From Lytechinus pictus (taxonomy: Eukaryota): DNA of 64,000 nt. Shown here one piece after another: positions 1 to 64,000 of the stretch (the first letter of the stretch is position 1; every line of letters starts with the position of its first letter). A model generated the notes under the pieces. That model did not search any database. It had not been told where the DNA came from and was given only the letters and a program-made list of their open reading frames with translations. The stretch lies in contig NC_087250.1 of assembly GCF_037042905.1 (NCBI RefSeq), forward strand, positions 25,670,001-25,734,000. The letters run 5' to 3'. A program made the position numbers and the translations under genes.

Positions 1-216
1 ATCCGAATACGAAATAAGGTTCGTTGTTCCGAAGGTTCGTTAATCCGAATACGAAATAAGCTTCGTTGTTCCGAAGGTTCTTTTATCTGAAAACGAAATA
101 AGACTCGTTGTTCCGAAGGTTCGTTAATCCGAAAACGAAATAAGGTTCGTTGTTCCGAAGGTTCGATAATCCGAAAACGAAATAAGGTTCGTTGTTCCGA
201 ATGTTCGTTAATCCGA
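1..216. repeat. Tandem repeat, ~42 bp unit (ATCCGAAWACGAAATAAGGTTCGTTGTTCCGAAGGTTCGTTA), about 5 copies, truncated by the window edge
   Basis: Units start at 1, 43, 85, 127, 169 and 211 and are head-to-tail with no unique spacers. Confidence 0.9.
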
Positions 217-699
217 AAAATGAAAACCGGGGAAGCAGAGGAAGGGCAAGTGTAGTGTGGGGGGGGGGGGGGACACCGTTGCTGTTTAGTTATTATGAGG
301 ATGGGAAGGCAAGGGCGGCCGAACGAATTTTCATTTGGGGGCATGCAAAGCCAAAAATGACACTCGTCGTCAAAATGGGCACTTTGGTGATATTTTCACC
401 ATGAGATCATCATGTGCGTGAAGTCATTGTGTGTTTTATAGTAATTAAGTATAGAAAAGCTTTTTTGAAGTGACTTCTAATTATGGAAAGATTTGTATTT
501 AGGCTTTACTTTTGGCGAGAGAGTATAATGAACGAGCGGTTAGAAAAACAATTTCAAAGCTGAAGTTGTAAAAGTCGTTTTGGCAATATTGCGAGGTGTT
601 GCGAGCGTTAATCACAAGCTCAAACTTTAGGGCATTTCAATAAGAAATGAAACAAAAAAATCCGAAAAGGTTTCTGCTATCATTAAAAAGATGTGCATC

Positions 700-868
700 T
701 AACCTAACTAAAAAATTTATCACGACCGCAAAGTGCGAGCTTAATATACTGACCAGAAAAGGAACCTGTTAAGGACTGCATTTATAACCTAACTAAATAA
801 TTTATCACGACCGCAAAGTGCGAGCTTAATATACTGACCAGAAAAGGAACCTGTTAAGGACTGCATTT
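700..868. repeat. Direct tandem duplication of an 85 bp unit inside an interspersed repeat
   Basis: TAACCTAACTAAA...GGACTGCATTT occurs at 700 and 785 and is nearly identical. The surrounding 390-630 also resembles 1557-1815. Confidence 0.85.
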
Positions 869-1829
869 AATGACCTCTTTATGATACATATTTCTCCAAT
901 CGAATAATACTAGTGCGCAGCGCGAGCTGAAAAATTGTAATATTCCAGCCTGAAAATTAATCTGAAATGTATATTTTAAAAAGAGTATTCATTTTGAAAA
1001 AAGGAAACTTCCCATTTTGGAAAAACAGCATTCCCCTCTTATTTCTTTTGGGGTGCAAGTGCCCCTTGTCCCCCTCACCCCCCCCCCCCCCCGGCGGATC
1101 TAACTTTCGCCAATAGGGGGAGGGGCGAACTTTTTTCACCCATATTTTCCCCGATCGGCAGCTCAAAGATGATATTTGTTTGTTTCTTTCTTTGAAACGG
1201 TAGTCCTATCAGTCAATAATTAGCTTTATTCTTATAAAATAAAGTAAATATGTAGTAATATCATAAGCCCTTTTAAATACTGCGATATGGGTTAAATATG
1301 GGTTAAATGTTTGTAATTTTCAAAACAAGATGCCTATGTAACTAGATAACACTGCGAGCAAGAAGCGTGAGCAGAAATTTTAAATATTGATAAGCTCTGA
1401 CCTGATCAAAAAGGGATATGTTAAGGACTTTTTGCAGTATAGCCATGAAGATGATACATGTTTCAACCAGGGGCGTCAGAACTTTTTTTCCTTTGCGGGC
1501 GGGGAAGCCCCAAAAAGCTGCACTTATATGCCAAAACGGGCAATGTGGTGCCACCGGATATTTTCACCACGAGATTATTATCTGTGTAAAGAAGTTGTGT
1601 GTTTTGTAGTTATTAAGTTAAGCAATTTTTGTTAAATTGATTTCTGATTGACAGAATATATTTTTAGGTTTTATCTTTCACGAGCAAGCGGTTTGGAAAA
1701 AAATTCTAATCTGAAGTTGTAAAACTCGATGTTTGGTCAATTATGGACCTAATTACTGTTAAAAGGGCATCCTTGTGAGATGTTGCGAGCGAATCACAAG
1801 CTCAAACTTTTGGAAATTTCATGTAGGCC

Positions 1830-1843
1830 TAATAATAATAATA

Positions 1844-1892
<49 letters not shown>

Positions 1893-1917
1893 TAATAATG
1901 ATAAATAATGATGATAA

Positions 1918-1966
<49 letters not shown>

Positions 1967-2003
1967 TAAGTAATGATGATAAGTAATAATAATAATAATA
2001 ATG

Positions 2004-2037
<34 letters not shown>

Positions 2038-2041
2038 TAAT
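1830..2041. repeat. (AAT)n microsatellite at the 3' tail of the adjacent SINE
   Basis: About 70 AAT/GAT units are seen directly. Confidence 0.95.
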
Positions 2042-2044
2042 ATT

Positions 2045-2302
2045 GGTATTATTTACCCAGGGAAGCCACTTCAGTTCAGAAAACTGTTATTATTACCCAG
2101 TCTTTAGCTGGGCTGCCTAGGCGCCCAAAGGAAGGCATTTAATGAATTTCTTCCTACCAGGTACCCATTCACCTCACCTGGGTTGGGTGCAGCACAATGG
2201 TGATAAATTTATTGGTGAAGGAAATTACGCCATGGCTGGGACTCGAAACTACGACCCTCTGTTTCATAGTCAGAAGACTAATCCACTGGGCCACAACGCC
2301 CC
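2045..2302 (-). mobile_element. tRNA-derived SINE
   Basis: The minus strand begins GGGGCGTTGTGGCCCAGTGG (A box) ... GTTTCGAGTCC (B box). The body contains CCAGGTGAGGTGAATGGGTACC, resembling the Meta-SINE core, and is related to the copy at 21980-22253. Confidence 0.8.
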
Positions 2303-3032
2303 ACATAAAAAGTAAACATTCCGAGCATTTTTTGTAATCATGAAAAAAAAGGATTAACATTGTTAACACTAGGCTGAACGATCAATAAAATTCTATAAAC
2401 ATTCATATTCTTTGTTACCATTTTTATTACGATTATCATTTTGATTATTATGATCATCATTATTATTATTTTTATTGTTATTACCAGCAGGAGCTCTTAT
2501 TAAAAATGTCATCCTCTCCAATACAAATCCTATTATCTGGAGGTAACTTGCACGCGACCAACACAGACTTGACAGATGAAATTCGGATCTGGAGCGTCTT
2601 TATTATTAAATGCTTGCTTCTTTGTTTCTATATTGGTTTATTAACTTGCAGCTTTATGCAAATTGGCAATGGGTGGCATTATCATTGTCAGTAACCATGG
2701 TAACGGAATATAACTGCTCTCCACAAAGGACCTGTACGCATTTTGCATTCAGTTTGATAAAAGAGAGTCCAACACAAATAAAAAACTTGTTCATAGATGA
2801 AAAAGAAAAAATCGAACAAGATTATAATTTGAACAATATCGGAAAAACAATTAGAAAGTTATAAATATTTAAATGTTGTAAGAATTAGCAATAACCATTA
2901 CCATGGATAATTCAAATTGACCGCATATGTAAGGCAACAAACTACTCTTCCATGTACTTCTAAACATGAAATGCCTAAAATATAATTTTTGTCAAAAGTT
3001 TTGCTTCGAAATAAAACAATATACGACCATGG

Positions 3033-6000
3033 TTGAAATTGAAATTGAAATTGAAAAGGTTTTATTAAATTCATTGCACTTTGCAGACAAATGGCTGAAT
3101 TGCGTACAATTTACAGGTATATATACATAGAGTATACATATTAAAAACATCAAACTTGAAATGATGAAAATATAATGTAACCTAATATATTATGTATACT
3201 AAAAGGAAAAGATGAAGTAAAAAACAAATACAAACACTGGAAGGTGGTGGTGGTGGTAGAAAGATTCTTATTGATAAACATCTTAATTCAAACAATAAAA
3301 CACTTAGTTTTAAGCAGGTAAAAACAAAAAAGAAAGACAGGAGGGTGTCTGGGGACGAGCGAGCAGTCAGGTCCAGCCAGGGATTGCCAATCACACCACA
3401 ACACCATTCAACCTGAGCAATGGAATTGGTTATTCAAATCCGTCGCTCAGCCGAACTTTGTAGGGTCAGCTTACCTGACTGGAGCTATGCATTAATAGGG
3501 CCGACAAACAATCTCTTTCAGAACAAAACACACATTCATACCACGCTCCTCATTCATCCAACAACCCAAAAGACAAACAACTGAACCCACTCACTCAGCA
3601 CCTTGCACTCATTAAGCATACGGATACAAAAAAAAAAAAAAAAAAAAATAAGTATGGGGGGGGGGTGAGTGATCGCTCGTCCCAAGAATCCGTCTTGCTC
3701 AAACCTGGAAACATTTACTTAAAATATCAAGGATCTTCCATACACATACACAAATTTTGATAAAAATTGGTGAAATTTTGGTAAAAAAGTACAAACATCG
3801 TTTCCATTTAGTTGTTACAATGCGAAATACATGGATTAAAATCATTACAAAAAACACCTGTAAACCTATTCAATTATGTTCGAGTTTAAAAAGTTATAAA
3901 AATGGTAAAATTGTAAAAAAAAAATCATCACAAGCTTTTGAGCTAATAATAATAAACAAATTGGCATCAGGCGTGATGTATTAGTATAACACAACTTGCA
4001 TAGCAGAGGTTTGTATGTATATTAACCGGATAACTGAATAACTAACTAGTCAAGATCTGAACGCCGGCAGCCGTCTTTTCGGCGGAACCCCACAGCCACC
4101 CGTCCCATACAGCGCACGCACCAAACCCGCCCAATCCTCCCACCCCTCGCTCTCTGTCACAAGAGCGAAAAATAGGAGGGCTATGCTCCCGTGAACGTAC
4201 CACATGGGACCGGTGACCGCGTGTCTCCCCATCGCCCAGCAACCAACATTCTGATCCTGACTAAGGAACAATGCAAGCTTATTTAGTAACGTTTAGTAAA
4301 TTTATAAAGTAAGGCAATGGACTGTTTAGTAAACGTTTGGTTTACAATGAAACTGACGATATTTAGGTCTTCTCATCAATGAGTAATCAACATCGTTGTT
4401 GAGAGGTAACCAATGGTTACAAAGTGGACTCTTGGCAAGGGATACAGCAAAGTTCATACACAACTGTTTTTGTCTTTCAGATAAAGATTGTAAACAACAC
4501 ACTTCTAAAACATCGGTATAATTAGTGTATTCTTCACCTAGTATTCTTGACTGAATACGTTCTAAACAGGACATTTGGTTATTTGTTAGGTTTTCGTTAA
4601 AAACTGGTACTCCAAAATCCAAAATTGGCCTAATGTAACCCTTATATACTGTTATTAAATCGCAAAGTGGTAATCGTGGTAATCTATACGTTTTGAGACA
4701 ACGAAGCATATAGAGTTTTTTTATAACTACGACGTAAAATGTCTGAAATATGACTAACCCATTTTAAGTTAGACTGAACAATTATACCTAATATTTCAGC
4801 TTTCTGCACTGTTCTCAAGCATTCATTTCCAATGAAAATACGACTTTGATCAACAACATTTTTAGAGAAAGGTATATGCATTCACTGCCATTTAGATGGA
4901 TTAAGTTTCATGTTGCTAACAGATCATTGGTGAAATTCAGATAGCGTGTTTGGTAATTTGGATGGTTGTAATTGTTTGCGCCTTCAACTAGTGTGAGTTC
5001 ATCAACATATTTAAAATATGGAACTTGAGATTTTATATATGCATCATTAATCATTATTAGAAAGAGAATAGGCCCAAGTTTTGTACCTTGATTTACACCT
5101 GCATGTGACACTGACCAATCTGAGTGTTGATATAGATTGGGATTTTTCTGCATTTTTATATAATTGGTGAAGCAATCGAACTAGGTAATGATTTGTTGAT
5201 AGCCCTTGTCGGTTTCTAAATTGGTTAACATCAATGTGTTCTGATATATTTTCTAATAACCATTTACATATGAACGACTCTGCTATTTTTGCAATTAGCT
5301 AGTCAATGATATTGGTCTTAAGTTCTGCACTGTTACTGGTAAACATTTAGGAATGGGTAAAATCTCAGAGCGTTTCCACTGACATGTTACAACAGACCGG
5401 TAAAAGGAATTGTTTAAGATGTCAGTTAGTCGTAAACATAATTCGAAGGCGAACTCACGAATGATTCTGACGGGTAGGTCATCACTAATACCAGATTTTT
5501 GTTGGTTCAAAGTTTTCAATTGTTTAAATACTTCGTAGGTTTGTACAATAGGGCAGGTTTTCTGAGATGGTAAATAAACAGGTAATTCATTTCTATTTAA
5601 ACTTTGTAGATGACTTGCCACGTTCAAGAAATGCTAAATTAATATAACTAGCAATATTTTTATGATGATTATGATCATTTGAGTCAATATTCGGAATATT
5701 AATTGGGCCATGTTTTTTTGTGAGTATTGGTTAGAATCCGAATCTGTTTGTACCATGCTGTTGGATTACTAGTTTTCAAATTTCTAATTCTGGTATTATA
5801 ATATGCAACTTTCCTTTGTCTGATTAAGCGTATCACTTTGTTTCTTAATTAACGCCACAGACTTTGGGAATTACTGAAAGCTACCTGTCTTGATGTATAA
5901 CATCTTTGACTTCCGCATTGATCCAAGGTTCATCTCTACAATGCATTCGAATCTCTTTTGTCGGAATGTGAATATCTAAGTGAGTCATCATAGTATCCAA

Positions 6001-7650
6001 TAACATTTGACATTTCAAAGATGGATCATCTTCTCTATACATTTCTTCCCAAGTAAACTTAGTTAACCAACTACCAAAAGCTTTTTTGCCACTGTCAGGA
6101 ATCGGGCGAACAATTCTTTCCTTAACTCGATTAATACGATGAGCGTTTTCTTTGGGTATCCAAAGGATACAATTATGATCACTCATGCCAATAGGGGCTA
6201 ATATTTTGGTTTCCTGGTACAATGGGTCTATAGTGGTTACAATCATATCAAGAATATTGCCCTCTCGGGTTGGTTGAGTAACAATTTGTTTAAATTTGTT
6301 ATTTTCAAGTAAGAAATCAATATCTAAATCATTGAAATCACCTATTACTAAGGTCCCAGATTCTGGGTAACGATGCAAAAGACTGTCCAGGGTGGAGAGA
6401 AGGTGGTCAACATACTGCTGCATGTTGAGGTTCCTTGGAGGGAAGTAAATCACGCAGAGTATCAGTCCGCTAATTTCCCTTGGAAGTATTTGTAGTCTCA
6501 TGCAGATCCATAAAGTTTCAACTCAGTAGGTGTAGGTACATCGATTATCCTCGCTTGAAGATGATGTTTCGCGTAGACCGCGACTCCTCCCCCTAATCGG
6601 TCTTCCCTGGGTTTTGAATATAAGCAAAACTCCGGTATTGAGAACATGTCATGGGGTTCTTCTGGACTAAACCATGTTTCCGTAATCGTTGCTCTGTCCA
6701 CCCTATATCCCTGAATGATTGTTGACAATTCGTCGATCTTATTCCTCAGTGATCTGGCGTTGAGTAGTATCGGAGGGTTGGGTCGTCGTAGCCATGGTGA
6801 CTCTGATGATGAGCAGGGTTGTCGTGTTGCATCGGTGTAATTGTAGTAAAGCATGCTGGGCGAGGTTTGCGTTGTGATGGTAAAAGGCGTGGTCGGATAA
6901 GTACAGGTATGCCTTGCCCCTGGTACGGTCTGTGACAAGATTTACGATGCTTCCTAGAACCAGCTCGTTTTCCTCGCTTGCGTAGTGGTTTTGGTGTGAT
7001 CCCGAGGTCCTTTATCACTTTCCATGTCGTTGGCGGAACAGACTTGTAGCTATTTCTTTGACGTAGGTTATATAAATCTTGAATTGAATATTTAAATAGA
7101 GAACGATTGCTGGGTTGACTGTGGTTTTGGTTTGTGGGCCCAGGATTAGGGTAGGGTGTATATCACCGCATTTGAGCAGTTCAATGTTAAATGTTGATTC
7201 ACAGTTGCTGTAGTAATGTATACTGGCACGTAAATACTTGAGATGATAAAAGTTCTTTCCTTTCTGAGAAGGAATATGAGCCTTGTAGTTTTACAATGTA
7301 ACGCTGGCTGTGCAAGTGTGATTGACTTCATGTAGCTGCTGTATTAACAGCAAGCTACTCAAGAAGAAGGCGAGTGTGAACATAATAGGTAGATTGCACC
7401 ATCAGACAAGCTATTTAGGTGGAGGAATTCCAATCAATTATTGTCTGCTTCATTACCATTTCCGAGGCTGGATGTCAAGGTTGAGTAAACAGACAAGCCT
7501 GCAATAGTCAATGTACATGATCTAATGGCTACTGTATAGAGCCAATGTAGACAGATTTACAGAATATGTGCAAAATATAAATCACATTGAAACTGGATGA
7601 AAACGTACCAAAAGTGTTCCAAAACGTCTTCAAAAGTCGCTTTGTAGTGC
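3033..7650 (-). mobile_element. Near-full-length decayed non-LTR retrotransposon (L2/CR1 group, APE + RT)
   Basis: Frameshifted minus ORFs carry RGKRAG, NARSL, ITETW, GGGVAVY, GDFND, SDHN (APE) and LRPISLTS, GVNQGTKLGPILF, KYVDE (RT). The DFSKAFD region is deleted near 5135. The 3' end has AATAAA and a (TTTCAA)n tail at 3033-3066. The 5' boundary is inferred from resumption of a host MITE near 7655. Confidence 0.9.
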
Positions 7651-8420
7651 AACAAGATGTAGTAAGTGTAATATGATATAATAAATTAAACATATGGGGA
7701 AAAAAAATCATAATAAATCTTTGTTGAAAATATAAAGCCGATATGAGGATAAAGTAAAATGTGTACAGACGAAAGTTAATGAACTTATTGAAATAACCGA
7801 TATGATGTAATACTTTTATGAATATATTAAATATGAAGTGTGCTGAGTCATTTTGAGATGGACGTCACCGGTTTCTACATAATGAGAATATTCAATTGGT
7901 GTGAAGAGAATTATGGGACAAAGATGTCCACTTCTGTCTGTCTTCATCATATCCATTGTGATATGCATCCTGACTGAGCAAGGATTCTATTACGCAATAT
8001 GAGTTTTTATTTTATTTTCTATCATGAAGGGGGGGGGGGTTACGTACACTAAGAAACTATAATGATAATGATAATAATCATGATAGTTTGCTTTTATATA
8101 AAAGCGCTTTGCAGATATCATTACCCCAGTGGGTGTTCATAAAAGTTTTCCGCACGGACTAATTTGTAGGCACTGACAATATCAGTGAGATCCTTGGTTT
8201 TAATTGGCACAGAGGCTCAGGTTCTGACTGTTGCTATGGTAATTGTCGAAGAAAGACAAATTATCAATGCTGACAACTTTCATGAAACTATTTCCGCGGA
8301 TTAAAGATCAAAACCGTCCTTCAACTAAAGGTATATTCTCCTCGTAATTGCTAGCTCAAACTTTCGTGATGCTGCCTGTAAGGCGCCAATATATCAATGA
8401 CTAAATATGTATATATTGGG

Positions 8421-10185
8421 CAGTAATCAAAATATACTATACACTTTTGAATTGGCTACCAAACAAAAATATGTCACTTTGGGGAAAAATACATATATAT
8501 ATATATGGAAAGCCAATAAAGTCAATTTTCAGAAGACACCAACAAGTTGGGAAACAATTCATGCCTGAGTGAGCACTACCCCCTTAAACAACGGGTATGG
8601 AAATTAGGCTGGGCATGAATTAACCTTTCAATTTATTTTAGTTTTTGAGATGCGAATCCCTTGGAATGTGCAAAGTTGAAGGTGTTGTGATAAATCAATG
8701 ATCAGGCATTATCAATTTAGGTTTTTAGAGCTAATTTCAAGAATTATTAAATTGAAATTTAATAAATGAGTGAACATGAAATACAATTATTAACTTTTCC
8801 ACGTGGATCTCAGCAATGTGTTAATGGAAGTCAGAATAGGGATGAGATAGGACTTAGATGGGGGATTTATGTTGATGAGATAAAGGTCAATAGAACACTT
8901 AACCCCCCCCCCCCCCTCTCTCTCTCTCTCCCTACGCCTTTCTCCCCTCCTGAGAGACTAGCCTTGGCTAGGGTGAGTAGGAATAAGCCTTCCAGTTGTT
9001 TTTTTTTAGAGGTGAATCCTTTGGAACTTGCAAGGATAAGGATGCTAAATTACTGATGAATTGAGATCAATTTTGATTTCTTAAGCAAATTTCAGTTACT
9101 AAATTGAAATGTAATGTATGAGTCAACAGGAATTGTAATTTCAGTATAGCATTTTTAGTTTATTATGTGGATTTTAGCAACTGTGCTTGTGAGAGTCAGA
9201 GTAATGTGATGGTACCTGCCGGATGCAAGAGGGTCAAATAGGGTAAGACTGGGTTAAAAGGGCATTCTACTTCTTTGTGTTCTCTTGCAAAATACAAATC
9301 ATGTCCTCACCCCGCCCTTCAACCTCTTTCTTTCTCCTGGATGGTATTGAAAACTTAAATGCCAAGTGACTGATGATTGATGGGTGATGGGTATTTCTTC
9401 TCCGTTGAATGATTATTGAAAACTTTACTTATTATGGTGACTTATGAAATAATTTCTTTAAAACATTGAATGTTTGATGATTTTTTTATTTAAAAAGATG
9501 AATGTTTGATTGGTCACATTGATTGACTTGATTTACTAACAAATTGCTAGTTGAATGATTGATAGGTAAAAGTTGATGACCTAATATTCAGAATTTATTA
9601 TCAAATTGACAATCTGCTAAGACTTAACACGTGCATGTAATAGCAATCAGTCTCGATCTTAACAGGGAGGGGGGGGGGGCTGTAGGAGGGAGGCTAAACA
9701 TTTCGTTGACCCTTTTCCCATCAACTCACTTCACACACTGAAGTCCTATCTTACCCCTATTCTCCTGACTCCAATGAACACACTGCTGAGATCAAAATTT
9801 TAAAATTAAAATGCTATACTAAATAATTCATGCTCACTCATGCATGGAATTTCAATTTGATAATTCATGAAATTTGCTCTAGCAATTTAAATTGATAATG
9901 AATGACTTTTAATATATCACAACATCCTCAAGTTTGGAAGATCCAAGGGACTCGCCTCTCAAAAACTGAAAGAAATCAGAAGGCTAATTCCTGCCCACCC
10001 TAATTTTCACACCCGTTGTTTAAGTGGGTAGTGCTCACTCAAGCATGAATAGTTTTCCAACTTTTTTGTGTCATCTGAAAGTTGACTGCTTTGGCTTTCC
10101 ATATATATAGATGTTTTCCCCCAAATTGATATATTTTTTGTTTGGTAGCCATTTCAAAAGGGTATAGTTTTTTTTAGACGCACTG
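8421..10185. mobile_element. Non-autonomous Tc1/mariner-type element with long TIRs (copy 1)
   Basis: The right end is ...GACGCACTG|TA and the left end is degraded. It has several hundred bp of inverted repeat and is colinear with 49063-50817. Confidence 0.8.
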
Positions 10186-11799
10186 TATAGGAGTATGTTG
10201 CTTTCACTTGTTTAAATCACATTTTGCAGTAAAGTATATCATTTACAGAAATTGCATGTTTGTGTATAGGGTGTAAATTTTGTTAAATGAATTTCGTGGA
10301 AAGTATTTTTTTTTCCTTTCTTTAACCACTATAAAATACTTTAGGGTATATTTTTACTTCCAGGCTAAAATTTATACTAGGGTGTCCGGAAAAACAAACC
10401 GATGTTACCAATATTTTGAGTGCTACACCCCCAGCCAACAATACGTATTTATGTTGAACATTCATTATCATACATACATATCAATAGGAGAATACGCAAC
10501 CATCATGATGACAACGAATACCTCAAAACAAATATACAATCCAGAGTAACCTTAGAGAGGAACAATTCTAACGATACATATTAACATATCCTTTATAAAT
10601 TGTTTGTAGTCTCACAGGTCAGTTTGTATCAATAAGACATAAGAGCATAATTGTCCTTCTAGATCGTAATAGTATTGGATAAAATGTTTTAACTAATTTC
10701 TTCCCTTTTTTTTGGGGGGGGGGGTCAAAGGAAAATAACTGTATAGGCGAGATTTTCTTAACAGGTGTTCGAAAAATACAAAAAAAGCAGTTCTGTATAT
10801 TGTCTACGAATGTAAAATGCCGTTTCAACCTTCATACATGAAATGAAAACTCATGTGGCCATCATGTTATCTTCAACGGGAAAATATATTAACTATACAC
10901 AATTCAAATATAAAATATGAAACAACTATTTTTGTTTGTCATTCTACGCTGTAGAAGTCGGGGCAATGGGCCTAGTGGACCGGAATAATAAGCACCGTCT
11001 TAAAAACTCGTTAGAACAAGCTTAAAAATCCGACCAACCGAATTTTTTCATACCCTTTCTAAACTCGCCATACTCTCCTCTTTTCGATATTCTACGCAAG
11101 AAAAGAGCGAACCTGGGGGGAGGTACGTCACTTGGACCCATAACCATCCACATGGGCCCAAGATAATTTGCTTAGTTATGTTTTTTGCGCAAGGCAAATG
11201 TACTTTACTAGTATTACTTTCATGACTCTGTGATGTCAATAGCTAATTAAGTTGATCTGAATACACAAAAACATATAATGATCACATCCGTATGTAATAA
11301 TAATAATTAAGACGATATCGTAGTGGAAATTGGATACAAAACATATTTCATAATAGTGTTGGTACATTTCAAATTATATGCAATAATTAATTAATTCCAT
11401 TTACATATCCAACTCTAATTCAGAAAATTGATTAAGTGTTTTTTTTTTTTTCAACGTGATATCAACGACAGCTTCAACTGATTATTTTCCTGCATTTATG
11501 TTACTTTAAATAATGTTCTTTATTGGTATACGTCTTTGTAATCCATGTACTTACCTGCCATCTGTTTGGAATGGAAACGGTGGACCTGGTCACTTTATCT
11601 ATATATATTATATCAGTGTCTTTGACCTTGAATAAAGTCATGATGAAACAACTGGTACTAATACCTCTTACATCAACTGAATTTTTAATGCGTATAGCAA
11701 TTGTTTCTAAAGATATTATAGACATGATATATAAATAGGGGCGATCAACCTTACTCGTCTCTTAATTTGAATGTATCCAGTAGATTTACCATTATTTAA

Positions 11800-12482
11800 A
11801 GCCCCCACACACCTGACCGAATGTAGGCGGACGAAGGGTGACGAATGGGAAAAATTAAACGAATTCAAATAAAATTTCCGTCAAATCATGCGATAAGTAA
11901 CTATTGTCAAATTTTATCAACGAACGGTAAGCGAAGGTTAAATTTTTAGTGCAAAGGATATCGATTTTTCGGTTCACCTCTTTGAGAAAATTGCTGCCGA
12001 AGGCGAGCGAAGGGTTAAAATAACCCAATAAGACGAACGAACAGTGAGTAATGGTTTGATATGGCGTGCGATTAGAAACGAAGACGAGGGAATAGATCGG
12101 GCAAACTTGTTCGTTGTGTCATCGTGTTGCTTCGTTGCGGGTTCTTTCGAGATCGGTCCACTTTGGCAAAAGCGCGAAGAGGGACTATGCGCGACAAAAA
12201 CGCACGAACGATAAACGAACAATTACCGAAGAATAAATAGCAGATGCGAATTTAAACAGATGAACAACGATTTTTCGATTCGTCAGGAAAGTTTAAACAT
12301 GTTAAAAAATTCCGCGCATATTTGAATAATCTCAGCTGTTAGTTCAGAAGATGTACGAACCCAAACGCGAAGGGTAAATATGATTCACTATAAGTTACCA
12401 TTGAAAACGATTTTTTTTAAAATGACTTTTGCCAGCAATCGCAAGGCACATTTCAAACAATTCGGTTAGGTGTGAGGGGCCT
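11800..12482. mobile_element. PIF/Harbinger-like MITE, copy 1 of a tandem pair
   Basis: TIRs AGCCCCCACACACCTGACCGAAT / ATTCGGTTAGGTGTGAGGGGC, preceded by TAA. Confidence 0.7.
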
Positions 12483-12524
12483 CCAAACTTTCATACAGTG
12501 CTTTAACCCACTTAAACATGTTAA

Positions 12525-13171
12525 AGCCTCTCACACCTGACCGAATGTAGGCAGACGAAGGGTGACGAATGAATTCAAATAAAATTTCCGTCAAATCATG
12601 TGATCAGTAACTATCGTCAACTTTTATCAACGAACGGTAAGCAACGGACATCGATTTTTCGGTCACATCTATGAGTAAAATGTAGCCGAAGGCAAGCGAG
12701 GGGTTGACTTAACTCAATAAGACCAACGAACAGTGAGCAATGATTTGATATGGCGTGCGATTAGAAACTGACGAAGACGATATATTAGATCGGGCGTTCT
12801 TTCGAGATCGGTCCACTTTGGCAAAAGCGCGATGAGGGACTATGAGCGACGACAACGCACGAACGATAAACATGGTAAACGAACGATTTCCGCAGACTAA
12901 ATTAGAGATGCGAATTCAAACAGGGAACCAACGACTTTTCAATTCGCCGGGAAATTTTTAACATGTTCAAAATTTCCGCGCGAATTTGAATCTGAATCGC
13001 AGCTATTAGTTCAGAAGGCGTACGAGCCGAAACACGAAGGGTAAATATGATTTACCCAAGGAGATATCATATCTCCTTGATTTACCATCAGTTACCATTG
13101 ATTTTTTTTAATGCCTTTCGCCAGCCATCGCAAGGCATATTTTAGGCAATTCGGTTAGGTGTGAGGGGGTC
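12525..13171. mobile_element. PIF/Harbinger-like MITE, copy 2 of the tandem pair
   Basis: Same TIRs as 11800-12482 and colinear with it, with small indels. Confidence 0.7.
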
Positions 13172-13484
13172 ACAGGGCCTAATAAAGGATGCAACGAAAC
13201 CAAACGAATTTAAGCATTCAAAAAATAGTCATGGCCTACCGAATGATTTTGGTCAGTTATTTCATCTAAAACATTAATTATCCTATTGACTAAAGCCTTT
13301 GAACAAATTTTGGCATCCACTTATATCAGCGATATAGGTCTAAAACTCTCCAATCGAGGTTTGTATTTTAAAGTAAAAAAATGACTCTTTGCTTTTGCCT
13401 TGCTGACAGTTTATTTTCTTGAAAAGAAAAAAAAATCAAGGAAACATGTAAGGGATCCTTTACAACGTCCCTAAAAAAAACTCG

Positions 13485-13620
13485 TATAAAATTACTTGGA
13501 AAGTCCATCAATCCCCGGAAACTTTCCACATTCATTTCCGTCAATACTTTCTTACGCTCATGTTCAGTGATGAGCCCATCACATAATTTGGCGGAAGATT
13601 CCGAGAGTCTATTTCCTCTT
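13485..13620 (+). promoter_or_regulatory. Candidate NLR promoter/enhancer with three NF-kB/Rel-like sites
   Basis: GGAAAGTCCA (13498-13507), GGAAACTTTCC (13517-13527) and GGAAGATTCC (13593-13602), plus ETS-like TTTCCG/TTTCCTC. The cluster is about 1.1 kb upstream of the ATG, with a possible 5'UTR exon donor AGT|GTAAGA near 13764. Confidence 0.45.
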
Positions 13621-14633
13621 GTTTAAAAAAAAATACTTGCATTCTCTTCTGTTGTGTTAACGTTTTGTTTTGTATCCAGCTGCCTGTAAACGAGTTTCAA
13701 ATGATATCATCTTCTTTTAAAAGTCTTCGGACAGGAGAATTTAATGCAAGTTGTTTTTCTAGTGTAAGAAAATATTTATTACTTCTTCTTCATATTCGAT
13801 CCAATTTGCCTTGGACCGAATAATCACACCTTGTGTAATTTCATCATTATACTAAAACTGAGTTTACCGAAATCTAAATGCTTAGTTTGCAGAAATCTAA
13901 AACTTTACGGCAGTAAACTTTTTTTAGCGCCAATAAAGTTAGTTCATATTTTTGAATCCCAGGCATCCATGAAGATGTAGCATTGTGAAATGATTATAAG
14001 AAGATACAGAGCGTGAGAACGATATGGACCACTCAGGCAAGGCCGGAAAACCGGTATACAAACAGTCAATTGCCTTTCGATCAATAGTTTCAATTGCATG
14101 AAAAGTTTTGTTATAAAATACTGTCAACTGGCCAAGTTCATCCCAGGTATATGTTTTAAGACAAAGCAACATGAAACAACTATCTTCACTATTTTGTACC
14201 AGGTCCATTTGTTAAACTCTTGCTCGAAGTATTACCATTATCACCATCGATCAGTTCTCATATTTTGCTTTTATGTAAGCACCCACTGGATAGGGCCAAA
14301 TGGTCTTTATTGACTACGATTATTAACTTTATTTGACCTTGGCAGTCTAGTGGGTTCTCAATCTCTACTTCATTACATTTCACCAATTCGATAAACTATT
14401 CCTTTGTTGAACAAATAATGATAATAATAATATAATAATAATAACAACAACAATAATAATATTAATAATAATAGTAATGACAATCGATAGTCCTGCATTT
14501 CAAGCCATGTCATTGAACATAAATTCTTCTCAATTAACAGTAATTACCTTAGAACAGGGGATTCATTAATTATAATAGTCAAATGCTAATGTGTGTTTTT
14601 GTTTTCTATGATTTATTTTTAGATATATCCTAA

Positions 14634-14916
14634 ATGGAAATGGAACCATTACCACCTTTACAGCAGGTCGAGATAACCCGTCTTGCCAAAGACATACCTC
14701 ACACCAGTTACTCAGATTTCTGCGTAGCCTTGGGTTCATCCTATACTAATTGTCAGACAATTCTTGCTAGTCATCAATCACGATACAAAGACGCTTTAAT
14801 GGAGGTTTTATTCGATTGGAATGAGACACAAACCAATCCAAGTCAGTCACGATCAATCCTGGCAGGAAAGCTTGAAAAGGTAGATCTGGGTGGATTAGCA
14901 GGAAAAATATCCAAAG
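14634..14916 (+). CDS. NLR coding exon 1: N-terminal DEATH-fold domain
   Basis: Acceptor TTTTTAG ends at 14622 and an in-frame TAA directly precedes the ATG at 14634. The peptide has a death-domain pattern (ITRLAKDI...FCVALG...ALMEVLFDW...LAGKLEKVDLGGLA). Donor AAG|GTAATC, phase 1. Confidence 0.85.
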
Positions 14917-16158
14917 GTAATCACACACTCACATTACTTCACCATGTTTAACATTTGTTTATTTGGCCATCGGTATTTGTTGTTTACTTAGTATCATTTT
15001 ACGGTTTTCATGGTTTTGGGGTGATAGGTAAGTTTGTTGTTGTTGATTGGTTTTGTTGTAACATCTTAAAATGACAATGTGAACGCTGGATACATTTTCC
15101 ATTTCGACGTTGGACCCTTCTAAATTCCAAGGGGGGGGGGGGGGAACGGGAGATCGGATATCAGATAAGAACAGTTATATACATATATACATATATAATT
15201 GAACAATAGAGAAAAACCGTCCCAAAGTCTGGAAGACTGCTGTTTTGCATGATCTGAAGAACCGGTGTTTGCCATGATAAATAGCCCCCAAAAATGAACT
15301 GATCCAATTCTCTCGAAGGTTCCATTCGAATTCGAATTCGATCATAGCCATATGAACCGGTGGGGGAGGGCGGGGGGGGGGGTTAGGTGAAGCACTCACT
15401 GGAAATTACACATCGGGATTTGATAAAAATCTCCGTCCTTTGGGAGCAAAACTTTTTGACTTGTTTATCGAAATTGCCTTCAATTTGCAATTTTGATCGA
15501 TTTATGTTGAAAAATCTAATTACCTAATTATGTTATTATGTTTCCTTTTTTTTTTTGGGGGGGGGGTGGGGTAGGACGAGTACTTGTTTACAAACCAGCG
15601 CCCCTCTTTAAAAATCCCAATCCCCTGAATTCGATATGACGAAATGATTATGTTAATCTGGAGAAGGGTTTTTCGTTGTTTTTATTTTTGCTTCATTATT
15701 TCATTTTATTTTATTTATTCATTTATTTATTTTTATTTTCATTTTATTTTTATTTTTATTATTATCTTTATATTTATTTTTGTTTTTATTTTATTTCATT
15801 TATTTATTTTTTATTTTTTATTTATTTTTATTTTTATTTTTCTTGGGGGGGGGGTTGTTGCAAGGTATATTTCTTTTTACAAAAGGTTTACCTACTTGCA
15901 CAGATCCATAACTACTTTTTATTTTTACAATAACATTGAAAACATGAACGTAGATATGAAAATGGAAACAGGAAGAACCCATCCTTAACTTTCTAATGAC
16001 TTTCTACACCGTGAGATATCTACAGATATACACCGGTGATATAATTCTTCAATCTTTTGACAAATTAAACATGTAAATACTTCAGATGGTAAATGTTTGA
16101 TTACTAGTTAGTATAACATCTTCATTTAGCATAACGTTAATTTTCTCAATGTCTATAG

Positions 16159-16197
16159 GTGAATACCGAGCGGAAGAACCAATGGCACGCGAACCAG
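16159..16197 (+). CDS. NLR coding exon 2: 39-nt linker micro-exon (GEYRAEEPMAREP)
   Basis: TTTTCTCAATGTCTATAG| acceptor and CAG|GTATGA donor. Phase 1-1 and open in the frame joining exons 1 and 3. Confidence 0.7.
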
Positions 16198-18149
16198 GTA
16201 TGAAGACTGAAATCGATTTCACTTTCAGACCTTCATTTGTAGATGTTCATGGACGTTTCATTTAGTTTAGAAATAAAATAAAATGACAAAATGAATAGGA
16301 TATTTTCATCATCATGAAATATATCCCCAATTTGTACATGTTTTATGAGTCCATCTATGAATGATCGCATGGTTTACCTTACATGCATATTTACATTCAT
16401 TTGAAATTATCTTAAGATTGTTGCTAAAAGTATTATAATGGTTATGACATTATATTTGCTCCTTGCCTTGCTAAACATGTTTATTTACCATCAAAATCTT
16501 ACTGAGTATAACACGTAAATACTGGCAACGGATATCGATTCAACTAAAGTATCATTAGCCTCTTTAAAGGTGAAGTCCAGCCCAGAAAATTGTTGATTTA
16601 AATCTATAGAGAAAAATCAAACTAACATAACGCTGCAAATTCCATCGAAATCGGACGTAAAATAAGAAAGTTATGACATTTTTAAGTATCGCCCATTTTT
16701 TAACAAAACAGTTAAATGCACAACTCAGCGATATGCAAATGAGAGAGTAGATGATGTCCATCACTCACTATTTCTTTTGCTATTTATTGTTTGAATAATA
16801 CAATATTTCAATTTTTACAGATTTGACAATAGGGACCAACTTAACTGAACTATAAACTGTTGAATTAATGGTAATTTCACATGTTCAGGGAGAAATAAAA
16901 CTTTGTTGCACTTCCCAAGGAGGAGAAAATTTGAAATTTTATATGTGACTCGTCACACCGAAATGAGAGACAAGTCGGAATTTTTCAAATCCATATATTT
17001 AGTGATTATTATTCCCCGTTTCTTTACCTTTAATTTGATATATCACTCGACCCTTAAGAGTAAATATTAGTGGAGATATAAGCCTTAGAATGCAAGAAGA
17101 ATTGGGCTCTTGAAAATAAAAATCAAGAGAAAAACGCCTTCGAAGTTTGACTTCCGTTTTGACCCTGCTCCATGCAAAAATCTATTTTGCCACCGCCGAG
17201 CTAACCGAAATGCCCTAGTAACCGCTTGCCAAAAAAGGCGAAACGATTAACCAATGAAGAGGCTGCATTGAGAACAATAGTCAACTTGCAAGTCACGCGC
17301 GACTGCAAGACGAAACAACATTCTATTACGTAACATTCGTATAAGTCTTCAGAGGATAGCATTTCCCAGGTGTTAGGCAGTGAAATTCACACAATGCAAT
17401 TCAAAGCAATCAAAATTCCGCACAGGGCCAGTTCTCTATAAAAGGCCCTAACCAATGAATAGGAACCATCTTTTTCAAGTGTGACGGCAGTGACTACACA
17501 TCTTTATCTTCATGGTGAGTATTGAGGAGACATGAGCCTATGGTCTCCTTCAGCCCTGCTCTCCGTTGGGGAGCAGGCATGGAAAGCCGCCTGGAGTTGA
17601 GTAAAAGCGGCAGCTATCATGGCAGTCTGTGATATTTTTAGGCATGCGAGTCATGCTGAATTGGGCAGGAGGGCTCCTCCACCCATATTTTCGGTATGTG
17701 AGCCATACCTTTCTACATCAGGGCGCTGCCCTACACTGTTTCTTTATTAGGGCGCTGCCCTATCTTATCTACTAGAAATTCGCTGATTCAGCACACCTTC
17801 ACATCCCTATCTTATCTACTAGAAATTCGCTGATTCAGCACACCTTCACATCATTTTCAATGATTACAATAATTACTCTTGTAAACTCTTCGATTTATCG
17901 AATTAAGCCGTATGCTGATATGACATCGAACCATGTCATTTGATTTGGATTGCAAGCCTTACCCTTATTACAGCCTTATTTTGACTTCAATTCATCCGAG
18001 TAATTGCTTCCAACTTTTCTTACTTGGCATTGCCAAATTTTCTACAATACTCGCTCTAATGTATGGTTAGTATACCAACCAATAACAGCAAATGTGCTGG
18101 ACCAAGGGATTTAATTTAACCCGTGTTAAATTTGTTGTCAAGTAATTGC

Positions 18150-20200
18150 TACGCCTATATTCCAATCGGATTGTGTACAGAAGAAATACGACCCCGGAGC
18201 TCCGATAATGATGATGGTCATGGCCAACTGTGTATTGGATATACTCTTATTAGTTAATATGCTCTGAAAGTCGATTTTGTTTTCACCATCCCAAAGATGG
18301 AGAGTTTTTTACTCTATAGATGCTACCATTCCTTTGCCATAGAATGGCATGAATCTTTTGCCATATAATAATGGGTGACATTCCCGGATATATTATGAAC
18401 ATGTGTATCTATGTATAAAAATTGTTATGCCTACATTTTGAATTATCCCTCATAGGGAAACTTTTAAAAGAACCATTTCGTTAAAACATGTTTAAAAAGC
18501 ATCGATTTGGAGTACTGACATCGCTATAACATGGACTTGCGCAGGCCTCTCTTTATAACCTAGAGTACATTGTACACAAAAGGCATTTTGCACAACGCAG
18601 GAATCTTCTTCACTGCTTATAAAAACGATGATCGTTATGCTCTTGTGTTAAATTTTAAACAAGTTAAGTTGTACCAGGAGCTTCACAACAGCGATATTAT
18701 CGCTAGATATCTCACAGCTCGCGTGGATAATGCTTAGACTTCCTACTGTGCCATTTTACATTTTGGCATAACCCGATTGGTTAGTGGCCAATTCACAGTC
18801 ATTTGATATAGTTTGCTATTAATCTTGGAAAAGCCAAGTTTTGACACGAAATTCAACTATCATCAATTTGTTGCTTGTAATATTAAGCTTTACGTTCCTC
18901 AAAGGAAAAAAGCCTGATAAAAAATGCTTCATTAAAACATGTTAAATGATTATGGATCTGGAAGGAACTTCATGTTGAAATGAAAAATTCTAATTGCCAA
19001 GATGTAAATCTTGTCTGAGGTTTACCAGACAATAGATAGTACACGCAAATTTGTTCCAATGAGTAGTTCATCCGTGCAAGGCGCTTAAATGAATAGCTCA
19101 TTACTATTATTACATTAAAAGAGGTAGCTAGTATATTTTCACTAGACTTTGTAAATAGGCTACATGCCCAAGCATGAACATTCTTTTGCTGATAGACCTT
19201 CCCATTTATTCACGTTGTCCTTGACAACCTACATTGAAGATTTGTCAGACCATGGACCTATATACATGTACATGTATTCTTGTTATCTATTCATTGAACA
19301 AAGAAGAAACACAATTTAAACGATTGGATTTTCTAGCTTGACAAAGCACCTAATTATCCTTTCCAACGCAAGCCGTTGATACTAAGAGTATTCCAAATTC
19401 CCGAAGTGTACAACAAGTTGGATTAAGTAAACTTTCAACCTTTCACAAGTTTAGAATGTATGCAGACATGCATTCCGACACTTTTGGTATTTGGAAAAAC
19501 ACAGGACAGAGATCCATTGTTAGTCTAATCTGCAAAGTTGAAATTTCTTCCACCCTGTACTCATCTTGTACAAGTCTATCAACCGTGAACCATCATCCTT
19601 GTGTCATGCAAAATTTATACAATATGCTACCAAGAAGACTTAACTATATTTGAAGTAACTTTATATAATACATGGATTCTCAAGAGAACTTATTACTGAA
19701 TGTTAACAATCAGTCATCTGATATAAAAAATATTGTATAAGCCTTTATGATCCCGAGAGGATGCTGCTTTGATTTGTACATTTTGTATCGCTGAAATTGA
19801 GTTTTTTCATTACTAACTCCTCGATCACGAGGGAAATACAAAAAAAAAAAAAAAAAATTGAACTTGTGGTGATAAATGGTTTTAAAAATAAAAATGAATA
19901 ACAATAAAACTGGGATTTCTGGAAGCGAGCTCCCGAGGTCTGTTTTACAGGGGAGAGTTTAAAATACCTGACTTGGCACATCTAGGACCTAACCTGGTTG
20001 ATTCTTTTATTGTTTACATTTTATTATTCAATCAGACGACAATGTTATGTCATGTATCAAAAATTGGATATCGAAGTGTCATAATTTTGGACTCGTATCT
20101 CAAATTGATTTCTGACAATTATCAACATAAAGATTCATTACTTATTATTACTTATTATTTTGCCAGTCAACTATGCATATACTCCAACCGGATACTCCAC
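18150..20200 (+). pseudogene. Heavily decayed DIRS-like RT-RNase H-(MT) coding remnant
   Basis: Motif-like peptides occur in the expected order across stops and frameshifts: DGHGQLCIGY...F.IPKME (~18213-18302), FGV (~18506), GIFFTAYKNDD (~18600-18632; cf. GI...YLDD), MYADMHS..FG (19456; cf. TDAS..WG), SR...LGPNLVDSF (~19931-20008; cf. LSR...GP..VDLF) and NYAYTP (~20170; cf. YAFPP). Matched by eye only. Confidence 0.5.
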
Positions 20201-21979
20201 AACTTATGATTAATCTCAATCACTGCTAATATCGTTAGCATGTTAATAGGTGTCGCGATCATGTTTTGTAAGGTATCTGACCTGCCAACTACCAACATAA
20301 ATGTTTAGGAATTGATTTCTTGCACGGCACCTATGCCCTAGAACAAAATTTTTTTTAAACATGTTTGTTTTTCACAAACAAATGAATACTAATATCATTA
20401 ACTATTCAAATTGATACGTAAGTTTGATTAGAAGAATAAACTCCAATGTATCTTTGCAAGCTGTGCTGTAAACTACATCCCCGACCTCGACCACCACTAT
20501 GCTGATAATCAAGTATGATTGAATTAAGGCAATTTACTGCCTACAAATCCTTGTTGAGCTCCTTGTCTCAGTTACAGTGTTTGACAGCAATAGAACTCTT
20601 TATCAATTGTAATGATAACATTTATTAATCGAACAAAATTTGAAACATGAAATTTCATTTAATCTAAACCATGGTTATCAAGTTTATAAATCTTTCAGGA
20701 AGCTATTCTTTTCAAGTATGCTTACATCTAAATTCATTACAGCCTTTTTATGGACTTCCAATTCGGGATAATATCCTTTTACTTGGCACACCAAATTACA
20801 AGGAAGTTCGATTCAAATTCATTGTACCATTGTTGAATGTTAATCTTTTTTTGGACAATCATAAATTCTATCTTCTTATTTTGACGTCAATAATTCTGCT
20901 CTTCTCTGCTGACAGCAATTACGTCCAGCGTGCTCAAACGCTGAATGAACCATCCAAATTTCACTTTCAAAAGTTGTCATGAAAGTTATTTTGTACGATG
21001 AGAAAAGTATTTGAACATCACTACTTTGTTCCCTTCAAGTATGAATTCATTTTTGTTGATTGCTTTTTCTAAACTACTCTTCTCAGGTTAAAGGTGCACA
21101 AAGAGTACTTTCTAGTACTCACCAATTGGAACCCCCTAAAAACATCTAGTAACCTTGTCTCAGATTAAAAACTGAATTACAGTTTTTACACTTTATACCA
21201 TCTGACCATGATGCCTCAGTAATTGTACCTCGTTTCATCATTACTTAATTACCTCCTTCATCACTTAAACTTTTGATTTGATCATAGAGAAATATTTTGA
21301 CTTGATATCTGAAGCAAGATATTATTATTTTCATCCTACGATGAATCTTCCAACATTAGTTATTCTTATCTTAACGTCGATTATTATATATGGCTCTTTC
21401 AGTGAGACCATTTTCGCCTCTACTGCTGATGATAAAATGATATAAAATTATTTGAAAATATTTCACATTTATATCAATGGATTATATAGAAGTATGATGT
21501 ACTTGATTGGAGATAATTTGCAAGATGAATCGAGGAATATTTCAATGATTAATTTCCTCTGATTGTTCATTGAGATACAATTGATTAATAATTATATATA
21601 TAATCATTGGCTGATTCAGTGTTCCTTCATTACATTTTCATAATGTCAATTCATTCTGAAGTGTTATAAATCTTTCTAATTTGGCAAGTGGCAACATCGT
21701 ATGTCCATGTTGAGATAATATGATCTTTACGAGATCATTATGGGAGATAACTTTCAAATTGTTTGAAATTGACTTCTGATATGTGGCTTTGAACATGCTA
21801 TCCTCTGAAGACTTATACGAATGTTACGTAATAGAATTCGTAAATTATACAAATAGTATGAAGTATAATTAGAATTCTATTAGTAATAATGAAGTATAAG
21901 TCGAGGAGGATCCCACCCTGCATCAAAACAATTTTATTCCCTCCCGATTATACAGAAGTCAATTTTGAGATGCAGACCT

Positions 21980-22253
21980 TATTTTGTGGGAATACAGCGC
22001 CATCTATCTAGAAATAATCTATTCCGATGCACATTGTTATTATTATTTTCCCCGACTTAAGCACGAGCTGCCTTTTAGCGCTCAGTGCAATCAAGGAGTT
22101 GATCCTGTCGGGTACCCATTCACCTCAACTGGGTTGAGTGCAGCACATGGTGGGTATATTTATTGCAGAAGGAAAACACATCATACCTGGAATTCGAACC
22201 CACGTCCGTCTGATTGAAAGACGAGAGCCGTAACCACTAGACCACGGCGCCCC
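21980..22253 (-). mobile_element. tRNA-derived SINE inside the DIRS-type element
   Basis: The minus strand begins GGGGCGCCGTGGTCTAGTGG ... GGTTCGAATTCC and shares the GAGGTGAATGGGTACC core with 2045-2302. Confidence 0.8.
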
Positions 22254-24088
22254 ATTAAAACACATACAACAAATTTATACGAACCAAATGATTATTTGGT
22301 GTGTACATCTTGAAAAATTACTTAAGTGGATTGGAAAGCAATCCTGTTTTTAGTTGTTTACATACAAGATCTTTGTGTTTTGTATGACCTTAGCCGTCTT
22401 TGAAAAGATGGTTCCTATTCATTGGTTAGGGCCTTTTATAGAGAACTGGCCCTGTGCGGAATTTTGATTGCTTTGAATTGCATTGTGTGAATTTCACTGC
22501 CTAACACCTGGGAAATGCTATCCTCCTCGACTTATACTTCATTATTACTAATAGAATTCTAATTATACTTCATACTATTTGTATAATTTACGAATTATCT
22601 TCTACACATCATTGGTTAAACCGGGGTTTATAAAAATCTTCGTGAAAGAAAAAGAATGCCATGATCTCCCTTATTAATGAAATAAAAGGCGGGGATAAAA
22701 GGTTGGCCCTAAGACCAATGCTGATTCGGATCGATATCAAGCACAACCAATATTTTATTCTAATAAAGTAACAGATAAAGAATGAGAACATGCAAATGCC
22801 TTGTGCAACAAGTCTTTGTAAGATTGAATGATTAAATTTGGAGGAGAGAGAACCCCCCCCCCAAAAAAAAAAAGCCGACAAAAACATCATGATAGTAATA
22901 ACAATATTTAAAATTAAAAAAAATAAAATGAAATAAAACAAAAATCCGAGACATGACAAGACGATGTTAATTATCTAGTAAAGTATAAAATGAGTGTAAA
23001 ATGAATGTATGAATGTTCTTTTCATTACAATTTCATATGAGACAAACTGAGTTATCAAATGATTGATATACATTATGTAATTTTAGATTTATTGCGATTT
23101 TGTCTTCCTTGGTATTTATTAAACCAATGAATAAGAAAAATAGCTTTCTTCATGACAACTATCATTCTCATACTGGCAATGATCGAATTAAGCGAAGGGT
23201 GTGGTTTGTTTAAAGAAAGTTCAAGTTCCCCTGTTAGTTATCCCTCGAAAATGGGATAATTCCCCCACCCCCAACACTCACACACACAGGTCAGGCCTTG
23301 TTTACAATCTCGCCTTTGGAATCGACTTGACCCTTTTCACTGTCAATAGGCCTACACTGCGTTGCGAAGAATGAAAGGGAAAACAACGGGGATTTCTCCC
23401 CCTTCTTTCTTTTGTCGCCATAAGAAAGCGGTAGAATGAAAAGACCTTTATTGATTTTTTATTTCTTTTAAAGACATTTTACCATGTAAATGCGTATCCG
23501 CCAAGCGACGTTGCCAAGATCGATACAGAGGCGTATAATCATCATTATCATGGGTATCGTGACTGGAGACTCCAATTCTATACTCATTTCCCACGAAAAA
23601 AAAATGAACTCGTCGAATCATTTGTTTTTATATTACCAAAGGTTTTTGAAATAGATATCAATAAATGAAAGAATTGACACAATGTTTATTGTTGTCAGTT
23701 TACTTCATTTCAAGAAAGTTTCTGATAGAAATATTGATTGAAGAGCCTGTGTATGTCTATTATTATTACCAAGCTCCATGTTAAACCTTAATACTAGCCG
23801 CCATTTTAAATCGAATTGCAGGTATGATTAAAATGTTAGGCAGCCCGGTTGTGTTTAAAGTTCTCTGTTTTTTCCTTGACCGTTTTCGTAATTTTCCAAT
23901 CGAACTTTTGACTCATTCCATTCTACCGTAATTTTTCGCTGTTAATTGTTTGCTATTTTGTCATCTTTTTTGTTTATTTCCCTTTCTTACTAATCACGCT
24001 AGCATAGTATTTTTTGAATGATTTGTTCTTTCTCACATGTTCGTCTTTCCTTCCTTTCCCGCTTTGTATGTTTTTCTTACTTTTTCAT

Positions 24089-24315
24089 AGGCGGATCCAG
24101 CTTTTGGCGAAAGGGGGGGGGGGGCGTACTGCTGAGCGGCGCACACATTTTTATACATCACCGGCGCCATAAAAGAAAATTTTGAAAAAGGGGTAAAGTC
24201 TGACCCTGTCAAATGCTCTTTTCTTTCCTTTATTTTTTAAGCGGCGCCTTTTCTTTCTTTTACTTTTCTCAAATATTAGGGCGTGCGCCCCTTCTGCCCC
24301 CCTGGATCCGCCATT
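24089..24315. mobile_element. Short hAT-like MITE (GGCGGATCCAG termini); related copy at ~25558-25774
   Basis: GGCGGATCCAG ... CTGGATCCGCC inverted termini with G/C homopolymer tracts. Confidence 0.6.
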
Positions 24316-25380
24316 GTTTTTTCACTTTCCCTTTTCTTCCATTTCTCCTTTCCCCCCTTTCCTCGCTTTCTTTCCCTTTCCTCTTTTTGCTCCCTTTCTT
24401 CCCCCTTTTTTATGGCGATGAAATCAGCAAGGGCAGCCTGCCCCCTGCCTGTTACACCACTGATATTATTTTACCGGAGGAAAATGGAAATTTTATAGAA
24501 AGGACAACAAAAACTAAAGCTGTACAATATTTTTTATCATGTTTTCACTGTATAATACCGATCCCCTCTCGCTTGTCCTTGTTTTCGCTAATTCCTTCCC
24601 ATCCCTTTCTCTTTCTGCTCTGTTTTCACTCATTCCTTCCCATCCCTTCCTCTTAAAGAACGGCTGTGATAAAAAAATAGACGATCGAATGGGGAGAAGA
24701 AGGAATTATATAGAACAAAAAAAAGAGCGAAAAGTGAGAGGAGTAAGACGTTTGAATGAGTAAGAGAGAGAAGAAAAAGGGGAAGAAATGAGGTCAAAAA
24801 ATTAGAGCAGATCGACGAGGTAGGAGAAAAAGAAATGCAGGGGGAGGAATAAGATTGTAGGGATGAGCAGATGAGAGGAAGAAGGAAAACAGAAATATAT
24901 TATATTAAAGAGGAACGAAATAAAAAAGAAGAGGAATGAGGCGGTGAGTGAGGGAGGGAGAAAAGAAAGAAGGAAAGAAGAAAGAAAACCGGCAAAAAAG
25001 AGAAGATCGAAGGATGAGAAGAACGAAAAAAAGAGTTATGTAAATAGAAACGAAAACGAAGAAAAGGGGAAAATAGGGAAAACAGGTGGAGGGTGAACAA
25101 AGGGGAGAGAGAAGGAAAGGAGGAGAATATAATCGACATAGAAAAATAAGAGAAGATCGAAAGGGGAGAAGAACGGAAAACAAAGGAGGAATTAACAAAT
25201 TAGAATTAAATAAGAGAAAGGGGTTGAGGAAGAACAAGGAGGGATATTTAGGAAGAAGAGACCGAATGATCTGAATGAGAAGAGCGAACGAAAAGGGGAA
25301 GAAAGGAAGAAATAAAACACAAGAAAGACGAAAGAAGAAGGTAAGAGAATAACATAGAGGGACAGAGAGAATAGATCTGG
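24316..25380. repeat. Pyrimidine-rich tracts followed by a ~700 bp purine-rich low-complexity tract
   Basis: CT-rich at 24316-24410 and 24560-24653; GA-rich at 24670-25375. Confidence 0.85.
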
Positions 25381-28371
25381 GCACAGTCGAATGGGACAAC
25401 ATGGCAATGACTTTTAGGAAATGTTAATTTCAATAGGTGTATTTTAAATGACTAATATTTTAAATCAATATCGTATGACCCGTATACCATTATCAAAAAA
25501 TTAAAAAATGCAGGCCTACTGCATGGTCCTTTCGGACCATATTTCATTGGTCAAAGTCAGGGGCGGATCCAGGATTTAAAAAAAAAGGTTTTCAACCATA
25601 AATTAAGAATATTTCGTACCCGCCAAAAAATTGACAAGCAAAAAAAAGAATAGGTCTTCAATTTCAAAAGGGAGTACATCCCGGGCTAAATCTCGGCTTC
25701 AATGGCATTTTTACATTACAAATTTTAATTTTCTTCTCAAGTGTGGGGGGACGTGCCCCCCTGGATCCGTGCCTCAGTTGTCGAAGTTAATATTCTACTG
25801 TCTCTGACTTCCTGTTATTTCTAAAAGTTATTTCTTTCTCTATCGTTCATTCAAACATGATAAACAATTGAAGGCAAAAATAATTGGAAATAATGAAGCC
25901 CACCAAGCTTTCATGATAAACTTTTTTTTCTTTTGTTAATGATACTGCAGATCAATTACCCCACATCCGCGAACATACAATACTTTTATAGATTTGAAAC
26001 CCTTTCTTTTGAAAATAAAGTTTTCTCTTCGAAACATCCCGATCACTTGCATTATCACAAAAATAACCCTTTTGAAGTTGAATCCCGTTTGTTAACTTTT
26101 GTCAAGAAGCCGCCTTTTCAATTTCAGGATACGTATTGAAAGCGATGCTTTTGATCTTTCTTTTGAAGCTCATTGAACCGATCGATCGACATGATCGAGC
26201 GAGCGGTCAGCTGTACACGAGTTTAAATGAATAGCCAATCAACAATGGCGTACGTTGCTAGGGGCGGAGCTTAGTATGAAGCGAAATTCGATCAAGTCGA
26301 GCGTGCCAAGTATCAGAAAATCTCGAACTGACCGAAAAAAACACTCGCAGAAAAACTGTTTTTTATCACTTTTCCGTCATCAAATTCACTCATTTTTTTC
26401 ACAGAGTATTTATGAAACATGGAAGAATCAGAAAATGAAAAAAAAAATCTTCAAACTTTTGACTTTTTTATTAGTTTGCCGAATTTCTAGGAATTTTGAT
26501 TTGCGACTTCTCTCTCATTTCGGTATGATCGATCACATATTACATATAATAAAATACAAAGGAAATAGTGAGTGGGTGACGTCATCAGTCTACCAATTGG
26601 CATACCGACCAGGATGTGCATCTAACTGTTTTGTGAAATTAAGCGAAATTTTAAAATGTCATAACTTTTTTTTTACATTCCGATTTTGATGAAATTGTTC
26701 AGTGTTTTACTAGTTATATTTTCTCCTTTTTTTCAAATAAACTTTTCGTTGGGGTAGACTTGTCCTTTAACGAGAGTCTCATCGATTGCAACCCTGAAAG
26801 GGAACATAGAATACTGAAAAAAATATTAATTTTTGTAGCAATTCATTTCGTTTCATTTAATTGAATTCTGCATATTTTTTATATAAAAATATTTTTAAAA
26901 AGCAATGAAAACAGTATATAATAAAAAATATTTGTGATTCAAAAGAGATAACCATGTTGTATGTATGACGTAACGATTTAACAACGTTGCATGTATTGCA
27001 ACTATTAGCTTAGCTTGACTGCCTGGCAATCCCTAACTAGAGTTACAAATCATATTCAATAATACTATCTTCATATATAAGAATGTCTGTACATGATATG
27101 GATGGGGGAGGCTAATGAGGGAGTAGCCCTCACCCAAAAAATAATAATAAATAAATAAATAAATAAATAAATCGACAGCTATTGAGATGAAAAATATTTG
27201 ATTCAGAAATCGTCATGACTGATACTTAGATTTAGCTTGTCTTCAAGTTCTTCTAGTGTATGTTTATCGAAATGTATCAATCGAATGAGTGATCTTCTTG
27301 CGCATACCTTTTCATCAATTGGACATAGAAAATTGATGCTTATAAATACTAATCAGTACATATATCACATTGTCATGCATGCAACGAACTACAAACACAT
27401 TTTGTCTGGGAGCATTCAATTCAGCCAGTTGCTTTCATCCTATAATTTTGTTTCCGATTTTGGCCGGTTTTTTTTTTGTTTTTAATACATCTTTGGCAAA
27501 ACAGCCGGTGTTCTGGAATACCTTTCTTTTACAATAATGGCGCAATTTTCGGGACTTCTGATGTAGTAGACTATAGCACGTTAAGTATTAACAAATCTTC
27601 GTAATAATTACAAACGACATTTCGACATCTTTTTCCAAAAATGTAACAGATTTACTGATATGCGCTCTGTGTGCGCCCCCATGCAGTGGCGTAAATACGG
27701 TGGGGGGGGGAACATGGGGGACACGTGCCCCCGCCCCACCCCCATCGGCTGGCAAAAAAAACGGGGAAAAGGAACGAGAAAGAGAAACGTAGTGGGAAAG
27801 AATAAATTATTGTTCATTATAATGTTACATTATAATCATGTAATGTTATATTACATTAGAAACATCTTTTTCATAACTTTATGAAACATGATTTGCTCAG
27901 GGCCTATGTGTTCATTTTACCTGGTGCTCGCATAGTCTAATTAACGAGATATATGATCCTGTTGTTCTAAATCTCCCGTTTTCAAGTCAGTATACACCAA
28001 ATATATTTCCTCGCACTTCGAGTTATTATTGTTTTATGTTATGTAGTGACATGTGCTTCTATTTCATGACTACTTAAAGCGATTGCCCAATTTTAAGGTC
28101 GTAATATAAAACATTTCATTTCTGTGCTTACGTTCGCATTAGTGGATTGGTAAGATATGTCTGCTCATTATAAATTACTAAAATCAGTTCTTAAAATGTC
28201 CCCTTTTCTGATCTGAATATCAAAAAATTTTCAGCTCGCGCTTCGCGCTCGCATCATTTGGTTAGTGATATACGTATGGTCGAGGTGTATTCCTACAAAC
28301 AAGCCTTAGAATGCCCCTCTTTAGGTCTGAATTTCCAGCATTTTCAGCTCGCGTTTCGCGCTCGCAATATT

Positions 28372-28762
28372 CAATACAAAATTCAATTCAAAATTTATTT
28401 CAATCAATGGGAGCTCCTAGAAGTTTTCATTAAAAAAAAACTTGTGGGTGGGGCACCACCATGGTACAATCAAATACAAATTAATATAATACATACATGT
28501 ACATAAAGAGTGAACAACAAATAACATTGAAATACAATTAAAAAAAAAAAGAAACAATGGCCTAACATAGGGGAAATAAACAAACAAACAAGCAAACTAG
28601 AAGTAATAATTATAAATCATAGTGTCCTACAGTGTGCTACTGGCAGGAGTTTTTATACTGAGCAAAAAATATACTTTAAAGAGTTTTATAAATTTATTTA
28701 GGGTTTTACTTTGTTTGGTATCATTATTTAAATCATTCCACAGCTTAATTCCTCTTTGATTA
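28372..28762 (-). mobile_element. 5'-truncated L2/CR1-group LINE 3' end
   Basis: The minus strand encodes RGIKLWNDLNNDTKQSKTLNKF (typical C-terminal G.KLWN.L motif), followed by a 3'UTR, AATAAA and a TTGAA-like tail. Confidence 0.6.
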
Positions 28763-29031
28763 GTCAATATCATAATTATGATTACAATGACTACAAAAAG
28801 TGCTTCATGTGTTTAGATCTAATTCGAACAAAATCAGCAAGCACTTGGCACTCGTATTAGATGCCTATGGTGATATATAAATATGAATATATATATATAT
28901 ATATGTTTATAAATATAAATAAAAGAAGAGGGCCCTTTGCACAACTTGTATTGCAGCGCGTCATGTTCTGTGTACAGGCGTAAATAATTCAAGCATTGGC
29001 CTTCAAGCTTGGCCTATATAAATATAAATAA

Positions 29032-29062
<31 letters not shown>

Positions 29063-29070
<8 letters not shown>

Positions 29071-31706
29071 AACAGGCATCCACTCTTTAACATGACTACT
29101 GTGTCTGGTACCAAATACTTAGGCGAACAAATTACAAGACGATTTGACGTAGCTGGAAGACCATAATTTAATCGAGCTTTCGGCCTTAGGCCTTCTTCAT
29201 GGGTTCTATAAACAAAAACGAACGAAACATAATCAATAGTACAAAGGGAGGAACAGATGGACATATAATACTGATATAATAACATATGTAACATAATCAA
29301 TAGTACAGAGGGAGAAACAGATGGACATATGGACATATAATACTGATATAATAACATATGTAACAATGACGTCGTAAGTATACAATATATGCAAATACAT
29401 ACATATACAAAATACATGCACATAAACATCTACATATATACATACATACATATGTACATATACACATACATACACATATGATGTACTAACATGACGAATA
29501 TATACAAATAAATATGTATGTATCTAATGTTGGGTAATTTTACCTGGGTCGTTGGGGTCTTTCGGGCTGACTCGGAGGTGTGTACTGTCGTGCGTTCGGT
29601 TTCCGGTGTGATATAGAATTTGCGTGACTTAAGTTCATTCAATTGAAACGGTAAAGGTATAGGTCATTACACACTACATTGTTATCATGCCGGTAAATTC
29701 AAGAGGTTACATTATAAAGACTAGTTATAATTTATACAGGTAAATGACCAGATACGATTATAAAATGTAATGCATTTTGAAATATGTATGTTCACAAAAT
29801 ATATATATATGTTCATAATATATATATATATATATATGTTCACAAAAAGGAAATATATATATCGATGATAACAATCTGACAATGTCTTGTCATTATCGTA
29901 TAACAAATAGGTTTGGTGCGAATCAAAGGATAACTTAGTATCGTAAATAGTATAAGTCGTAAATTGGGAGAGGACTTCTCTATTCCTCAACATTTATGCC
30001 GTGCGGGTGAAGCGTTTTGGGTTTATGTATCCAGAATGATTCTCTATGGAGGATAGTGTTGTGTGACTCGTCGTTGATGAGTTCGATACCGGTTATCATT
30101 GCATTTTCTACTGAGTGGTTTGGGAGATTGAAGTGTGTTGTGTACGGCAATGTTTTGTGTTGTGGGGTGTGGTAGTTTCTTATTTCTGATCGAGTGTTGT
30201 TGAAGCGTGTGTATATTGTTGTTTCTGTTTTCCTACATATTATTTACCACACTGTGAACATGTGATGAGGTATATCACCCAGCGGGATTTGCAGTTTATG
30301 TTGGATCTTATGGTATATTCTTGTCCTGTGACTGTGCTCCTGAATTATTTTGTCTCTATGATATGTTTGTGGAGAACACATCTGGGCGATAGGCATTTGA
30401 AAAACCCGACAGTAGAGGTTTCATGGGCTTGTTGGGTGAGCTGGGATGGGTCTCGTGCCCGTACTAGTAAATCTTTAAGAGTGCGTCCTCGACGGAAGGA
30501 TGTTGTAGGGGGTTGAGGGAATATATCTTTCATCTTGTTTGACTGGTGTAGAATGGGAAGGTGTTTGTGTAGATTTCGGGGGATGGAGGCAGTAGGTGGG
30601 GAGTATGTAATTGGGAAGAAGATCTTGGTTGGGTCAGATGTGTTGGGGGTCTGTATTGAAGACCTGGGTTTATCAGCGGCCCGTTCAATTTGTTGTCTTA
30701 CCATGTGTTTATCATAATTCCTATCCATGAAGTGATGTTCCAGTTGTTGCATGTGGTGTTCTGTCCTTGTGTTGTCCGAGCATATTCTTCTTACGCGTAA
30801 CGCCTGGCTGTATGTGATGCATTTGAATGTGTGTTTTGGATGGCATGATGATTGGAGCAGATATGTGTGGGTGTCAGTGGGTTTTGTGAATAGTTCGGTG
30901 TGTATTTGTGCATCAGAGAGTAGTAAGGAGACGTCCAGAAAGTGTGCATTGTGGTTTGAGGATTCAAATGTGAATTTGATCGTCGGGTGGAAAGTGTTCA
31001 TTGTGGTTTGTAGTTTATTGAGAGTTCTTGGTGATCCTGACCAGAGAAAGAAAATATCATCTTTGTATCGTTTCCAGGATGTTTTAAGTGTAGTGCTGTG
31101 AGAGTTTGATGTTATTTGTTGTTCAAGTTTGCCCAAGAAGATAATGGCGTATGTAGGGGCAACAGGTGTGCCCATTGCCGTCCCTCCTATTTGAATGTAG
31201 TGTGTGTCATTGAATTTGAAATTATTAAGGGTAAGTATTAGCTCGAGCAGTCTAATGAGTTGGTTTGTTGGGGGATGTTGTTATTTCCTTTTGTCAAGGG
31301 CTTCCTTACACGCTAGTATACCTTCTTTATGTGGAATATTGGTATATAGGGATTTTACGTCTGCGATTACTAGGATCGTTCTGGGACTGATTTGGGATTC
31401 TCTGTTGATGGTAGATACGTGATTGAGGAAGTGGGTGGTATCTTTGAGGTATGATGGTAGTTGTTCTACGAAGGGTCTGAGATAAAAATCGACAAGTCTA
31501 GATATTTGTGCAGTGGGGCATGAACACCCAGATACAATAGGGCGCCCGGGATTGCCCGGTTTGTGAATTTTAGGAAGGAAATAAAGGTTGGGACATGTAG
31601 CATCCTTTGGGGTTAGGACTTTCTTTGTTTGGGTATCTGTTTCCAAGTTTTTAACTGCCCTTTTAACCTGTTCTATATGATTGGGAGTGGGGTCTTCATC
31701 AAGCCT
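29063..31706 (-). mobile_element. 5'-truncated Penelope-like element, Neptune type (RT + Cys linker + GIY-YIG), with nonsense mutations
   Basis: LDEDPT, LYFLPKIHKPGNPGRPIVS, DVKSLYTNI, MGTPVAP, RYKDDIF, FLDV, KPTD, then GIY-YIG ending at 29980. Premature TAA at 31281, 30345 and ~30242. The 3'UTR ends in (TA)n. Confidence 0.92.
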
Positions 31707-31811
31707 ATGTGATTGGGAGTGGGGTCTTCATCAGGCTTGATGAAGACCCACTCCCAATCACATAGAACAGGTTAAAAGGGCAGTTAAAAACTTCTACACC
31801 AGTCAAACAAG

Positions 31812-32366
31812 ATGAAAGATATATTCCCTCAACCCCCTACAACATCCTTCCGTCGAGGACGCACTCTTAAAGATTTACTAGTACGGGCACGAGACCCATC
31901 CCAGCTCACCCAACAAGCCCATGAAACCTATACTGTCGGGTTTTTCAAATGCCTATCGCCCAGATGTGTTCTCCACAAACATATCATAGAGACAAAACAA
32001 TTCAGGAGCACAGGCACAGGACAAGAATATACCATAAGATCCAACATAAACTGCAAATCCCGCTGGGTGATATACCTCATCACATGTTCACAGTGTGGTA
32101 AACAATATGTAGGAAAAACAGAAACAACAATATACACACGCTTCAACAACACTCGATCAGAAATAAGAAACTACCACACCCCACAACACAAAACATTGCC
32201 GTACACAACACACTTCAATCTCCCAAACCACTCAGTAGAAAATGCAATGATAACCGGTATCGAACTCATCAACAACGAGTCACACAACACTATCCTCCAT
32301 AGAGAATCATTCTGGATACATAAACTCAAAACGCTTCACCCGCACGGCATAAATGTTGAGGAATAG
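31812..32366 (+). pseudogene. Open fragment encoding the PLE Cys-rich linker and GIY-YIG endonuclease
   Basis: KCLSPRCVLHKH, CKSRWVIYLITCSQCGKQYVGKT, RFNN, RESFWIHKLKTLHPHGIN. Confidence 0.85.
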
Positions 32367-32502
32367 AGAAGTCCTCTCCCAATTTACGACTTATACTATT
32401 TACGATACTAAGTTATCCTTTGATTCGCATCGAACCTATTTGTTATACGATAATGACAAGACATTGTTATCATCGATATATACTGTATATTTCTTTTTTG
32501 TG

Positions 32503-32557
<55 letters not shown>

Positions 32558-33175
32558 TATGAACATATATATTTTTTTTTTTAACATACATATTTCAAAA
32601 TGCATTACAATTTATAATCGTATCTGGTCATTTACCTGTATAAATTATAACTAGTCTTTATAATGTAACCTCTTGAATTTACCGGCATGATAACAATGTA
32701 GTGTTTAATGACCTATACCTTTACCGTTTCAATTGAATGAACTTAAGTCACGCAAATTCTATATCACACCGGAAACCGAACGCACGACACTACACACCTC
32801 CGAGTCAGCCCGAAAGACCCCAAATACCCAGGTAAAATTACCCCACATTAGATACATACATATTTATTTGTATATATTCGTCATGTTTGTACATCATATG
32901 TGTATGTATGTGTATATGTACATATGTATGTATATATATATATATATATATGTAGATGTTTATGTGCATGTATTTTGTATATGTATGTATTTGCATATAT
33001 TGTATACGTACGACGTCATTGTTACATATGTTATTATATCAGTATTATGTGTCCATATATCCATCTGTTCCTCCCTCTGTACTATTGATTATGTTACATA
33101 TGTTATTATATCAGTATTATATGTCCATCTGTTCCTCCCTTTGTACTATTGATTATGTTTCGTTCGTTTTTGTTT

Positions 33176-33230
33176 ATAGAACCCATGAAGAAGGCCTAAG
33201 GCCGAAAGCTCGATTAAATTGTGGTCTTCC
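33176..33230 (+). ncRNA. Minimal hammerhead-ribozyme-like motif at the PLE 3' end (second copy on the minus strand at ~29155-29209)
   Basis: ATGAAGA-A-GGCC-TAA-GGCC-GAAA-GCTC gives stem II and a palindromic AGCT stem III. The core has A where C3 is canonical and stem I is weak. Confidence 0.5.
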
Positions 33231-33261
33231 AGCTACGTCAAATCGTCATGTAATTTGTTCG

Positions 33262-33337
<76 letters not shown>

Positions 33338-34327
33338 CTCTTAATGGATTCCTTAAAAATAGTCCTTAAAATGTCCATGGTTGGGGTCAATATATACAAA
33401 AAAATTTAGCTCGCGCTTCGCGCTTGCATCATTTCGTTAGTAAAATACGTATGATCTTTTCAAGTTCCTACAAACAAGCATTAAAATTGCCTTTTTCAGG
33501 TCCGAATTTCCAAAATTTTCAGCTCGCGCTTTGCGCTCGCAAGCGATTATGACTGTTGATCATGATTACAATGACTACAAATGTTTCATGTGTTAAGATG
33601 TAATTATAACAAAATGAGCAAGCGCCTGGCACTCGCATTAGATGACCATGGCGAGATATGTATACTCTGAATGGATTCCAAAAATATAGTCCTTAAAATG
33701 TCCCTGTCTGGGATCAATATGTGCAACAATTTCAGCTCGCGCTTCGCGCTCGCATTGTTTGTTTTGCGAGACAGGTACGTATCATGATTTTAAAGAATTT
33801 CTCAAAATGTCCATTTTAAGGTCTGAATTAAAAAAAATTTATCAAAGTGATACATAGCCGTTTAATGGCACTGTCCTTAAAATGTATTTATTAGGTCAGT
33901 AGGCCTATACCTGGCAACTGAGCGCGCGAAAAGCGCGCTCACTGAAGTGACACAAAATATTCGCTGGTGCCCCCCCCCAAAAAAAAAATTAAAAAATAAA
34001 AAATAAAACCGTGACCCACGTTACGCCACTGCCTCCATGTATTACACCACCCCGACATTCTGTATTATAAATGCAACAAGTCTTGATACAAACAATGCAT
34101 TCATCTAATTACTTTCCACACGGGCCAATTCATTTTTTTTTAAAGAATTTTAGCACGTTTTAATTTTGTTCAACTTGTAATATTGTTTTACTTCATGTTA
34201 AATACAACTAAAACGTCTACTTATCTTGAGTCACCAATTGTCCCCTCCCTATGTTATGTATTATGTTTCTCCATGAGTCAGATAGCAAGTGGTTGAACTA
34301 ATTTTGGCCCCTTGTTTATTATTCCAG

Positions 34328-35895
34328 ATATCTACAGTGAGAAGATTTCGCAGTCTCTGACTGTTCGAAAATGTCGCACAATCTTGGAGGACAAATATTC
34401 GAACCAGCTATGTAAAATTCAAATGAAACCTTGGGATAGAGATGATTATGCAGAGTTTGAAGATATGCACACCGTTGTTACCATGGTAAAGAAGGACGCT
34501 AATGGGAGAGATATTAAGGAAAAACAAATACTTCAAGGCTCTGTTGGGAAAATATTTTCAGCCAAAGTAAATGGAAAGTTTCCATCTCGAATCCTTATTT
34601 CGGCTCCGGCTGGACGAGGAAAGACGACAGCTGTTGCTAAGATGGCACACGACTGGGTTCACAGAGAGGAAGGGTCAGGATTAGAAGATTTGCCACTTCT
34701 GTTCGTTGTCAAGTTTCGAAACACAAGTCACAGTACATCGATTGGAGAAGCCATAATATCACAACTCCTGAGTGATGTTGACGATCTGACGCCAGAGGGG
34801 CTAGAAAGTTTCATCAGACAACATCAGGGAATGTGTCACATTGTACTAGATGGTCTTGATGAGTATGCTGGTATCTATTCCTCAAGTAATATCATGAGCA
34901 TTCTCCGCTGGGAAATGTTTCCACAATGTCGAGTTATTGTAACAACACGACCTCACCTAGAAGACATGTTCAGTCAAGGGGGTCTTCCAAGGGTATACAC
35001 GAAGATGGAGATCGAAGGATTCTCTAAGGAGAGCTCATGTGATTACATTGACAGGTTCTTTACTTCATTTCCGGACACTTTAACAGGAAATGGTCTGAAA
35101 TGTTACCTCGATGAACAACCAATTATTGAGGAACTAGTCAAAACACCACTATTTTGCCTCATGGTTTGTCACTTATGGTCTAAAGATCTACTTAGCAGTG
35201 AGACTTCAACCCAGACAGCAATACTAGACAAAGTAAACGTGTTTTTGATGCACCACGCAAATGAACGAACCGATGGGTTGTTCACGTCTGAAACCCTAGA
35301 CAAAATTATCCACAAACTGGGTAAAGTTGCCCTCACTGGTTTGCTTAATGATTCTAAGAAGCTAGTATTTACCCCTCGTGATTTTCAGAAGATTTCCTCT
35401 GCCCTTGATACGGCTTGTGAGCTAGGGATAGTATCTAAGACAACTATATCAAACGCTCGCCTTCCTCGAACTAACAAAACAAAATCTACTACTATAGAAT
35501 TTTATCACAAACTTGCCCAAGAACACGCAGCCGGAAAGTTCCTCGCTGATAAAACAAGCCATTTGCAGCTGAATTGGAAGATCTCTAAGTTAGACCGAGT
35601 GCTTCGAAAGATTGAAAGAAACATTGGTGAATATGTAAATCTTGTTCGTTTTGCTGCTGGCACAAAGAACGGCCTCTGCATTCGAATAATGGAGACGCTT
35701 CTGACAAATAAATATTTATCTGAGAGTGAGCGTTATCGTATTCTCTTAGATTGTTCGTCCGAGTCAGGGGTTAGCGATGGGAATGTGTCATCACTGGTGC
35801 GAAGGTGTGTGACGTCACAAAGTATTCTTTTGAAGTCACCAACAATCTACACTGTTGTTGGTATGCGAAATCTTCCAAGTGAACTGAAACAGAAG
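34328..35895 (+). CDS. NLR coding exon 3: NACHT NTPase with helical and winged-helix domains
   Basis: Walker A APAGRGKTT, Walker B IVLDGLDEY, sensor-1 VIVTTRP, KTPLF and WHD FYHKLAQEH. Acceptor TTCCAG| phase 1; donor AAG|GTATTC phase 0. Confidence 0.95.
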
Positions 35896-36321
35896 GTATT
35901 CTAATGTCAGATCAATAATTTCTAGAGAAATAGGATGATGTTATACTTCATACAGGTCTATTTTTATACCATTAATAGTCTAATGTTAACCGAATTAATC
36001 ATTTCATATTGAAAACGATCCAGCAGTAGCATAAAGTAGCATTCAATTAATGCATGGGGAAAGATCCTGCAATGAAACATTATGGAAACAGAGTGAAAAT
36101 GACAAGTAAAAAAATAGGTATTTAAATATCCGTTTTACGTACTGACTTTGTGTTTATTGTAGGACATTGTCCTATGATATAATAAATAAATATATGGTAC
36201 TCCATGTTCCAAACAGTTAAAACAATAGGTGTTAATTGTGGCATCTAAAACCAGTAATAATAGATATTCTTCTGTGTCTCCGTTCTCTACTTACCATTCA
36301 CCCTTTCATGTTTCTTTACAG

Positions 36322-36827
36322 GTTCTTAGTGTGAAAATCGAGCATTCTGTTCTGACAACCGTTGTGACAGAGGGACTATGGAGATGCCTTAAATCATTTA
36401 CGATGCTAAGTTCTCTCACCATCTCAGACTCATCTATCGATTTCCCTCCATCTCCTCCTGAGCTAACATCCATCAGAAGTTTATCAGTTGAGAAAGTGAC
36501 GTCACAATGCTTGAAAAGTTTAATTTCATCGCTCCCTGGTTCGACAGACATGTATATATATGATGCAGAGGGGGATATAGCCCAGATCACATCTGCTCTG
36601 GGAGGACAGAAGTTCGAACGAATAATCATTCGCGACACTCCGTCATCATTCCCGTCACGGAAGAGTCCTTTCTGGAGTGAGACAGTGAGGGGTCCGAGGC
36701 TGCTAATCGACACAGATGACACGGACTGTTTTATATTGCACAGCGCTAAACATTCGGAAGACAAAGGTCCTGTTGAAGTCCTCGAGTCGTTTGCATTTTT
36801 GGCATCATTGGCTAAACTGAAATTAGA
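36322..36827 (+). CDS. NLR coding exon 4: divergent LRR-like module A
   Basis: TTTCTTTACAG| phase 0; LxxLxL-like repeats (LSSLTIS, IRSLSVE); donor GA|GTGAGT phase 2; paralogous to exon 6. Confidence 0.85.
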
Positions 36828-37497
36828 GTGAGTTGTTATCTTTAGGCAATACAACATAATTTTTTGTACATGGTTGCGCTCATAGGTAAACGTGGGATAC
36901 GATTAAAATTTAATCAGCTACAAAGATTAGGGAAATTAAATCCACCACAATTCTATCAATACAAGATGTACAGTTTATGAAAAGTTGTGTGCCTTTCTTA
37001 AAATTGCTTTTCCCCCTACTCGCAATCAATAATCATTTCCATTTGAATTTGCAACTGCGTCCACAATTTTCAAATGAACGATTTGTTTTCTGTTTTATTA
37101 CATATTGATGACGTTATGAAAATTGTAATTTTCTTTAGTACTAACTTACATAACGTATTGCAAGAAAAAAAAAACGTGGACCTTACAAGGTAAAAAACGA
37201 ATTCTGTATCATACTGCATTATCATGACGATTGAATCATTTGACCACAGGGTTTTATTACTTTACCGAAGTATATGAATTGGAGGCCTAACTGGCCATTT
37301 CCCCTTGATATACATGCTAGGGATCTATTAAAAGGGTAATCCATTGACATGGTAGATTTCTATTAGACATTTTTTGTTAACAAAATTAAAACGGATTTAG
37401 AGATCATAAGGCCATCGATATGTTTCCGACAACACGTTTTTTTTATTTTTCCATCAAAATGATATGTCATAATATGGCATTTTCCTCTATTATATAG

Positions 37498-37546
37498 ATT
37501 CCGTAACGGTTGGTCTTTCAACTTCGAAATGACGTTTGGGGTAAAG
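37498..37546 (+). CDS. NLR coding exon 5: 49-nt linker (EFRNGWSFNFEMTFGVK)
   Basis: TTTTCCTCTATTATATAG| acceptor and AAG|GTGAGC donor. Phase 2-0 is exactly what is needed to join exons 4 and 6. Confidence 0.75.
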
Positions 37547-37732
37547 GTGAGCATTGATTGTTTCGAAGTGTTTTGATATGTTTAATGTGCTTCGCATTAC
37601 CACTAAACGATCATTGAAAACAATCGAACGTATGATCCCTTTATTAGGAAAAGTGTTTAAACGCAATTATTAGCCCCCTGTTCGCATGCAGGTTCTTATT
37701 CAAAGTACTATATTTTTAAATACAATAACTAA

Positions 37733-39601
37733 AGGGGAAGTTTACCCTGACGAAGAAAATGTTATAACTGGCGCATCAATGATGAGGAGCTCATCCGGCA
37801 TCTCGCAACAAAATTTTAATTTTAGCCTATTTGACACTGTAGTGAATTACATTGGTGACATAAATTGAGGATATAGAATTTAAATTGATAAAACAAATGA
37901 GATAGAAGCATTTTTTGTGATCTATGATTAAATTTCATGTAAATTAAGCATAAATAATTTTCAAGTCAAGATTTCTAAACTCTGTGTAGAACCTTGGTGA
38001 ACCTCATGTAACTCTCAGATGGAACAAAAATAATCAAAATCAATCAACAAATAAATAAGTATTTTTTGCGAGTTTTGAAAATATATGAATAAATTAGCAT
38101 GTTTAATGAGTTTCAAATTTCTGTGTTGAAATTTTGTATCTACACCTCGAGCTATCATATAAAGCAAACAAAATTGAAATTGATCAATTAATGAAAAAAA
38201 AAGCTTTTTGTGATTTACGAATAAACTGCAGAAATTAGCATAAATAATTTTCTAGACAAAATTGTGTGTACAAATTTGGTGAACCTCATGCAGCTCTACT
38301 AGATGGAAGAAAAAAAAAACAAAATCGGTCAAGAAATAAATAACAGGGATTTTTCTGTGAATAATGAATACATTTCGCATAAATTAGCATAAATAATTTT
38401 CTACTGAAAATTTCAAAATTCTGTGTGGAAGTTCGGTTAACCTCATTAAGTTCTACCAAATGGAAGAAAAAAATAAAAATCGATCAACAATTAAAAAAAA
38501 AGATGCATTTTATGTGAATTTTAAATTATACGCATGACTTAGCATATTTAATGAGTTTCAAAATTCTGTGTAGAATTCTTGAACCCCCACCTAATGCTAT
38601 CATATAAAGCAAACAGAATTGAAATCAGACTTGAAATGACGAAGAAAAAGCATTTTGAAATTTAGTCAACAAATAAAGAAAAGGCATTTTCTACAGGTGA
38701 TTTATGAATTGTGCATAAATGAGCATAAATAATTTTCTTCTCCAAATTTAATAACTCTGTGTAGAAGTTTGGTGAACCTAATGAAGCTCTGCGAGATGGA
38801 AGAAAAACTAAATCAAAATTGGTCAACAAATAAAGAATATATGTGATTTTTTTTTAATATGCATAAATTAATTTCGCATAAATTAGCATAAAATTGTTCT
38901 GGTCAAAATTTAAAAATTCTTTGTAGAAGTTTGGTGAACCTCATAAACTCTACCAGATGAAAGCAAAAAATCAAAATCGGTCAATTTAAAGAAGAAGAAG
39001 AAGCATTTTTTTGTGAATTTTGAAAAATGTGCATAAATTAGCATATTTAACGAGTTTCAAAATTCTGTGTAGAAGTTTTGAATCCCCACCTAAAGCAAAC
39101 AGAATGGAAATCGAACTTGAAATGGCGAAGAAGAAGCATTTTCAATTGTGGACGGACGACGGACGCCACGCCACGGCATAAGCTCACCTGGCCCTTCGGG
39201 CCGGATGAGCTAAAAATAGCCAAAAAATAGTTGAAAAATATTGGTGAAGGTTGAGCGAATTCCATAAAAGATAAAGAAAGGTATTAAGCTTTATAACTTC
39301 GCAAATGTGACGTCATAAACTAGTGGGTGTCACATTTTTTTTACGGCCGCAAAATGATTTGTCTATTGATATAACGAAGGTACAATAAAACCCATTTCAG
39401 ATTTTCGGAGAAAATGACATTTCCTTGGTTTTTGACGATACAATATGCAGGAAAGTTGTCGCATATGACGTCACAAATCAAATTATTAAAATTCTAATAA
39501 TTTTGTTATTCTTTGATGGATTTTTTTAAAATATGCCAATATTTGTCTTCCATTCTTTTGGCTATTATTGCAATAAACTTTTGTCAAGGTCAACTTCCCC
39601 T
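37733..39601. mobile_element. Kolobok-like MITE interrupted by a Helentron-type element
   Basis: CTAA|AGGGGAAGTTTACCCTGAC ... GTCAAGGTCAACTTCCCCT|TTAA. Confidence 0.7.
37766..39215 (-). mobile_element. Non-autonomous Helentron-associated (HINE/DINE-1-like) element with a tandem-repeat core
   Basis: The minus 5' end is a TTTTTAGCTCATCCGGCCCGAAGGGCCAGGTGAGCT hairpin followed by (CGTC)n. A partner subTIR AGCTCATCCGGC lies at 37788 beside a short palindrome. The core has about 8 diverged 130-165 bp units (TCTGTGTAGAAGTTTGGTGAACCTCAT...AAATTAGCATA). Confidence 0.75.
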
Positions 39602-40458
39602 TTAAAACTGTTAATACAGTTTGACTAGCGCAGGAGTAGATCAATGACTCTTCTATTTTCCCCGTTCGAGATATGTGCCAGGGAATCAACATATACCTTT
39701 TACCATATTTCTTTTTTTCATGCATTCTATTTGTCTATTTATTTATCGTTTTATTTATTCATATATTTATTTTTTATTGTTTTATTTTATTTTATTTCAT
39801 TTATTTATTTATTTCTATTTTTTTTTTTTTTTTGGGGGGGGGGGGATTAACCAAAGCATTGTCGTAACTGAAGAGGCTACCCTGGTAAATTGAAACTGAA
39901 ATAAATTCGCGATAGTTTAAATTCATTTCGGCATGCTGGTTTAAACCAGGGCTCTGTGCCAAACATTAAGTAGCCGTTAAAATACCGAAACAGACATAAA
40001 CCATCCGTATACTCACAACATTAAAAATTACCAATCACACAAAACAGAGGAAACTGAACTTCATCTAAATACTTGAAAAATCGTGTTGTGTGTTTTTTTT
40101 CTGGAAATTAAAGCAAGTATATAAAGAGAGTAGTGCAACGTTTTATAAAATTTCGTATGCAAAAATGTAAAATTAATAAAGTAGTCTCTATTGTGTGACT
40201 GAACGGGCAGAACATATCTCGAAATAAGGACATTACATTTTTCTCGCCGATATAAAACGTTTCGAGATGTCTAAAGTCCAATATATAAGGCCATCATTTT
40301 TTTTACTAACTAGCGATATATATTACTCAATTTGTTAATTCCTGTAGCATCTATCCACCCATTAAGTAATGAATAATCACGCTTGAAAAACATTTTGTTA
40401 TTCATATAACATAACATTTTCAATATATGCACGAATTTGTTTTCATTTTTTTCTTCAG

Positions 40459-40961
40459 ATAACCAAATGTCAACTGTCTCCAGAGATGACTTCGAGAATA
40501 TGGTCCTGTCTGAGTTCCTTCACCTCACTTAGCCATCTCACCATCTCTGACTCATCTATCAGTTTCCCTCCATCTCCTCCTGAGCTACCATCCATCACAT
40601 ATCTATCAACTAAGAGAGTGACGTCACAATGCTATGAAGGGTTGATCTCAACACTCCCTGCTTTGGTATATATCAATATCATTATCGATGATGCAGATGG
40701 AGACATAGCCAATTTCACGGCTGGTCTTCGTCGGACTGGAGGACGCAAGTTAACATGGATCACCCTTCAAGCACCGCCACCACTCCCATCAGAGAAGAAG
40801 ACTGTTTCAAGCAAGACAATGAGAGGACTGGGTCTGCTCATCAAGGAACATACCAAGAACCTGGAGTATCTCATTCTGGACAGTGTGAAGTGTACAGACG
40901 AGGATGACTTGGTTTATCTCATTGAATGCTGCAGACATGTGAAGACGATGGAATACGTAAG
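40459..40961 (+). CDS. NLR coding exon 6: LRR-like module B (last exon identified)
   Basis: TTTTTCTTCAG| phase 0; LSHLTIS, LVYINI, LTWITL, LEYLIL repeats; donor AG|GTAGGT phase 2. An in-frame TAG at 40963-40965 ends the ORF if the donor is not used. Confidence 0.85.
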
Positions 40962-42332
40962 GTAGGTTCTTGTTTTAAACATTATTTGTTATTATAACTA
41001 ACACACATCAATCAAAATCAGTAGTTTGATTCACAAACAGTGTTCATAATAAAGTACACTTTATTTTTTTTATGTTATTAAGGTGTCAATTCAAAGCAGT
41101 TGCTCTATTCATATAGTATGTGTATAGGTTATTTTATGATAATTTTTGGATGTATTGAGAGAACAAAATCTAGCATTGATAGAGTCAGATTATCATTATC
41201 TTAATCCTATGTATCCTCTGTTAGAATTATTATTGAAAATAATATGACACATCCGTAAGCACGTTAACATCACAAGAAGTCCCTCAGTAACTAATTAGCA
41301 CCAGGGCTTACATTACTGTTACTTAAACTGTTAAAGCAATTGTATATTTCTTTTTTTATTAACATTAAAAACCACAAATGAAATGACAGATTAAAACCAG
41401 TTATCATTTCCAAATTTAAGCACAGTAGAAATATTGAATACTCGATAAGTTGGTGTATTTTCCCCAATGGTCTCTCAATATTTCATTTCTATCATTTTCA
41501 TTAAAAGAAAAAAAGTGTATGTGTTCTTGTCTTAATCAAAATGATTCAAACTCATTGAGTTTAAAAACTATTCTCAACAATATCAAATACATGACAATTA
41601 CAGTTTTATATCATTAATTTGTTAATCTCATGAGTGTGATATGACAATCGAAATTTCACATTCGGTGATATCAAGCTCCCTTCCTCGGTTATTCCTTTTT
41701 AACTTCTTTGAAAATGGCTCAAAGTACCATCCCCATCATTTTGCAAATTAACGACAAATCCATCAGGCTGGCACATCACATGCTTTAAAATGGCATTATA
41801 TTATTGCGTTTTTGTTTATTATATTAGTCACCAAGCCGACCAATACAAATCTCAAAATGTATTTATTTAAACTCGATTGCCATAATTTACTTCGTCACCA
41901 TCATCTCACGTTAACTGCAAGCCAAACAATTACATCTTTTAGGGGAAGGGGTCGCCGAAACGCATGTTCAACATATATCAAGAAAACTTAAACAGCACTC
42001 ACATTTCCGCACAAATCACGTTTCAATTTGAAATGATAATTTGGAGAACCATGATCTTGATATCCGTTATTGCAAACTCTCATCTATTCCAATAATGTGC
42101 AATGCGCTAACTCCAAATGGAATGATGTGTTAAACACTTTTGCATTATCAAGTATAAATTTTGATTTCCGAAGGGAAGAGTCAACAAAAAAATCTTCAAT
42201 CCAAACAAAACATTCCAATATTACAAGCATATCCACCTCAACCATAAAAATATACCACAAGACACGCACACATTTTGATACACACTCCCCATCTTATTTT
42301 GATTTCTTACGCCCATGGCTTTCTTTCATTAA

Positions 42333-42915
42333 AGGAGAATGAAACTCTTGGAGCAAGTTAGCTTTTGTGAAAGCAGAAAAATCAAAGAATAAGATCAACA
42401 AAACTTTGAGTAAAATAGGACTAGCAATAAAAGAGTTATGATCATTTGAATGTCGAGATCACTAATGCTATGGAGATCCTCCCATTGGCAATGCGACCAA
42501 GATCTGTGATGTCACACACGTACAACTCTCCCATTTGGACACTGAAAATATACCCCAAAACATCTCTTTTTGCTCATTCTAATCATATGACAAACGATTC
42601 ATCAATGATATAATGTTGTGAAACCTCTGTACTTGTCATCTCATAAAGAGAACACCTCACCTTGTGATAGACTCTATAAAAGTGATAATATAAGTGAAAT
42701 AAGTACTAAAGTAATGAGGGAGTTGTACGTGTGTGATATCACAGATCTTGGTCGCATTGCCGTTGGGAGGATCTACATGGCACTAGTGATCTCAATATTC
42801 GAATGCTCATAACTTTCTTATTATTCATTCAATCTTCCTCAAACTTTCAACAATATGTTTCTTTGATTTTTCTCTTTGATATGGATTCAGCTGGTTTCAA
42901 GGGTTTCATTCTCCT
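42333..42915. mobile_element. TTAA-flanked Kolobok-like palindromic MITE
   Basis: TTAA|AGGAGAATGAAAC ... GTTTCATTCTCCT|TTAA, with strong internal inverted arms at 42455-42531 and 42719-42793. Confidence 0.85.
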
Positions 42916-45900
42916 TTAATATAGGCTTTATCTTTGTGGGAAGCTGTCTAATGGTAGGGTGGCTTCTTACCTCAAGCGCCTTGACACTGAATCACCCAAC
43001 GATATCCACGTGCTTGTTTACCATGTAAGTCACTGCTCTGTTTTTACACTGTGTCATTGCAATATTACATTATTGACACACTAGTGTCATTATTGATGGT
43101 AAAGTATGTACGTGTCAGGATAAATCGAAAGATAATCCAACAGTGAAAGATTGAATTAATGCAATTTGAAATCTAATGTGTAGTAGTAGCTCTTATCTGA
43201 TTCATAATTCACTCAACTCTTTTTAACGAAAATATATAGAATTTCTAATAAATTCGTGAATTGTTTCTTGAAAATTCACGAATTTATAAGGGGGAAAAAA
43301 CGTTTTTATGTGTGTCTTTGCCTAGGTTAGTTCTGTTTTAAACACGTTTTTGTTCTGTTTGCAACCGTTTGGGATTTGCCTTCGATATGCCGAAGTTTGC
43401 ACACATTTGTATTCTCTGGATTTTGTGTGATCTTATGTATTATATGCCTTTTATTACTGTAGTTGTATGGATTTTCGTCTTATGCAATTGTGAAATAAAT
43501 TGAATTGAAAGCAGGCAAAACGCGTTATTTAATTTTACTTTATTTTCTTATACTCCGACGATTAGGAAATGAGACATTTTTTATGAAGAAAACAAAAAGC
43601 ACTCAGTAAATGCCGTGAATGTGGAAGAAAAGATGAAAGATGTGATCGCGTTTTGATATATAATTTGCTATATATTTAATGTAAGAAAAGGTCAAAGGGG
43701 AAAGCGAGATGAAGAAAGGGAAAGGGAGAAAAGTCAGAATACGTAAATTTGGCTATTTCTTATCATAGTTGGTCAGCCCCATATATAAATATTCCCTTCA
43801 TGCCAGTTAACGTTAAACCAATCCTATACCAGTAAAACGTAAGTACCAAGCGATCCGTAATTAACATGAGGGAGGAAAATTGAAGACATAACTCGATCAC
43901 AATTATGACTTGCAAATTGCATAATTATGTTGTTACGAACAGCAAACTTAAGGATGCTTGAATGGTGATCATGGTGATGGTATACATATTGCATTTTCTG
44001 TTTGAGTTTGTCACAACCATCGTTGTCTCACGATGGCTTTTACTGGGCCATCTACGATGTCAAGCATGTAAATTCATAAGATGACTTTAAACAATATAAA
44101 TATATAAAACAAAAAATAGCCCGTAGCGGCCTACGATGCCCCATAAAAAACTCAAATTGATACATCATGTGATGATCGTAGGAAATCTACATTATAGGCA
44201 ATAACTACAACCGGCCATCGGTAAATAAACATTCGCTTGATTATAACTATGTAAATATAGTATTATATGAAACAAATATAATATTACCACTCGTTACTTT
44301 TTTACATTGATTGTCATTTCCAGTGAGAAACAACAATTTTGGTATATTCGGGACATGTGTTGTTGTTTTCGTATTAAAATTCAGACACTGTCAGCCAAAA
44401 TACTTTTCAAAATCGTTTTTTTTTTCTCTTTTTCACTCCTGTGAAAATTACTCAGAAAATTACATAACCCCAATGAATGACATGATTATTAAAGATTTTT
44501 AATCATGACAAGGATTACGTCATTCATTTTGTTATATTATTTAAGACATTGATAATTCCTGGTTTGTTTTCGGGCATAGAGTGCACGAGTTCTTACCTGT
44601 CTTATTTCTATTAGATAACTAAATACCAAAACTAATCACCGCAGAAAAATGCAGTCCAAACTTATTTTTTTACTTTGTAAATGAAAAAAAATGAGCAACA
44701 TTACAAAACGAAAGACATTCCTTTACCTCTTTGAGAAGAAAATAGGAAAAAGAAGGCAGAGTTGAAATAATACATAACAAAAAAGCATGTCCCTCCTTAG
44801 ACAAACATCAATAATTTCTGAACCACTGATTGAGCTCGATATATTTTTACATGTCGCGTGTAGGTAATTTTATAAGCTACCATCTGAGTGAATGTTACGG
44901 ATGTACTTTATGTCATGCTTTAGCATGTTTAGTAGCACTGCCAGGAGGCAAAATGTTCACTTTTTAAAAGTCACAAGCCAAATATCATGAGTTTGATTCC
45001 ATTTTATCAGAACTAATTCTACATTCTCATCACGAAAAAATCGTCAGAAGGCTTGAAAAGGGTACTCCCTAAAAGACAGTACAACTTTTTGCTAAATTCC
45101 ATGGTTGAATAAACACAAGTCAAGATTTGCTATAATTTGATTTTTTTACACATTTCTATCGATAAAAATGATCGAATATGAACAAGTATTGTTTCATTTT
45201 GGAAACTGAAATTATCTTATCAACTTCGTTTCGTTATGTTTATGACAAATTGATTTGCTTCAATGATTCAAAGGTGTTTTATCAAACATTCCCGCTTGAA
45301 TAAACATGTGGAATATGAATAGCTCCTTTTTGCGTTATTGGAAATAAATGTAATTGCTTACTATGGATATCTGTCACAAACCTTCTTGCATAGTTCATTT
45401 GATATGATTTTTATGGGAAATCCCTGTGCCTATGCTAATGTGAGAAAGTTCAAGGCCTTGTTCCCACTCTGCGAGGTATCAATTATTATTTTAGTGTGCG
45501 CACCTTTTGTATAGTGTCACTCTGAACCATGTGCAAAGTTTCCTGAAAAAATGTGTTGGCAGAAGTAACAAAATCTGTCCTTGAAACAAACTGTTATTTC
45601 ACTTTTGTTAAAATGTTGGTTTCCTCTGTCATAGACCTTGTGTACACTATTGGTGCATATGTTCAAGAATATGTAACCCTTCATGTAATATGGTGGAACT
45701 TTCTTTCAAAGCTGTCTTTATCAGTGTCATTTGACAGTAATGTTTATCAACCTATGGGCAGAATTATCTGCAAAAATGAAATTGATTTGTTCATTTATAG
45801 ATGATGAGCACGCATTAAAGAGGGAAGAAATGATTTTCAATGTCACATAGTTATTTCGAGGGGTTATAAAATGAATAAGGGGAAAATTCTTTCCAAATGT

Positions 45901-48900
45901 GACCTAATTGGTGTTGGTTTATCATCCATCATGATTATCACCACACCCTTTCTGAAGTTTTTACACTTTCACGGTTGAACGAGCACACTTGAAAATATAG
46001 AAATGAATACTCTTTATGTTGCATAAAATAAATTCATTCCTTTCCTAACAATTTCTCTGGATCAGTAGAATTTATGGACAAATCAGTGGTGGATTCAGAA
46101 TTTGAAAATGGGGAAGAGCCGATAAATTGGGGAGGGGAGCCACTAACACTTTCAATTTTAACATGTATTTTTTTTTTAGTTATAGAGGATACTACCATAA
46201 AACCCTATGATGATGTGTCACAAAAAAAATTGCCCCCTCACCATTAACATTCGCTATCAAAATTGTATGTGGAGTGGCTAAATGTTACATCATTAGCACC
46301 ATAAAACTCACCACAAAATAAAAACATTCTCCCAACTTTGTATTTACACAATTTGATAAACTACAATTGTGACTTAAAAAGTGTCATTTTTAGAAAACCA
46401 CCTACGAAATAGAAAACCACCTGTGAAAAATTATATCTCATAATTATTTCCATTCAAAGGTTACAGCATTTTGATTTAGAAGGGACTTAGTTTTCTACTT
46501 TAATTCCAATTTCTAGAAACGAAAACGAAGAATAAACCCCAGAAACGACCTTTAAGGTATTAGTCTGCAAGCACAGACCCCAATCTCTCCTGTCTGCGTG
46601 AAATGAGAGTAGAGCCAGTCACAGAACTTATTGAGTTTAGTCTAACTGCTTCAGACTCTGCATTTTGCACTCTGCAAAAAAATAACAAGTGTCTGTACCT
46701 GTGGATCATTTAAGTTCTTCCACTTAAATACATAAAGAATTGAAGAATCGAAAGCTAAAATGAAAATAAAGTTTCCCTTTGTTTAGATTTTTCCCCTGTC
46801 ATCGTTCCGTGAAAAATAAAAAGAGAAAATCGGAACAAAAATAACAAAAGGAAGCAATTATTGACCTATTTTCCCCAATATTTTATATTTCACTTTTCCA
46901 TTTTTACTTTAAAAAATGATTTATCTGATCGTATAATCAAATTGTTGATTAAAATACGATGAAGAGCAATAGAGTAATAACCGGCAGACGAATAAAAGGA
47001 TGCAGACAAAATGAAGAAATATTAAACAAATTAGCGATATAGGGGCGGTTGGAAAGTGAGATAAAGAGGGGCAAGGACATGGGCCTGGGAATGATTTTTG
47101 ATGGGCTGTATTGGAAAAAAAAAAGTAATTTAAAAGAAGAAACATCGACATTTTGTTGCATACAAAAATGCTATGTACATGGGCTCCGAATATAAAGAGT
47201 ATTACAATGAAAAGAAGGAGGTGGGAATAACAAAAGCTATATTCTTTATATATCCGCGATATTTGGTTAAAAATAACGGCAATCTGCAAGGTTTAAATTG
47301 CTTTGATATCAAGAGGTTCCGGGGGCTCCGCCCGGAACACAACCGCATAGCACTGTCGTATATGTGTATGGTAGGGTTCTACAACCAAGAACAAAATAAA
47401 AAAAAAACAAGGAGGAAAGGAAAGCAAAGCAAAGGGAAAATGTAGGATATGATTTCTTTACTGAATATAATGTCAAAACATATTTCAAAGTTAGATTCTT
47501 ATTTTATTCTCGCTTGCTTCGCTCGCTCGGGACTTATATTAAGCAGCTTTTTAGCACATGCGCATAATGCGCCCCTCATTTTTCTTTTTACTCTTCACGC
47601 TACTGCCGCAAAGAATCCTATTCAAAGTGGCGCACAGACCACAAAAAAGAAATGGAAAGAGAGAAGGTGATACATTATTATTCTTTTGATATCACAAAAT
47701 TTAGTATTTGTATTATAAATATCACAATCAAAATATCAAAATGTTTGCTCGCGAGCGAAAGCAACTTTATTTCTTAAAGATAAAATTTGCGTGATAAGCA
47801 ATATCTGGCCCTCTCAAAAATCCCGCCCCATTACGCCTGTTCATACCATGATATGACCGAGAAATTTTCGGTTCTTGCCCTCCCTGGCCACCGACCCCTG
47901 TTACGCCGCAGGCTATACGACGGTTTGACTGACCGCGATTTCAATGCGCGCGGTCAGTCAAACCATCGTATCGACACTAACAGACTAAGCACTGCATTGA
48001 CTTTGTTCGTAAAAGCGATACGATATTTTGACTGATCGCGCGCATTGAAATCGCGGTAAGTCAAAACTTCGTATCGCTTTTTCCCTATGGCCTTTTTGTA
48101 CAGGGAAAATCTAAAACGCCGCCCAAATCGAAATTAGCTTGTAGCTTTTTTGCGATATTTTTATCGAATCCTATAGTTGTTCTTAAAAATAAAGATACCA
48201 ATGCCAAGCAATTTTCTTGGTCTTTCTAACCATGTATTTTTTTTAGCAATGAATATGTTGTAAGGCTCGGGAATTAAGTGTGAAAATTATAGTGAAGTTT
48301 AGAGTCGATTTTCTCTGAAATTGGTTTGCACCGTTGTATGTGTGATAGGATGGTTCGGATGACTGCCGACGAATTATCAAAACCAATGCACTAAAGAAAA
48401 TTACCCTCCGTAATTGTTAAGGTAAAATATATATTCAATATGCGACATTTCTTTGTTTAATTACTAGATAATGTGTTATCAATTCTAAATGTTGGATATC
48501 TCGGTGGCATTTATATTGTTTTCTGTCTTGTTTTAGGGTGATAGAAAGGATTTAGACGCATATGTACCTCGTTTCCCACAATGATTGAACGATGAGCATG
48601 ATGAGGGTAAAGCTGACTTCTACGTGTGCTATTAGCAGATCGTATCGTATCGTACCACGCTATGGAATGGAATAAACGATGAGAACATAAGAACCCATAT
48701 GGTGAAGTAACACTGCTATGTTCCACACCGGACCTTGAATATTATGCTCATATTCAAGCTTGTAAATATAATAGGTATACGATATACATGTAATATTTAT
48801 TTATTTATTCATGTTTTATTTACAACAAACTGATAAAATAAGGTGGGCGGTAGTTCGGTTCAGTTATAAAACGAAGCCCTTCCCCTTTACAAACATAACA

Positions 48901-48967
48901 TGGAACGTAAACATGATAATGTATACATAAATACAAGTGAAAATTAACATAAAAATTCATTTATATA

Positions 48968-50862
48968 TCATATTTTCAAACAGGTAGTCAGTAATTTCTG
49001 TAAGGCACATGGCTTTGGAATGGAGTGGTCTGAATCCGGATTGACGTTCCGATAATAAACTACAGTGCGCCCCCCAAAAACTATACACTTTTGAAATGGC
49101 TGCCAAATAAACAATGTAGCACTTTGGGGGAAAAGACATATAGATATGGAAAGCCAATAAAGTCAACTTTCAAATGACAGCAAAACGTTGGAAAACTATT
49201 CATGCTTGAGCGAGCCCTGCCCACTGAAACAAAGGATATGAAAATTAGGGTGGGCCGGAATTAGCCTTCCAATTTCTTTCAGGTTTTTTTTTGTTTGGTA
49301 CTTGCAAAGTTGAGGGTTATTTGGTGAATTAAAGATCAGTTGTGATCAGTTTGTTGTTTGTGAAAATTCAATGCATTATTGAATTTAAAAAAAGCATGAA
49401 TGATCATGAATTGCAAATTATAGTGCAGCATTTTGTCTTTATCATGTGGATCTCAACAATGTGTTCATGAGAGTCAGGAGAAGAGGGATAATAGCTCTAT
49501 GATATGACTCAGGTAGGTGAAGTACGTTGATGGGATAAAGGTCAACAGAACATTTATCAACCCCTCTCACCATCTTAACACCCCCCCCCCCGCTTCTCTC
49601 CTCCTGAGAGATTAAGCTCGGCTAGGCTGGGCAGGAATTAGCCTTACAGTTTTTTGAGTGGTTAGCCCTTTGGAACTTACAAAGCTAAGGGTGTTAAGCT
49701 AATGAGTGAGATAAGTTTTTGTTTCTTAGGCAAATTTCCACGAGTTACTAAATTGAAATTTAATGCATGAGTGAACAGGAATTGTAAGGTGGACCTCAGA
49801 AGTGTGTTCGTGAGAGTCAGAGTAATGTGATGGTACATGTTACAAGCAAGAGGGCGAGATATGCAAAGACTTGATTAAAAGGACATTCCTCTTCTTTTTG
49901 TCCTTTTACAAATTAAAAGTCATACCTTCCCCTCTCCACCTCCATTTCCCAGCCCCCCCCTCTCTCTCTCGCTCTCTCTCACTTCCTGGATTGTAGCCTA
50001 TTTAAAACTTAACTGCCAAGTGACCGGTGGCTGAGGGTCAGTTTTATTTATTGAATCATTACCAAGAAATTTAATGGGTATGATGATTAATGAAATAATT
50101 TATTGAAAAAAATGAATGTTTGATTGGTCATATTGTACATTGAATGAGTTGATGTACTAATAAATTGTTCATTAAATTATTGATAGGAAAAAGTTGATGC
50201 CCGAATTCAAAATTTATCATTATAATCAAGATTCTGCTCTGGACTTCACGCGTTCATGACAAAGCCATAAGTCTCTCAACAGGAGGGGAGGGCGGGAAAG
50301 AGGGAGGGGGCGGGACTCAATGTTCTGTTGATCCTTATTCTATCAACCTGCTTCTCCCACTTATTAAAGTCCTATCTCACCCCCTATTCTCCCGACTCCC
50401 ATGAACACATTGCTGAGATCCACATGATAAAGTTGCAATGCTGCCCAAAAAGTGTAATTTATGTTCACTCATGCATTAAAGTTGAATTTAATAATTTATT
50501 GAATTTGCTTAAGCAACCAAAACTGGTCACGGTTGATCATTAATTTATCACAACGCCCTTAACTTTGCAAGTTCAAAAGGATTCGCCTCTCAAAAACTGA
50601 TATAAATTGGAAGGCTAATTCCAGCCCACCCTAATTTTCACACCCTTTGTTTCAGTGGGCAGTGCTCACTCAAGCATGAATAGTATTCCAACTTTTTGAT
50701 GTCACTTGAAAGTTGACTTTTTTGGCTTTCCATATATGTAAGTCTTTTTCCTCAAAGTGCTACAATTTTTATTTGGCAGCCATTTCGAAAGTGTATAGTT
50801 TTTTTTTGGACGCACTGTATTTTGGTTAAGATACGGATACATTTGTTTGTGTACTGCTTTTT
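48968..50862 (-). pseudogene. Short LINE RT fragment split by the Tc1/mariner-type MITE
   Basis: Removing 49063-50817 and one TA restores KAVHKQMYPYLNQNSLLSERQSGFRPLHSKAMCLTEITDYLFENM. Confidence 0.75.
49063..50817. mobile_element. Non-autonomous Tc1/mariner-type element with long TIRs (copy 2, complete)
   Basis: TA|CAGTGCGCCCC...ACTATACACTTTTGAAATGGCTGCCAAAT ... ATTTGGCAGCCATTTCGAAAGTGTATAG...GGACGCACTG|TA. Confidence 0.9.
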
Positions 50863-50948
50863 TCCCGATCGGGGAAAATATGGGTAAAATTTTGTTCGCC
50901 CGCCCCCCCCCCCCTCTATTGGCAAAAGATGGATCCGCTCCTGATATT

Positions 50949-52790
50949 TGTAGTGTTGTAAGTCAAGTTGAAATTGTAATTGTTGGGGGATGGAATTATG
51001 CTTGTTTGTAATTACAAAACTATTTTTTTGTTATTGCTTCACGACTGCAGTGCACTGAAACTAGATCGTTTATCATAAGGTTCTTGAGATGGCTATTCAA
51101 AACAATGATAATACAGTGCGGAGATTTGCTTGTGTTATCTAATGGTTCTCTGGACGTCATGCATTCTTTATAGCAGATGCAAGTATATAACATGTAGATT
51201 GGTATGCACTTAGGCAGCTACGTAAGGAGTGAGGCGCTTAATCAGCAATATCCTTACTATACTCTAATTGAAAAGTAGTTACGTACTATTATCAGCAGTC
51301 TAAATTAATATAGAAAATTTGTTTTTGTATACTTACATGTGTGATTACAATAAAGATCAATAGACTATGTCTGACTACTTCCTAGCGTGTAAGATTAAGT
51401 TTATACGCTGTTTAGGGAATGTTGAATATTCTATATTACTTTAGACTATTTGTTTAATGCCAAGTGTGTTTCTGTACGGAGCATGAGAAAGTGATCGATG
51501 TGCAAAGGCAGCAGAAGAGTTAAATGTACCGTATAGTATTTGTCGTTGAAGTGTGGTTAGTGTATTATCATGTTTGCAAAAAGTTAAGATTAATAAGGAG
51601 TAGATTTCGGAAGCTTAAAAAGCGTGAATTTTCAAAGTGACTCTGAATTTGGAAGATCTGAATCGTATTGATTGTGTGGTTTTAGATTATGTTAGTGGAA
51701 ATATGACATTTAGAGATGGCCGACCAATTGCGTTTATGCCACGCTTACTTTTACTCTACATTTTTTTGTAAATATGATATGAAGTGCTAGGAATGTTAAT
51801 ACTACGTTAAATCAGATGTGATAAAAGTGATCTTTTGAAATCAATTTTAATGTCTGTAAATAACCAGTGCTTAAATGTTGGAGTATAGATTTATAATGTG
51901 AATTTTGAGTAAATCTTTTAGCTGCCTGCCGGCTGTTAAGTGCCGCAATGATGGTCACAATGTGACGGGGCCTTAAGAGTTGGAGGTGTTGGATCAAGTG
52001 AGTTTAATGTTGTTTTTAAATTGAAGATTGATAAAAGAGTTTTTGTTTCAGATCATTGAAGATTCTATGAAATATAAGGTATCTTTATTGTAATAGATTG
52101 TTGAAGATGGCAGTTCATGTATTAATAGTAATGAATAAGTAATAGTAATATTCAAATATGTACTTAAATGATTTTAAATACTCTCACACTTGTATGTATA
52201 TACATTTGTAGGCCTATCTTCAGTAGGCATGTCATTTAACTTTATTTTAGGAGTTATTTCAGGTTTAAAGAGTTAGAGTAAGGGTTGCCTGTTAGATTTT
52301 TATTTCAAAACTTATTTTGTTCTTGCCTTGTAAGATGATGAGTGTTATCACAGGATAACGAGGAAGTAAGTAACTATTGAGAAACAAGTCAGAGGATTTT
52401 CATGTCACATTCGAGGTGACGATGTTCTCGAGATGTACAGTTTATTCATTATCTGATTTGATGATACAGATGAGGGTGTTAATGAATAACTTGTACTGTT
52501 ATAACTGGGGATTTTAACATCATGTTTATATTGAATTTAGAGAAAGTATTGATTTCATATTTGTTGAAACACTTAATCTTACTACAAAAAGCATATATAC
52601 AATTATCGATACAATACTAAGATGTATATTACAGAGATGACTGCCTTGTAGTACAGTGTATTTAATTACTGCATTCCTTGCAGGCTTTTTGTTTGTTTTG
52701 GTTTCGTTTTCATGACATTTTGATCTGGCTGTCAAATAAAAGATCGACTAGAACTCAATCTTTGCTCTTTCCTGTCCTATACCCACGACA
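50949..52790 (+). mobile_element. Candidate solo LTR
   Basis: TGTAGTG ... CACGACA termini, AATAAA about 50 bp before the end, and flanks TATT/TATG (imperfect TSD). An alternative start TGTCGT exists at 51541. Confidence 0.35.
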
Positions 52791-53059
52791 TATGGAAAAT
52801 GATCAAACATGAATAACGAGTTTAGCTTTATTCATTAATATAACAGTACTATTCGCGCACATAAATCTTTAAATCGCAATATGAAAAGTACATTAAAAAA
52901 TGTTTCATTATTTTTTTAGTATGATAATAAGATTTCTTGTAAAATACAAAGACAATGTGACAATGTCAAACAACTACATGTAATATAAACCAATCCGTAA
53001 GTATGACGGTAATTTCATACAATTTAAATGATCATTGTTCAGATGTCTGTAACAAGTTA

Positions 53060-53479
53060 AGCCCCATCACACTTATTTGGAATCAGCAGGAATCAAGCAG
53101 AAGCTGGAACGAAATTTTTTTTTTTTTAATTCTATAATTTTTTGAGAGGAACTTATGAATTCCCCAAACTGGAGTTGAAATTCAGTATATTGACCAGGTG
53201 ACTCATCATACACCAGTCAAAATAAACCGCACCGTAGTCAAATATATAATTCGTGCTACATTCTTGGACATTCTAGGCACATTCTAACTATTCTGAGTGC
53301 ATTCGAAATATTTTTGTCATTTCTTTTGACCGTCCCGAAGGTTTTGGTCATTTTAAAAACATTCGAGGGGTATTTTCGAACTATGTTCGAAGTAGATTTA
53401 AATGACCCACTGGTGGTCGAACAATAGTCTTTTCATTCCGGCCAATTCTGCTTGATTCGTAATAAGTGTGATGGGGGCT
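53060..53479. mobile_element. PIF/Harbinger-like MITE
   Basis: TTA|AGCCCCATCACACTTAT ... ATAAGTGTGATGGGGGCT|TTA. Confidence 0.75.
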
Positions 53480-54199
53480 TTAGAGCCTGAACTAGCAATT
53501 TCACAAAAATGTATCAATAAGTGTTTCTTCAGCTGTTCATGGTTGAAGTAGGATGTACCACATTCATAATCTTATTCAATTCATTCGTGTATTATTATTG
53601 TGTAAAAATGACTGAACGCATTAGTAATTAATCTTGAAAGCGAGAGGGCGCGTTGCAATGAACAATAACACGAATAAAAGCATACATCCCAAAGTAAAAT
53701 TATTGCATTGTGTTGGATTGTGCGCGTGGGTGTTTGTGGAGAAAAGGAGGGAAAGTGGGAGAGAGGGGAAGTGAATTATTTGCTTAATAAACTTTAGTTC
53801 GTCTAATTTAACAAACGGTACAATTTAAGACTAGCCATTCATGCATGGCATTGGATTTTGTGTTTTTGGTGTTTGTGGGGAAAACCCTTCTAAACTAGCC
53901 CTTTTAAAAACATGAACATAGTAAATGAGACACCACACAGTGTTGGTCAGTGTTGGTCGCTACCCCTTTAAAACCACAAGAATTAAAAAAACAAATCTAA
54001 ATGGCTGATAATCCAATCTTAGGAACAAATTGAGCATTTGACGACGATCTTGATTGGTTATCGGCATGTTTCGATTGAAAGCAAACCATGGTATTGATCA
54101 TGGAGCTCTGGATCGAAACAGATTTCTCAATTCATTCGACTGCTCGAAGTAACAATTCCAACAGATAAACAAATTTGAGCTTTTATTTTCTATTTTTGA

Positions 54200-54820
54200 G
54201 CAAGTGCACACCTAGTTACCAAAAATGCGTATAGCTTTCTCATTTTATTTGAATGCATGATAAAAGACCATTATCGAAGATCGAACCTCGGACTTTCCAT
54301 GTATTATCAGGCCCTTAGACTGCTCGGTTATGTCTCCTTTTATTTTTGTATTAAGTTAATTGTTTTAATTGTAATTGTAATTTTATTACTTGTTTTACAA
54401 GTGCACACCTAGTTACCAAGAATGTTTATAGCAGGTTCATTTATTTGAATACAGGATAAAAGACCATTATCGATAACCACAGGCATTGGTACCGCGGCCG
54501 AGGATCCAACCCCAGACTTTCCATGTATTGCCTTAAAAATATGACAATAATATTATTTGAATTTATTATTGTATAAAGTAATTACAATTTTTTTTATCAA
54601 TTTTTAAATCAATTAAAACAGATTTCAAAAAAAAAAAAAAAAATGACAGAATCTGCTATTATAACAAAGTACTTTTGCCTCAACCTTTACCTAATGAAAG
54701 CTGAATTTTAAAGAATCACCCAAGAATAATGAATTACTTTACAATCGTTGACAGTGCATTTAATAGTGATGTCAGGAGCCTTAGACCACTCGCCCACGGC
54801 TCCTTTTATTTTTGTATAAA
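54200..54820 (-). mobile_element. Two decayed tandem tRNA-derived SINE-like copies
   Basis: CAAGTGCACACCTAGTTACCAA is repeated at 54201 and 54398. The minus strand has A/B-box-like GGGCGAGTGGTCTAAGG and GGTTCGATC. Confidence 0.5.
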
Positions 54821-56883
54821 GTAATTCTTTTATTTTTATAATTATATAAATTATCATTATTGTAATCGATTGAAAGAGATTTCAGACAAACAAATAATAA
54901 AATGACAGAAATAAGCAAATTTAACAAACTTCTTTTGTTTTTACCATTTTTTTTTTACTTTTTTCTTTTTATTCCTACATTATAATCGATTGTAAGTGTA
55001 CTTCTTTTTATTTTATTTTTATTTTTATTTAATTATTATTATTTTTTTTTTTTTGGGGGGGGGCACTGAAACGTTTGGTTAACGTAACTGAGAATGAATA
55101 TCACTCTGTTTTGGTCATACATGGAATGGGCAAGACCAGATCAAATACACCCGCTCCTTCCGATCTAGACTATTGGGGCCCGTAACACAAAGGTTAGCAA
55201 TTACTCGCTAATATGAAAAAACAATTCTGATTGGTTCCTCGATAGTCTACTTAATAAAATACGCATGCAACGATGATCTTGATAGGTCATTTCAATCAGC
55301 AACCTTTGTGTTCCAGTCCGAAAATTCGCACAATGTGACTAGAGCCGGCTGTAAACTACAAGGCTGAAGAGTAGTTTTTAATAAATTTGAAGTAATTAAT
55401 TATACAAATGACTGTGTGAAATTCAGGAGAACACTACAATACCTTTTCTATTCTACTGAATAATATTAATGTTTTTTAAACAAGCGCACACATAACTATA
55501 AATAATGCTCTATCATTTTCATGTGTTTGAATGAAGAGTAAAATTGTTGATTATATTCCTTGCTCACGGACATAAGTGCCGTGACCAAGGACCCAACACG
55601 TGACTATAGTGGTCAGGCGCCTTTAATAGACTACTCGGCCAAAGAATTACAAGCCATTTATTAAAATTTGGTTCACTCTGAAAAAGCGTTCAGTGTAAAA
55701 ATAACATCTTGATTATTTGACTCGTGACGTACATGTAATGCAAGCAGTTTTCCCTCATATCGTATGGTGAAATAATCGGAGAAAGGCCACTTTCTCAGAA
55801 AATTTTAATGTAGGTTTTACTGTATCACGAGTATATAAATAGTTCAATTATTTCAAATCTGCTCCTAAAAAGAATACAACAATAAGTCTTCACAAACAAA
55901 GTAAAACATTGGAATTTATGCATTTTATATTAATCAAAATATGATACAGCTGCTCGGTTATGAAATCACATATCCAAAACTTGAAATTCCATTCACTTTC
56001 TTAATCTTTAATTTATTTTCGGCAAACCTACAATTTGTGTATTATCATTTCTGTTAAAGCGACCTTACATTGCCAAATCATGGGGAAATTGAATCAATAC
56101 GAAATTTGCACAAGGCCAATTGACTTGCATAATATAATCCGTCCGTCATGAGCGCCCGTCGGACTAATGCGATAAAAGTTCGGACAACACGAATTTGACC
56201 GAACTCGTGATCGTTGTTTACTTCGGGTTTTCGCAGTTCCAGTTTCCAACAATCCCAATTTCTAGACTCTTAGCAGGTCTCTTGATTGCTAAACCAAAAT
56301 AGATGACGTCTGTGAAGTTACATGTTTCAAAGTGAAAACACAGTTTTCTTCTGCTTGGTTAGTCTACTAACTATTGCTCTCCTGTATTAGACCTCCCAGG
56401 CATACCGGCGTCTATTACGTAACACCCCTAGGCATATACACCCGAGTGAAAGACTTTAAACCCCTATCCGTTCTGAGATTTGTCAATTAAGGGTCGCTTT
56501 AAGGGTGAATTTCCTCTTTGATAAACAATTTTTGTTTTTTTATAATCGATCACCATAATCGATTACAATTATTGATTAATATGTCCCCGACCATCACCTC
56601 TTTGATACGATTTCACGAGAAATGTGAAAAAGGGTTCTGCATCACGCTAGTTTCTTTTTCTTTATTTTTGTATTTGATTCGAGTGTTTCTTAATGGTAAT
56701 TTTAATGTTAATTCATAACTTATTGTGGAATATGAATGTATATTTTAAATGAGTATTAGTATATAAAGCCCCTCTCTTCATAATTGTGTAACTCGGAATT
56801 TTCGTTCAAAAAAACTCAAAATTATCTTTTGGAGAGCCTCGGTAACAATCGTCGGTTTCTGAAGGCTATATATGTGAAGGCTA

Positions 56884-57617
56884 TGTCCAATTATATCACT
56901 TAGGTTATCTAACTCTTATGCATGACTGAGCATAATTCAACTTAGTGAACTGGTGTCAAATCATCACTGTGGCAAGTTTTTTCTTGTTATTGTCATGCAT
57001 TCAAGGCCAATATGAAGTTAAATGTTTGTCACATGTTAGGCCTATGATTAAATCATCACTGTGGCAAGTTATTTCTTGCTATTGTCATGCATTCAAGGCC
57101 TATTTGAAGTTAAATTTTGGTCACATGTTAGGCCTATGATTACATAACAACTTCAGCAAAGGTTGTTCCTAACACAGGCACACTTCACATGCTTTCCAAA
57201 CATGGTACAGTTGACAATTGAGCAGAGAGTATTCCTGGTAACTCGATACCAGGAAACAAGAAGTTTCGTGGAAGTTCAAGAAGCTTTTCGGGTGCAGTTC
57301 CCCGAGAGACAGCCTCCAACAAAAGGGCCATCTGGTACAATGTGAGAAAGTATGCTGATCACGGAACCAGTTTAACTTCAAATAGGCCTTGAATGCATGA
57401 AAATAACAAGAAATAACTTGCCACAGTGATGATTTGACACCAGTTCACTAAGTTGAATCATGCTCAGTCATGCATAAGAGTTAGATAACCTAAGTGATGT
57501 AATTGGACAGAGGACTTATTGGACTATCTAACCATGAAAAAATAATGTGTAATTATTTTTTTGTTTTTCTGAAAATTTGCCGTTGAAGTTGGGTTTACTT
57601 TTTTTAGAGACACACTG
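56884..57617 (+). mobile_element. Deleted Tc1/mariner derivative with an N-terminal HTH transposase fragment (57202-57375) between inverted arms
   Basis: MVQLTIEQRVFLVTRYQETRSFVEVQEAFRVQFPERQPPTK/AIWYNVRKYADHGTS (DUF4817-like, one frameshift). Arms at 56884-57020 and 57372-57509. Right terminus GAGACACACTG|TA. Confidence 0.75.
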
Positions 57618-58556
57618 TAGACGAAATGTAGACAGACTGAGTGGTATTAGACTATCAAAAAGAAGGTAGACCTTGCGGTGAGTGGACGGCAGTAGATGAT
57701 TTCCCGTTAAAGAAGGGTAGAAGAAGTATGCACTTGTCAGTTGCACCGCAAATAAGTCGCCCGGTGAAGCGGCGTGTTTGGTTCCAGCGGCGGATATGGT
57801 GCCTGACAGATACGGTACTAGGCAAACAATCAGCGAACTCCGGCGGATTTAGTACCAATTATTCCTCGGGAGATATCTTTTTTGCTATTACTTTCACCGC
57901 GCGCGAGCGATATCTCAAACTACATCGCCCCCCCCCCCTTTCTCCGATATTGCCAGAGGCACGCATGCGCGGCCCAGGATGACGTCATACACGTTGTCAA
58001 TCTAAACCAAATCCGCCGAGGAACCAAAATCTGCAAACATCAAACAGCGTAAAACCAGGCGGATATTTCATTTTCCTTATCAAAACAAGTCATTATAAAT
58101 TGAATTATATATACTCAAGTAACCATCATTTTTATAAATGATATAATGTAATAAATATGTATATATTCTCTTAATCGAATTGTTATCTAAATAGTAATAT
58201 TAAAAAGTTAAATGAAGCGCCAGAGAACGATCATCGGTTTCCAGAGGCGAGGAAGTTTCGTCGCCATAGGCGTAATAAGTTGTAGGAGATGACAGTACTG
58301 CCAATATCAGTTAAATATTTGGTTATAGATAGACCAATAAGCACTGGCCTCTTCAGGGTACTGCCGAAGAAAAGACAGCTTAATTGTGAAAGCTGACAAT
58401 TTACGTGATCTACGGTTCCTTGTTTTGGACTTTGGAGCAAAAAAAAATTGTAAGATACATATTTTTATCATCATATTTCACATCTATGAAAAAAATAATT
58501 GCTTGAATATTAAAGGCTTACACAAGAAAAGATAAGTGTGTGACACCATTCCCTTA

Positions 58557-58720
58557 TACCTTGGTCACATTTGTTCTACGGCGGTCGTATGGCGAGTCGA
58601 AAACAGCCGTTTTAACATTTTGTTTGTACCAGCTACATATAGGTAGTTTTAGTAGAAATGAACAAAACGGCTGTTTTCGACTCGCCATACGGCCGCCGTA
58701 GAACAAATGTGACCAAGGTA
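58557..58720. mobile_element. Palindromic 164 bp MITE with TTA TSD (Tourist/Harbinger-like)
   Basis: TTA|TACCTTGGTCACATTTGTTCTACGGCGG ... CCGCCGTAGAACAAATGTGACCAAGGTA|TTA. Confidence 0.9.
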
Positions 58721-58843
58721 TTACTCATTTAAATACTGTCCACATTATTATCACTGATTCATACAGCAATGCAAGACTTCAAAATCATACAACTTGTTTG
58801 TTGATTCGATATACCAGTTTTACGTTTTTACTCACGTTATTCA

Positions 58844-58989
58844 GGGGCCTGTTGCAGAAAGAGTTGCAATCAATCTCAACTCTAAAAATCACGCGCAACT
58901 TGATTTTCAACCAATCAACAGCGTGCATTTGGGACTTGCGATTGATTTTTTGACTTGCATTTAAACGCAACTCTTTCTGCAACGGCCCC
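58844..58989. mobile_element. Short MITE (related copy at ~55175-55319)
   Basis: GGGGCCTGTTGCAGAAAGAGTTGC ... GCAACTCTTTCTGCAACGGCCCC. Confidence 0.75.
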
Positions 58990-60532
58990 CCCCCTCAATT
59001 TTTCATCTTCGTGTATATATAATCCGATATCAAGGATATAGAGCACCTGCTTTCTTAAAGAAATCCTCCGGTAAAATGTTGAATTACAGACACCTATTTC
59101 TTTTTTCTGAAGGCGTCGATTTCGAGAAATATGCATACGGATTTAGCTCCCTCCCATCCTTTCCAATAAACAATTGTTAACCTTGTGATATTCTCAGTCA
59201 TAACTCATTAAACGGTAGACCATGCAGGGTATATTTCTTTTTTTAATGCTGCTGTGCACTTTTTGGGAGGTGCAGTATAACAAGATAATATGACGTGCTA
59301 GTTGACAATAAAGAGGCATTTTTTTATTTGGCCCAGTAGACATATGGCCCTGTGAAGTGGGGGTGCTGGGAGTGTTGGTGTTATTTTCCAGAGGCAGCAT
59401 CCCCTTGTGGGTGCGATAACTTTGAAATATAACCAATATGCCAAACGTACATTTTGTATTAAAACCTTTTTTTGCATGTCAAATTTCTCGGGACCAAAAT
59501 AATCTTCATTCTGTAGTGTAACAATTTTACATCAGCAACACCTGTGTAATTGTAAAACAAATAAGAATAAATTAAAATGTTCTAAGAGCCCTGCCAATGG
59601 CGGACCTGATTTTGACCCCTTAATGGTCAAAATGACCATAGGTCACATTTTCACACCAAGCTGAAAGTTGGGATGCACTAGAGCTGCCAACCTGAGCAAG
59701 AAAATCTCAATTCGGTATTTGGAAAGCTAACAATCAGTATTTTGAATCAATATTTTTTTATCGTTCAAAGAAATGCCAAAATAAGATTACACAGCACATG
59801 AAACTGAAACTTTTATTAGAATATTACTTTTGCATGAAACCATCAGTATTCTTCCCACTTTTCTTTTCAGTACAAATTGTATACTTGACAGCTTTGTCTA
59901 ACAAACCTGATCAAGGATTCCAAAAACACAATTGTGCGTATCATGGACCTACTATGGTTTGGCAAAGTTGCAATGACACCTCATGTATACCCCCTAACCT
60001 TAGAATTCCTCATCATTGAATTTCATATCTCATAATCGATTTAATTCAATCATCATACCATTCCACAAACTAAGTTTTATTTCTGCTAGGGCAATATAGC
60101 TAGGTCTATCTAGCGTCACCTTTTATGTATCATGTATGGGGCTTTTTTCAGAGCTAAAAAAATACAAAACTATATACAGATCTAGGCCTAGTAGGTAGTA
60201 GATCTAGATCTAAAAGCTATTTGTTTTAGGCATATGAATGATGAAATAGCGGCTGTAATATTGTGACATAGAACTTACACGAAGTAGCATTAATTCTGGG
60301 GACATTGCTTTTAATCCTATAAACTTGATATAAGTCCAAATAAAGATGTTCATCATTCGACCTCAATATCGGCCCTATCGACTCAACTTGACTAAATCTA
60401 ACATAGATCTAGTTCACTATATACCTAACGTTGGAAAGGTAGGCCCCGAGGTAAACCTAAGTGTACACCACTGAACTAGAAATACGTGGTCACGTCTTAC
60501 GATAGTTAAAGTAAAGAGCAAAATATTTGAAC

Positions 60533-61327
60533 AGCTCACTTGCAAAAAGAGGTTAGGTCCATTTTTCATCAAATTTGATTTTTATGTCTTAATGTATAGA
60601 TTTTTAGTAGCTCTATAAGATGATACCAAAGAAAAGTTGAAATTCCTATTAAAAAGTGAACTAAAATGACAAAGAAAATCACTTTTTTCAAAAGGGGTTA
60701 GGTTCACACAGAATGTTTTTGGACAAGAATATCTTTAAGAAAATATGAAGACAGGTAGATTTCACTTATACTCAATTTCATGTTCTTATGGTAGGGTATC
60801 ATGATAATTCAGTTTTCCATAAGAATATTGCAATATGGGAGAATTTAAAAATTATTTTCTTGGAGTGGACCTAACCCCTTTTGCAACGAAACTCATCTGA
60901 AAAAAGCATTTATCAAAAGGGGTTTGGTCCATTTTTCATGAATTTTATTGTTTTCTGTCTCTAAACCTCTAACTTTTTAGTCACTCTGATGATACCAAAG
61001 ACAATATAAAATTCAAATGAAAACGTGAATGAAAGTGGCAAAGAAAAATCACTTTTTTTAATCAAAAGAGACTGGATTCATTTCAGTTTACTTGCCAAAG
61101 ATAATTGCAAAAGATAATTTCTTGCACAATGATGATTTTTTTTAAATATGTAGAAAAAAATTGAAGACAGGTAGATTACTTTTATACCCAATTTTATATT
61201 GACATGATAGGGTAGTACACCATGACAATTTAGTTTCTCATAAGAATATTGCAATTAGTGAAAATAAAAAACATGGTTTTTCTCGAAATGGTCCAAAGTG
61301 GACCTAACCCCTTTTGCAACTAAACTC
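60533..61327. mobile_element. Tandem pair of TIR MITEs (GAG-type ends, possibly Sola-like)
   Basis: TTGCAAAAAGAGGTTAGGTCCA ... TGGACCTAACCCCTTTTGCAACGAAACTC (to ~60895), followed by a colinear second unit at ~60915-61327. Confidence 0.65.
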
Positions 61328-61525
61328 TTCATTTCTTGAGGGGCTAGATGTGACATGCCACGTACAATTTATAAAAAATGTCATAAGCGAGCAAAAATTT
61401 TGAAATTTTGAAATTTTAAAATTTGTGATAGATTTTCACACAATGTCAAGAAAATACGATATCTTGTTTCTTCCTTCTCCCTTTCTTTTCTTTTCTTTTC
61501 CCTTTCTTTTCTATTTTTTGGTCGT

Positions 61526-61565
<40 letters not shown>

Positions 61566-62107
61566 GGGGGGGGGGGGGGTTGCGAGAGCCACCAAGCCCA
61601 GGGCACCATTTGTACATGAAGTCCGTCCAAGGCGTATTAATTTCTTTCTGATTATTCATGTCTGTATTACGCACACACATGTTTTCTAATGTAGTGATGT
61701 TTGGATCTTAATAGCAAACAAAAGTGCCCATAAAGAAACTGAGTCTGTCAAGATATATGCCTATCAAGCACATCTCTTTCTGAGTCCTCCCTCGATCCCC
61801 ACCCCTCTCTTGTCTTCGTCGCCCCCTTTTCACTATTCTCCCTGTAGGCATCAACCTCTCTATCTCCCTCGAGTTACACCCCCCCCCCACCCCTCAGTCC
61901 CCGGGGCATGCGTGACCAAACTATCTCCAAGCACCCCTAATCGAGTTTCTCTCTATGTGAAAACTAACCCTAGAGATACGTTTTTGCGGGCTTCATTTTC
62001 ACATTTTGGCCCCTAAACAAGAAAAACATACCCTAAATACGTTTTATCCCGCGTACTGACCAGATTTTCAAAACCACCTTTTTCTTAATGGGTATTGATA
62101 CCCTTAA

Positions 62108-63085
62108 AGGAAAAGTCCACCCCAAACAGGGGTTGATTTGACTTTTTTAAAATCCAACAAGCATTACGCTAAAGATTTCATCAAAATCGCATGTAAAATA
62201 AAAAAGTTAAGACATTTTAACGTTTTGCTTATTTTTTTCAAAACAGTTTTAAGCACATCCCGGTGGGTATGTAAATAAGGAGACTGATGACGTCATCCGC
62301 TCACTAATTCTTTCGTATCTTATCATATGAAATAGGGAATATTATATTTTTCTCCTCATTGTCAAGTGAAACAACGATTAATTCCTCCCTGAACAATGTA
62401 GAATGAGCATTGCTTAAAGTGATTGTTTAACATTGATTTGACTTTTTAAAAATCTGAGCTAGAAGGTCACACTTGTCCCCTGTGTCTGTGATATGTTACA
62501 AAAATGAAGCCCAGAAAAAATTGCATTCGAATATAATTATTAAGTGCTTCAAAAATTGAAATATAAAGTGACCGGAAACACCACCTTAATTTCATCCCAT
62601 ATACTTATGTGTACTATTTAGACGTCTATTAGACGCCTACTTACAAAATCGGGGTTTGCCTTGTAGTTTTAGCTTTTCATTCTCAATAATGGTTGTTTTC
62701 AGGGTTTATTAGTTCTAATACATGCACTTGTACACATGTTTCATCTTGGTTTAATAATTTTTTAAATCAGCTGCTCACAAAGTTAAACAATACCTTTAAT
62801 GATATATTAAGTCAAGTTGGTCCTTATTGTCATCTCTATAAAAATGAAATATTGTATAATTCAAAAAATAAAAAAGCAAAGGAAATCGTGATTGAGTGAG
62901 TGACATCATCGACTGTCTTATTTGAGTTGTGCATATCACTGTTTTGTGAAAAATAAGCAAAAATTTAAATGTCATAACTTTTTTATTTTACATCCGATTG
63001 TGATGAAATTTTCAGCGTTGTGCTAGTTTGAATTTTTCTATTTATTAAGATCATCATTTTTTTTTGGGGGGGGGTGAACTTGATC
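62108..63085. mobile_element. Kolobok-like MITE containing a second TTAA MITE (62418-62795), inside an older repeat (~61899-63199)
   Basis: Outer TTAA|AGGAAAAGTCCACCCC ... GGGGTGAACTTGATC|TTAA. Inner TTAA|AGTGATTGTTTAAC ... GTTAAACAATACCT|TTAA. Confidence 0.75.
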
Positions 63086-64000
63086 TTAACTAAAGAGTGC
63101 ATGCATGGCCCTCGTCCAAAACTGAAAAAAAACGCCCCCTTTAAACGCGTTTTTTTTTTGTCACGCGTGTGTACAGCTATGTATTTGACTGGCCCCTGGG
63201 CACCAGTCTCCCCCCTTCCACCCTCTCCTCTCTCTCTCTATCTCTCTCTCTCTCCATGGCAGAAAAAATATTTTTGCTGGTTTGAGGAAAATCAATCCAA
63301 GATTATCAACAGACAAATTATTTCAAAAACTCACCTGAAAGCAAAAATATATAAATAGTTATATACTAGTAATATATCTTTTCTTACTCAATATCCTATA
63401 GACATGTCTTTGGAGAATGTACATTTATTGCTCTCCTTCTTAGCTAAAATTCTGAATAGACCCATATACTTCGTTCTTGATAACGAAGAGATGAAATGAC
63501 AGAGTAGATCATAAAGTCAAACAGGCATTTTGGGCATATTCTTATTTGTAAACATTTCCCTGCATTCTTAACTTGAATAATCCCTTAAAAAAAACAGAAT
63601 TTCCAATCGCTAACTTTAAAACTAGAAATGACGCTTCTTTAATCACTGACTATTTTTAATGCTAACTGGTTCGTTTCTAAATTTAATGAAAAGAACTCAC
63701 AAACCTTTGACAAACATCGTAAATCTTATGTAAACATAAAAATATTCAATGACAATTTGCACGGTAAAACCGATTTACGCTAATTTAAATGCCAAGAACA
63801 TTGAATAAAATGAAAATTTAGCGAATTCGCCGGGAAATACTAAATTATATTTGAGTATTGTACTAGTATTTTAAAACCTATCTGAATATTACATCTTTGC
63901 ATTTTTTTTCATTTTTTTTTTTTTTGATGTGAGAATATTTGCTCCCTAGCAGCGAGCTGTTTTTAAAGCCTCCGTTAAACGCCGAGTCTCGCCCCTCCAG

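Follow-up and report, generated by a model that had tools for sequence, protein, structure and literature searches.

The window, the 64,000-nucleotide stretch of Lytechinus pictus DNA analysed here, holds a gene-less DIRS1-type retrotransposon lodged within another, multi-copy repeat (Table 1). The 123 bp ITR pair of the original prediction is exact, 17352-17474 being the reverse complement of 22403-22525 (123/123) with identity extending to neither side, and ATT stands at both termini, as also predicted (17320-17322 and 22594-22596). The ICR, claimed to be an exact reverse complement of the joined ends, equals at 117/117 nt the reverse complement of 22520-22596 plus 17320-17362, joined via their common ATT; its left and right parts overlap at AAT (21835-21837), and it alone matches the right extension of ~39 nt (22558-22596). 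The core common to the four repeats measures 11 nt in three of them and 6 nt in the right ICR, whereas DIRS1 elements have a core of at least 10 nt common to both ITRs and both ICRs (PMC3266345). The terminal repeats are inverted, and neither an A1...B1A2B2 split layout nor long direct terminal repeats were found in the element. Set beside the 28 annotated DIRS1 elements of PMC3266345 (Table 3), its values are in range (ATT/ATT, divergent ITR 32, conserved ITR 123, ICR 43+77), and the DIRS1 layout of ITR, right extension, ICR and trinucleotide that had been read from this DNA is thus borne out.

Table 1. Positions in the window of the element, its parts and the repeat that hosts it.
Feature	Positions	Strand	Remarks
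Host repeat, left part	16941..17319	.	multi-copy; 12/379 differ from X1 contig
Whole element, gene-less DIRS1-type retrotransposon	17320..22596	+	5277 bp
Left ATT trinucleotide	17320..17322	+	sequence
Left ITR, divergent part	17320..17351	+	32 nt; exact match to left ICR
Left ITR, conserved part	17352..17474	+	123 nt; identical to right ITR
TATAAAA, candidate sense-promoter TATA box	17437..17443	+	inferred; weak sense RNA reads downstream
Non-coding interior	17475..21794	+	34.5% GC; gag/pol/YR remnant undetectable
47-bp perfect tandem duplication	17758..17852	+	lacking in main organism-B contig and some X4 copies
A18 tract	19840..19857	+	X4 depth falls past tract
ICR	21795..21911	+	left ICR 21795-21837 (43 nt), right ICR 21835-21911 (77 nt)
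C-tracts CCCACCC (21912) and CCCTCCC (21939)	21912..21945	+	adjoin ICR
tRNA-head SINE with (AAT)n tail	~22032..22254	-	family component in both species
Right ITR, conserved part	22403..22525	-	123 nt
Divergent right ITR (~32 nt) and right extension (~39 nt)	22526..22596	+	ATT at end; right ICR matches exactly
Host repeat, right part	22597..22855	.	end approximate, from depth bins

The empty form of the host repeat is present in three public sequencing runs (X1, X4 and X9, the last from a related species, organism B), with ATT at the insertion site and no duplication. Fifteen host nucleotides that lie to the left of this ATT in the empty form are missing at the left junction of the element; the target was an ATT inside another repeat, and 15 host bases were lost there. 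The empty allele foreseen in the original prediction is not confirmed as written: an empty host form exists, but it is 15 nt longer to the left of ATT than predicted.

The interior has the composition of its surroundings (34.5% GC vs 35.2% in the window), in contrast to 29 coding DIRS loci, where pol ORFs have 48-62% GC. Its longest stop-free frame, 104 codons, agrees with the claim that no ORF exceeds ~105 aa, and 18/40 shuffled sequences contained a longer one; the SINE and poly-A reported inside the element are also there. The SINE has a relative in the window at 2152-2303 (75% identical) and is otherwise the interior's sole match there, also by tblastx of the element against the rest of the window. 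That remainder contains Penelope-like and LINE-like fragments. Rfam gave one chance-level match on the element and ARAGORN none.

The faint RT/RH motifs picked out by eye in the original prediction are rejected as chance. Six read-through frames of the element matched 0 Pfam families, and profiles of DIRS pol (three, from 29, 144 and 117 sequences), YR (26) and gag (20), compared by per-frame HMMER and by a custom frameshift-aware alignment, all scored at shuffle level on the element, also when 18401-19500 was realigned with lenient penalties for the profiles. With 265 pol proteins (E<=0.05), tblastn returned four matches on the element and four on the reversed element, so the proposed frameshift-aware and tBLASTn checks both came back at background, and none of the gag, RT/RH/MT or YR ORFs of an autonomous DIRS1-like element rose above shuffle level. 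When the supposed "RT" stretch picked by eye (18564-19319) was used in a word search, 0/332 candidates reached E<=10, which is weak evidence; the ESM Atlas returned no result for the same stretch, and an RT motif scan of viral contigs gave 17 loci, none RT-like among the translations shown. In simulated decay of held-out DIRS elements, by comparison, detection was complete (12/12) up to 0.3 substitutions per site, fell to 8/12 for pol at 0.4 and reached 3/12 for pol and 0/12 for YR at 0.5. The interior is therefore either decayed beyond about 0.4-0.5 substitutions per site or unrelated DNA; with the supposed motifs at shuffle level, decayed ORFs are indistinguishable from replaced DNA, and the claim of long-decayed DIRS ORFs is left with no remnant to point to.

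Two origins for such an interior have to be weighed, both compatible with movement in trans. That it represents the ancient, fully decayed gag, pol and YR of a once-autonomous DIRS1 element is an evenly balanced proposition: the length of 5277 bp is that of autonomous elements (mean 5160; PMC3266345), decay past 0.5 substitutions per site would mostly escape detection, and the family was already non-coding before organism A, the window's species, and organism B split; yet no profile gives any signal, the pol protein matches equal those on the reversed element, and the base composition equals that of the window. Capture of unrelated DNA between DIRS1 ends, through template switching or recombination, with the ~5.3 kb length arising by chance or from a packaging constraint, is plausible while falling short of probable. 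It would account for the host-like composition, the internal poly-A and SINE and the lack of a coding remnant, but no donor sequence was found, the SINE being the only window match to the interior, and the depth profile of X4 (below) hints at shorter or altered derivatives, contrary to a strict size limit.

The element, SINE included, was found in public runs of the same species (0.5-0.8% different) and in organism B (5.6% different, with non-triplet indels). Contig pieces differ from the window at 18/3833 nt (X1), 21/2712 nt (X4) and 120/2134 nt (X9, one minor piece omitted); the material sequenced in X1 and X4 could be either DNA or RNA. The differences between organisms A and B include indels of 1, 2 and 4 nt, which points to an absence of frame constraint on the evolution of the interior. 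In X1 the interior has a depth of 6-13 in 20/21 bins and the last flank bin has 0, whereas in X4 depth is 22-48 over the 5' half and 0.2-7 over the 3' interior, which suggests that many X4 copies are not full-length, or are divergent. The main X9 pieces reach 117-174, with minor contigs at ~20, and suggest several near-identical copies, contig depth not being the true copy number. At four left-ITR positions (17397, 17420, 17427 and 17434) the two arms of the window copy share bases unlike those of other copies, all of the X1 and X9 depth and about half of that in X4 reading otherwise; the arms have therefore been homogenised, in keeping with the recent homogenisation of ends that was originally proposed. 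Together, these data support a young family, the near-identical copies of which carry the same SINE.

Copy number is thus judged from how deep and how similar the contigs of the three runs are, with one insertion site, that of the window, seen directly. Since a second site has never been directly seen and inverted repeats are able to convert each other, one might suppose a single old, dead locus in which gene conversion keeps the repeats the same, or else an artefact of assembly. Either is very improbable: conversion would not maintain the end-specific three-way ICR match (117/117), an empty host form exists, and interior depth exceeds flank depth in independent runs from two species. The artefact possibility, raised as a caveat at the outset, is further countered by the independent runs, which span the interior almost end to end, and by a 1626-nt contig that enters the ICR.

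An element with full DIRS1-type ends and no genes, full-length in two related species, it probably owes its copying to Gag, RT/RNase H and tyrosine recombinase supplied in trans by a putative autonomous DIRS1 element. The originally proposed non-autonomous DIRS lineage is upheld in its DIRS1 ends, its lack of coding capacity and its young, near-identical copies, from which we infer mobilisation in trans; the origin from decayed ORFs is not upheld. In the mechanism we envisage, sense RNA would start downstream of TATAAAA, close to where the left ITR meets the interior, a start at best weakly visible in the RNA, and helper RT would make cDNA, with the right ITR as template for the left one and the ICR as template for the outer ends, as in the DIRS-1 model. 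Such rebuilding would re-homogenise the ITRs and ICR at every round, and its predicted outcome, arms that are identical yet unlike those of other copies, is what the window copy displays. The ends would then join at ATT, giving the junction spelled by the ICR, and the recombinase would insert the joined element at a genomic ATT; the interior and SINE would travel as passive cargo, with the C-tract next to the ICR as a candidate cis-signal in the cDNA step. In Dictyostelium DIRS-1 the ICR is essential and RT acts in trans, whereas PCR across the junction was unsuccessful even with the active element (PMC7192593). Movement at the DNA level by a Crypton-like tyrosine recombinase, dispensing with an RNA step, would fit the missing RT remnant and RNA coverage short of full length, but we consider it very improbable, because rebuilding from an incomplete transcript would be expected to leave homogenised ITRs and an ICR serving as template for both ends (PMC7192593) and because RT-encoding DIRS loci share the post-ICR C-tract.

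Several observations count against copying in trans on the DIRS-1 model: the 15-nt loss departs from the model's clean crossover, the four-repeat core of 6 nt in the right ICR falls below the published minimum (PMC3266345), RNA is thin, and the 3' interior is shallow in X4. In an RNA run (X21, 6% of the run read), depth is at most 8, from weak sense reads nearly all in the 5' 2 kb, and in this same 6% the ICR is uncovered; none of these reads is a plain match to the window copy's sequence, and six resemble one duplicated fragment. The TATA box is missing at the left ends of 7/7 coding loci, several of them truncated, and is thus not a family trait. The predicted RNA fold of 17470-17760 has z -1.34, with 18/200 shuffles equally good. 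For the helper, a 26-nt ITR pattern had 0 matches in metagenome contigs.

The element contains just two CCCNCCC motifs, the first of them right after the ICR, and the same motif lies directly 3' of the ICR in 9/11 coding DIRS loci and then in 5/5 further coding loci. Here the tract remains by the ICR while the right ITR stands 491 nt off. We tentatively raise the possibility, doubtful as it is, that DIRS1 replication relies on this CCC[A/G/T]CCC..CC..CCCC tract as a conserved cis-signal not described before: on the cDNA strand it would be G-rich, either quadruplex-prone or a purine tract, and would prime or halt synthesis at the ICR. What primes DIRS reverse transcription is called unknown in PMC7192593, and our literature searches found nothing on a DIRS tyrosine recombinase together with a polypurine tract and ICR and, for G-quadruplexes, only a general review. 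If the proposal were true, this gene-less family, which kept its ends, ICR and C-tract although the SINE displaced the right ITR, would be a natural minimal-substrate map for the priming and finishing of DIRS reverse transcription.

Relics and degenerate elements were excluded from the DIRS survey (PMC3266345), and searches by coding domain miss gene-less elements, so gene-less DIRS1 families may be uncounted in animal genomes. Non-autonomous DIRS-order elements are already known for split-repeat types (TOC1, SIRE); for the ITR/ICR type we found no report in the literature searched, with Repbase Reports and most subscription papers outside its scope. Because it has lasted as a passenger in two species, such an element reveals the cis-sequences that suffice; the post-ICR C-tract, shared with gene-bearing DIRS elements, is one concrete candidate.

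LARD-type non-autonomous LTR retrotransposons are likewise large, non-coding, cis-complete and moved in trans, as proposed for the element, but differ from it in having direct LTRs and integrase-made target duplications. TOC1 of Chlamydomonas reinhardtii is also a non-autonomous DIRS-order element of varying copy number (PMC9940879), although the TOC group belongs to the PAT type, whose direct repeats are split (PMC3266345), unlike the DIRS1-type ITR/ICR ends described here. SIRE of Trypanosoma cruzi is similarly non-coding and derived from VIPER, a tyrosine-recombinase retroelement, but at ~0.4 kb and of the split-repeat type, with its mobility in trans under debate (PMC6681497), it contrasts with the full-sized element. 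Among DIRS1-like elements proper, NveDIRS6b (30/118/49, ICR 40-82) and LgDIRS2 (34/141/46, ICR 46-67) provide individual comparisons (PMC3266345). The element departs from this group in the absence of gag, pol and YR, in the short core of its right ICR, in the 15 host bases lost at this insertion and in a gap between right ICR and right ITR (491 nt; 268 nt after subtracting the SINE) longer than any in Additional File 3 of PMC3266345 (longest ~370). It shares with the group the ATT ends, the divergent and conserved ITR, the right extension, the ICRs overlapping by 3 bp, the lack of a target duplication, the ~5 kb size and, as in coding loci, the post-ICR C-tract.

The element at window 17320–22596 (5277 bp) has ends of the DIRS1 type, and the original prediction had described its inverted terminal repeats (ITRs), its internal segment (ICR) and its ATT termini accurately to the base. 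The two conserved ITRs match over 123 nt with no mismatch, the 117-nt ICR, once reverse-complemented, reads exactly as the element's last 77 nt and first 43 nt joined through one ATT, and ATT is found at both termini. Outside the conserved ITRs lies a divergent, partly matching ITR (∼32 nt at each end), and the right end carries a 39-nt extension. The 28 DIRS1-like elements annotated in PMC3266345 span these sizes, and the layout recurs in coding loci from metagenomes, the most complete being locus L070; the window holds no second copy. The element has the ends of a DIRS1 element, would work like one and lacks its genes, and we class it as a real, non-autonomous DIRS1-type element.

The search for a dead coding region in the interior drew on 65 loci from metagenomes that carry a DIRS-type RT motif. 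Long pol ORFs came from 29 of them, a long third ORF, taken as YR by its position, from 26 (three were tested and none was named by Pfam) and gag-position ORFs from 20. With frameshift-aware profiles, the element scored 20.3 for pol, 18.7 for YR and 17.1 for gag, versus averages of 19.0, 18.8 and 17.7 over 25 shuffles per profile. Against two larger pol profiles, it scored 17.5 (144 sequences; 32/40 shuffles equally high) and 18.9 (117 sequences; 20/40). As a positive control, decay was simulated in silico on six held-out loci, a score >25 counting as detection. At ≤0.3 substitutions per site, detection succeeded in 12/12 trials; at 0.4, it did so in 8/12 for pol and 6/12 for YR, and at 0.5, in 3/12 and 0/12, respectively. 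Because the profile scores are at shuffle level and the GC content of the interior (34.5%) is like that of the window (35.2%; pol ORFs, 48–62%), the "faint RT/RH motifs" reported earlier carry no weight as evidence. By these values and the decay control, the interior has either decayed beyond ∼0.4–0.5 substitutions per site or never been DIRS coding DNA. Two DIRS-type pol proteins with a bacterial source label (P0001 and P0082; Sedimenticola sp. MAG) likely represent eukaryotic DNA binned into bacterial genomes.

Four of 23 sequencing runs (X1, X4 and X21 from the window's species, X9 from a related species) were compared with window 16700–23200. In X1, the interior is covered at a depth of 6–13 in 20 of 21 bins and of 2 at the poly-A, the last flank bin being empty, with 18 differences from the window element in 3833 nt; X4 has 21 differences in 2712 nt and a depth of 22–48 across the 5′ half and 0.2–7 across 19955–21690. 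Over 19858–21690, X4 is ∼tenfold shallower than over the 5′ half, with the drop close to the A18 tract, possibly reflecting a subfamily whose 3′ interior differs, or else a deletion derivative. The run type labels are "RNA?" (X1) and "?" (X4); since the repeat profile of both is similar to that of a DNA run, our reading is that both are low-depth DNA runs, where assembly succeeds for multi-copy DNA alone. Were they RNA, a near full-length transcript would be represented instead. X9 covers the element throughout; its seven main pieces together differ from the window element by 120 in 2134 nt (a count that omits one minor piece at depth 21), and the differences include 1-, 2- and 4-nt indels; depth is 117–174 in the main pieces and ∼20 in minor contigs. 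A contig across the SINE end and element-specific DNA has family-level depth (130) in X9 and is present in X4 too, so the SINE is family cargo that predates the split of the two species. We infer that the element exists in several copies, contig depth giving no true copy number. Depth in X9 rises to 1147 over the outer ITR (17397) and 681 in the ICR bin (21691–21907), versus 150–270 in the interior; the excess beyond the interior's share hints that further elements, possibly an autonomous helper among them, carry these ends.

At four ITR positions, all of the X1 and X9 depth and about half of the X4 depth show a base other than the window's. The window base is common to both arms of the window copy, and hence homogenisation acts on the arms inside a copy, the outcome expected under the DIRS model. 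In that model, as outlined in PMC7192593 and PMC5633606, an incomplete sense transcript is followed by a cDNA, the right ITR restores the left ITR and the ICR restores the outer ends, and a circle junction is followed by recombinase insertion at a trinucleotide; according to the former source, the ICR is essential and RT works in trans. The window element would pass through such an RNA/cDNA cycle, presumably with enzymes supplied by the helper.

The flanking host repeat (16941–17319 and 22597–22855) also occurs without the element in X1, X4 and X9. The empty form is not the exact allele originally predicted and has 15 extra bases left of ATT: in X1 and X4, 14 other letters connect position 17319 with 22593, so the window locus lacks 15 nt of host repeat between the left flank and ATT. 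Empty copies differ from the window flank at 12/379 positions and are probably paralogous, and the loss may thus have come before, during or after insertion; exact abutment of the gap with the element favours a link to insertion. The junctions (17319/17320 and 22593–22597) have ATT in common, plus one adjacent right-hand base (AATT). A very high-copy repeat, with relatives elsewhere in the window, lies immediately left of the host repeat.

X21, an RNA run sampled at 6%, reaches a depth of ≤8 just inside the left ITR. Nearly all first mates are on the minus strand, which would be consistent with sense RNA under the usual stranded protocol; the reads have few start points, carry alleles of another copy and, in the 6% sampled, stop short of the ICR. 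A TATAAAA motif is found at 17437. Over 17350–17700, these reads share alleles with X9 and an X4 minority, hinting at a second subfamily, the transcribed one.

A C-rich tract lies behind the ICR. Of the 11 coding loci whose right ICR was self-detected, nine (6/8 by independent group) have CCCNCCC starting ≤8 nt from the ICR end; 0.12 would be expected over all 12 sequences, and the motif was picked after the data were seen. Where a right ITR was located in additional loci, the motif sits 27–48 nt upstream of it in 5/5 (0.2 expected, in a position test made after the tail matches had been seen). The usual full form, CCCNCCC..CC..CCCC, is G-rich on the cDNA strand, with G4Hunter scores of 1.0–2.1 in those nine coding loci and 0.84 in the window element. 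The latter has CCCACCC at offset 0 from the ICR and CCCTCCC 27 nt further, its sole CCCNCCC copies, and none near the right ITR, which is 491 nt away; hence the tract travels with the ICR, not with the ITR promoter. We propose it as a candidate cis-signal; because it also resembles a GC/CACCC box, it could instead be a transcription-factor site. Neither section 3 nor section 10 of PMC3266345 mentions the tract, nor does its Additional File 3, and our literature search, which did not extend to the older Goodwin and Poulter papers, returned no paper on it.

Elsewhere in the window, a 1.5-kb inverted pair (93% alike) flanks Penelope-like RT and GIY-YIG fragments, endonuclease fragments mark a LINE-like element, two copies (71% alike) of a 1.75-kb element are present whose terminal inverted repeats are long, and a NACHT domain (E 8e-16) is encoded in a 535-codon frame, probably an NLR-type gene exon.

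Positions of features in the window, with the C-rich tract in reference loci
Feature	Position	Strand
Conserved ITRs	17352–17474; 22403–22525	
ICR	21795–21911	
High-copy repeat	16560–16916	
Relatives of high-copy repeat	26538–26774; 62104–62334; 62803–63069	
Inverted pair region	29040–33336	
Penelope-like RT fragment	30345–31280	minus
GIY-YIG fragment	31788–32366	
Palindrome within inverted pair region	31645–31793	
NACHT frame	34297–35904	plus
LINE-like endonuclease fragments	5881–6941	minus
1.75-kb element, two copies	8429–10188; 49057–50823	
CCC[A/G/T]CCC..CC..CCCC, coding DIRS1 3′ tails (L019, L020, L022, L026, L032, L039, L043, L046, L050, L053, L054, L058, L062, L066, L068, L070, L073, L082)	between ICR and right ITR	

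A non-autonomous family of the ITR/ICR type is not described in the literature we searched, Repbase lying outside the search; the papers without one include PMC8498967, PMC9210276 and PMC3783388, in the parts available. The non-coding precedents TOC1 (PMC9940879) and SIRE (PMC6681497) are of the split-repeat types, whereas the window element is of the ITR/ICR type.
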